Source: Octopus sinensis (lineage: Eukaryota). From it: a stretch of 64,000 bases of DNA. This document shows, piece after piece, positions 1 to 64,000 of the stretch. The DNA lies in assembly GCF_006345805.1 (NCBI RefSeq), contig NC_043026.1, positions 6,944,001 to 7,008,000 on the forward strand, given 5' to 3'. Numbering within the stretch: position 1 is the first letter of the stretch; each line of letters begins with the position of its first letter. The notes beneath the pieces are model-generated. The model was not told the origin of the DNA, searched no databases, and was given only the letters and a program-made list of their open reading frames with translations. The position numbers and the translations under genes are program-made.

Positions 1-30
1 ATATAGATGTGCATGCATGTGTATTTATTT

Positions 31-787
31 TATTCTTTTATTCCTTTCAGTCATTTGACTGCGACCATGCTGGAGCACCGCCTTTAAGTAGAACAAATCG
101 CCCCCAGGACTTATTCCTTGTAAGCCTAGTACTTATTCCATTGGTCTCTTTAGCCGAACTGCTAAGCTACGGGGACGTAAACACACCAACAGCGGTTGTC
201 AAGTGATGGTGAGGAGGCACACACACACAAACATATGCATGTATACCATGGGCTTCTTTCAGTTTCCTTCTACCAAATCCACTCACAAGGCTTTGGCCAG
301 CCTGAGGTCATAGCAGAAGACACCTGCCCAGAGTGCCACACAGTGGGACTGAACCCGGAACCATGTGGTTGGTAAGCAAGCTACTTACCACTCAGCTACA
401 CCTAATGTATATTTTTACCTGTTTCAGTCATTTGACTGTGGCCATGCTGGAGCATCGCCTGTAGTTGAACAAATCGACTCCAGGATTTATTCTTTGTAAG
501 CCTAGTACTTATTCTATTGGTCTCTTTTGCCGAACAGCTAAGTTACAGGGACGTAAACACACCAACACTGGTTGTCAAGCAGTGGTGGGGAGGGGCCCAA
601 AACAGACACAAAGAGACACTCATACAACAGGCTTCTTCCAGTTTCCATCAATGAAATTTATTAACAAGCCTTTGGTCAGCCTGGGGCTACAGTAGAAGGT
701 AATTTATGCAAGATGCCACACAGTGGGACTGAACCTGGAACTGTGTGGTTTGTAAAGAAGCTTCTTACCACACAGCCACGCCTGCGC
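31..787 (-). mobile_element. Two tandem SINE family A copies (~31-407, ~418-787)
   Basis: Reverse complements of the 53737 copy. Confidence 0.85.
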
Positions 788-1585
788 ACACACACACACC
801 ATGGAACTAAAGAGACTACACTTTCTCCACATTTTTCCCACTCCCATCAGAGGGAAAGAGAGGGAGGAGGAGGAAGGAAAGAGTGGAAGAGGGAGGAGGA
901 GGGTAAGAGAAGGAGGAGGAGGAGGGAAAGAGAGGGAGAGAAATATAATAATGCAACAAAATACACAAAACTAAAAGAAAATAAAGCTGGGGGGGGGGGG
1001 GGAAGACAAAAGAGTGGAATTATTATTATAGGTCAGTTATAGATGAAAGGGAGAGAGAGGAAGATGGTTAGTGGTGGTGGGAGGAGGAGGAGGAGGTGGT
1101 GGTGGTGGTGAGACAGTGGTGGTAGCGGTGACGGAGGTGGTTGTGGTGGTAGTGATGTGAAGAAGGTGGTTGTTGCAATGGTGGTAGTGGTTGTGATGGT
1201 AGTGATGTAGAGGTGGTGGTGGTGGTTGTGATGGTGGTGGTGGTTGTGATGGTGGTAGTGGTGATGGTGATGTAGAGGTGGTATTAGCCTGACAGTGGTG
1301 GTGATGGTAGTGGTGGTAGTAGTGGTAGTGGTAGTATTAGTGGTGGTGGTGGTAGTAGTAGTAATGGTATCATTATTATTATTATTATTATTATTAGTAG
1401 TAGTAGTAGTAGTAGTAGAAAAAGCAGCTGGGTAAAGGGGTGATGTTGGTGGTTTCACATTGGTGGTGGTGGTGGTCAAGTGACAGTAGTGTTAGGAAGG
1501 TCAGTGTGTGGCCAAATCAGAGAGAGAGAGTTTGTGGGTGGGATTACAATGGAGCTGGGGGGAAGGGTCAGTATTGTAGTGTTGC

Positions 1586-1818
1586 AAGGTGGTGAGCTGG
1601 CAGAACCGGTAGCACGCCGGGTGAAACGCTTAGCAGTATTTCGTCTGTCTTTACGTTCTGAGTTCAAATTCCGCCGAGGTCGACTTTGCCTTTCTTCCTT
1701 TCGGGGTTGATTAAATAAGTACCAGTGATGCACTGGGGTCGATATAATCAACTTAATCCATGTGTCTGTCCTTGTTTGTCCTCTCTGTGTTTAGCCCCTT
1801 GTGGGTAGTAAAGAAATA
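1586..1818 (+). mobile_element. tRNA-derived SINE family B, full length, 16-bp TSD
   Basis: aaggtggtgagctggcagaa...ggtcgactttgcctttc..ctttcgggg...aaagaaata. TSD agtattgtagtgttgc. Confidence 0.9.
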
Positions 1819-2340
1819 AGTATTGTAGTGTTGCTGGTGTATTGATGTTTAACCCCAGACCAAACTCAATTCAACACATCTATCCACCGTCCCCCACCAA
1901 CTGACCTTCATTTTCCAGGAATCATCCAATGTACCCCCACCATTTTTTTTTTCCCAAGATGGCCATGTATGGCTTGAAAGGAGGATTTGGCTGCTATTGG
2001 CAGTAAGGTGGTGTTGGTGATGTCTCTGTGGGTGAAGAAGATGGTGTGACATCATATACACCTGTACACCACATGTACACACACACACACCCTGCTGTGT
2101 GATATGGTGGGCTCCCGGGGTAGACGAGTGGCTTGTGAAAGCTGTATGGGCCATGTGCAGAGACACTGTCAGTAAGGTGAGTTTACCACTGTATCATCAT
2201 CATTTAACGTTCAAGCTACCTTACAGACGGATTGAACCTGAGACCACATTGCTGTTAACCACACATCCATGCCCATGCTTCTAGCCTTGCCAGAAATATT
2301 TGGAAATAAAAACAACATCATCATTTAACGTCCACTCTCC

Positions 2341-2408
<68 letters not shown>

Positions 2409-3792
2409 ACATCAACATCAATACCAAAATCAAATCAAATGGAAATTGTAGGTGTGACCCCCATTCTGGTAGCACATAAAAAGCACCATCCGAGCATGGT
2501 CGATGCCAGTGGCACATAAAAAGCACCCACTACACTCACAGAGTGGCTGGCATTAGGAAGGGCATCCCGGGATTGATTTGCTCGACTAAAGGCGGTGCTC
2601 CAGCATGGCCCGCAGTCAAATGACTGAAACAAGTAAAAGAGTAAACCCATTTATTGCCATTCTCTGCAAAGTCATTACAGAGATGATCTTAAATTGGGAG
2701 AATGAGAGCTGGGGGTGGGTCCCTAAACAACAACTCAATCTAGTAACTATTGCACCTTTCCCAATGTGGCAACTACCACCGACACTACCATTTCTGCTGC
2801 TGTTGCTGTTGAGCTGTCCGGTCTGAGTAGTCTGAACGATGGTCCTTTGCTCAGAAGAGAAAGCAGGTCAACCCCTGACACCGAGAGCATCGACAGATGG
2901 ATGAATGCACATCCAGGCTCAGCTACTAGGCCATTGCACCTCCACTGTGGTCATTAAACCGTCCAGAAATAGAAGTCAAATTTTGCTCCCTTTATACCAT
3001 ACAATCTAGTATGGCGTTGAACATAAGTCAGCTTGACCTTAGCCAACCTACACCACCACCACCACCACCACCACCACCACAGCCTATACTACCACTCCTA
3101 ACACCACCACCACCACCAATACCACAGCCTATACTACCACTCCTAACACCACCATTGTCATTATCACTAACACCACTTCAGTCCCCACTTCCACTACCAC
3201 CACCACTATTCCCACCACTACTACTACTACCACCACCAGATAACTATTGCCACTCCCACGGCCACCACCACCAAAGACATGCAACTGAAGTGGGAAGGAT
3301 GCTTACAAGTTTTCCCATGACAAACAGCTGACCTTTACAGAGACACAGCAGCTTCCAGTAGGGGGTGGGGGGGGAGGCATGAGGGAAGGACAGGGACGTG
3401 GGGGTTGGGGCGAGAGACAGGGTGTGTGGGGGAGGAGGGGGAAAAGCAGAGGTGCGAGGAGTGGCGTGGATGTGGAGGATTCGGGGGGAGGGGGGTAGCC
3501 GGTGGCTGCACGAAAAAGACAAAAAAAATAATAAAGGAAAAGAAAGGAAAAACAAAAGAAAAACACGAAGAGAGAGTGAGCGACACCACACCGACACCAG
3601 ATCAAGGGTGCGGTGTCGCTTTGTGCAAATGTGGCATGCGGCACGATGGGAGGAGGAGATAAACGTTCTTGTATAAATCAGCATTGCTATCAAACGATGC
3701 TCATGATGATGATGACAATGATGATGATGATGATTATGCCACTCCCAGCAATGGTCATTATTAAAGTTATTAATGTTATACTCTCTCTTTCT

Positions 3793-4190
3793 CTCTTTTA
3801 CTTGTTTCAGTCATTTGACTGCGGTCATGCTGGAGCACCGCCTTTAATCGAGCAACTCGACCCCGGCACTTATTCTTTTGTAAGCCCAGTACTTATTCTA
3901 TCGGTATCTTTTGCTGAACCGCTAAGTAACAGGGACATAAACACACCAGCATCGGTTGTCAAGCAATGCTAGGGGGACAAACACAGATGCACAAACACAC
4001 ACATATATATACATATATACATATATACAACAGGCTTCTTTCAGTTTCTGTCTACCAAATCCACTCACAAGGCTTTGGTCGGCCCGGGACTATAGTAGAA
4101 GACACTTGCCCAAGATGCCATGCAGTGGGACTGAACCCAGAACCATGTGGTTGGTAAGCAAGCTACTTACCACACAGCCACTCCTGCGCC
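3793..4190 (-). mobile_element. SINE family A, full length
   Basis: Ends ccactcctgcgcc. High similarity to the 53737 copy. Confidence 0.9.
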
Positions 4191-6322
4191 TATAATTATT
4201 ATTATTACGACTACTACTACTCCTGCTATTATTGTTATCATTATAATTATTGTTACTGTTGTTGTTGTCGTTAAGGTGGTGAGCTGGCAGAATCGTTAGC
4301 AAAATGCTTAGCAGCATTTCACCCATTTTTACATTCAGAGTTCAAATTCTGCCATGGTTGACTTTACCATTTGTCACTTTAGGGACTCGATAAAAAAATT
4401 TTTTTAAAAGGACCAGTTGAACACTGGGGTCCACATAATCGATCAAACCCCTCATCCAAACTTGCTGGGCTTGTGTCAAAATTGGAAAAACTTATTTCAG
4501 GGTTTTGTGCGGGCCTCTGTAACGGATTGGGTCAAAAGTCATTGAAAAGGCTGCAGGCAACAAAGGAAAGGCTTTGACAAACAAAAACAAAACAAACAAC
4601 TGACTACTGAAACCAACAAGTTAAACAAACGATTAATTGGTTGGATATTTAACCAGTTGAATAATAACAAAGGAGTGGAAGTGAACCAGTGTGTGTGTTA
4701 ATATTGGCATGATGACCCACCTTAAAAATAACAAAACTTGAAACTTATTATTATTAAGGTGGTGAGCTGGCAGAATTGTTAGCACGTTGGGCAAAATGCT
4801 TAGCAGCATTTCGTGTCTTAAAGTTCTGGGTTCAAATTCTGCTGAGGTCAACTTCGCCTTTCATCCTTTCGGGTTGATAAATTAAGTACCAGTGAAACAC
4901 TGGGGTTCATGTAATTGACTACCCCCCCCCACCAATTTCATGCCTTGTACCTTTAATAGCAAAGATTATTATTGGCCGTTCGCCAGCCTCGTCTGGCACC
5001 TGTGTCGGTGGCACATAAAAAACACCATCCGAGCGTGGTCGTCAGCCAGCCTCGTCTGGCACCTGTGTCGGTGGCACATAAAATCACCCACTACACTCTC
5101 GGAGTGGTTGGCGTTAGGAAGGGCATCCAGCTGTAGAAACACTGCCAGATTTGACTGGCCTGGTGCAGCCTTCGGGCTTGCCAGACCCCAGTTGAACCGT
5201 CCAACCCATGCTAGCATGGAAAGCGGACGCTAAACGATGATGATGATGATTATTATTATTAATATAATTATTAAGGTAGCGTGCTGGCAGAATCGTTAGC
5301 AAGCCAGACAAGATGCCTAGGGGTATTTTGTCAGTTGCTACGTTCCGAGTTCAATTTCTGCTGAGGTCAACTTTGACTTTCATCCTTTTAATACCAGTGA
5401 AATACTGGGGTTGATGTAATTAACCCTAACCCTCCCCCCCAAAATTTCAGGCCTTGTACCTATAGTAGAAGCAATTATTATTAGTACTACTGTTATATAG
5501 TAAGGTGTGATTTGAGAGATTTGGCTGCTATTTTTACCAGGTCTAGCTACCTTATAAAGGACACCATTGGCTTGGTAGTGTATTGTGGTGGTGGTGGTAG
5601 TAGTAGTAGAAATCTCATGGTGGTTGTGGTTATTAGTAATGCCATGTTATAGAGATGGTGGTGGTGGTGGGAGGGGGAAATAAAGGGGAGGAGGAGCAGG
5701 GGGGAGAGATTAAAGAGCGAGGGGGAGGGGAAGATAGTGGTACCATCAGAGCAGCGGGGGTGGGTGGGTGGGGTGGAGGCCTCCTGTCCTTTGTACAGAG
5801 AATGGTAAGTAATGATAGGTGGCGTGGGGTGGAGTGGGGGGTGTTTAATGTACAAATTACAGGATGGAACGCAATCCCACCCCACCCCCTATCTAGACGG
5901 CTGCCCATCCCCCTCCCACACATACAAGTATACACACACACATATATATATATATACACACACACATATATATACATACATACATATACAACATACATAC
6001 ATGCACATACATATACACATACATATATATACATACACACACATATACATACACACACATATACATACACACACATATACATGCACACACATATACATAC
6101 ACGCACACACACACACATATACATACATACACAAACATGCATATCCACTATCCTATGTATACTCAGCCACAAGAACACACATGAATGCAACATACATCTT
6201 CATACACACACACAGAAATGTACATCTGCATATACACACACACACACAAAACACACCCTACCTAATGACAGCTATTACTATCTCACCACGTCCATCAAAC
6301 TACACACACACACACACACACA

Positions 6323-6712
6323 TACTCTTTTACTTGTTTCTGTCATTTGACTGCGGCCATGCTGGAGCACCGCCTTTAGTCGAGCAAATCGACCATGGGA
6401 CTTATTCTTTGTAAGCCCAGTACTTATTCTATCAGTTTCTTTTGCCAAACCGCTAAGTTACGGGGACGTAAACACACCAGCATCGGTTGTCAAGCAATGC
6501 TAGGGGGACAAACACAGACACACAAATATACATATATATACATATATACGACGGGCTTCTTTTCAGTTTCCGTCTGCCAAATCCACTCACAAGGCTTTGG
6601 TCGGCCCGGGGCTATAGTAGAAGACACTCGCCCAAGGTGCCACGCAGTGGGACTGAACCCGGAACCATGTGGTTGGTTAGCAAGCTGCTTACCACACAGC
6701 CACTCCCTGCGC
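6323..6712 (-). mobile_element. SINE family A, full length
   Basis: Same consensus. Abuts a family D2 SINE at ~6713-6945. Confidence 0.9.
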
Positions 6713-7374
6713 ATGAAATTAACATAAAAGTGGTTGAACACTCCACAGACATGCGTACCCTTAACATGGTTCTCAAGGAAGTTAGCGTAACACAGGATGT
6801 GACAAGGCTGACCCCTTTGAATTTTTGCTGGCTGAGTAGACTGGAGCAATGTGAAATAAAGAGTCATGCTCAAAGACACAGTGTCACCAGGAATTGAACA
6901 CACGACCTTACAATTGTCAGCCGAATGCCCTAACCACTAAGCAAAATGCCTCCACACACACACACAAAAGTACTATTAGCAGCAGTGTGAGGGCAATTTA
7001 ACCCTGCAATAGACGGGAACCCCATCCAGAGAGAAGTCTAGAATTCACTTTCACTTAAACACCTCACAAAAATTTGGATAAGCTCCAACACAATGAGGTA
7101 AAAAGACTTGAGACAGGCTTTCATTTTTATACATAACTATATAAACGTACATAACAGAAGCCGATTATTGATATTCTGAAGGCATTTAGTATGTAGGTTT
7201 CAAGTGGTTATGTGACAAGTTGTCAAGCAGGTACCTACCCTCTTCAGTCATTACAAGCTAAATCTAGTTACAATGCAACACACACACGCACACACATACA
7301 GGAGAGGAACATTGAGTCTGTACCATCCAATGTGTATGACATTTAAGCAAATTACTCCTCCTTTTTCCCTCCCT

Positions 7375-7479
<105 letters not shown>

Positions 7480-7504
7480 CACACACACACACACACACGA
7501 ATCC

Positions 7505-7790
7505 GCAATGGCCCAGTGGTTATAGTAGTGGACTTGCGGTTTCATTCCCCAGACTGGGCGTTGTGAGTGTTTATTGAGCGAAAACACCTAAAGCTCCTCG
7601 AGGCTCCGGCAGGGAGTGTTGGCGATCCCTGCTCTACTCTTTCACCACAATTTTCTCTCACTCTTTCTTCTATTGGCCTGCTCGCTTAGCCAGCCAGATG
7701 CCATCATTTGAAGGCTAAAACAATGCAAAGTGCACTGTAACCAGCGATGTGTAACAACATCTGATAGCCTGGTCGGTCACGGTGATCATG
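7505..7790 (+). mobile_element. tRNA-derived SINE, separate family
   Basis: Head gcaatggcccagtggttatagtagtggacttgcggtttcattcccc with A/B-box-like motifs, then a non-tRNA body. Confidence 0.55.
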
Positions 7791-7848
<58 letters not shown>

Positions 7849-8051
7849 TCACACAGGTGACAAATGGTGGTACTTTTATGAGTAAAATAGCTGAAGATTA
7901 TATTAAATGAGAGATGAAACTAAGAAATGATGTAAGTGAGACAGAGAGAGGACACAGTCCACCAGGGGGCCAGTGGCTGGAGTGTGACTGCTAGTGCTTC
8001 AATATCAATAAGTGGTCCTTTTCTGGGTCCAGAGGAGTCCCTGACTACACC

Positions 8052-8285
8052 TATTTCTTTACTACCCACAAGGGGCTAAACACAGAGGGGACAAACAAGG
8101 ACAGACATAGGTATTAAGTTGATTACATTGACCCCAGTGCGTAACTGGTACTTAATTTATCGACCCCGAAAGGATGAAAGGCAAAGTCGACCTCGGCGGA
8201 ATTTGAACTCAGAACGTAACAGCAGACGAAATATGGCTATGCATTTTGGCCAGCGTGCTAATGATTCTGCCAGCTTGCCGCCCTT
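8052..8285 (-). mobile_element. SINE family B, 8-bp TSD
   Basis: Reverse complement of family B. TSD actacacc. Confidence 0.88.
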
Positions 8286-8709
8286 ACTACACCGATACCC
8301 TAAATCCCGTCCAGGACACCTGTCTGCATAGCAGCAGCTCTTCCTCGAATTATGATATACCCCTACATTTTCTTTCCGTAGGTCTTAGAGCCAACGTGTG
8401 AACCTCGTGTGTGAATATCTCAATTTGCAGGCCTTGCTAACCCACATTCCTATGAATGTATTTATAAGCAACAACAACAACAGTAACAGCATCAAATTAT
8501 TTCAAAGCCTCGTTACAGCCAGTAATGAGGAGTGGGCAGGAGTTATTAAGTCAGCAGCTATTAAAAGGCGAATGGGGTAGGTGGGTTGGGTGGGGGTAAG
8601 ACGGTTAAATTACTCAGAATTTTCGTTTGGTATTTCTTTGAGGCAAGACTGGAGCTAAAAACTGTGGCATTTGGTTTAATCATCAGATAATGGAATAATT
8701 ACAACAGCC

Positions 8710-9000
8710 AGGACTACAATTACACACACACACACACTTTGATGCAGTTAGATAACATACATACACACACACACACAGCTGGATTAATACATACATACAT
8801 ACGTTTACAGACACTACACACACACAACCAGATATATGTATACACACACACACTTTGATGCAGTTAGATACATACACACACACACAGCTGGATTAATACA
8901 TATATACACACATTTACAGACACTACACACACACACACACAACCAGATATATGTATACACACATACAGACTTTGATGCAGTTAGATACATACATACACAC
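8710..9000. repeat. ~115-120-bp CA-interspersed tandem repeat, ~2.3 copies
   Basis: ctttgatgcagttagata x3, cagctggattaataca x2, aaccagatatatgtatac x2. Confidence 0.8.
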
Positions 9001-9003
9001 ACA

Positions 9004-9824
9004 CATGGTGCATTCCAGAAGTTTTGAGACTTTTTTTTTCTTTAGGAGAGACAGTTATAAATGTTCTAGATTATTGTAATTTTAAAATGTCGTTAGTGTA
9101 CATCAAATAAGCTGACCTGCCAACCTTTTGTTTTTCAAGACTGAAGGAAACAGCTGTAACAACACTTTGGACACACCCTGCTAAATGCTGCTGGTCACAG
9201 CTGACTGGATTTGAAGAATGCAGTCGAGACATGAAAACAATTCGGGAAATTGAGACATAATACAGTTTTATGTTAAACTGGGGAAAACCACCACAGGATC
9301 TTGTGAAGTGCTCCAGACTGGTCGTGGATAAACTTGTATGAGCTGAGCATCCGTCGCAGGCAAAGCAAGTCCACTGGGAAGCCCCTCATGATCCCCTTTC
9401 TCTCTCAAAAACAAGGGCATTGTCTAGATCCAGTGGGTTCTCTCTGACCAGATAGTCAAGAAGGGGTACTTTGTTAGGGTTTCCAGGGAATTCCTGAAGA
9501 GATTTTGTCACGTAAGGCCAGAGCATTTGCACCAGGACAATGCACCAATCCACAATTCCATTCCAGTAACCAATTCCTTGACAGAGATGGGCACCAAAAC
9601 TGTCCCCTCACCCTCCCTGCAGCCCACACCTTGCTCCCTGTGACTCCTGGTTGTTCTTTAATCTAAAAGAGAAGCTCAGGGGCAGCTGCTTTGAAAACGT
9701 TGGGGGGTGGATGTTTTGACAAGGATTTTGGATGCCTCCACTTTGTGGGGCTTCCATGGGGCCTTCATAAAGTGATGGGAACACTGCAATATGTGCACTG
9801 AAGTCAGGGGATACTACTTTGAAG
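9004..9824 (+). mobile_element. Degenerate, internally deleted mariner (Tc1/mariner) transposon
   Basis: TIR-like start ggtgcattccagaagttttgagact. Decayed transposase motifs across frameshifts: HQDNAPIH, PTLAPCDSWLFFNLKEKLRG, terminal ggatactactttgaa (cf. HDNA..H, YSPDLAPCDF.LF..LK, GDYFE). The right end is cut by a SINE. Confidence 0.8.
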
Positions 9825-10457
9825 TGTACATTATATGTACACAGGGTAAAGAGTATAGACCCCCTTCAGTCATGAATGACCATGGGATTGCATCTAGAAG
9901 GTTTCCCTCCATGGCGCAAGTCTGAGCAAGGTTGCTTATGGAAGACCAGCAGTCACCTATGGATACCAGCCACCCCCCTCCACACCATTATATGTAGACA
10001 GGGTAAAGAGTATAGACCCCCTTCAGTCATGAATGACCATGGGATTGCATCTAGAAGGCTTCATGGCACAAGTCCGGGCAAGGTTGCTTATGGAAGGCCA
10101 GCAGTTGCCTATGGATACCAGCCCCAACCCTCTCCATGCCACCGATGTTATCCAAGGGAAAGGTAAAGGGGCCGATACAGCTTGGCACCAGTGACATCAC
10201 AACTCATTTCTACAGATGAGTGAACTGGAGCAACTGGAAATAAAGGGTCTTGCTCAAGAAGACAACTGAGAATCAAACTCACAACCTCATGGGGGCCAAT
10301 CAGGCAGTACTGGCATCGACCATGCTTGAATGGTGCTTTCTATGTGCCCCTGGCATGGGAACCAGTCAGGCAGCACTGGCAATGACCTATTTAAAATTTC
10401 TTATTAAAATGACATAATTAAAAAGTGAAACAAAAAGCAAAAATGAAGAAAACTTAC

Positions 10458-10599
10458 GTTTTTTGTCGTTGCCGATAGCATCGGCTATTTTCTCTCGGAT
10501 GATGTGGCAAGCATCGAAAACGATGGTAGAAGGATCAAACTGCATTGTTTTCACTACATTGCTGCCAACAACGCTGATCTTTAGCGACAGGGTGGCCAT
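10458..10599 (-). CDS. TLN1: Talin, first coding exon (N-terminal FERM F0 subdomain), 47 codons + 1 nt, phase-1 intron follows
   Basis: Translation MATLSLKISVVGSNVVKTMQFDPSTIVFDACHIIREKIADAIGNDKK closely resembles the talin N-terminus as I recall it (human MVALSLKISIGNVVKTMQFEPSTMVYDACRIIRERIPEA). Strong Kozak context ccaaccATGG. Canonical donor AAC|GTAAGT at 10457-10452. Invertebrates have a single talin (rhea ortholog), so TLN1 is only the nearest vertebrate name. Confidence 0.93.
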
Positions 10600-10706
10600 G
10601 GTTGGGCGAAAAAAGTGGGACGGACAGCGGCAGATGAGAGTTTTCTGTTAATTCAAGTGCCGCGGCTGCGGGTTGGTGTGTCTTGTATTTTGGCAAAGGG
10701 TTTAGC
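10600..10706 (-). other. TLN1: 5' UTR part of the talin ATG-containing exon
   Basis: Acceptor tcttcttcttcctctcgttgcAG|GCTAAA at 10708-10707. In the talin frame a TAA occurs at nt 3-5 of the exon, so no in-frame N-terminal extension is possible. The acceptor implies upstream non-coding exon(s). Confidence 0.8.
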
Positions 10707-10949
10707 CTGCAACGAGAGGAAGAAGAAGAAGACGTGGTGGTGAGAAATGATCGATTGATTGATTGATGGATGGAGTGAGGTATCTTGTAGAAAACCGTAG
10801 TGGGAGGAGGAGGGCGAGGATAAAAATGAAGACAGGATGAAGATAAGACGATGGCAAGATAACAAAGATGAAAAAAAAAGAATGTAAAGGGAGATAATTG
10901 TGTACTACAAGCTGTTATCACCTACATTATCACACAAACACAAATTATC

Positions 10950-11660
10950 ATAGAATAAGAGAGACAACATCATAAGCTAGTTTCTCTGGCATTCTCTTCA
11001 ACATGTTTGTCATACAATGAGTGAAATAATTCAAAATTATATGCCATTCTCTCCAACATTCTACCACAAAATGTTTGTCATACAATAAAGGGAGACAATT
11101 CAAAACTATAAGCTGTTTCCACCAGAATTCTCCCACAAAATGCTTGTCATACTATAAGGGGAGACCATTCTCCCACAAAACGTTTGTCATACAATAAAGG
11201 GACATAACTCAAAATTATAAGCTATTTCCACCAGAATTCTCCCACAAAATGCTTGTCATACTATAAGGGGAGACCATTCTCCCACAAAACGTTTGTCATA
11301 CAATAAAGGGAGACAATTCAAAACTATAAGCTGTTTCCACCAGAATTCTCCCACAAAATGCTTGTCATACTATAAAGGGAGACCATTTTCCCACAAAACG
11401 TTTGTCATACAATAAAGGGAGACAATTCAAAACTATAAGCTATTTCCACCAGAATTCTCCCACAAAATGCTTTTCATACTATAAGGGGAGACCATTTCCC
11501 CACAAAACGTTTGTCATACAATAAAGGGACATAACTCAAAATCATAAGCAATTTCCTCCCACAAAAAATTTGTCATACGATAAAGGGGAGCAACTCATTA
11601 CAACGAGACATTTTCTCCGGCATTCTATCCAAAATTATTTGGTGATACGATAAAGAGATC
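10950..11660. repeat. 109-bp dimeric (40+69 bp) tandem repeat, ~4.5 homogeneous copies with decayed flanks
   Basis: ccaccagaattc recurs at 11119, 11228, 11337 and 11446. Both subunits start tctcccacaaaa..tgtcatac..ataa.ggg. Confidence 0.9.
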
Positions 11661-12053
11661 CTGCTCAACACACCCAGTTGGTTTTATCTGGCAATCTAGC
11701 ACAGTTTAATTCCATGCTGCCAGTCAAAGAGCCTCCAGATAATTGCAGGACAAAAATACCAAAATAAGCGTCACCATTAGCTATGTTAAAATTGCGTACC
11801 GAAAATATCATACAGATATTTTCTCACAGTCAATCATTGCCACCAGTGTGTGTGTGTGTGTGTGTGTCACACAGAGGATACATGCCTATATGCATACATA
11901 TAGGCACATACATGTATTCACATGCATACATACACCGCATATATGAAACAAGGAGAGGGAGAGTTTAAGGTATGCATGTTTTGTGTGCATGTATGTGTAT
12001 GCCTTTAAACATGAATGTGTGTGTGTGTATACATATATATATATGTATGTATG

Positions 12054-12087
<34 letters not shown>

Positions 12088-12100
12088 TATATTATGTATG

Positions 12101-12140
<40 letters not shown>

Positions 12141-12157
12141 ATAAAAAGAATGACAAG

Positions 12158-12200
<43 letters not shown>

Positions 12201-12284
12201 CACATATATATAGATAGATACACACGTATGTGTACTTGCTGGCATGTATGTGTAATTATATGCACTCACACACATGTCAACAAG

Positions 12285-12316
<32 letters not shown>

Positions 12317-12539
12317 CATACATACATACATACATACATAGATACATACACACACATATATATACATAAATAGAGATGAGAGAGAGAGATGGGTGGGGAC
12401 AGAAATAAAACTTATGTAGACATTGTGTGTATATATGTCTCTCTCTCTCTCTATATATATATGTCTCTCTCTCTATATATATATATATAGGCAGAGAGAG
12501 ACAGAGTGACAGAGAAAGAGGAGAGGTTTGATGAGGAAT

Positions 12540-12570
<31 letters not shown>

Positions 12571-14049
12571 GTCCCTTGTGAAATTTGAACCTAAGTTGTC
12601 ACAGTTTATTGTAGAATGCTGGAGGGAGAGAGAGGTGGGAGAGGTCGAATAAAAGGAGAGGAGAAGCAGAGAGAGGAAGGGGAGGAGGAGGAGAAAGCAA
12701 ATGGGTGTTGAGAGGGGTGAGATATGAAGGTGGGTAGCGGTGAGAGCAATGGGTGTTGAGGGTGATTATAGCAATGATGATGATGATGGTGGTGGGGGCC
12801 AAGATGGCGGTGGTAATACTAATTGCTTGTGGTGGTGGTGGTGGTGGTGGTGGTGGCGGTGGTGGTGGTACTGATTGCATGTAGTGGTAGTGGTGGTGGT
12901 GGTGATGGCGGAGGTGGTAATGATCATAATAGCAACATAACAGACATTATTCTTTGATTATTATTTGGCAGACTCGTTAGAACATCAGATTGTAGAAGTG
13001 TGTATGCGAGTGTGCATGTGTGTGTGTGTTCTCTCCAGCTCCTTACATTCCAAGTTCAAATTCCACTGAGGTCGACTTTTATTTTCATCCCCCCCAGGGT
13101 CAATATAATACTCCTTCCCTAAAATATCTGGCTTTGGGCTTAAATTTCAAAAACTATTATCATTATTGCTATTATCATTATTATTATTATTATTATCATT
13201 ATTATTATTATTATTATTAAGGTAGGGGGAGCTGGCAGAATCGTTAGCACGTCTGGCGAAATGCTTAGCAGTATTTCGTCTGTCTTTACGTTCTGAGTTC
13301 AAATCCCACTGATGTCGACTTTGCCTTTCATCCTTTCAGGGTCGATAAATTAAGTACCTGTTGCACACTGGGTCAATCTAATCAACTGGCCCCCTCCCCA
13401 AAAATTTTGGGCCTTAAGCCTAGAGTAGAAGATATTATTATTATTATTATTATTATTATTAAAGGCAGTGAGCTGGCAGAATGGTTAGTACGCCAAGCAA
13501 GCAAAATGCTTAACAGCATGTTGTGAGTTCAAATTCTGCCATGGTTGATTGTTTCTTTCATCCTTTCAGAGTCTCTTCCACCAAATTTCAGGCCTTGTAC
13601 CCTTAACAGACAGGATTATTATTATTATTGTTATTATTATCATTATAATTTGGTGGGAAAGTGAACAAAGGTAGTAAGATGAGAGGAGGGATTTTGTGTG
13701 TGTGTGTGAATGTAAATATGCAAGCATGTGTATACAAGTGTGTAACAATGCGTGTATACACAAATATGATGCCGTGTGTGTCTACAAAAGTGTGCTTTTG
13801 TAAACCACTGTGTATTCATGTGTCTGTGAGTCCCCGTTTGTGCATGTGTCCCCCTAAATGTGTGAGACACAGACAAGAGACCATAAATGCATGCATGTGT
13901 GCAGGAATATGTGAGTGTACATGTACAACACACACACATACAAACCACTACAACCACCACCACCACTACCACCCAAACCATTATCTCCAACCGGGGTGCC
14001 CCCCTCTCTCCTTTGGAATAAATTATAATCTTTAATATCGTTTGACCTT

Positions 14050-15015
14050 TCAACTTCCTTTCTTTGTGGATGGCCAGGTGGGAGGGCGTGGGGGGACCGA
14101 CGGTGGTAGTGGAGGTGAAAAATGACGATGGTAGTGGTGATGAAGGGGGTGGTGGCGATGGTGGTAGTAGTGGCAATAGTGGTGGCAATGGTGGTGATGA
14201 TGGTGGTGGTGTAGGTGGGGGTGTTGTGGAAATGGTGGTGGTGGCAATGATGGAGGTGGTGGTGTGATGGTAGTGATGATAATGGTAGTGGAGATGAAGA
14301 TGGTGATGGGGATGGTGGCGATAATGATAATGGTGGTGGAAATGGTGATGATGATGATGGGTAACAATGACGATGACGATGGTGATGATGGTGGTTGTGA
14401 TGATGATGATGAAGGTCATGTTGGGGGTGATGATTATGATTGAAGACGATGATGATGGTGGTGGTGGTGGTGGTGATGATGATGATAATGGGGTGGTACT
14501 GATGACCCAGGGGATGACAAGAGCAATGAGGATGGATGCAGTAGTGATGAAGGTTGGTGGGGATGGTGAGCAGAATGATGATAGGGGAGGTGGTGGTGGT
14601 GGTGGTGGGAGTGGAAAAGGTTAATAGTGCAATGGTGGTCGCAGTGGCAATGGTGGTGGTGGTGATGATGGTGGTGGTGGTGATGCGGTTGTGGAAATGG
14701 TGGTGGTGGTGATGATGATGATGGTGGTAGCAGTGATGGTAGTGATGACAGTGGTGGTGGTAGCAGTGATGGTAGTGATGACAGTGGTGGTGGTAGCAGT
14801 GATGGTAGTGATGACAGTGGTGGTGGTAGCAGTGATGGTGGTGATGGTGGTGGTGGGGTTGTGGAAATGGTGGCGGTGGTGATGATGATGATGATGGTGT
14901 GGTAGTGATGATGATGATGGTGATGACAGTGGTGGTGATGACGGCGGTGGTGACGAGGGCGGTAGTGGAGATACGATGTGTGGTGCGGTGGAACAGGTTG
15001 GTGCTGGGCATCATG
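14050..15015. repeat. (GGT/GAT)n low-complexity tract with a 33-bp sub-repeat near 14700-14830
   Basis: ggtggtggtagcagtgatggtagtgatgacagt x3-4. Similar tracts lie at 1070-1480, 35900-37200 and 44200-44610. Confidence 0.85.
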
Positions 15016-15750
15016 GTCGCGGTGGACTATGAAGATGTAGATGGCACTGACGGCCTGCAACAAACCGACCGGAAATAACAAAACAAGGTTGGGTGATGGT
15101 GGGGGGGGGTAAGTGGAAGAAAGGAAATGTCACCAGTTATGGAGAGGAGCAGCACAACTGGTGTGTTTATGGCTGATAATGTGTTTTGTTGTTTAGGTTG
15201 GGAAACAAACAATGCAGTGAATCATCAGCCACAACAACAACAACAACTGGAGTGGCTGTGTGGTTAAGGAGAATGTTTACAAATCTTGTAGCCTTGGGTT
15301 CAGTTCCACTGAGTGGCACGTTTCCGCAAGCATTTTCTACGATGGCTCCAAAGCAATCCGAGTGGGTTATTTCATAGGTGGAAACTGAAAGAAGCCCAGC
15401 ATGTGTGTGTGTGTGTAAGAAGTTTGTTTCCCAACCACGTAGTTGGTCCTGGGTTAAATTATAATGGAAGACACTTGCCCAAGGTGGAACACAGCGGAAC
15501 TGAACCCAGAACCATGTGGTTGGGAAGTAAGCTTCTTACCACACAACCACATCTTTACCTAATGTGTGTGTGTGTATATATATAAGTGCTTGTGCCTCTT
15601 AACAAGGATGGAATAGATGTGCATGTATATACATACATACATATATATATGTACATATAGATGTATGTATATACATGCATATATATAGATGTATGTATAT
15701 ATATATGTACATGTGTGTAAATGAGTGTGTATATATTATGTGTGTGTGTA

Positions 15751-15797
<47 letters not shown>

Positions 15798-16533
15798 ACA
15801 CACACACACATATATGGTACGGGAGAGAGAAATACATATACCCAAGCATTCATATACGTAGGAGACAAGAGTGTGTGTGTGTGTGTATGTACATAGAAAA
15901 CACACACACATTCATATAGAAATATAGACACAATATATGTGTATGTATAGGCATACACACACACAAATACACGCACATTATACTGCTGGCTCCATAAAAA
16001 TGCTTCAGACATTAACCAAGTGATTATGTTTGTGTATGAATGCATGTGTGTGTATATGTATATATATACATACATATATATATATATACACACGTATGTA
16101 TACACACCCAACTAAACTAGGTAAACATGAACGAATCAGCTTCAAGTAAAATCAGTTTATAGAGAGAAGAGGTTTTTTTTCTCCTTTCTTTTGTAAATTC
16201 AAATAGTAGACACACACACACACACGCACGCATATCTGTATATGCACACCTATATATACTTGAACATACACACACATATTTACAAACGTGCACATTTACC
16301 TCCCTGTACATATATATATAGATGTATATACACACCTAACTATATATATATATTATATATATATATAGATGTATATACACACATAACTGTATATATATAT
16401 GCATATTTATATCTATACACATATACATATCTATGAACACGTACCCATCGATAACTATAAACATATACATACAGCCATAAACATTATATATATACACATA
16501 CACAAATATCTGTAAGTATAAATATGCACACAT

Positions 16534-16570
<37 letters not shown>

Positions 16571-17012
16571 TATTTCTAAGTAAAAATACGCACACACATT
16601 ACATATATATATATATATGTATATATATATAGACACACACATAAATACAGAGAAAGAAAGAGAATGAGCAGTTGTTCATTGAAGATGCAGAGAAAGGAGA
16701 TTTATGAACACACACACACACACACACATATCAATCTGTGTGTATGTATAGATGGGGGTTGGTGGAGATTTAAAGGGTGTTCGGAGATAAGATTCCTCAA
16801 AGACTTCGTTTCAGTCGGCATCATCATCATCATCATCTCCATCTCCTGTCTTACTTCAAATGTCTTCTTAATCAGATGATCTTAATTCTGGAACTAATCC
16901 TTCTGCTAACTCTACTGTTCAGTACAGTTACCACCCACCGCTACATACCAACCATGACCATCACTACAATAGCTTTAGCAGCAGAATTGTTGAGTCATGA
17001 GTGTGGCTGTAG

Positions 17013-17097
17013 CAGAATGGGTGTATATAACCAGAATGGGTGTATATAGGCAGAATGGGTGTATATAAGCAGAATGGGTGTATATAAGCAGAATGGA
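17013..17097. repeat. 19-bp minisatellite x4.5
   Basis: Unit gcagaatgggtgtatataa. Confidence 0.85.
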
Positions 17098-19457
17098 CTG
17101 TGTATGCGTCTTTGCACGTGTGTGTACATTGTGTGTGCGTGTGTGTGTGTGTGTCGTCATTTAATGACCATTGTCCATACTGATATGGGTAGGATGGTTT
17201 GGCCATGGCTGGCAAGTTGGGGAGCTGCACTAGGCTCCAGTCTGTTGTAGCATGGTTGCCATGGCTGGATGCCCTTCTTCACTCCAACCATTTTACAGAG
17301 TGTGCCGAGTGCCCTTGTGGCACAGGCACAAATGCTTTTTATGTGGCACTTGCACAAGACTCTTGTAGGCTGACCCTCTTTACTAGGGGCAGTGGCTTTA
17401 ACACCTCCGCTGCAGAGTATGGGTCATCTTGGGTGCAGCAAGGCACCAGGCATCTCGGTCCTTTGTCCTCTTGTCCGAAATGCTTAGTGTTCTGAGGTTG
17501 ACCTTCAGTACTTCATCGTATAGACATATATCAGCACTTTGCTTCACAGAGGCAAATTGGCTGAGTTCCTTTTGAGTGTTGGGCCTCACAGAGGCAATGA
17601 CAAATGAGGCCTTTGGCATTGTCATGCTTGAGAAGGAGATACAGCAAGACAAGCAAAATTGCACATTCTGGTGTCACACAAATTGGCACCTGTGCCAGTG
17701 GAATGCAAATGGCACATAAAAGCACCTGTTACACTCTTGGAATGGTTGAGTTAGGAAGGGCATCCAGCTGTAGAAAACCATGTCAAATGGGACTGGAGTC
17801 TGGTGCAGTCTTTCAGTGTGCCAGCCTGATCAAACTGTTCCACCCATGCCAGCATGGACAAGGGAGGTTAAATGATGATAATGATCATCATCTTCATCCT
17901 TATTTAACATCCATTGTCCATGCTGGCATGGGTTGGACGGTTTGACCAGAGCTGGCAACCTGGGGAGCTGCACCAGGCTCCAGTCTGATTTGGAATGGTT
18001 TTCTACGGCCGGATGCCCTTCCTGGTGCCACCCAGTTTAAAGTGTGGCACTGAGTGCTTTAATGTGGCACCACCACCAAAAGAATTGGTCTTAGCTCTCC
18101 TGCCATGTAGTACAAGTTTTCTGAAGTACAGTAAGGCCCCAAGCACCTAAGTGCTTTGTTATCTCACCATAAAGGGTCAGCATCCATCCACATCACATGA
18201 CCACATATATATATTAAAGATGCAGGCATGGCTGTGGTAGGAAGCTTTGTTGTGGTCTCCTCTCTTGGACACAGCAACCAATTCCTCTTCTGCAGAACGT
18301 CTCTCTCAGAACACTGGAACTCTGGCGAACAGGTACACCTACCTTACAACATCCAGGGACTAATAGATAAACAGATAGAGAGGCAGAGAGAGAGAGAGAT
18401 GGAGAGACAGAGAGAAGGAGAGACAGAGAGAGAGGAGAGACAGACAGACAGACAGACATAGACAGACAGACATAGACAGACAGACATAGACAGACAGACA
18501 TAGACAGACAGACATAGACAGACAGACAGACAGACACAGACAGACAGACAGAGACAGACAGACAGACAGACAAATGGATAAATTGATAGACAGACATGAT
18601 TGGATAGAGACACACAGACAGAGAGAGACATAGACAAGAATGAATAGATATGAATAGAAAGAATAAAAAAGAAAAAAAGAGATAACAAAGTGGGGGGGAA
18701 GAAAGGAAGGCAGGAAGGAAAGCGAAATCTCGTTCTGCCAATGAGTGGAGAAGATTCGCAGAGCAGAGCCGGGGCTTTTAAAAGCCATTTCCATTGAAAG
18801 CAGGTCAGTTGCCAGACGGAAGAAATGTCTTGGCAGGATTTAGTTCTGGCCAATACCTGAGCCATTCAACCATGGAGACTAGCATTCAGCCGGCTGCTCC
18901 GCTCCAGTTGATTCGTTCATGGATGAAGCCTGACCACCCCACCCCCCGCATATAGTTACAACAACTACAACAAGAAGAAGAGCAACAACGATGTGTTCTG
19001 TAATACTTGGTAGATGGAGGTTAGAGCTATGGAGGTGGCGGAGTGGGGGTTGAGAGGGGTAGGAAGAGTAAGAGAGAGAGATGGACGATGGGAGGAGGGA
19101 GGAGTGACGGGGTGAGTAGTGTGTGGAAATGTGAGAGAGTAGCTGTGAGGGTGAAGGGAAGTGGGAATTGTCTGAGTGGGAGAGAGAGAGAGAGAGAGTG
19201 TGAGAGAGGAGAGAGATGGATACATAAGAATGAGAGAAAGAAAAAGGGAGTGAGATAAAGAGAGGAAAGAGAAGAGAAACAATAAGAGAGAGAGAGAAAG
19301 TGAGAGAGAGAAGCTAGGAGAAACATGCAACAGTCACATGAGACATTGATGGACCCAGGACCATAATAAAAGGCACTTGCCCAAAGAGCCATGAAGTGGG
19401 ATTGAACCTGGAACCATGTGGTTGAAAAGCAAACCCCTTACCACACAGCATCTTATA

Positions 19458-19825
19458 TCTCTCTATATATAAACGGCAGTTTGTCTGTGTGCGTGTCTGT
19501 GTGTCTGTTTTCTCGTACCCTCACCCTGACCACGGCTTTCAACCGATTCTGATGAAACTTGACACACCCATAGCCCAATGTCATAATTCAAAACTAACGC
19601 AGCTAAAATTTTGAAAAGTTTCCCCAGTTCTGAAAAAATCGACAAATTCGACATGGGGTCGAGAATCAGAAACACAAACCACAGACTGTTCTAGGGGACG
19701 CAACTCGACCTTTTAACTAAAAAAAAATTACCATCACATTTTTTCCATTTTTTGGCTATAACTCTCTAAAAATGCTTTATAGTTATTTCCCTTACAAACC
19801 CGAGCAACGCCGGGCGATACTGCAG
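19458..19825 (+). mobile_element. Non-autonomous Helitron-type element
   Basis: 5' TCTCTCTATATATAAA with a (TGTC) tract. 3' hairpin cccgagcaacgccggg followed by a degenerate end ctgcagt (cf. ctgctagt in the 22032 copy). Confidence 0.7.
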
Positions 19826-19829
19826 TATG

Positions 19830-19861
<32 letters not shown>

Positions 19862-19862
19862 C

Positions 19863-19899
<37 letters not shown>

Positions 19900-21194
19900 C
19901 TTATATATACATACATATATTATATATATATATATATATCTTATTATACATACATATATATATATATATTTATATATATTCTCTTATTTGTTTCAGTCAT
20001 TTGACTGCATCCATGCTGGATCACTGCCTTTAATCGAGTAAATCGACCTCAATACTTATTCTTTGTAAGCCTAGTACTTATTCTATCAGTTTCTTTTTGC
20101 CAAACTGCTAACGTATGGGAACTTAAACACACGAACACAAACACACAAACAAATATATATATATATAGGACGGGTTTCTTTCGGTTTCCGTCAACCAAAT
20201 CCACCCACAAGTCTTCGGTTGGACTGTGGGTATAGAAGACACTTGCCGAAGGTGCTATGCAGTGGGACTGAACCCAGAACTATGTGGTTGGGAAGCAAGC
20301 TTCTTACCACACAGCCACTGTGCAGTTAAAGTGCAACAACATAAGAAATTAGAACTCCATGTGTCTGTACATGGAGAAAGAGGAAAATATGAAGAGAATC
20401 TGTGTTGCTTATTCATTGAACTTGGTGATTGCCCTCTGTGTGTGTGTGTGTGTGTATGTGCGCACACACATATACACACATTCATATACAGATAGATATA
20501 TGCATGTATGTTCACAAACAATTTTATGTAGATATTTGGATGCATTATAGATACAAGTGTGTGTGAACTCCAGCGTAAATATAAATAGAAAATACGCAAA
20601 CATCTAAATATACGCACAAAGATACAAGCCCCAAAAATACACCATACAAAGACACACACATACAAAAACACACACACCACACACCACACAAAGACACACA
20701 CAGACACCACACAAAGACACACACAGACACACCACACAGACACACCACACAAAGACACACACACACACACACACACCACACACACACAGATACACCACAA
20801 AGACACACCACACAGATACACACCACACAAAGACACACACAGACACACACACACAAAAACACATACACACAATACACCATATATACACTCACACGTAATG
20901 CATAGAGACACACAGACACACACACACTGCATGCACACACAGAGACGGTATACAAACAGCTGCATCTTCCACCCTGCTGCACATCCATAGATTCCTGCTT
21001 AGGCTCGGCTGCACCATAAACGCGTGCATCGTGTTTGCAATGTTCGACACAAGCTGCAGCTGCAACTGAACTTACAATGCATGTCTCAATAGATACAACA
21101 ACAACAACAACTAGGTTAAAGCAAAAATACCTGTAACGTACTGGGGGATGTGGTGGACCAATTCAATCGACAAAACTGCACCGCCGCTACCACC

Positions 21195-21690
21195 CCATCT
21201 ATCCCTGACACCACCACCACCGCCAATACCACCACCATCACCACCTCCACCATCGCCACCACCACCTCCACCATCGCCATCACCACCACCACCAGTGCCA
21301 CCACCACCACCATTTCCACCACCACCACCACCACCATCTCCACCACCATCATCACCACCACCACCAGTGCCACCATCACCACCATCGCCACCACCATCAC
21401 CACCTCCACCACCATCACCACCTCCATCGCCACCACCACCTCCAACACCATCACCACCACCATCACCACCTCCACCACCACCATCTCCATCACCACCACC
21501 TCCACCATCGCCATCACCACCACCACCATTTCCACCACCACCACCACCACCACCATCTCCACCACCATCATCACCACCACCACCAGTGCTACCATCACCA
21601 CCATTGCCACCACCATCACCACCTCCACCACGATCGCCACCTCCACCACCATCGCCACCACCACCTCCACCACCATCACCACCACCACGA
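21195..21690. repeat. (ACC/ATC)n trinucleotide tract with a 216-bp internal duplication
   Basis: catttccacc at 21311 and 21527. This tract is the source of the Pro-, Thr- and Gly-rich spurious ORFs. Confidence 0.85.
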
Positions 21691-22031
21691 ACTGGCGCTG
21701 TACCAAGAGACGATGTATCTCGTTCCTCAGACATCACCTGTTTACCGTTTGTTCTTCAACAGAACAAAACGGTAAACAGCAAAACAAATCCCTTTCTTTC
21801 TTTGTACACGACTGTCGAAGTATCCAAGAGATAGTGCAGCTGGTGCAAACTGCTGCACATGCATATGCATGCAAGCTAACACTGTAGACCTATATTGCAG
21901 GACTGCATTCATGCATCTCTGTAATACAGCTCACATAACTCTTCACGGACCCTCAGGGCACACCCACGTAAGTGCTTCCCGCAACACTTTGTTCCCTCAT
22001 AACTTTTAGTAAAACAGAATCCTTAATGAAA

Positions 22032-22756
22032 TCTTTATATATAAAAGTAAGGTTGTGTGTCTGTCTGTCTCCTACGATTTAGATTCCTAACTACTCCCAC
22101 ATTTTGCGGTGCAGTTTAACGAAAAGCGGGTATCTTATAATCGTGATTCATATCTATTTCTTTTCTACCCACAAGGGGCTAAACATAGAAGGGACAAACA
22201 AGGACAGACAAACGGATTAAGTCGATTATATCGACCCCAGTGCGAAACTGGTACTTTATTTATCGACCCCGAAAGGATGAAAGGCAAAGTCGACCTCGGC
22301 GGAATTTGAACTCAGAACGTAACGGCAGACGAAATACGGCTACGCATTTCGCCCGGCGCGCTAACGTTTCTGCCAGCTCGCCACCCTTCTGGGTACTAGC
22401 GCGCGTCTACGATGAGTCTACAATTTTAAAAATAATTTACCATCATTTTTTTCCATTTTAATGCATTTTTTTCGCTATTATATAAGGGAAGTAACTCTCT
22501 AAAAATGTCTACGATGAGTCAACGATTTAAAAAAAAATTTACCATCATTTTCCCCCATTTTTAATGCATTTTTGGCATATATAAGGGAAGTAACTCTAAA
22601 AATTTATTATTAAATCTCAGAACGTAAAAAGCTACAGTAACACCCCCCCCCTTTGTGGTTAGCCATATTGAGATGGCTATTATACTTCACATCTCTAAAA
22701 ATGCTTATATAGTTATTTCCCTTACAAACCCGAGCAACGCCGGGCGATACTGCTAG
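22032..22756 (+). mobile_element. Non-autonomous Helitron-type element with nested SINE
   Basis: a|TCTTTATATATAAA ... cccgagcaacgccgggcgatactgCTAG|t, i.e. inserted between A and T. The 3' ~65 nt are nearly identical to the 19458 copy. A family B SINE is nested at ~22152-22388. Confidence 0.78.
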
Positions 22757-23009
22757 TTTTCTACAAATGCCTTACAATTATTTCAGACACAAAGAAATTG
22801 CTCACACATACAGACACGCCACCAATTTTGCCAGCTTGCACCTTTTTAATAATAATAATAATCCTTTCTATTATAGGCACAAGGTCCAAAATTTGGGGGA
22901 TGGGGTTAAGTTGATTCCTTCGACCCCAGTATGCAACTGGTACTTAATTTATTGATCCCGAAAGGATGAAAGGCAAAGTTGACCTTGGCAGAACATAGCA
23001 ATGGCTGTG

Positions 23010-23670
23010 GGTAAAAACCCTCCTTCGGTCATGAACGACCAGGGGATTGCGTCTAGAAAACTCCCCTCTGTGGCACATCTCTGGGCAAGGTTGTTCATGG
23101 AAGACCAACAGTCACCCATGCATACCAACCTCCTTTCTCCACACCATTATATGTACATAGGGTAAAGGGTAATGACTCTTTTCGGTCATGGATGACCATG
23201 GGATTGCACCTAGAAAGTTCCCCTCTGAGGCACAAGTCCTGGCAAGGTTGTTCATGGAAGACCAACAGTTGCCCATGCATACCAACCTCCCCCTCTCCAC
23301 ATCATTATATGTACATAGGGCAAAGAAGGGTAAAGAGCCCCTTCGGTCATGAATGACTGTGGGATTCACCTAGAAAGTTTCCCCTCTGAGGCACAAGTCC
23401 AAGCAAGATTGTTTATGGAAGACCAGCAGTCATCCACGCATACCAGCCTCCCCTCTCCATGCCACTGATGTTATTCAAGGGAAAGGCAAAGGGGCCGATA
23501 CAGCTTGGCACCAGTAACGTCACAACTCATTTCTACAGCTGAGTGAACTGGAGCAACATAAAATAAAGGGTCTTGCTCAAGAACACAACATGCAGCCCGG
23601 TCTAGGAATTGAACTCACAACCAGATGACCGTAAGCCCGGTTCTCTAACCACTGAGCCAGGCACCTTCAC
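23010..23670 (-). mobile_element. tRNA-derived SINE family D with triplicated 3' module
   Basis: On the minus strand: head gtggttagagaaccgggc..gtgagttcaattcctagaccgg, body ttgagcaagaccctttatttt..ctcagctgtagaaatgagt, three ~158-bp tail units. Related copies at 9830-10300(-) and 28790-29235(+). Confidence 0.8.
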
Positions 23671-24034
23671 TCATAAATAACATACAAATTAAACACTACG
23701 TACGCAAACTAAGGTCACAGTCCTACATTGCAATACTGTCCATGTCTATCTCGGATGTCACAGCTTACACGACAGCTAACAGCTACAAACGGATCACATA
23801 CACACACACACACACACACACATACCAAAGCCATAGGCCCACATGACACCACTGCACTCATGTGTCTAGGATAGCATGACACACATGACCCCCAACACAC
23901 ACACACTTGTAACAGGCTCACAATAGTGTGTGCACGTATGTAACGTGATATCACTTCAATGACCACCACACTAACACATGAAAACTAAGGCTTGACAGAC
24001 AGACAGACATTACAATCCTCAGCTCATAATATAC

Positions 24035-24096
<62 letters not shown>

Positions 24097-24243
24097 GGGA
24101 GTATAACTCCAAATTTACAGGGGAAAATTCAATTTAGTATTAAATCAAATTTCACAATATAAATATATAAAATATAAATTAGAGATAAAACCACTATAAT
24201 AGTGGCTTTATCTCTAATTTATATATATATATATGTACACTTA

Positions 24244-24998
24244 GTGCAGGTACCATAGGTGGGGACGGTCCGTGCAGGTACCGTGAATGGGGACGGCCCG
24301 TGTAGGTACCATGAATGGGGACGGCCCGTGAAGGTGCCGTGAATGGGGACGGCCCGTGCAGGTACCGTGAATGGGGACGGCCCGTGCAGGTACCGTGAAT
24401 GGGGACGGTCCGTGCAGGTACCGTGAATGGGGACGGCCCGTGCAGGTACCGTGAATGGGGACGGTCCGTGCAGGTACCGTGAATAGGGACGGTCCGTGCA
24501 GGTACCTTGAATGGGGACGGTCCGTGCAGGTACCATGAATGGGGATGGCCCTTGCAGGTACCGTGAAAGGGGACGGTCCGTGCAGGTTCCGTGAATGGGG
24601 ACGGCCCGTGGAGGTACCGTGAATGGGGACTGCCCGTGCAGGTACCTTGAATGGGGACGGTCCGTGCAGGTACCATGAATGGGGACGGCCCTTGCAGGTA
24701 CCGTGAAAGGGGACGGTCCGAGCAGGTACCGTGAATGGGGACAGCCCGTGCAGGTACCGTGAATGGGGACAGCCCGAGCAGGTACCGTGAATGGGGACAG
24801 CCCGTGCAGGTACCGTGAATGGGGACAGCCCGTGCAGGTACCGTGAATGGGGACAGCCCGTGCAGGTACCGTGAATGGGGACAGCCCGTGCAGGTACCGT
24901 GAATGGGGATGGTCCGTGCAGGTACCGTGAATGGGGACAGTCTGTGCAAAGGACAGTTCGTGCAGGTACCATGAATGGGGACAGCCTGTGCAGGTACC
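24244..24998. repeat. 28-bp GC-rich minisatellite, ~27 copies
   Basis: Unit ggtaccgtgaatggggacggcccgtgca. A 140-bp (5-unit) higher-order repeat recurs at 24501 and 24641. Confidence 0.95.
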
Positions 24999-25002
24999 TT
25001 AC

Positions 25003-25028
25003 CTCATCTTTAATCTACAGTTAAGCAC
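25003..25028 (-). other. Candidate 26-nt microexon (probable talin 5' leader exon)
   Basis: ttttatgtattttcttcaattgcAG|GTGCTTAACTGTAGATTAAAGATGAG|GTAAGG: strong acceptor and donor on the talin strand. Confidence 0.5.
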
Positions 25029-25932
25029 CTGCAATTGAAGAAAATACATAAAACAGTATATTATTTTTGTTATTTTTAATAATAATAATAAATTATTATT
25101 ATTATTGCACAGCAGTGGTATAAACGAGCCAGTATTTTCATATGGCAAATATTAGGAGGTGAGAGTACGATACAAGAGTAGGGAGCAAGAAAGATGAGGA
25201 AAACAGGTAGGTAGCAAGATGGAAGGAGCAACAAGGTGCAAGAAAAGGCGGGGGAATGGAGGGGGATGAGACACAGGGCTTTCAACGTGAGAGGGGAGAA
25301 GGGACAGAGCAGGGTGGGGAGTACTATAAGGCATGATGGGAGGCTAAGAAGTGTGAGGGGGGTTGATGAAGAGCAAAGGAGAGGGGCACAAAGCACATAG
25401 GAACCAACAGAGCACAAAGTGGTGGTGGTGGGGGGGGGCTGGTAGAGCACAAGAGAACAATGAAGTGCTAGGGGACAACAAAGCAAAGGGGCCAGTGAGG
25501 TGGAAGGAGTGTAAAATAAAAAGATGCACAGCAACAGATAAACCACAAAATAGTGCCACTATGACAGCTATGGGGAGCCCTTTTTTGAGGCCCAGGCCAC
25601 AGGAAGCCTGGCTCATCATCAGAGGGACCACACTACCATAAACAATTTTAATAACTATTTTCCTCGTGAAATTAGGTGAACCCTACAGAAACCCAAATGG
25701 GTCACAGTTTGCTCATGATTGCCCTATGCCATCCCTTGACCTGCAAGAAATAGCAGTTAAATCACTTGTCACATTCTTAGTATCTTAAGAAAGGAACAAC
25801 GTTTTTGTATCTAGTAGAGTATAGCCCTGGGTATATTGTGCCTGAAAATAAGATTGGGAAGTTATGGCTAACAAGGAAGGAACTTGTGTTCATCTTAATT
25901 TTTCCCTACATCTGCTCTGTATATCATAATTA

Positions 25933-26235
25933 GTAACACTCATCATCATCATTGTTCGACCGTGGCCGAGACAATGGAATTTACTATGTTACGCCAGACT
26001 TCATGGTCCATCATGGCATTACGGAGGTCCTGTTGCTGGATGCCTGTATCCCTGGAGATAACATCAGGGTAGGAGAGTGTGAGCTCTCTGGTATCATGAG
26101 CAGATGGCTTCCAGAGGAGAAGAGTAGAAATTACCACAACAATGTCCAGCAAACTGGACTCTCCTACCTTTCACAAGAGATGACACAGGTGGTAGTTTCC
26201 CATATATTTGCATTTTGGTTGGATGGCGCTTCCAC
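25933..26235 (-). mobile_element. RTE-clade LINE 3' fragment
   Basis: LLLWKPSAHDTRELTLSYPDVISRDTGIQQQDLRNAMMDHEVWR is an RTE-like ORF C-terminus. (TGA)n tail. Confidence 0.7.
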
Positions 26236-27353
26236 GAGAGATTTTGAGCTCTCATAAGGAGAGTAACACTATTAAGTGCAGTGATTGACTAACCACCAAA
26301 CTGGAAGCTGACTGGAGGATGATAGTCTATGTGGAGCTCTAACTCAAAAGACGTAAACCTAATTGTGCACACAAGGTGTAAATACATAGGGAGAGAGAGA
26401 GAGACAGAGAGAGACAAAGTGAGAATGAGAGAGAGAGAGAGAGAGAGAGAAGAGAGAGGGAAATGAGGGAGGGTGTTTGAACGTAGAGTAATAGGTATGG
26501 GGGGAAGAGAGAGAGAGAGAGAGAGAGTAAAGGGTGGCATAGCCCTGGGGTGGGTGGGTCTAGATAAGTACCACACTAACGGGGGGGAGGGTAGTCGGGT
26601 GGTGGGTACCTGGTATCTAGAGCTCTCTAATCACACACACGCACACACACACCCCTCCATCATATCATTAAAACGAGGAGGAACAAAAAGCACACCCTTC
26701 GCATGCACACCCATATCTATATGCGGGTGCATGTCCACGTGCACGATGCTGGCGTTGCGTATACACCCCCCCCATCTTGTCAGTTGCATTACAGGAAAAG
26801 GAAAGACAAGACCGCTTGTGACCTGACCTTTTTGCGACCTCGGATGACCTCGAGTTAACCTGACAACACGACCTTTCTGCTAACCCTGTTTGGTCTGTGA
26901 ATTTGGCGGGGTGGGGGTGGGGGTGAGTAAAGAGGATAACTAGGAGGGGGAGAAGGGGAGAGAGGAGGGGGAGAAGGGGAGAGAGGTGAAGGGAGACAGG
27001 GAGAGAGAAAGAGAGGGAGAGGGAGAGAGAGAAAAAGGCAGAGAGAGAAAAAGGCAGAGAGGGAGAGAGAAAGGCAGAGAGGGAGAGACAAAAAGGCTGA
27101 GAGGGAAAGAGAGACAGGCAGAGAGGGAGAGAGAAAGACAGGCAGAGAGGGAGAGAGAAAGACAGGCAGAGAGGGAGAGAGAGAGTAGGAGTTAGAGATG
27201 GCAGATGAGACACAGAAGTAGGGGAGACAGGGTGGATGGCCAGAGGCAGCAAAAGTAGATTACAAGGTGGTGGTGGAGGAAGAGGAGGAGGAAAACAAGG
27301 GCTGAAACAATCTTATTTGAAATCCCTAATTCTTTAAGAAAATAAGAAATCAA

Positions 27354-27847
27354 CCCTTTAGCATTTAATCCAACCTAAATATTCTAGCTGACCAGATCCA
27401 GCCTCTCACACCTACCTTACAATGTCGTTCTAAAAATAAACAATCCCATCATTGAAATTTCTAAGTCATGAGATAAGTCTTTACTCTTTTACTTGTTTCA
27501 GTCATTTGACTGCGGCCATGCTGGAGCACCGCCTTTAGTCGAGCAACTCGACCCCGGGACTATTCTTTGTAAGCCCAGTACTTATTCAATCGGTCTCTTT
27601 TGCCAGACCGCTAAGTGACAGGGACGTAAACACACCAGCATCGGTTGTCAAGCAATGCTAGGGGGACACACACAAACACACACGCACACATATATATATA
27701 TATATATACATATATACGACAGGCTTCTTTCAGTTTCCGTCTACCAAATCCACTCACAAGGCATTGGTCGGCCCGATGCAGAATTAATCCAAAACAATGA
27801 GAATAAATGAGGATTACAATTGAGAGAATAATCTGAAAGCTAAAGGG
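27354..27847 (+). mobile_element. piggyBac-type MITE (second family) interrupted by SINE family A
   Basis: CCCTTTAGCATT ... AGCTAAAGGG|TTAA, with a SINE at ~27478-27779 inside. Confidence 0.65.
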
Positions 27848-29554
27848 TTAAAAGCGATAACACTTCAAGGGGTGGGTGAGAGACAAGAAATGATTTTTAG
27901 CAGTAAAGGCCATACAACTTGAAGTCTGTTTCAACATCATTACAACCTCCTCAGCAAAACTGGCCATTGCTGGAACACCTTCCATTATAGGTCTACAGGA
28001 TCAGGACTGACCTAGGGCTAAACAATAATTAGCAGGGGTACATTAGATGAGATAGTCTTAGATAAACTATGTCTGAACAAAAGAGGGTAAGATGGGATGG
28101 TCATAAATGGACCTCTTCTGGTCACATGTCTTCTAAGCTACATAACAACAGGACATATGATAAGACATTTAGTTCTAGACACACTTTGTCTGAATAACAA
28201 AAGATGGGATGGCCACATCTGGAATATTTCTCAACTTAGGTCAGCTTCGTCAGGACAACAACAACAAGCACTTGTTTAGCACCTGAGATGACACACCAAA
28301 CTGTGCAACGCAAATACCTCCAGATATGGAAGGTGGGTGACAACAATCTGTTAATTACAGGGGGGGGGAGAAAGGCCGAGGACGGGGGGGTTGCAGTAAG
28401 TGAAGGAGAGGGGGGATTCATTGGTCAGTGATGACCACTAATTATGAAGTAGAAGGCAGGGGGAATTCCAAAATGAAGCAAGGTGTTATTTTTCACTTGC
28501 ACAGGGTCTGCATAACTGCTGTTCAACTGTCCAGTTTTACTGACCGTCCAATCTTACTGACTGTCCAGACATCTGTCTGTGTGTCTGGCTGGCCTGATTG
28601 CACTAATTATAGTCATTTTATAACTAGCACTAAAATACCTGGTAAAGATACTTATGTGTGTGTGTGTGTGTGTCTGGGGCTGCATGTTAACGCACCTCCG
28701 TCTGCACAAACGAGTAGAAAGAGTGAGTTACCACATGTTGCACACATGCATGCTTGTGTTGTCACCCACTGCACACATACTAAGAATGAGTCAGTGAGTT
28801 CAATTCCTGGACCGGACTGTGTGTTGTGTTCTTGATAAAAGACCCTTTATTTCACGTTGCTCCAATTCACTCAGCTGTAGAAATGAGTTGCAACATCACT
28901 GATGCCAAGCTGTATCGGCCCCTTTGCCTTTTCCTTGGATAACACTGGTAGCGTGGAGAGGGAGGCTGGTATGCATGGGTGACTGCTGATCTTCCATAAA
29001 CAAACTTGCTTAGACTCGTGCCTCAGGGGAACTTTCTAGGTGCAATCCCATGATCATCCATGACCAAAGGGGTCTTTATCCTTTACCCTATGTACATATA
29101 ACAGTGCAGAGAGGGGAGGCTGGTATGCATGGGTGACTGCTGGTCTTCCATAAACAACCTTGCCTAGACTTGTGCCTCAGAGAGCAACTTTCTAGATGCA
29201 ATCCCATGGTCATTCATGATTGAAGGGGGGGTCTTCACCCATTATATATAACCCATGCCAACATGGAAAACACACGTGAGTTTGGAGTGCTATACTATCC
29301 GGGTGGATACTGTGGTGGCTCTCAGTTATGTTCCAGTTTATGGCTAACCACATTGATCAATATTCAACGTCTGCAACTACTATTAGTTGTCAGTCACACA
29401 GTGAATTGTTCCGATGGATAATTCCATATTTGCTCCACTGGACAGTAATGCAGTCTGGAGTATATTTCAGTAATCATGAAACCAGAGAAAATAAATTTTG
29501 AGAACAAACAAGTCTCTATAATATCGTTTATAATCATTACTTTATATATGGGTA

Positions 29555-29589
<35 letters not shown>

Positions 29590-29611
<22 letters not shown>

Positions 29612-29938
29612 CAAAATGGGACAAGAATGCAAAACATCCGGACAACTAGGTGATACAAAAAGGGACAACAAAACATCCAGATAGACGATACAAAAAAAAC
29701 AAGGACGGGTCATTCGAAGCCTTTTATCTTCAGTCAAGAACCAGATCATCCTCGCAATTGAGGCTAGAGAGAGAGAGAGAGAGAGAGAAAACAAATGTAT
29801 GTACGCTGCTATATATATATATAATATATATATATATAAACAAAATGCAAAAAGATGGGACAAGAATGCAACAGGCAACAACAAAATATCCAGACAAAAA
29901 GGGACAAGTAAAAACAAAGACGGGTCATTTGGAGTTTT

Positions 29939-29978
<40 letters not shown>

Positions 29979-30115
29979 TATAAAAATATATATATAAAAA
30001 TACAAAATGGGACAAGAACGCAAAACACTCAAAGAGACGACACAAAAAAAGGACGGGTCATTCGAAGCCTCTAATCTTCAGTCAAGAACCGGATCATCCT
30101 CACACTTTCGGCTGA
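29590..30115. repeat. Partial tandem copies of an unclassified interspersed repeat (longer copy at 34725-35010)
   Basis: aaaatacaaaatgggacaagaa x3 and ggacgggtcattcgaagcc...tcttcagtcaagaacc, separated by (TA)n/(GA)n. Confidence 0.75.
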
Positions 30116-30132
30116 GATATATATATATATAT

Positions 30133-30174
<42 letters not shown>

Positions 30175-30495
30175 CCCGTGTAGCTATGTGATAAGAAGTT
30201 TGCATATGGGAAGACAATGTAACGATGGAAAGACATCGGCGGCATGGCCATAGTGCAAGGAGCATGGGTATCTGTGTGCGCATGCACACATACATACATA
30301 CATATATAAATATTTATATATATATATAAATGCACATACACATCTATAAAGGCAAACAAATACACGTCTATACACAAATGAGTGCACACACACACAGAAA
30401 TGCACATGTACACATATATACACCCACAAATACAAATGCACACACACTCAAATATATATACACACACACACACATGAACGATTGTATATGTATAT

Positions 30496-30536
<41 letters not shown>

Positions 30537-30784
30537 GCTATGTGAGCGTATGCACTTTCTGCACGTGCTTCATTGATACATGCAGCTATGGTGCACATCA
30601 CATGATTGCATCAGTCACATAAATCATTGATTTCATCAACATTAATCATCATCATGCTAAATATTCATATAAAATTCTATTGTTGTTCAACCCCAGACAT
30701 TCCAGTTATGACCAACCCATCTCTTTATATACACCAGCAACTTCACTACTCAATGTGCCCTTTGATTTTTTTGAAGGTTATACA

Positions 30785-31030
30785 GTGTGACTGGAGGGAG
30801 ATTTGGCTGCTATTTCTACCAGGTCTAGCTACCACGTAGAGGTCTCCCTCATTGGCTCATAAATACATATATGCAGAGATAAGACAGTAGGGTGTGATTT
30901 GAGGAAGATTTGGCTGCTATTTCTACCAGGTCTAGCTACCATGTAGAGGTTTCCCTTACTGGCTCATACATAAGACAGTAGGGTGTGATCCGAGGGGGAT
31001 TTGGCTGCTATTTCTACCAGATCCAGCTAC
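30785..31030. repeat. Family F tandem array (107- and 91-bp periods), opposite orientation
   Basis: gatttggctgctatttctacc at 30800, 30907 and 30998. Confidence 0.85.
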
Positions 31031-31262
31031 AGTATATTTTGTCTAAGTGAGTTCATCCCCTCCACTCTCCTACCTTCTCTCAGCTCAATGGTTTCCCCAT
31101 GACTTCATTCCTCTCGATACATTGGTACAACTAGTACTGGTTGGTCGGCCGGTTGGATGGCTGGTTTATGTATTTATTTTGAATTAGAAATGACGGAGAA
31201 AAACATAGTAAACACAAACATGTACATACATTAAAATATATACACACACACACACACACACA

Positions 31263-31425
31263 CACGAGGGTGTGCTGAAAAGTTCCTGGCTTTGGGTAAA
31301 AGGAAATAGAGGAGGATCAGTTAATTATGATTTTATCCAACATATTCCCTTCTCAGATTCACACACTTATTGCAGCGGTCCTTCAGTTTTTCTAAACCCT
31401 GTACAAGAACTCGGAAGATTGCCCC
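31263..31425 (-). mobile_element. Mariner 3' end with TIR
   Basis: TIR cacgagggtgtgctgaaaagttcctgg. The reverse strand encodes QGLEKLKDRCNKCVNLRREYV, a mariner transposase C-terminus. Confidence 0.75.
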
Positions 31426-31702
31426 TTCAGTTTCGAGGATGGAGTAAGTTGATTGCATTGACCCCAGGGCTAAACTAACTGGTGCTTATTTTATCAACTC
31501 TGAAAGGATGAAAGGCAAAGTCGACCTCTGCAGAATTTGAACTCAGACTGTAAGGATGGCGAAATGCTAAGCATTTTGCTTGGGGTGTGCTAAGGATTCT
31601 GTCAGCTTAACACCTTGTTTCAAAAGTATGGCCTAGCAGAACAATTGTACCAGTAATCACTGGAGTTTTGGGGATGGAGGTAATACGAAATCATGGTCTT
31701 AA

Positions 31703-31923
31703 CCCTTTTGTTACCAACCCGGCTGAAACCGGCTCTGGCTCTTTAGTACAAATGTCTGGTTTTCAAAAGTTCTGAATTAAAATCCTCCAGCAAACCTTAG
31801 TCACAATTTATGTCCCTAACTCTAGCTTAATGATAACGATGTTATTTTACTTAATTCTTTGTTATATTTAACATAATTGGAAGAAACACTGAGCATCTCA
31901 AAATAAATTCAGTAACGAAAGGG
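31703..31923 (+). mobile_element. piggyBac-type MITE, 221 bp
   Basis: TTAA|CCCTTTTGTTAC ... GTAACGAAAGGG|TTAA. Confidence 0.8.
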
Positions 31924-32357
31924 TTAAACATTATGACCAAATAACAGGAAACCCAAAACTGTCAGAACTACAAGAAACCCTCAGAAAAACATTATCAATT
32001 TGAAACGATAGGAATCTTTTAAAAATCAAAATTGCAAACTTTGTTTTACCAAAATGCTAATTCTCAATATTTCGCCTCAATGGAACTCAGAAATGGCACT
32101 AATAGTAAAATGTCCAGCTTGTCATTTCTTGACATCTCTGGGTGAAACATGGGGAACAGCTTGGACAAAACAATGGAAACAATAAGAATGTTGATAATAT
32201 CGCATTGTGAAACGGTTGGTGGTAGGAAAAGGCATCAGCTGCAAAACGTCATGTCGAAGGAAAAGATGAGTGGAGGGGTTAGGGTAAGGTAGAAGAGTCT
32301 CGTTAGACAGGTCAGAAATGGCCACTAAAGTGCATCAATGATGACAAGGTATAGTGT

Positions 32358-32405
<48 letters not shown>

Positions 32406-32734
32406 TGTGTGTGAGAGAGAGAGATGGAGGACTGCAACAAGTGAGATACTGCGAGATGTATTCAGCCCAAGTCAGTTAGAAGAAAACTAAGACGGAAGTG
32501 AAACTATGATGGTGGTGGTGGTCGTGGTAGAAGTAATGAAGATATGATAATGGTGATTGTGATAATGATGATTATGATGGTGATTAAGATGATGACGATG
32601 AGAGTAATAGTGATGATGATGATGATGATGATGATGATGACTATGGTGGTTCTTCCTTTCTTAAGTACATAGGCTATTTTGGAAACAGGAAGCAGGTATA
32701 ATTGAGTCAATTCTAGAACAAACACACACACTCC

Positions 32735-32790
<56 letters not shown>

Positions 32791-32908
32791 TACATACATA
32801 CATACACACCCACACACATAAATAAGTGAAGATAAACTTAATGATTTTTCTCATATGGTAGAAAGATAAGAAGCAGAAATAGGACACCCACTGCATGTAT
32901 GGAGATGT

Positions 32909-32955
<47 letters not shown>

Positions 32956-33744
32956 GATGTGTGTGTATATTCTTTTCAATTTAGCCATCAAGACCAAGAG
33001 CAGATCATAACACTACTTTCATAGGAATATTTCTGTATAGAGGAATTTATGTATATTTATACATACACACAGATATATGCATGTCTAAATGTGTGTGTGT
33101 TTAAGTATGTATTTGCGCGCATGTACCTGTGTCTATGTGTATATTTACATATACAGACACACATCCAAGTTATTTTTATACACACGAGCCACTTATATCA
33201 ACATGTGTGTGTGTGTGTATGTGTGTATTAAAATGGAGTAGTTTTAAATACATAGATTTTAAAATAAATACACACACACAGAGAAACAGGTATGTGCAAA
33301 TGCATGAGTATATATATATATATGTATGGATACACACACACACACACACATATATATACATACACATATAAACTTGTATATGCAAATGCATGTATGTATA
33401 CACACATACACAAGAATATTATTAATATCACAATGTGATATTGATAATATATTAACATCACATTGATATACCACAAAGCCCTTTCAAAGAAGTATTGTGT
33501 TGAAAAAAAAATACAGAATACCCCAAATATAGGTGAAATGAAATTACCCCAGAAGTGAACGAGAGTAACAAATACTGATATTTCACGGTCATTTCTGCTC
33601 TTCAGCGCCAGATATTGCTTCACCTCTGAAACAACTTGTCACAGTCAACCAGAGGTATGTAGACAAATGACATCAAATCTATTTACTGATGTGTAACAGT
33701 TATAATGACTCCCACACAGGACTTTAAGTTTCTATGTTAATGCC

Positions 33745-34265
33745 AATGATCCCTGCATTTCTGCAGTGCGATATGTATGTATGTACTTAGCACTCTACTG
33801 TATGGCAGTGAGACCTGGATGCCATACACACGTGCCAAGAGCATTGCCTAAATATTTTTCCCCTGCACTGCCTCTGTAAAATCCTTGGCATCAAATGGCA
33901 GGATTGTGTTCCCAACAAAGATGTCCTCAAGCAAGCAGGAATACCAAGCATGTTTGCACTCCTCACACAAAGACATATGAGATGACTTGGAGATGTTAGT
34001 TGTACGGAAGATGGCAGAATCCCCAAGGACATACTCTACGGGGAGCTTGCTAGGGGCACTAGGTCTGTTGGAAGACCGTTCTTACGGTGCAAGGATGTCT
34101 GCAAAAGGGACATGAAGGCCTGCCACAACAATATTAGCAACTGGGTAGTGGTTGCCAGAAACTGTGGAGATTGGAGACGTACTGTAAAAGAGGGAACACA
34201 AAGGAGCGACAGATTGAATATCTTGCTGATATGGACTATGAGTCTACTGTTTATGGTCATGTGCA
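33745..34265 (+). mobile_element. RTE/BovB-like LINE 3' fragment (pseudogenised)
   Basis: CLCKILGIKWQDCVPNKDVLKQAGIPSMFALLTQRHMR*LGDV..EDGRIPKDILYGELARGTRSVGRPFLRCKDVCKRDMK is the typical RTE post-RT region, with an in-frame stop. Confidence 0.85.
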
Positions 34266-35459
34266 TCTATCTCTTGCTATTTTTATAATCATTTTTACAA
34301 TCTACCAGATGTGGTGCATTCCAATAGCGGCCAGGAAGATTTTCTAATTATAGAGCTGCAAGTGTGTGCATGTGTGTGTGTATGTGTATCTTGCTTCACC
34401 ACAGCATAGTTCTGGCTGACCAAAGCCTTGTGAGTGGATTTGGTAGACGGAAACTGAAAGAAGCCCATTGTAGTATATTTATTTATGTGTGTGTGTGTGT
34501 GTGTGTGTTCTCCCATCATTGCTTGACAACCGATGTTGGTGTGTCTACGTTCCTGTAACTTAGTGGTTCAGCAAAAGAGACTGATAGAATAAGTACTAAG
34601 CTTACAAAGACTAAGTCCTGGGGTTGATTGCTTCAACTAAAAGTCCTTAAAGGCAGTGCTCCAGCATGACTGCAATCAAAATGACTAAAATAAGAATAAA
34701 TGTGTGTGTGTGTGTGTGTGTATAAAATGAAATACAAAATGGGACAAGAACGCAAAACATCCGGACAACTAGGTGATACAAAAAGTGACAACAAAACATC
34801 CAGATACACAATACAAAAAAAACACGGACGGGTCATTCGAAGCCTTTTATATTCAGTCAAGAACCGGATCATCCTCGCAATTTCGGCTGATTAATCTTGA
34901 GATTGCTCCAATCTGGCCAGCCCCAAGGAAAAACTAAGCTAAGAGCATTAGATTCCTTGGAAGAAAGCATCGAATGTATACGAAACAAGGACGGAAAACA
35001 AATATAAATACAAAAATACAATAAAATAATAATAATAATAATAACAGGACATAAACTTAGATAAACTTAGATATGTTTCGACCAATGATTGGTCCAGGCC
35101 ATGTCTAACTTAATAGCACCACCTGATAGGATTGTTTGAATCCTGTTTAAGTCAAGTTTTGTTTATGGTCCATATATATACATACATATACACACACCAC
35201 ACACATTAATAAATAAAATTGCTTTTTTGACACACCCCTTTTTCTTAATATACATCAACAAAGAATTCCTCATCGATAATGCTTTACTTGTATTTTGCGC
35301 AAAGGCAATTCATTTTTCTCCATATAAATTGCAGTTCATATTTGAGGCTCTGCAGAAACTATAAGGTGTTACTCAGGCACTCAACTGAGAGTCCATTGCA
35401 TTTTATAGCAGAAACAACTGTAAGCTAATGAAATCCATTTGGTTTTCCTGTGTCATCTC

Positions 35460-35495
<36 letters not shown>

Positions 35496-35607
35496 CATCA
35501 TCATTTAACGTCCGTTCTCCATGCTAGCATGAGTTGGACGGTTTGACGGGGAATCTGGGAAGCCAGAAGGCTGCACCAGGCTTTCTCTCTCTCTCTCTCT
35601 GTATATA

Positions 35608-35643
<36 letters not shown>

Positions 35644-35661
35644 CATATGTACACACACAAG

Positions 35662-35706
<45 letters not shown>

Positions 35707-35746
35707 GTATATATATATATACACACACACACACAAGTGTATATAT

Positions 35747-35791
<45 letters not shown>

Positions 35792-36393
35792 GTACGTACA
35801 TAGAGAATAATCATTCATTTCATATGAAACAATTGGTCGTACAAACAACTGGCAAGACAATTACTATTTTGTTGATTCTGATTAATTTCCTCTCATCCTT
35901 ATTAACCACCACCACCACCAGCACTTTGGCTCTTGCCACCATCACCACCACTACCATTACCACCACCTTGACTAGCATTCCCTCCACCATTACCATCACT
36001 AGTCTTTGCCACCACCATCATCATCATCATCACCACCACCACCACCACCACCAGCCCTGCTGTCTATCTACACCACCACCGCCACCAACCAGACCGCCAT
36101 CTTCATCTCATTCATTTCCACCACTGCCCTTATTCTTATCACCCTAATCATTAATGGTATTGCAACGATTCCATTGGTCATCACAACCACCAACCACCAC
36201 CACCAACCATCATCATCATCATCATCATAGCATTGGTGCTATTGTAATCATTCCATTAGCCATCATCATCATCATGAGCTCTATCACTACCACCACCACC
36301 ACACCCATCACTATTTCTAACCATTGCCATAATGGCTGGTAATACAGCTACCATTGTATTAACCATCACCACCACCACCACCATTAATACAAC

Positions 36394-36425
<32 letters not shown>

Positions 36426-37511
36426 ATCATCATCATCAGTGATCAATGTTTATTATAATAACCATTTTAACTACCACTGCCTGTAATACCATCACCATCA
36501 TCATCATCATCATCGTCATAGTAATCAATACCATTGTAATAAGCATCGTATTAACTTGCCACCACCACCACCACCACCACTGTAACCCTCCTCCTCCTCC
36601 CATTGGCATCATCAACGGCATCGTTAATAATATTATCATTGTAGCCATCCATGCCATTATAATAATAATCGTTAGCCTGCCACCACCACCACCGTCCCCC
36701 CCACCGCTGCTCGTCAGCATCATCGTCAATATCATTTAATAACCATCATCATCATCACCACAACCATCACCATCATCATCATCATCATCATCATTGTGAA
36801 TATAATCAATATAACTATTATAACGATCATATTAACGACACCCTTACTCTCCGCCTTCTCCATCATCATTGTAATCATCATCAATATCGTTAACATCATC
36901 ATCAATATCGTTAACATCATCATCATCATTGTAATCATCATCACAGCTATTATAATTATTCTAATGACCTACAGTTGCTACCACCACCACCACCACCACA
37001 TTCCTCTTCCTTATCATCAGACCACTGCTACGATGGCAACCACCACCACCACACCACCACCACCACCACAACTACCTTCGCAATCATTCCAGCTATCACA
37101 AAAACAAAAAAAAAAACCAGCACAGCCCAACTACAATTAGTACCACTGCTACCAACACTACAGCAGCACTGCCAACAACCACTACGCTACAACGGTACCA
37201 CCAATGCTACCAGCGTACTACTATACTGTGACCTGCACCACAACAAAACTACAAATAACGGTCGCTGCACCAACAGTGGTACAGATGCACTGGTTGGTGT
37301 CACTGGTTCAGGTGATAGTACATCTGTAGTAGTAATGAGGGAGGCTGCAACAGTGTGGGCGATAGTACTAGTGATAATGGTGTTGGTACTATAATGTTTG
37401 GGATTTGTGTATCTGTAGTGGTATTAGTGGTGCTGCAGCTACAGTATGTGTGGTAGTATAGGTATTGTGGTGTTGTTATGGTGGAGGCAGTATAGGCATA
37501 GTGGTTAAAAA

Positions 37512-37737
37512 AAGGCGGCAAGCTGGCAGAATCGTTAGCACGCCGGGTGAAATGCCTAGCAGTATTTCGTCTGCCGCTACGTTCTTAGTTCAAATTCTGC
37601 CAAGGTCGACTTATCCTTTCAGGGTCGATAAATTAAGTACCAGTTACGCACTGGGGTCGATGTGATCGACTTAATCCGTTTGTCTGTCCTTGTTTGTCCC
37701 CTCTGTGTTTAGCTCCTTGTGGTTAATAAAGAAATAG
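37512..37737 (+). mobile_element. SINE family B, 17-bp TSD
   Basis: TSD ataggcatagtggttaa. Confidence 0.9.
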
Positions 37738-38072
37738 GCATAGTGGTTAATACATTTATGCTGCAGTTTTGGTGCTAGTAGAGGTGTTGTGATAACTGAT
37801 GTCTGTTGTGGTGTGGTCGTGTGTTACGCATAGATGAGGACAGGTGTGTGAGGAAGTGCCACACCCTAATTGTGGAAGGAACCTGTGGAAGAGGTAGACC
37901 CAGGAAGACATAGGATGAATTGGTGGAGCATGACCTTTGAACACTGGGCCTCACAGAGGCAATGACAGGAGACCAAGACCTTTGGAGATATGCTGTGATT
38001 GAGAAGACCCGGCAAGTAGAGTGAGATCACAGCCAGGGCTGATGCCAGTGTTGCATGTCCAGGGCCATTTAA

Positions 38073-38293
38073 CCCTTTTGTTACCGTATTTCTGTTGAGA
38101 TGTTCTGTGTTTCTTTCAATTACTTTAAATATAAGAAAGAATTTAGTAAAATAACTTCGTTATCATTAAGCTAGTGTTAGGAATATAAATTGCAACTAAG
38201 GTTTGGTGGTATATTTTCATGCAAACCGTATGAAAACAAGACATTTGTACTACAGAGCCAGAGCCGGTTTTGGCCGGGTCAGTAATGAAAGGG
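38073..38293 (-). mobile_element. piggyBac-type MITE, 221 bp, inverted relative to the 31703 copy
   Basis: TTAA|CCCTTTTGTTAC ... GTAATGAAAGGG|TTAA. The internal gagccagagccgg motif is reversed. Confidence 0.8.
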
Positions 38294-39954
38294 TTAAGAG
38301 TCGGGTGATATGATATGCTTGGGAAGACCTGTTGAGTCAAAATTGAAATCATAGCTGTGACCAGTGCCCCCTGATTGGCTTCCATGCTGGCGCCATGTAA
38401 AATGCACCAACCAAACATGGTTGATGCCAGTGGCCCCTGGCTGGCTCCCATGCCAGTGGTGCAGAAAGTGGTCAATGCCAGTTCCCCCTATAGTTCTCTT
38501 TTCTCTTGGGGTCTAAATCCTTATTCCAACCCTGCCCTCCAGTGTGGGTCTGTTGGCCCCATTTCGTCCAGTGATATCTATAAGCTGACCTTGCAAGAAA
38601 TAGGAGCAAAATCTCCCTCAAGTCACACCCCAGGGTCTTAGAGAATGACATCAGATAATGAATTTCTGGTTGCACAGTAAATAAGTAAAGGATGCTCTGC
38701 CGACCCTATTTCTTTCGGGGGGGGGGGATATTTAAATAGGAAAATGAGATGTACTATTAAGAAAAAAAGGGGCTAAAAAGGGGTCAACATCCAAGTGTTT
38801 ATATATATTATATATCTAGGTTAAAGTGTTAAATATATACATACATGTGTACACACACACACACACAACAGAAGCTGACACACAATATATACATATATAC
38901 ATGCACAAACACAAATATACACACACACACACACACACACACAAGCTGTAATAAGGTGCATATACACACAGTTGTATATTAAAGTGACACTCAAAACATT
39001 GAGTACAAGTTTATCTAAACATACACACACACACACACACCCCAACTAATTCTGATAAGGGCAAATCCCAGGAGATGTCTTGAGTGAAAACAAAAGGCGC
39101 TTGTCACATTCTGCAGGAGAATGGCTTCGATTCTGGCAGAGGGGGGGGGGGGAGAAAACTTACATACCACAGAACATACTTACATATAAATAGAAACACA
39201 CACACACACACACACACATATAGATATAAACACACATGCACAGACATAGATATAAACACACACATAGATATAAACACACATACAGACATAAACAAACACA
39301 CAAATATAAACACACACACACACACATAGATATAAGCACACACACACACACACTACATACACAAATATAAACACACACACACACACACACATAGATATAA
39401 GCACACACACACACACACTACATACACAAATATAAACACACACACACACACACACATACATAGATAGATATAAACACATATATAAACAAACACAAATATA
39501 AACACACACACACAGATATAAGCACACACACACACATACATACATACATACATATAAACACACAGATATAAACACCACACACACACACACACATACCATC
39601 ATGCATATAAAAACACACAAACAAACATATTAGCGCCCACCCACACACACATACACAACATACATAAAAGAGGGACACAGCTTGCCCTAATAATAACTAA
39701 ACCTTACTGATTGATACTGGTGGTGATGATGATGATGATGATAGTGGGGGCAGTAGGGGGAAGAGGAGGAGGACAGCTTCAGCGAGGGGCAAGAGAAACT
39801 CTACAGGCTTGAATAACAGTGAGAGGAGGAGGAGGAGAGTGGGAGGGAGGAGAAGTGTGTGTACAACAGCTGACAACCAATGTCAAGTTATCTCCCCACA
39901 ACCTGTGACGAGGGGGAAACCAGACAAAGTTACCTCCCCACAAACAGTACCAAA

Positions 39955-40101
39955 ACACAAACAACAACAACAACAATAATAATAATAATGATGATGATAA
40001 TAATAATAATAATAATAATAATGATGATAATAATGATAATAATAATAATAATAATAATGATAATAATAATAGTAATAATGATGATAATAATGATAATAAT
40101 A

Positions 40102-40132
<31 letters not shown>

Positions 40133-40203
40133 TGATAATAATAATAATAATAATAATAATGATAATAATAATAATGATGATAATAATAATAGTAATAATG
40201 ATG

Positions 40204-40237
<34 letters not shown>

Positions 40238-40278
40238 TAATAATAATAGTAATAATGATGATAATAATGATAATAATA

Positions 40279-40309
<31 letters not shown>

Positions 40310-40419
40310 TGATAATAATAATAATAATAATGATAATAATAATAATAATAATAATGATGATAATAATAATAGTAATAATGATGATAATAATGATAATAAT
40401 AATAATGATAATAATAACA

Positions 40420-40459
<40 letters not shown>

Positions 40460-40570
40460 TAATAATAATAATAATAATAATAGTAATAATAATAATAGTA
40501 ATAATAATAATAATAATAATAATGATAATAATGATGACAATAATAATAATAATAATAGTAATAATGACTA
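39955..40570. repeat. ~600-bp (AAT/GAT)n tract with ~177-180-bp higher-order periodicity
   Basis: agtaataatgatg at 40071, 40191, 40248 and 40371. Confidence 0.85.
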
Positions 40571-40989
40571 ATTTTTTTATTCTATTTTATTTTTTAATTC
40601 TCACATCTTCATTGTCCTAATTATGGTAATTATAATGCTAATTATCATCCTCATAATTATTATTATAATTGCTAGAGTGATAAGTAATGCCTATTCTTTT
40701 ATTCTTTTACTCGTTTCAGGCATTTGACCGCGTCCATGCTGGAGCACCACCTTTAGTCGAACGAACTGATGCCAGGATTTATTCTCTGAAAGCCTAGTAT
40801 TTATTCTATCTGTTCCTTTTGCAGAACCGCTAAGTTACAGGGACATAAACACACCAACATCGACTGTCAAGCAATAGTGAGGGGACAAACAGACACACAA
40901 ATACATAAACGCACACATGCACATACACATCATGTAATCAACTGCATTAGCTTTAAGGGTATCATAAAAGGCCTGGTTGGAGGCTCAAA

Positions 40990-41143
40990 CTTCCAAGTTC
41001 TTATACAGGGCTTAGAAAAACTGAAGGACCCCTGCAATAAGTGTGTGGATCTGAGAAGGGAATATGTTGAATAGAATCATAATTAACTGATCCTCCTCTA
41101 TTTTCTTTTACCCAAAGCCAGGAACTTTTCAACACCCCCTATT
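40990..41143 (+). mobile_element. Mariner 3' end with TIR (same family as 31263)
   Basis: QGLEKLKDPCNKCVDLRREYVE* followed by ccaggaacttttcaacacccc. Confidence 0.75.
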
Positions 41144-41145
41144 AT

Positions 41146-43320
41146 ACACACACAGATGCAGGGCTTCATGGTTAGGATATTAGTCTCATGACTGTAAGGT
41201 CGTGGGTTCAATTCCCATTGGTGCATTGTGACCTTGAGCAAGACACTTTATTTCACGTTGCTCCAGTCTCCCCTCAGCTGGCAAAAGTGAGTTGTACCTG
41301 TAATTCACCAGGGAACAGCCTCGTCAAATGCTGCGTTGCGCTGAAGCTCCCAGAGAACTACATTAAGCATGTTAAGGGCACGCATTTCTGTGGAGCGCTC
41401 AGCCACTTGCACATAAATTTCACAAGCAGGCTGTTCCGTTGTTCGGACGAACTGAAAACCCTCGTCGATCACAACCAACATAGAACCAGAGTGAATACAC
41501 ACACACACAACCACACACACACACCCATACATCATCATCATCATCGTTTAACGTCCGTTTTCCGCGCTAGCACGAAATACATATACACACACACACACGC
41601 ATATATACAAGCATCATACACAAGTACACATACACACACACAACCACACGCATATATACAAGCATCCATACATAAATACATTACACACACACATACACAA
41701 GTACACACACACACCCATACACAAATACACATACACACACACACACAAATACACACACACACCCATACACAAATACACACACACACCCATACACAAATAC
41801 ACATACACACACACACAAATACACACACACACACATACACAAATACACACACACACCCATACACAAATACACATACACACACACACAAATACACACACAC
41901 ACACACATACACAAATACACACACACACACATACACAAATACACACACACACGCATATATACAAGCATCATACACAAGTACACATACACACACACAACCA
42001 CACGCATATATACAAGCATCCATACATAAATACATTACACACACACATACACAAATACACACACACACACATACACAAATACACACACACACACACACAC
42101 ACAACCCCACAGTATATAAAAAGCCTAAAAATGGATGCAGCTGCTGGTTCCTGAGACGGTCTGTAGGTGTTGCTTTAGTGTATTAGAGGGGAGGGGCGCT
42201 GTATCTGGAGGTTTGTCATTCACCCCACCACCACCACAACCACCCCGGGTACCACTGCTGCTACTACTTCTACTACAACAAACACTGACATACTTCTACA
42301 AATGCCAATGGTATTCTTAGCATTGGTATTCTTCCTCCTCCTCCATACACACTAAGTATATGTGTATATATACATAAATGTATATCTATATATAACACAC
42401 ACAGATGCAGGGCTTCATGGTTAGGATATTAGTCTCATGACTGTAAGGTCGTGGGTTCAATTCCCATTGGTGCATTGTGACCTTGAGCAAGACACTTTAT
42501 TTCACGTTGCTCCAGTCTCCCCTCAGCTGGCAAAAGTGAGTTGTACCTGTAATTCACCAGGGAACAGCCTCGTCAAATGCTGCGTTGCGCTGAAGCTCCC
42601 AGAGAACTACATTAAGCATGTTAAGGGCACGCATTTCTGTGGAGCGCTCAGCCACTTGCACATAAATTTCACAAGCAGGCTGTTCCGTTGTTCGGACGAA
42701 CTGAAAACCCTCGTCGATCACAACCAACATAGAACCAGAGTGAATACACACAACACACACACACACACACCCATACATCATCATCATCATCGTTTAACGT
42801 CCGTTTTCCGCGCTAGCACGAAATACATATACACACACACACAACCACACGCATATATACAAGCATCATACACAAGTACACATACACACACACAACACAC
42901 ACACACACACATACACAAGTACACATACACACACACACAATACACACACACACACACCACACACACACACACAATACACACACACACACACCCATACACA
43001 AATACACATACACACAAACACACACAACCCCACAGTATATAAAAAGCCTAAAAATGGATGCAACTGCTGGTTCCTCAGACGGTCTGTAGGTGTTGCTTTA
43101 GTGTATTAGAGGGGAGGGGCGCTGTATCTGGAGGTTTGTCATTCACCCCACCACCACCACAACCACCCCGGGTACCACTGCTGCTACTACTTCTACTACA
43201 ACAAACACTGACATACTTCTACAAATGCCAATGGTATTCTTAGCATTGGTATTCTTCCTCCTCCTCCATACACACTAAGTATATGTGTATATATACATAA
43301 ATGTATATCTATATATATAC
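41146..43320. repeat. Recent tandem duplication (period 1249 bp; second copy ~326 bp shorter)
   Basis: gatgcagggcttcatgg at 41155 and 42404. Unique parts are near-identical and differ mainly in the CA-rich tract. Confidence 0.9.
41158..41490 (+). mobile_element. tRNA-derived SINE family D2 (duplicated at 42407-42740; inverted copy at 6713-6945)
   Basis: Head tggttaggatattagtctcatgactgtaaggtcgtgggttcaattccc. Shares ttgagcaagacactttatttcacgttgctccag with family D. Confidence 0.75.
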
Positions 43321-43524
43321 ACACACACACACACAGGTACACAGGTATGTATTGCATCTGTTTACATATATATATATACACACACACACGTAACTATATA
43401 AACATACACATACGTATACACGTGTTCTATGGGTATGAATATAGACAATGTTGATACACGTACATACATATATAAACTTTTGTATATATCTCCATGTATG
43501 TATATAAACGTATATATATATTTG

Positions 43525-43569
<45 letters not shown>

Positions 43570-43637
43570 ATGTAGATACCTGTATCTGTGTAAGAATTTG
43601 TGTTATTTGGATTATATACACACACACACGTGTATGA

Positions 43638-43715
<78 letters not shown>

Positions 43716-43833
43716 AAGAGGGCATACATATAAATAAATATATTTAAGTGAAAAAACTGGTGTTTTTTTTCTCTTATGAAGATTTTCACACTGACTACTT
43801 GATAAATTCTTATAAAGATTTTATCCCATTTCT

Positions 43834-43883
<50 letters not shown>

Positions 43884-44904
43884 CATTTGTGTATGAATAC
43901 ACACACACATGTGTGTATGTATATATACACACACACGTATATGAACATGTGTGTGTGTGTGTGCATCCATATCTACCACCACCATCGTGATGACGGCCTG
44001 TATGCAGTCACTCACCTTCCTAGAAATAGCAGTGAAACCTCCCTTAAACCCCAACCACCAATCTTAATCTATCATGAGTACATTGTTCAATATATTCCTT
44101 GATACACACAGACAGGATGGTCAATGTTGGATTGCCCTTGATAGGGAAACCGAAAGTTAAACAACTTCATCAACATCATATATATATATATATATATATA
44201 TATGGCCACCACTACTGATATCAGTATAATTAGTGCCATGACCACCACTACTAGCAAACCATCATTACCACAAGTAGTAGTAATTACCACTACAACCATC
44301 ACTGGTGAGAAAACCACCACCACCAGCATCACAATTATCACCAACACCATTGTAACAACCACCACCACTAGGATGATTAGCACTATTGCTACCACTACCA
44401 CCAACACCTTCACAAGAACCACACCAATGCCACCACTTCACAACTACCACCAACACCACCTCCACAACTGAAGATGACCACCACTACTTCTCCACCACAA
44501 CCATCATGTCCACCACTACCACAATTACTGACACCACCACCTCCACAAAAGCAACCACTACCACCACCTCCACAACAACCATGACACCGCCCACCACCAC
44601 CACCACCATCAACTTTCTACTGAAATTCTCGCATGGTATTTCCCTTTTGCCAGAGCTGAAGCGAACACTGAGCAACCGTTCTTTGCAGCAGCAGGAGTAG
44701 CAGCAGCAGCATCGGATGCAGACAGGATACCATGCAACTGGAGGCAGACATCTGATAAACGCCAAGGAGGAAATATATCGCTAAGACATCGACATTCTTG
44801 GAGAAGTTTGAAATTATTTTTAAGTTAGTCACATCTCAGATCTTTCGTTTCAGACGGATACGTACATATGTGGATATAAATATGATATATATATATATAA
44901 ATAT

Positions 44905-45235
44905 GATGTATATGTTAGTTAGTTAGTTAGTTAATTTTTTGGCTCAAAAAGCAAAAAGCAAGGCCATGTAGGGGGACATGGAGTTATGTACAGTGTGGTG
45001 TTCATGTAAGGAGTTCAGGCCACTTGTGGTCAAGGGAGACTTTGAGCCGAGCGGTCGTCGGCATCTTCACTATCTCGTCCGGCAGCTTATTCCACGGATC
45101 TGCAACCCGGACGGAGAAAGCCCCTCTCCTTCGATTGAGATGAAATCATCGCAGATAGAGCTTTTCGGAATGACCCCGCAGCCGGCGCTCTGGAGCAGGA
45201 GTGAAGAACAGCTCTTTCGAGAGGTTATACATAAA
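44905..45235 (-). mobile_element. CR1-clade LINE 3' end, 5'-truncated
   Basis: NLSKELFFTPAPERRLRGHSEKLYLRRFHLNRRRGAFSVRVADPWNKLP. (TAAC)n tail at 44905-44935. Confidence 0.85.
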
Positions 45236-48057
45236 TATGATATATAAATCACGTAAAAACCACCCACCGATCATGGCCGTTGCCAGCCTCCCGACACGTA
45301 AAAAGAACCATCCGTACGTGGTCAATGCCAGCGCCACCTCGACTGGCTTCCGTACCTGTGGCACGTAAAAAGCTCCCACTACACTCACGGAGTGGTTGGC
45401 GTTAGGAAGGTCATCCAGCTGTAGAAACACTGCCAGATCAGACTGGAGCCTGGTGCAGCCTCCTGCCGCGACTGGCTACTGTGCTGGTAGCACGTAAAGA
45501 GCACCATCTGAACATGGCCGATGCCAGTGCCGACTGACTGGCTCCCGTGCTAGTAGCGCATAAAAAGCACCCACTACAATCTCAAAGATTCAAAGGTACT
45601 TTTTATATATATATAATGTATGTATATACATATGTATATGCACACAAACATACATACATACGCACACACACAGCAGGCTTCTTTCAGTTTCCATCTACCA
45701 AATCCACTCGCAAGGCTTTGGTTGGTCTAAGGCTATAGTAGAAGGCACTTGCCCAAGGTGCCACGCAGTGGGACTGAACCCAGAACCATGTGGTTGGGAG
45801 CAAACCTCTCTCCCTCTCACTCTGTATGTGTGTGTGTGTGTGTATACACACACGTGTATCTGTGAGTGTGTATAAGGACCCCACCCGAATGAAACAGAAA
45901 TATCTTCAAAACAAAATCCCTAAAATTCAAACCCTCCTCTTAAAAATATGTAGTCTATCTGTAGAATTCCAAAAGAATTCTAGAAACTCCAGTTGGTATC
46001 CACCCTTCAAGTACCCAGCAACACCACCCCAGTCAGCCCTCAACAGCCCTCCACCACCAGAAATACCAGGCAAAAATTCAGTAACTCTAATTTAAACATC
46101 TCCGACAAGACCTCAAAACCTAAATAAGTTATTTTATCTCTTTCAAATCTCGTTTTATCTCCTCCTGCACTTAACAGTTTAATGCCATCGTATCTTCGTT
46201 AACAGCAGTGTTTATTATTATTATTATTATTGTTGTTGTTGTTGTTGGTGTTGTTGTTGGTGTTGTCGTTGCTGAGGTCAACTTCACTTTTCGTTGTTCC
46301 AGAATTGATAAAAGTGCTGGGGTTGATGGTAAGGAATCAGACGCCGTTGAACAGCACTGAGTCGGCCGGTATTTCTTCTTCTTCAGATCTCCATGAGGTC
46401 AGCTCTGCTTTTTTTTGTCCATTTAACAAAACTGATATCCTAAAATCTAGGTTCCACATAAGATGCATTGGCATTGATGCTGGAACCATGTAAAAAGCAC
46501 TGGTGAATGGCGCTGGTGTTGGAGCCACGTAAAAAGCGCTGGTAATGGTGCCACCTGAAAAGCACGGGTGCTGGTTCCACAGAAAAGGCACTGCTGACGG
46601 TGCCACGTAAAAAAGCACTGGTGCTGGTACCACAGAAAAAAAAATCATCCGGTCCACTCTGTAAACTGGTTGGCATAGGGAAGGGCATCCAACCATTCCA
46701 ACACGGAGAACAGAGCTACGCACATTTGATGATGATGAATACAAATATCCTGAGTGGACCAATCAAGTATGTCCAAGCCTTGACCACGCCATCTGTTGTT
46801 AAGGCATAGTGCATCTAGGACTACATAATCCAATGTGTCATTTCTGGTACCTTACCTCTAAGACCAGTCCTGATCCAGCAGACCTTCAAATATGACCATC
46901 TTTTCAGATCTTAATGAAAGGCGCAGGAGTGGCTGTGTGGAAAGAAGCTTGCTTCCCAACCACATGGTTCCGGTTTCAGTCCCACTGCATGGCACCTGGG
47001 GCAAGTGTCTTCTACTATACCCTCGGGCTGACCAAAGCCTTGTGAGAGAATATGGTAGACGGAAACTAAAAGGAGCCTGTCACACACACAAACGTGTGTG
47101 TGTGTACATGTTTGCCCCCCCCCTCCATCACTTGGCAACAGATGTTGGTGTGCTTACGTCCCTGTAACTTAGCAGTTCAGCAAAAGAGGATGATAGAATA
47201 AGTACTAGGCTTACAAAGAATAAGTCCTGGAGTCAATTTCTTCAACTAAAGACAGTGCACCAGCATGGCCGTAGTCAAATGACAAACAAGTAAAAGAGTA
47301 AAATCCTCCCAGCCATGACCATCCCATCTTTTATTAAGGCATAGGACTACATTAATCAAACACATCATTCCTCTTTTTTTCCTCCTCCTTCTATTGTAAT
47401 ACAGCAATGTATGATACGAGAAAGATTTCACTGATATTTCTAGCAAATCCTATGACCAGACCACGTAGAACCGACACTTCTCTGAGTTGATTCACTTTAC
47501 CAAATGTAGGAATTCTCTGCTGGCGCTGCTCTCTAAGACTTCCATTCTTGTTTATAGTCAAATTCTGTGGCAGTCTGTTACGAAGATAAGGCAGGCACAC
47601 ACACAGGAATGGCATTTGAGATTAAATTATGTTTAAAAAGGTTATCACACGGACGATAAAGACAAGCAGCTAATGTGTGTGTGTGTATGTATATATGTAC
47701 ATATATATATATATATCTTTAACTATAAACGTGCATAATATATACATATATAAATGTATATACACGTGTGTGTATGTGAATATATATATATATATATATA
47801 TGAGTGGGTATGTCTGCATACATATATACCTGTATAAGTATATATACACGTGTATGTGTGTGTATATATATATATATATACATACACACACACACATACA
47901 TATATAAATGAACGTGTGTGCCGTAGAAACATTGCCAGATCAGACTATGCCTGGTGCAGCCTTCTGGCTTCCCAGACCCCAGTTGCATCGTCCAACCCAT
48001 GTATATATAAGTGTATATACACGTGTGTGTGTGTATATAAGTGCATATACATTTACA

Positions 48058-48089
<32 letters not shown>

Positions 48090-48439
48090 AATGCATATGT
48101 ATATAAATGCATATACATATATCTGTAAGTCTATATACACAGACACACAGACATATTTGTGTGTATACTAGATGCATGCATGCATGCACACGCGTGCGCG
48201 CATGCACACATACAGAACATAAAACATGAAATATCTTGTTTCATTCATAGGACTTTGCCCATGCTGGGGCACCGTCTTCAAGACTTTAGTCAAATGAATT
48301 GACCCCCAGGAACATTTCTAAGCTTGGCGCTCATTCTATCAGACTTCTTTTTGCTGATCCATTAAATTACAAGGATGTAAACAAACCAACACTGTTCATC
48401 AAGCTGTGCTGAGGGACACCCGTGTGTATGTGTGTGTGT

Positions 48440-48770
48440 ATATATATATATAGCTCTGTCTGGCCCCGTGTCGGTGGCACGTAAAAGCACCATCCGTTCG
48501 TGTCCGTTGCCAGCATCGCCTGGCCCCGTGCCGGTGACACGTAAAAGCATCATCCGCTCGTGGCCGTTCGCCAGCTCTGTCTGGCACCTGTGCAGGTGGC
48601 ACGTAAAAAACACCCACTACACTCTCGGAGTGGTTGGCGTTAGGAAGGGCATCCAGCCGTAGAAACACTGCCAGATCTGACTGGGCCTGATGAAGCCTTC
48701 CAGCTTCACAGACCCCAGTTGACCCGTCCAACCCATGCTAGCATGGAAAGCGGCCGCTAAATGATGATGA

Positions 48771-48775
<5 letters not shown>
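48440..48775 (+). mobile_element. RTE-tail repeat family C (SINE or LINE 3' UTR) with ~60-bp internal tandem units
   Basis: (ggcacgtaaaagcaccatccg...)n then ccactacactctcggagtggttggcgttaggaagggcatccagc...catggaaagcgg..(GAT)n. Other copies approx. 2470-2567, 4975-5250, 17150-17330(-), 17560-17885, 17886-18080(-), 35495-35580(-), 45250-45480, 51080-51250(-), 52560-52780, 54950-55140(-), 58450-58800, 63695-63935. Confidence 0.8.
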
Positions 48776-48815
<40 letters not shown>

Positions 48816-49039
48816 TAGTGGGCTTCTTTCAGTTTCCATCTACCAAATCCACTCACAAGGCTTGGGTTGGCCCAAGGCTATAATAAATGACACATCCCCA
48901 TGGTGCCATCCAATGAGACTGAACTTGGAACCATGTGATTGGGAAGCAAGCTTCTTACCACACAGCCACACCTATGTGTCTATAAATCATATTCTTTTAC
49001 TCGTTTCAGTCACTTGGCTGCGACCATTGATGCTCCGAC

Positions 49040-49560
49040 GTCTGGCAGCAGATTTGATAAACACCCACAAAATTATTAACCATCGCACCAACAACCACCT
49101 CCTCCACCTTTTTGAGCGCCATGTGTCTAACACATGTGGGCATTCCCTACAAAGTCAGGAAACAGCACAGCTCCCATGACTTTCGGAAACATTTCTTCAC
49201 ACTCAGAGTCGCTGAAGCATGGAACAAACTACCTGCATCAGTTGTTAGTTGCCGAGACACTGAATCCTTTAAATCCTCCATGCTTCCCGAAATTCGCCAA
49301 CGCTACACCTGATATTCCCACCCCACTCCATATGCATGCACTCCTGACTTTTGTACATAAGTCTATGTACCGTACATGCACCTTTAATAAGCTGTAGTGC
49401 ACCTGAGCACTGTACACAATAATTTCATTATTATAAGGTAAAACAATAATTGCAAGATTCTTTATTTGTGTGTTGAAGCATATTTTGTTGTGTCTGGGGA
49501 GAGTCAATCTGTTTTAATGCCTTATTAATTAACACACACACTGGTTCAGTTTCCACTCAT
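49040..49560 (+). mobile_element. CR1-clade LINE 3' end (second family) with 3' UTR
   Basis: GIPYKVRKQHSSHDFRKHFFTLRVAEAWNKLPASVVSCRDTESFK matches the CR1 ORF2 C-terminal motif FF..RV...WN.LP. Confidence 0.85.
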
Positions 49561-49903
49561 TTACTTAGAAGAAGAACGTAGCTCCTACAACGGTCAGAGC
49601 CAACAACTATTGAAGAAGTTGCAAGAAGCAATGAAAATTAGTAAAAAAAAAAAGTAAATGAGTGGAAATCAAACCAGTGAGTGTGTTAATTAATAAAAGA
49701 TTAACACAGAATGACTCACTTCCAGACATAACTAAGTAAAACAATACCTTTTCTCATTATAGACATTGCCTCGTATTAGTTTACCTAACTTCCTAATTGC
49801 TCAGAAGATGTTTTGTCAAACGCTTGTCTCATATAAATATACTGCAGTGCTTCAAACAAATTATTATAGTCTTTTGGTAAACAAACAAACCAGAAAAACT
49901 CAC

Positions 49904-49971
49904 CGATTCCATGTGTTAAAAGAACAACGGAATTAATAAAAGGTAGGGAAGAGCCAATTGGATGTACTCAC
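49904..49971 (-). other. Candidate recursive splice site (AG|GTGAGT) with 68-nt cryptic RS-exon
   Basis: Branch-like TCTAAT (50003-49998), tract tcgttttccttttctttcttttacAG, immediately followed by GTGAGT. A second donor TCG|GTGAGT lies at 49903-49898. Stops occur in all three frames of the 68 nt. Confidence 0.55.
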
Positions 49972-50105
49972 CTGTAAAAGAAAGAAAAGGAAAACGAATT
50001 AGATAATAGAAATATTAATTATATAGACAGGTGCAGTCTAATGACAAACAAGTAAAAGACAAAAGTGTGTATATTGTATATATGTATATAATATTATATA
50101 TATAT

Positions 50106-50178
<73 letters not shown>

Positions 50179-51263
50179 TTAGCCTGGAGACGGATGGATT
50201 CCGCCAGGCTTTCTCGCCCTAGACACACTGTATGGCTACAGTGCTCTGCCCCACCATGCTCCCAAGGGGTTAAGGGATTTGTCATTGTCAGGTATGGCTA
50301 CTTGCTTCCCAACCACATGGTTCTGGGTTCAGTCCCACTGCGTGGCACCTTGGGCAAGTGCCTTCTACTATAGCCACAGGCTGACCAAAGCCTTGTGAGT
50401 GGATTTGGTAGATGGAAACTGAAAGAAGCCCGTCATATATATATTATAGGCACAGGAATGGCTGTGTGGTAAGTAGCTTGCTCCCAACCACATAGTTCCA
50501 GGTTCAGTCCCACTCCGTGGCCCTTTGGCTAAATGTCTTCTATCATAGCCTTGAGCTGACCAAAGCCTTATGAATGGATTAGGTTTCCGTCTACCAAATC
50601 CATTCATGAGGCATTGGTCAGTCTGAGGTTATTAGAAGACACTTCAAAGGGGTGCACAGTGGAACCGAACCCAAAATCCTGTGGTTGGGAAGCAAGCTTC
50701 TTAACCCCACAGCCAATCCTGCACACACACCCACACCCACACAACCATACTGGCACCTATTTCTTAGATTTTATAGAATATAAACAAACTAACAGAACGC
50801 AGTAAGTAGGATGTCATGTGATGAGGGTAGGGTGGCGACCACATGTCAGAATGCACCCAGCCTGTATCCAGGGAAGGACGGGAGAGAGCTTCAAGAAGAT
50901 AAACAAGAGATGATGCAGACGAAAAACATTGGATGGAAATAAAAAGTGAAATAGGATTTAATTTGACCTGCTGTGAGTCAACGAAAAAAACAAGGTCAAT
51001 GATCTCGACAAACGGATGAGTTTTAGTAGATATTTCTTTCTTTATTGCCCCCCCATACACACACACACACACACACACATATATCATCATCATCATTTAG
51101 CGTCTGCTTTCCATGCTAGCATGGGTTGGATGGTTCAACTGGGGTCTGGGAAGCCAGGAGGCTGCACCAGGCCCAGTCTGATCTGGCAATGTTTCTACGG
51201 CTGGATACTCTTCCTATCGCCAACCACTCCGTGAGTGTAGCGCCAACCATTCCATGAGTGTAG

Positions 51264-51303
<40 letters not shown>

Positions 51304-52782
51304 AGGCTTCTTTCAGTTTCCATTTACCAAATCCACTCATAGAGGCTTTGGTCAGCCCAGGGGTATAGGAAAAGACACCAGCCCAAGGTGCCACACAGTG
51401 GGACCGAACCAAGATCCATATGGCCGTGGGAGTCAGAGTCAGTAAAACTATACTGACTGATTCCCAATTTGCTTCATGAGAGATATAGAGCAGAATCAAT
51501 TAAGACATAAAGAGGAGTTGGAGTCAGAGGTGTGAGTAGGAGGGGAGTCGGAGTGTTTGGCTTTGACTCCACAGACCTACTTACCACACACACACACAGC
51601 TGTACCTATACACACACACACACACACACATACATACACAGCTGTACCTACACACACACACACAGCTGTACCTATACACACACACCTGTACCTATACACA
51701 CACACCTGTACCTATACACACACACAGCTGTACCTATACACACACACAGCTGTACCTATACACACACACACACAGCTGTACCTACACACACACACACACA
51801 CACACACAACTGTACCTATACACACACACAAAAAAATCTGCTCACAAGGAATTGGTTGACCCTGGCAGCTACAGTAAAAGACAGTTGCCCAAGACGAGGC
51901 ACCACGCAGTGGGACTGAACCACTTGCTTAAGAAGCAAACTTATTAACCAAACAACCATTTTCCTTCTTCGTCTGAGATATTTTTCCCAGTCCCCCACCC
52001 ACCCTCTTTTATATTTCCCATCCCCACCCACGGAGCAATTTATAATTAATTATAAACGTTTGACCTACTGCACTAAAATATGTCGTTCCCTATTTAAGTA
52101 ATTACCAAACTGTCTTCGTTGCATTAGCGACAGAGCTAACGAGAATAACAGCACCAACAACATCATGTCCACAGACTCTAACCAGATGCTGGGACAAATA
52201 GAAGCGAGCCCCATCTGCAAAGACTCGGGGTGCGTAGCATCATTGGCCATGGGGGTGGGTTTGTTTTTTTTATCTTGTGTGATGATATTTCTGGTTTGTC
52301 AAGAATAAGAAAAACAAAATTTGTGGAAAAGAGAAAATACATGTTAGGTGGCTGGCATGGCTGGGTGGTAAGAAGCTTGCTTCCGAACCGCATGCTTCTG
52401 GGTTCAGTCTCATGCTGTGGCACTTCAGGCAAATGTCCTCTACTATAGTTTTGTGCCGACCAAAGCCTTGTGAGTGGACTTCATAGACAGAAACTGAAAG
52501 AAGCTGCGCGCGTGCGTGCGTGTGTGCAGAATTGCAGTTGTGACATAATGGTATCATGTAAATTGGCACCTGTGCCGGTTGCACGTAAATGCACCCAGGT
52601 GTTGTGCCAGTGGCACCTGAAAGCAGCCATTACACTCTCGGAGTGGTTGGCTTTAGGAAGGGCATCCAGCTGTAGAAAACCATGCCAAATCAGACTGGAA
52701 CCTGGTGCAGCCTTCCAGCATGCCAGCCCAGTCAAACTGTCCAATCCAGCCCAGTAAGGACAATGGACACTAAAGGACGATC

Positions 52783-52819
<37 letters not shown>

Positions 52820-52825
52820 TATAAA

Positions 52826-53066
52826 TATGAGACGCTTGGTTCAGAGCACCACGACGCGTAATGTTGGAGATCAAATGTTTGATGAAGCCACACAGAAGAA
52901 AGACAGGTGGACATGGTTAGCCATGGTGAGAATGTCCATGGAAAAGCTTAATAACATCTGGAACGGCAAAAGGTGTCCCAACTCATTGAGAAACAAGGCT
53001 GGCGCAAGCACTTGTTTGGCCTGAAAGCTTTTATGGTTGGACTTTGAACAGATTTGAAGAGAACAT
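52826..53066 (+). mobile_element. RTE-clade LINE internal fragment
   Basis: AMVRMSMEKLNNIWNGKRCPNSLRNK resembles the RTE RT-thumb region (A...M..L..IW). Confidence 0.55.
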
Positions 53067-53069
53067 TAA

Positions 53070-53535
53070 CCCTTTAGCATTTGGGAGGGGACCAGTCGAT
53101 TGGATTGACCCCAGTACTTAATTTATTGAGCCTGAAAGGATGAAAGGTAAAGTCAGCCTTGGCAGAACATAATGGGAGAGACAACACACTAGTTAGGCTT
53201 TCTGTTGGAAGCATGAGGGGAAAAACAAACACCTTGTAGTGGATATTGGATGCCTGGGGGCAAAAATGGGTTGGACAGTCAAGGATGGAAAGTCTTTGAT
53301 CCATGAGCCTGCTTCATCTGGACTGACCTGGGCCATATGCGGCCCAAATATTCCACCAGTTTTATGTTAAAACTGTCTGGATCCAACCTTTCACACCAAC
53401 CCTACAATGTCATTTTAAAAAGATATAGCCACACCATTTAAATTTTTGAAGTCACAAAATAATCTGTGATTAATTCAAAACAGTAGGAATTAAATAAGCA
53501 ATAAATTTCACAAAGAAGTCTGAATGCTTAAAGGG
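53070..53535 (+). mobile_element. piggyBac-type MITE (second family) with nested repeat fragments
   Basis: TTAA|CCCTTTAGCATT ... GCTTAAAGGG|TTAA. It interrupts an RTE fragment and contains a family B SINE fragment. Confidence 0.65.
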
Positions 53536-53736
53536 TTAAGCAATGTGTTTGAGGTGTGAGTGCATAGGAGGATGTTGTGTGTCAGCAGGGCCATCCGACA
53601 AATGGACAAGTGTTACGACAAGAAGGGGAAAGGCGAGAACAGCTGAACAATGCAGATAAACAAAAACTCATCTGTTTTGGTCATAATTGAAGGAGGTGAG
53701 TTCAGAATAATAATAATAACAACAATAATAATAATA

Positions 53737-54140
53737 GGCGCAGGAGTGGCTGTGTGGTAAGTAGCTTGCTAACCAACCACATGCTTCCGGGTTCAGTCCC
53801 ACTGCGTGGCATCTTGGGCAAGTGTCTTCTGCTATAGCCTCGGGCCGACCAATGCCTTGTGAGTGGATTTGGTAGACGGAAACTGAAAGAAGCCCGTCCT
53901 ATATATGTATATATATATGTGTGTGTGTATGTATATGTATGTGTATGTGTTTGCCCCCCTAGCATTGCTTGACAATCGATGTTGGTGTGTTTACGTCCCC
54001 GTCACTTAGCGGTTCGGCAAAAGAGACCGATAGAATAAGTACTGGGCTTACAAAGAATAAGTCCCGGGGTCGAGTTGCTCGACTAAAGGCAGTGCTCCAG
54101 CATGGCCGCAGTCAAATGACTGAAACAAGTAAAAGAGTAA
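53737..54140 (+). mobile_element. tRNA-derived SINE family A, full-length young copy
   Basis: Head ggcgcaggagtggctgtgtggtaagtagc with A box TGGCTGTGTGG and B box GGTTCAGTCC, central (TA/TG) microsatellite, tail gaaacaagtaaaagagtaa. Confidence 0.9.
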
Positions 54141-54478
54141 ACAAAAACTCATCTGTTTTGGTCATACTTGAAGGAGGTGAGTTCTGAATAATAATAATAA
54201 TAATAATAATAGCAAGAGTATTCAGAGAGTGCAAACCTCCGCCAAGGAAATGCAAACGTCCTCTCAACGATTAGCCGGAGATGATTTTTAAAATGAGAAT
54301 ATCTGAAATAAACTCGACTGCACTTGCAAACGAATGGAAGGAAGGATAGGTGGTGGTGCTGAGAGGGGGGACTGCTAGTGCTGGCGGTGGTGATTGTGGG
54401 TGCTGGCGGTGAGTATTGGTGTCACTATGGCCCCAGCGTAGTAAGATGCGGGGAGGGGGGGCTTTCACACAATATATC

Positions 54479-54710
54479 TATTTCTTTATTGCCCACAAGG
54501 GGCTAAACACAGAAGGGACAAACAATGACAGACATAGGTATTAAGTCGATTACATCGACCCCAGTATGCAACTGGTACTTAATTTATCGACCCCGAAAGG
54601 ATGAAAGGCAAAGTCGACCTCGGCGGAATTTGAACCCAGAACGTAACGGCAGATGAAATACCGCTAAGCATTTCGCCCAACGTGCTAACGATTCTGCTAG
54701 CTCGCCACCT
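54479..54710 (-). mobile_element. SINE family B, 17-bp TSD
   Basis: TSD ctttcacacaatatatc. Confidence 0.9.
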
Positions 54711-56951
54711 TTCACACAATATATCAAGTACTCTGTAATGTAAGCTGTGTGGTCAAAGGAAGGGGTCAAGAGAGAAAAGAATGAAAGCAGGAAGATCAGA
54801 AAGGTGCGATTAAGGAAGGGTATAACAATGAGGGAACTCAATATGCTCAAAAACTGGGTCACACACAGTTTGGTCAGGTGATCAAGGAAGGGAAATAGGG
54901 AAAAGGGGTAATGACATCAGCAAGGCCAAGACAGGTGGGGGGGTGTCATCATCATCATCATCATCATCGTTTAACATCCGTTTTCCATGCTGGCATGGGT
55001 TGGATGGGTCGACTAGGTTCTGGGAAGCCAGGAGGCTGCACCAGGCTCCAATCTGATCTGGCAAGGTTTCTACAGTTGGATGCCCTTCCTAACGCAAACC
55101 ACTCGTAGTGGGTGCTTTTATGTGCCACCGGCACAGGGGCCAGAAGAGCTGGTATCAAACATAATTGGATGGAGCTTCTTACGTGCTATCGGCACAGGGG
55201 GGGGGTCACAACTACAATTTCTATTTGATTTGATTGTGATATTGAGGTTGGTGTGTGAGTATATATATGTATGTATACACATACAATCAAAATATACACA
55301 AATTTATGTATACATACACACATATACACAGAAACATACATACACAAACATGCATATATATATATACATACATAGAAACACATACACATGAATGTGTATA
55401 CACACACACCTGAAACAGTCACACAGCTTGCTTTTCAACCACATAGTTCCAGGTTCAGTGTTGGTTTGTTTACATCCCTGTAACTTAGTTCAGCAAAGCA
55501 AGACCAACAGAAAGAGTGCCAGGCTTTAAAGGAAAAACAAAAAAATAAAGACTGGAATTGATTCGTTTGACTAAAAAATTCTTCAAGGCATTGCTCCAGT
55601 ATGGCCACAGTCCAATGACTGAAACAAATTAAAGATAACAGATAAAGCGATGCCAGTTTTGGAAACCTGAAGAAACCAGATATCTTGTTACAGACTGAAG
55701 AACCAAGTCCAAAATTAAACCAAAATCCAGAACGGTTCTGAAGCTGTTTTTCTCGAAGAATTCTTTTTGGTCGGCAACAGATAATAACTATTTTTATGAA
55801 AGAAAACTGCGCAATGTTTATAAAGTGGTGGTCTGTGATGGAAGGGAGGTTTTGCGTATAATGGACAATGGTTTATTAACGCTGGAGGGGCATGGATGGG
55901 TGGGTGTGATGGGGTGTCTTCAGATAATTTATAGACTATCTTTGAACATAAGTTACTGTTTCTTGTCTATACCAAAGACGGACAGACAGACTCCCTCTAT
56001 GTGTATACACACAAATATATAGATACACACATCTACAGACATCTACACACACACACATACAGACACATATACAGACACATCTACACACACACACACATAC
56101 AGACATCTACACACACACATACAGACATCTACACACACAAAGACATCTACACACACACATACATAAAGACATCTACACACACACATACATAAAGACATCT
56201 ACACACACACATACATAAAGACATCTACACACACACATACATAAAGACATCTACACACACACACACACATACAGAGGCATCTACACACATGTATACAGAC
56301 AAGAAGTTTGTATCATAAAAGCAGGAGTGGTGGTCCAAAGTAGATTGGTTTCTAAGGAGTTGACCCCAGTTTAGTCCTGGCAAATAAAGTTCAACCCTTT
56401 TGCAACCATATTTCTGTTAAAATCCATGGCCTTCATTTCAACTAATTTGGAAAATTAAGAATTTAGTGAATTAATTTCATCGTTATTAAGTTGGTGTTTG
56501 GCATAAACTGACGAGATTTTTTATAGGTTTAAATCTAGATCAGGAAGTTTAGAACCAGGAGTGGTGGTCTCAGGTGGGTTGGTACCACAAGGGTTAAGTA
56601 GAACTATTTCATGTTGTAACCATGGCAACAGTACATTTTGTGTACAGTCACTTTGCCAAAAAGGAGGAAGGGTCAAGGAAAGGGGTTTGGTTTTAGAATC
56701 AGATGGGTTTCTATTTTTTTTGTGTGCTCGACATCATAAATGAAAAGGGTGAATATTTCTAAGACTCCAATATATTTAAGGGGTTGATACGTAACATAGA
56801 ATGGGGACAAATATGGACAAGGACACACACACAGTCATCAGCTAATGTCCAGGTTCTACGTTGGGATATGTACGTGTATGTGCATGGAAGTGTGTACATG
56901 TATGAGTACATGTGTGTGTATATGTGTGTGTATATGTATGTGTACATGTGT

Positions 56952-56989
<38 letters not shown>

Positions 56990-57080
56990 TCATATATGTG
57001 TATGCAGAGCTATTTATTTAATACGTAGCATTAGGTAGAGAGAAAGAGCAAAGTTCTGAATCCAGATGAAAACCAGTGTG

Positions 57081-57121
<41 letters not shown>

Positions 57122-57843
57122 TTATATATATATAAATATATTCACATACATAAATACATAAACACACACACACACAGAGGAATATATACATACACAAACA
57201 TAACTATGGATATATATGTGTGTGTGTATACATATATATATAGAGAGAGATGGGGGAGGGATATATATATATATATATAGAGAGAGCTATACATGTATGT
57301 GTGTGTGTGTGTATAAATATGTAATATATAAAACAATAGACATGCACAGCTGTGTGTGTGTGTAACCATACACATAGCTAGCTTTCTCTCTCTCTCACTA
57401 CACACACACACACAAAACAGGCCACATACCTATCTGGTTATCTAACACACACACATGATGCCAACAGCTAAGTTTTGAACAAGATGAATGTGTGTGTGTG
57501 TGTGTTTGACGTCACATCACCCAAAGTTGAATAACATTGCAAACGAGAGAATTGCTGCTCTCATTCAGTTTGGCAACTGCCCACAAACTCTCTCACACAC
57601 ACAATCTATGTGTAATAACCTCAGAAACCCACATAGATATGAATCTGGTTGGTGCCATCTGTATCACATCTCAACGAGATGAGATTTTCGTGTAGTGTAC
57701 GACCCAGTCAGATGGCACAAATCTAATAATTGTGCATTCAACCAAATGAAATTTAATAGCTATACTCCACCTCTTGTACTGAGTACTTCTCCCTTTTAGC
57801 TATCACCAAAACACACACACACAATGCTTGTTTTTATGTCAAG

Positions 57844-57895
<52 letters not shown>

Positions 57896-57899
57896 TTTT

Positions 57900-58110
57900 G
57901 TATGTATGTATAAGAATATTTTGCGTAATGAGATAAAAAACCAAGGCTGTATAGATATTAGAGCATTTCTAGATAGGTCTTACAGCTGTTTCTAGGATAT
58001 TTATTAATTATATCCCTTCATCAGAGACGGTGTGAGAGGAAAAGTCATAGTTAGTTTAGATGTGATACAAATAGAGAGTGAGGTGGAGGAAAGAAAATAG
58101 ATGTAAGATA
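57900..58110 (-). mobile_element. Probable Penelope-like element terminal-repeat fragment carrying the hammerhead
   Basis: AT-rich non-coding block between microsatellites that contains the hammerhead. Such motifs are characteristic of Penelope-like element (PLE) pseudo-LTRs. The family assignment is inferred from the ribozyme only. Confidence 0.45.
57977..58028 (-). ncRNA. Minimal type-I hammerhead ribozyme motif (Penelope-like element type)
   Basis: Minus strand: GTCT-CTGATGA-a-GGGATAT-aattaataa-ATATCCT-a-GAAA-C-AGCT-G-TA-AGAC. Complete catalytic core (CUGAUGA, GAAA, UH), 4-bp helix I, 7-bp helix II, palindromic helix III (ACAGCUGU). Position 10.1/11.1 is a non-canonical A.A. Confidence 0.72.
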
Positions 58111-58117
58111 TGTATGG

Positions 58118-58155
<38 letters not shown>

Positions 58156-60279
58156 TCTTTTATTCATTCCAGCCATTTGACTGTAGCCATGCTGGAGCAC
58201 TGCCTTTAGTCAAACAAATCAACCCCAGGACTTATTCTATCAATACTTATTCTATCAGAGTTATTTGCCAAACTGCTAAGTTACAGGGATGTAAACACAC
58301 CAACATTGGTTGTCAAGTAAAAGAATAAAGGAATGTGTGTGTGTATGTAAGTGAATGTGTGTGAGTGTATGAGTGTGAGTGTATGTGTGTGTGTATGAGT
58401 GTATGTGTGAGTGTAAGTGTGTGAGTCTATGATAGATAGATAGATAGATGTGTCACCAGTGTTGCCTTACTGGCACTTGTGCCGGTGGCACGTGAACAAA
58501 ACATCTGAGTGTGGTCATTGCCAGTGCCGCTGGATTGGCTCCTGTGCAGGTGGCACATAAAAAAACACCAGTTGGGCGTGGCTCCTGCCAGTACCGCCTG
58601 ACTGGCCCTCGTGCCGGTGACACGTAAAAGCACCCACTACACTCTTGGAGAAGTTGGCATTAGGAAGGGCATCCAGCTGTAGAAACTCTACCAGATCAGA
58701 TTGGAGTCTGGTGCAGCCATCTGGTTCGCCAGCCCTCAGTCAAATCGTCCAACCCATGCTAGCATGGAAAGTGGACGTTAAACGATGATGATGATGATGA
58801 CGACACAGAGAGGAACGTGAACAGATGAATGGAAATCTCCCGGCACTGGATTTGAACTCAGAACAGAAAGGTCCATAATTAAATACCACAAGTTATTTTG
58901 CTTAACGCTGCAATGATCCTGGCAACGGGATAACTCAGCGCTAATGAAGATAACAGAAAGAATTTTAAGAAACCTGATTCGTTGAAGTTTAATTAAATAA
59001 TTAACTAACAAATATTTACTTATGAACTGATGGAGAAGACACACGGACACATATATATTATGCATGCATGCACATATGTGCGTATACACACATCCACATC
59101 CACACACACACACACGTCCATGCGAACACACACCCATCCACGCACACACACACACACATCCATGCACACACACACACATCCACGCGAACACACACACACA
59201 CACGTGCACACATGTCCATGCACACACACACACACATCCACGCACACACACATCCACACACACACACACACATCCATGCACACACACACATCCACACACA
59301 CACATCCACGCACACACATCCATGCACACACACACACACATCCATGTGCGCACACACACATCCACGCACACACACACGAGAAACCTTCAATATTTATGTT
59401 ATTTACCCAACTAGTTTGTAAACTTAACCTATTTACGCTGCTGTGTGTGTGTGGGAGTGTGTGTAGTGTGTGGGTGTGTGTGTATGCATATATTAGTGTG
59501 TGTGTGGGTACCTGCGTGCATGTGCGTAAGCGTGGAGGGAGTGAGGCAAAGTGAAAGAGAGGAAAAGGGCCTCCACTCCCGTTTCCTGAAATTCTAAGCA
59601 TTCTTTACAAACTCCAGTGTGTTAATATCATTCAGTTTGATTCAGTGCAGAGAACAAAAAGCAAAAAACACATAAAAGGCCAAGTACCACTCCCCTGTAT
59701 TCAAATTCCATCTAATTTTATCTTCTATCTTTTGTTTCAGTTCGGTTGTGGCCATGCTGGGGCACCACCTTTAAGAGTTTTAGTCAAAGAAATCAACACT
59801 GGTACTGGTTTTTTTCGCCCCTTTTGTTTCAGTGATTTGACAGCAGCCATGCTGGAGCACCGCCTTCAAGTGAACAAATCAACCTCGAGATTTATTCCTC
59901 GTTGACCCTAGGCCTTATTCCATCAGTCTCTTTTGCCGAACCAGTTATGGGGATGTAAACACAACATCGGTTGTCAAGCAGATGGATGGGCTTCTTTCAG
60001 TTTCCATCACCCAAATCCACTCCCAAGGCTTTGGTCGGGTTGAGGCTATAATAGTAGACACTTGCCCAAGGTGCCACGCAGTAGGATTGAACCAGGAACC
60101 ATGTGGTTGGTAAGCAAGCTACCTACCACACAGCAACTCTTGCACCTATATATATATATAAATCCTTAAATCGTTTTAGCCCAAAGGCCGCGGCCATGCC
60201 GGGGCACATTTTCCTGGGGCTATAAACGTCAGTAGTACTGTCCTGTAAAGGACGCCACACTTAGTTGACAAGTATATGT

Positions 60280-60715
60280 TAGTTAGTTAGTTAGTTAATT
60301 TGGCTCAAAAGCAAATAGCAAGGCCATGTAGGGGGACATGGAGTTAAGTACAGGGTGGTGTTCATGTAAAGAGTTCAGGCCACTTGTGGTCAAGGGAGAC
60401 TTTGAACAAAGCGGTCGTCGGCATCTTCACCATCTCGTCTGGCAGCTTGTTACACGGATCCGCAACCCGGACGGAGAAAGCTCCTCTCCTTCGATTGAGA
60501 CGAAATCGTCGCAGATAGAGCTTTTCGGAATGACCCCACAGCCGACGTTCTGGAGCAGGAGTGAAGAACAGCTCTTTCGAGAGGTTACACTTTCCGCTTA
60601 TGATGTTGTGAGCGAGAATGAGATCACCACGGCGGCAGCGTTTTTCTAGAGAATAAAGGTCGACCGTCCTCAGCCTTTCTTCATAGGACAAATTTTTGAA
60701 ACCATGAACCATGCA
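60280..60715 (-). mobile_element. CR1-clade LINE 3' end (same family as 44905)
   Basis: VHGFKNLSYEERLRTVDLYSLEKRCRRGDLILAHNIISG...RGAFSVRVADPCNKLP carries the classic CR1 ORF2 end (SYEERL, RRGDLI). (TAAC)n tail. Confidence 0.9.
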
Positions 60716-60894
60716 GGTAGCCAGCTTCTGGACTCTATATGTTATGATTCTGTATTGCGACTGTTTATATCTCGATCAGAGATATAGATAGATACATAAA
60801 TACATACATATGATGGGCTTTTTACAGTTTCCGTCTACTAATTCCATTCACAAGGCTTTGGTTGACCTGAGGCAAAAGTAGATATTTTCCCACG

Positions 60895-60930
<36 letters not shown>

Positions 60931-61173
60931 CATACACGTGTGTCTTGGGGCCTACGTTTGTTCCACACTAGTGTTTAACAGCCATTGTTGCCGTGGTTAA
61001 TTCCTCGTAACTTAGCACTTCGGCAAAAAGACACTGATAGAATAAATATCAGGCCTTAAAAACAATAAGCCCTGGGGTTGATTTGTTTGACTAAAATTCT
61101 TCAAGGTGGTGCCCCAGGATGGCCACAGTCTAATGACTGAAAAAAGTAAGAGAATAAAAGTGAAAACCATCCA

Positions 61174-61506
61174 ACAAATACATTAAATTTGAAAAAAAAA
61201 GAATTTAAGGTGTGAGGCCCACAGAAAAACTCAATGGTTTGCACGTGGGCTGCAACCCACCTGTCACCAATACCTGTTCTAATTGCTCACCTTCTCAACA
61301 GACTAAATTTACCTGAAACCACAACACTACTGACCGAGGAAGATCTCCCTCTGTTTGTTCATGCTATTCAGTTCAATATATACTGAATTAGCCAGGGATT
61401 GGCTACAAGAGGTGTCGCAGCCCGCAAATGTACCACGGAGGCGTTTGTTCTCCGCAAGCCTCAAACCTTTTAAAATGATTTTTTTTTGTAAATTTAATGT
61501 ATTTGT
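61174..61506. mobile_element. MITE-like element with ~45-50-bp imperfect inverted repeats
   Basis: acaaatacattaaattt...aaggtgtgaggc (61174-61218) is the reverse complement of gcctcaaacctt...aaatttaatgtatttgt (61458-61506). Confidence 0.55.
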
Positions 61507-63335
61507 GGGGTGTTGGGTGGCAGCCGAGTGAATTTTAGATAATGTTTTCTGTCGGGACTAAATTAATTTTTGCACAGGTATGTCTATGTCATATACATGC
61601 AGGAGGTTATAGCCCCAGCTACTTAGTAACAGCTTGTTGAGCACTTAAATGAAATAAGATTATTTTGTGATGCTCATGTATATCTAGTTTCATCCTTGCC
61701 TCTGTGTGTGTGTGTGTGCATATCTATACTCTTACTTGTTTTGGTCATTTGACTGTGGCCATGCTGGAGCACCACATTGAAGGGTTTTTTTTTGTAGTCA
61801 AAGAAATCAACCTCAGGACTTATTCTTTGTAAGCCTAGTACTTATTGTATCGGTCTCTTTTGCTGGACCGCTAAGTTACGGGGGACGTAAACAAACCAGC
61901 ATTGGATGTCAAGCGATGGCAGAGGAACAAACAGAGACACACAAACATATACATCAATATATATGGAAAACAGATGTTAAACGAAGATGATGACGGGCTT
62001 CTTTCAGTTTCCATCTACCAAATTCACTCACAAGGCTTTGGTCAGCCTGAGGCTTTAGTAAAAGACACTTGCCCAAGGTGCCACGCAGTGGGACTGAACC
62101 TGGAACCACGTGGTTGGGAAGCAAGCTTCTTACTACAGTCTTGTCTGTGCATATATATATATATATAATGATACACAAAGTCAGGGTAGTCACAGCTGGA
62201 ATGTCTTGATCCTGTGTGGACCTGATGTGGTCTGACTAAGGGTTAAAGAACATCAACCACAAAGAACCCTTACATTCACTTTCCTCTGTCGCCCCTCCCG
62301 TCATCACTCCAGCTGGTCTCATCCCTTTCACCTTTCTCTTCTCTCTCTCTCTCTCCTTCCACCCCTGACATACACCACACCCTTATACTGCCTGCCCCCC
62401 CCCCTACCCCATTTGGTTTTTCTCTTTCTTTCCTAAGGTAATAAATAATATATTGCTATATTGAGACAGGGTGGGTGGGTCTGATATCGGACAGATGGAC
62501 GGACGGACAGGGACACACCATGGAGAGAAAGAGGGGAGAAAGAGAGAGAGAGACAGACAGATGAACACACACACACACAGACGGATAGATGGATGGTCAG
62601 ACGGACAGAGAGATGCCAGAGAGAGAGGTGAGGAGAGAGAAAGAGAGAAGGGTGGACAGACAAACAGACAGGGATATGCCCTCCACACACACACACACAC
62701 ACGGATGGACTGACAGACAGGGACATGCAATAGACACACAGACAGACACAGATGGATGGACAAACTAACACATATATGCTACAGAGAGAGAGAGAGAGAC
62801 AGACAGATGGATGGACAGACGGACAGACAGGGACATGCTACACACACACAACACAGACAGAAGGGTGGCTGGGTGGACAACACACACAGAAGGGTGGCTG
62901 GGTAGACGGACAGACAGACAATGTCTGCACGGCTGCAATGCAAACAAGGAACCTGATAAATCAATTATATTTGACATCACCACCACCACCACCACCACCA
63001 CCACCACAACTAACCCTCATCACCATCACCACCATCACCACCACCCTCAACAAGCACGGCTACAACCATCACCATCACAAACACCCCCACCTCCTTCTCC
63101 TCCACCCTTGCCATGCTGAAGCAGAGAAGCAAAGCAACAACTGCGGATGTCGATGACCATTAACCTACCCCCTACTCCCCACCCCACCAGCATCCCTCCT
63201 GAAATTACATCACCAACACCCTCAGCACCTGCAGCAACAGGAAGTAATTGTTGAAAGTGAGCTGAGAAAACCAATACTGTAATGACAACAACAACAACAA
63301 CAACAACAACACTGAGCTGAGGTAGATCTCTATTA

Positions 63336-64000
63336 GGTAGAAATAGCAGCCAAATCCTCCTCAGATCACACCCTACTGTCTTATCTATGTATATATGTAT
63401 GTATGAGCCAATGAGGGAAACCTCTACATGGTAGCTAGATCTGGTAGAAATAGCAGCCAAATCTCCCTCAAATCACACCCTACTGTCTTATCTATGTATA
63501 TATGTATGTATGAGCCAATGAGCGAGACCTCTACATGGTAGCTAGATCTGGTAGAAATAGCAGCCAAATCTCCCTCAAATTACACCTTACTCTCTATTCT
63601 ATGTATATATGTATGTATGAGCCAATGAAGGAGACCTCTACATGGTAACTAGATCTGGTAGAAATAGCAGCCAAATCTCCCTCAAATTACACCCTGCCAC
63701 TGGACTGGCTCCTGTGCAGGTGGCACATAAAAAGCACCATTTGGGGATGGCCGTTGCCAGTACTGCCTGACTGACCCTCGTACCAGTGGCATGTAAAAGC
63801 ACCCACTACAATCTCAGGGTGGGTTGTGTTAGGAAGGGCATCCAGCTGGGTGCAGCCATCTGGTTCACCAGACCTCAGTCAAATTGTCCAACCCATGCTA
63901 GCATGGAAAGCGGACGTTAAAGTGATGATGATGATGTCTTATGTATGTATATATGTATGTATGAGCCAATGAGGGAGACCACTACATGGTAACTAGATCT
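63336..64000. repeat. 107-bp tandem array of dispersed repeat family F, interrupted by a family C insertion
   Basis: ggtagaaatagcagccaaatc recurs at 63336, 63443, 63550 and 63657. An inverted array lies at 30785-31030. Confidence 0.9.

What the first reader, a model, noticed from the sequence alone, without database searches (positions are those of the whole stretch)
49898..50003. Recursive-splice-like site (AG|GTGAGT) with a 68-nt RS-exon
Seen: a branch-like UCUAAU 27 nt upstream, a near-pure pyrimidine tract, CAG directly followed by a consensus donor GTGAGT, and a second GTGAGT donor 68 nt later. The 68 nt are closed in all frames. The site sits in a non-repetitive AT-rich island on the talin strand. 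Known: this 3'SS/5'SS juxtaposition plus a short cryptic exon is the ratchet-point architecture described in Drosophila and vertebrate long introns. Inferred: a recursive splice point in a very long cephalopod intron, possibly the talin 5' intron. I am not aware of such sites being characterised in molluscs.
Basis: partly seen in the sequence, partly recalled or inferred. Interest (0 to 1): 0.75.

Follow-up and report, generated by a model that had tools for sequence, protein, structure and literature searches.

The report
Candidate recursive splice site upstream of octopus talin
About 39 kb upstream of the first coding exon of an octopus talin gene lies a sequence that looks exactly like the "ratchet points" flies and vertebrates use to remove very long introns in steps; it is far better than chance would give, but nothing available here shows that it is used.

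Summary
On the minus strand there is CTAAT (branch A at 49999), a 22/23 pyrimidine tract, and CAG|GTGAGT with the junction at 49972|49971. A 68-nt segment closed in all three frames follows, then a second GTGAGT at 49903.

Under an approximate splice-site matrix this position is both the best acceptor and the best donor on the minus strand. The real talin acceptor at 10706 ranks second. The combined score is 17.9 bits against 6.8 for the next of 426 AGGT sites. None of 400 Markov-simulated windows or 300 shuffles reached it.

The site is single-copy in the window and lies outside the neighbouring LINE tail and foldback element. The window is octopus DNA, and the gene is talin (start codon at 10599).

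T>A skew and a threefold shortage of GTRAGT on the minus strand suggest minus-strand transcription through the site. The upstream exon was not found.

No orthologous DNA or RNA data could be reached, so use and conservation are untested.

Verdict: a strong in-silico candidate for a recursive splice site with a cryptic RS-exon (about 0.4). Rivals are an ordinary 5'UTR exon (about 0.25) and an unused pseudo-exon (about 0.3). It would be a new member of a known kind.

The parts
49998..50003 (-). Branch-point-like TCTAAT (CTAAT fits CURAY); candidate branch A at 49999, 27 nt upstream of the AG
   Evidence: no AG between it and the 3'SS
49975..49997 (-). Polypyrimidine tract TTCGTTTTCCTTTTCTTTCTTTT (22/23 Y), with T at -5 and -6
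   Evidence: Only 1.0% (minus strand) and 0.15% (plus strand) of 20-mers in the window reach 19/20 Y.
49972..49974 (-). CAG of the candidate recursive 3' splice site; the top-scoring acceptor on either strand of the window
   Evidence: 12.6 bits; the true talin acceptor is second on the minus strand at 10.6
49966..49971 (-). GTGAGT directly after the AG: the 5' splice site that would be regenerated once an upstream exon is ligated to 49971 (ratchet-point donor)
   Evidence: top-scoring donor on either strand, 9.0 bits in its genomic context
49904..49971 (-). 68-nt candidate RS-exon. It has stops in all three frames and one ATG at 49912-49910. If the exon were included and joined to 10706, that ATG would open a 20-codon uORF out of frame with talin.
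49898..49903 (-). Second GTGAGT (TCG|GTGAGT): the RS-exon 5' splice site needed for exon definition. It is the only donor above 2 bits within 20-200 nt downstream.
   Evidence: 4.9-5.0 bits; the true talin donor scores 4.05
10458..10706 (-). Talin first coding exon: acceptor AG at 10708-10707, ATG at 10599, donor AAC|GTAAGT at 10457. It is the presumed target of the second splicing step, which would remove 39.2 kb (49970/49903 to 10707).
   Evidence: (homologues carry Pfam FERM_f0 and one is named talin)
61260..61402 (-). Speculative upstream exon and promoter in a single-copy island: CCAAT at 61402-61398, TATATAT at 61382-61376, then donors CAG|GTAAAT (G at 61312), AAG|GTGAGC (61290) and CAG|GTGGGT (61260). 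The putative exon has no ATG. An exon ending in CAG or AAG would regenerate a perfect 9/9 donor at 49971.
   Evidence: Inference only; there is no CpG-island or RNA support.

Best explanation
The site is a recursive splice site with a cryptic RS-exon in a long 5'-UTR intron of an octopus talin gene.

Proposed steps, all inferred from the fly and vertebrate model:

1. The 68-nt unit is recognised by exon definition. U2AF/U2 bind the CTAAT, the pyrimidine tract and the CAG, and U1 binds the GTGAGT at 49903.
2. An upstream non-coding exon is ligated to 49971. This removes the first intron segment as a lariat at about 49999 and regenerates a 5' splice site, xxx|GTGAGT.
3. The regenerated donor competes with the weaker TCG|GTGAGT 68 nt downstream and wins. 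The 68 nt and the remaining 39.2 kb are then removed together by splicing to the talin acceptor at 10706.

The mRNA would carry no trace of the site. Use of the downstream donor instead would leave a 68-nt 5'UTR insert with an upstream ORF.

What is shown: the sequence architecture, its statistical exceptionality, its single-copy status, and the talin and octopus context. What is inferred: transcription through the site, actual use, and donor choice.
For: - Exact architecture at the stated coordinates.
- Best acceptor and best donor in the window at the same position. The scoring matrix ranks the real talin acceptor second of 3039 AGs on the minus strand.
- Composite score 17.9 against 6.8 bits for the runner-up; 0 of 400 Markov windows and 0 of 300 shuffles reach it.
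- TT at -5/-6, as in 196 of 197 fly ratchet points (10.1101/006163).
- A downstream 5'SS at +68, within the under-100-nt / about-50-nt range of cryptic RS-exons (PMC6224609; PMC8605326).
- The exon is closed in all frames, as cryptic RS-exons generally are.
- The site is not part of any repeat detectable in the window, nor of the adjacent LINE tail, which ends at about 49431.
- The talin exon at 10706 starts with an acceptor and so needs an upstream exon.
- In single-copy sequence, T>A on the minus strand has the same sign and size upstream of 10706 as in the known talin intron.
- Strong donor hexamers are depleted on the minus strand only: 4 observed against 11.4 expected, compared with 16 against 13.5 on the plus strand.
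- A 39-kb segment lies within the 2.6-63.6 kb range of fly recursive segments, and recursive introns are enriched among first introns.
Against: - No RNA data of any kind were available: no junction reads, saw-tooth coverage or lariats.
- No orthologous DNA could be reached, so the hallmark conservation of the AG|GT is untested.
- The upstream exon and transcription start were not located. The median octopus intron is 2.5 kb (PMC10700109), so an intron of at least 39 kb is far in the tail, and the site could lie upstream of the talin promoter.
- The two donors are identical at +1 to +6, so donor choice cannot be predicted without the upstream exon's last bases.
- If the exon junction complex represses regenerated donors as it does in deuterostomes, the exon would be included.
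- If exon 1 is the 61.3-kb candidate, the site sits at 22% of the intron rather than near its midpoint.
- By extrapolation, tens of equally good sites could arise by chance across a 2.7-Gb genome.
Confidence: 0.4

Rival explanations
1. The unit is an ordinary internal 5'-UTR exon of talin, or of another minus-strand transcript. It would be constitutive or alternative, retained in mRNA, and merely happen to begin with GTGAGT. In the terms of Blazquez et al. it would be an 'annotated/expressed RS-exon'. Inclusion would add 68 nt and a 20-codon upstream ORF to the talin leader, which could tune translation.
For: - The signals that support recursion equally define a normal exon: a strong acceptor, a donor at +68, and a branch site.
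- Expressed exons that regenerate a 5'SS are common in deuterostomes, where the exon junction complex keeps them included (PMC6224609).
- Both donors share +1 to +6, so the downstream one is a credible choice.
Against: - An exon starting with the full GTGAGT hexamer is expected by chance in well under 1 in 1000 exons (my estimate from base frequencies).
- The donor in its genomic context scores 9.0, against 4.9 for the downstream donor.
- The exon brings an upstream ATG into a leader that otherwise has none: neither the talin exon's 5'UTR part nor the candidate exon 1 contains an ATG.
Confidence: 0.25
2. The unit is a functionless pseudo-exon that arose by chance in AT-rich, pyrimidine-tract-rich octopus DNA. 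It would either lie outside any minus-strand transcript (upstream of the talin promoter) or be transcribed but not selected for.
For: - Pyrimidine-rich 20-mers are much more common in the real sequence than in shuffles: 1.9% of minus-strand positions reach 18/20.
- Score-tail extrapolation allows tens of such sites genome-wide.
- The median octopus intron is only 2.5 kb.
- No promoter or exon evidence ties the site to talin.
- No comparable site was found upstream of talin in two other invertebrate loci.
Against: - The expected number per window is below about 0.005 even before requiring the +68 donor, the branch motif and the AG-free zone.
- The site is in the talin-sense orientation.
- Strand asymmetries suggest minus-strand transcription across the region.
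- If transcribed, an acceptor stronger than the genuine talin acceptor is unlikely to be ignored by the spliceosome.
Confidence: 0.3
3. The splice signals are carried by a transposable element, as in antisense A-rich LINE or SINE sequence that supplies a pyrimidine tract. The site would then be one of many copies genome-wide and not a locus-specific device.
For: - A plus-strand LINE 3' tail lies 470 nt away at 49025-49431.
- A MITE-like foldback lies at 49490-49730.
- A (TA)n array lies at 50077-50175.
- The pyrimidine tract is the complement of an A/G-rich run.
Against: - Homology to the O. vulgaris LINE copy stops at 49431.
- Positions 49739-50050 have no second copy in the window, even at word size 7.
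- Nothing in the 6.8 kb of O. vulgaris DNA fetched matches it.
Confidence: 0.05

Closest known systems
Drosophila intronic ratchet points with cryptic RS-exons (Ubx, kuz, Bx, luna; Duff 2015, Joseph 2018, Joseph & Lai 2021, Pai 2018)
   Same: - Juxtaposed Yn-NCAG|GTRAGT with an unusually strong pyrimidine tract and TT at -5/-6.
- A short non-coding exon closed by a second donor less than 100 nt downstream.
- A segment length of 39 kb, within the fly range of 2.6-64 kb.
- Probable first-intron location.
- The regenerated donor is expected to be the stronger of the two.
   Different: - The host is a mollusc (Spiralia), where no such site has been described.
- The donor is GTGAGT, not the GTAAGT that I recall (from memory, not checked here) as the commonest donor at fly ratchet points.
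- Conservation and RNA intermediates, which define the fly set, are untested.
- Only one candidate lies in at least 50 kb, and it is not near the intron midpoint if the 61.3-kb exon candidate is right.
Vertebrate recursive splicing through RS-exons (Sibley 2015; Blazquez 2018)
   Same: - An exon-definition unit whose first bases regenerate a 5'SS.
- Competition between the regenerated donor and the RS-exon donor.
- Inclusion would be detrimental or regulatory (here an upstream ORF).
   Different: - As I recall (from memory; that paper could not be read here), vertebrate cryptic sites lie in introns above about 150 kb.
- They are few (n = 10 per PMC6224609).
- In deuterostomes the exon junction complex represses regenerated donors, so most such exons are included. 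Whether octopus behaves like flies or like deuterostomes is unknown.
Ordinary pseudo-exons, decoy exons and poison exons in long introns
   Same: An acceptor-donor pair at exon-like spacing, with no coding capacity.
   Different: Such units do not normally begin with a consensus donor, and here acceptor and donor are the best in 64 kb and coincide at one phosphodiester bond.

Membership tests
Recursive splice site / ratchet point with cryptic RS-exon | Juxtaposed consensus 3'SS and 5'SS around a central AG|GT | tested here: met
   CAG|GTGAGT at 49974-49966. It is the top acceptor and the top donor in the window, with a composite score of 17.9 bits against 6.8 for the next site.
Recursive splice site / ratchet point with cryptic RS-exon | Prominent pyrimidine tract with TT at -5/-6 (99.5% of fly ratchet points) | tested here: met
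   22/23 pyrimidines; -5 and -6 are both T. The criterion comes from 10.1101/006163.
Recursive splice site / ratchet point with cryptic RS-exon | Second 5'SS less than about 100 nt downstream, defining a short RS-exon (about 50 nt) | tested here: met
   TCG|GTGAGT at +68, the only donor above 2 bits within 20-200 nt. The criterion comes from PMC6224609 and PMC8605326.
Recursive splice site / ratchet point with cryptic RS-exon | RS-exon content non-coding or out of frame | tested here: met
   Stops in all three frames; 68 is not a multiple of 3.
Recursive splice site / ratchet point with cryptic RS-exon | Lies in the sense strand of a long intron (at least 11 kb in flies) of an expressed gene | tested here: inconclusive
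   - It is on the same strand as talin and 39.2 kb upstream of an exon that begins with an acceptor.
- The T>A skew and GTRAGT depletion on the minus strand continue through the site.
- The upstream exon was not identified; only a speculative promoter-like island exists at 61.3 kb.
Recursive splice site / ratchet point with cryptic RS-exon | Regenerated donor at least as strong as the RS-exon donor, so that the exon is skipped | tested here: inconclusive
   Positions +1 to +6 are identical. The score is 9.0 in the genomic context against 4.9, but the real -3 to -1 bases depend on the unknown upstream exon.
Recursive splice site / ratchet point with cryptic RS-exon | Evolutionary conservation of the acceptor|donor motif above the surrounding intron | not testable with these tools
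   - No orthologous octopus or squid DNA was reachable.
- The nearest talin loci fetched (L001, L002) align only in the exon.
- The exact-match metagenome scan gave one unrelated 23-nt match.
Recursive splice site / ratchet point with cryptic RS-exon | RNA intermediates: exon-to-ratchet-point junction reads, saw-tooth coverage, lariats to and from the site | not testable with these tools
   No RNA-seq access. The protein database held no octopus talin transcript retrievable with the 47-aa exon.
Ordinary internal 5'UTR exon | Present in mature mRNA | not testable with these tools
   No transcript data.
Transposon-derived (exonised) splice signals | The site lies inside a recognisable repeat copy | tested here: not met
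   Single-copy in the window. The adjacent LINE homology ends at 49431. The foldback element spans 49490-49730.

The most novel reading that the evidence does not exclude
Octopuses, and perhaps coleoid cephalopods generally, use fly-style zero-nucleotide recursive splicing with cryptic RS-exons to process their expanded long introns. The talin 5' intron would be the first example. Ratchet-point splicing would then be documented in the third great bilaterian clade (Spiralia), and cephalopods would side with the 'cryptic RS-exon' mode of flies, not the 'EJC-protected annotated RS-exon' mode of deuterostomes.
Probability: 0.35. Interest if true: 0.55.

Novelty: new member of a known kind. Interest (0 to 1): 0.4.

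Why it matters
Recursive splicing has been characterised in Drosophila and in vertebrates. The evolutionary survey in PMC6224609 covered deuterostomes, fly and yeast, and no spiralian. I found no paper on it in molluscs.

Cephalopod genomes are large and repeat-rich and hold some very long introns, so they are a natural place to ask two questions. Is stepwise intron removal a general bilaterian answer to intron expansion? Does the fly mode (cryptic exon, always skipped) or the deuterostome mode (exon kept by the exon junction complex) apply there?

This locus gives a concrete, cheap test using existing octopus total RNA-seq and Iso-Seq data.

For talin itself, the choice between the two donors would decide whether the leader carries an upstream ORF.

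Tried and rejected
- **Orthologue search by protein.** The 47-aa talin exon found only short ORF calls from other taxa (best 85% aa). Their loci L001 and L002 align to the window only in the exon, and their 10-kb and 3-kb upstream flanks hold no comparable AG|GT site.
- **Exact-match metagenome scan.** A 22-mer across the junction found three contigs that are the same unrelated sequence and match for only 23 nt, which is a chance hit.
- **Transposon origin.**
  - The LINE tail next to the site has O. vulgaris relatives, but homology ends at 49431.
  - The site region has no copy in the window or in the O. vulgaris DNA fetched.
- **Look-ups of three window ORFs** (60362-60712, 41188-42186, 42437-43042), meant to find the window's own or an orthologous contig. 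None is on record.
- **Rfam and tRNA scans of the window.** Nothing found.
- **CpG observed/expected scan for a promoter island.** The peaks are SINE and LINE copies plus the talin exon itself; nothing is informative upstream.
- **SINE orientation bias as a transcription marker.** Both orientations occur, so it is uninformative.
- **Further talin exons in the window.** None; only exon 1 is present.
- **Searches not spent.**
  - I left unused the third large protein search and the representative-library job.
  - Gene ranges in the contig look-up appear to cover only the coding sequence, with at most 10 kb of flank.
  - Even a retrieved octopus talin would therefore not reach a site 39 kb upstream.
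- **The Sibley 2015 paper.** It could not be read; the id I tried is not held.

Full report
**1. The observation**

Read on the minus strand, the sequence is tctaattcgttttccttttctttcttttacag|GTGAGTACATCC...GGAATCG|gtgagttttt.

- TCTAAT occupies 50003-49998. Its inner CTAAT fits the CURAY branch consensus, with the branch A at 49999, 27 nt before the AG.
- Positions 49997-49975 are 22/23 pyrimidines.
- No AG occurs between the branch motif and the CAG at 49974-49972.
- GTGAGT follows immediately at 49971-49966.
- A second GTGAGT sits at 49903-49898.
- The 68 nt between them (49971-49904) have stops in all three frames.

Every statement in the finding is correct to the base.

**2. Is it more than chance?**

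- AGGTGAGT occurs five times in the window on both strands together. Only this copy is preceded by C/T and by a pyrimidine tract: 19/20 Y, against 9-13/20 for the other four.
- I scored all AG and GT dinucleotides with approximate metazoan splice-site matrices.
- On the minus strand, 49971 is the best of 3039 acceptors (12.6 bits) and the best of 5257 donors (9.0 bits). It also beats every site on the plus strand.
- The genuine talin acceptor at 10706 comes second on the minus strand (10.6 bits), which shows that the matrix has discriminating power in this genome.
- A composite score (acceptor intronic part plus donor intronic part) at all 426 AGGT sites gives 17.9 bits here and 6.8 for the runner-up.
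- None of 200 order-3 or 200 order-5 Markov simulations of the window reached 17.9; the highest was 15.7.
- None of 300 dinucleotide shuffles gave at least 18/20 Y followed by NAG|GTRAGT.
- The only donor above 2 bits within 20-200 nt downstream is the one at +68. It scores 5.0, compared with 4.05 for the real talin donor.

Real octopus sequence has many more pyrimidine runs than shuffles do: 1.9% of minus-strand 20-mers reach 18/20. A log-odds tail extrapolation suggests about 0.002 such composite sites per window. That is rare for one window, yet it amounts to some tens in a 2.7-Gb genome. The motif alone therefore cannot prove function.

**3. Context**

- **The gene is talin.**
  - The minus-strand ORF at 10599 begins MATLSLKISVVGSNVVKTMQFDPST.
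  - Its homologues carry Pfam FERM_f0, and one is named talin by JGI.
  - The exon runs 10706-10458. It has a good acceptor (ttgcag|G) 107 nt before the ATG and an AAC|GTAAGT donor.
  - At least one non-coding exon must therefore lie further upstream on the minus strand.
- **The organism is an octopus.** The window's abundant SINE family is 88-93% identical to copies on Octopus vulgaris chromosome OX597841.1. A LINE tail at 49025-49431 has O. vulgaris protein relatives at 89%.
- **The site is not in a detectable repeat.**
  - Positions 49050-50050 have no second copy in the window.
  - LINE homology ends at 49431.
  - A MITE-like foldback occupies 49490-49730.
  - A (TA)n array starts at 50077.
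  - The stretch 49739-50076 that holds the site is unique and 31% GC.

**4. Is the minus strand transcribed here?**

I could not find the upstream exon. Two indirect signals point to transcription.

- **T>A skew.**
  - In single-copy, non-simple sequence, the T>A excess on the minus strand seen in the known talin intron (1-10457) is 0.052 ± 0.022.
  - It continues with the same sign in the four segments upstream. Three are significant (0.095 ± 0.016, 0.057 ± 0.017, 0.102 ± 0.021). The last, 61400-64000, is 0.055 ± 0.049 and is not.
  - The sign holds in every 4-kb bin except 40001-44000, which holds only 94 single-copy bases.
- **Donor-hexamer depletion.** Strong donor hexamers (GTRAGT) are threefold depleted on the minus strand, with 4 observed against 11.4 expected from a first-order model. 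The plus strand is not depleted (16 against 13.5). This is what selection against cryptic donors in a sense-strand intron would give.

There is no untranscribed control region in the window, so I rate both signals as suggestive only.

A single-copy island at 61225-61700 contains CCAAT, then TATATAT 20 nt later, then three donors (CAG|GTAAAT, AAG|GTGAGC, CAG|GTGGGT). It has no ATG. If this is talin exon 1, three things follow:

- The intron is 50.6 kb, split 11.3 + 39.2 kb.
- The regenerated donor would be a perfect CAG/AAG|GTGAGT.
- The regenerated donor would clearly beat TCG|GTGAGT.

This is an idea, not a result. The CpG content there is unremarkable.

Against a very long intron, the median O. 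vulgaris intron is 2.5 kb (PMC10700109).

**5. Mechanism proposed**

The model follows flies and vertebrates (PMC8605326; PMC6224609; 10.1101/006163).

1. The 68-nt unit is defined as an exon.
2. The upstream exon is ligated to 49971.
3. The regenerated GTGAGT outcompetes the downstream donor.
4. The 68 nt and the remaining 39.2 kb are removed together by splicing to 10706.

If the downstream donor were used instead, the leader would gain 68 nt. It would also gain an upstream ORF, MESAKPFAKIQDTPTRSRGT*, that ends before the talin ATG and is out of frame with it.

**6. Comparison with the known families**

Features met:

- Central AG|GT with consensus on both sides.
- A prominent pyrimidine tract with TT at -5/-6 (196 of 197 fly ratchet points).
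- A second donor less than 100 nt downstream.
- A short non-coding exon.
- A segment size within the fly range, and the first-intron preference.

Features inconclusive:

- Location inside an expressed long intron.
- Relative donor strength.

Features not testable here:

- Conservation.
- RNA intermediates.

No defining feature was tested and failed. I therefore file it as a candidate member, not a demonstrated one.

**7. What failed**

- The protein database holds no octopus talin entry retrievable with the short exon. The nearest loci are from other taxa and share only the exon.
- A 22-mer scan of JGI metagenomes gave one unrelated chance match, present in three samples.
- Look-ups of window ORFs found nothing.
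- Rfam and tRNA scans were empty.
- No paper in the library links recursive splicing with octopus or squid. The few with 'mollusc' or 'cephalopod' mention it incidentally.

**8. Verdict**

The recursive-splice reading is the single most likely explanation (about 0.4), but it is unproven. An ordinary 5'UTR exon (about 0.25) and an unused pseudo-exon (about 0.3) remain live.

It would be a new member of a known kind in a clade where none has been described. Interest is moderate, and the test with existing octopus RNA data is simple.

Noticed in passing
window 49490-49730 (arms 49501-49566 and 49652-49717): A MITE-like foldback with 66-nt arms that are 86% complementary. As minus-strand RNA it folds at -103.5 kcal/mol (z = -15). 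It starts about 170 nt downstream of the RS-exon donor and buries another GTGAGT (49719-49714) in its stem. A partial relative lies at 4619-4702. A long intronic duplex like this could be an ADAR substrate in octopus (my speculation).
   Followed up: partly
window 61225-61700, minus strand: A single-copy island between two SINE copies, with a promoter-like CCAAT (61402-61398) and TATATAT (61382-61376). Three donor sites follow (G at 61312, 61290 and 61260). It is a possible non-coding first exon of talin or of another minus-strand transcript.
   Followed up: partly
whole window, single-copy fraction: There is a strand asymmetry. T>A on the minus strand appears in nearly every 4-kb bin (skew 0.03-0.155). 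GTRAGT is depleted threefold on the minus strand only (4 observed against 11.4 expected; 16 against 13.5 on the plus strand). This suggests the whole 64 kb is transcribed from the minus strand.
   Followed up: partly
window 49025-49431 (+); also 45005-45430 (-) and 60365-60775 (-): These are 3' fragments of non-LTR retrotransposon ORF2 tails (motif ...FFTLRVAEAWNKLPASVV...). The first has annotated 'hypothetical protein' relatives in Octopus vulgaris (P0011 and P0014, both 89% aa). The other two belong to a second family, and the 45-kb copy has an internal stop.
   Followed up: yes
window 24244-24938; 21209-21688; 23009-23459: Three tandem arrays: a 28-nt minisatellite of 24.8 copies (91% matches, 64% GC, CpG-rich), a (CAC)n-like array of about 480 bp, and a 157-nt repeat of 2.8 copies.
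   Followed up: no
window 41188-42186 and 42437-43042 (+): Two tandem copies of a repeat whose translation begins MTVRSWVQFPLVHCDLEQDTLFHVAPV..., each followed by long (CA)n-type microsatellite sequence. Neither ORF is on record in the contig collection.
   Followed up: partly
L003-L005 (JGI contigs Ga0209629_10163747, Ga0209628_10300782, Ga0209737_10152860): Three metagenome contigs from different samples carry the same sequence. It contains the 23-mer CTTTCTTTTACAGGTGAGTACAT (the 22-nt query plus one base), i.e. its own AG|GTGAGT juxtaposition in an AT-rich eukaryote-like context, and it is unrelated to the window outside those 23 nt.
   Followed up: partly
whole window: CpG observed/expected is 0.41 overall (GpC is 0.85). 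The CpG-rich spots are SINE and LINE copies plus the talin exon. This is consistent with a methylated, CpG-depleted genome.
   Followed up: no
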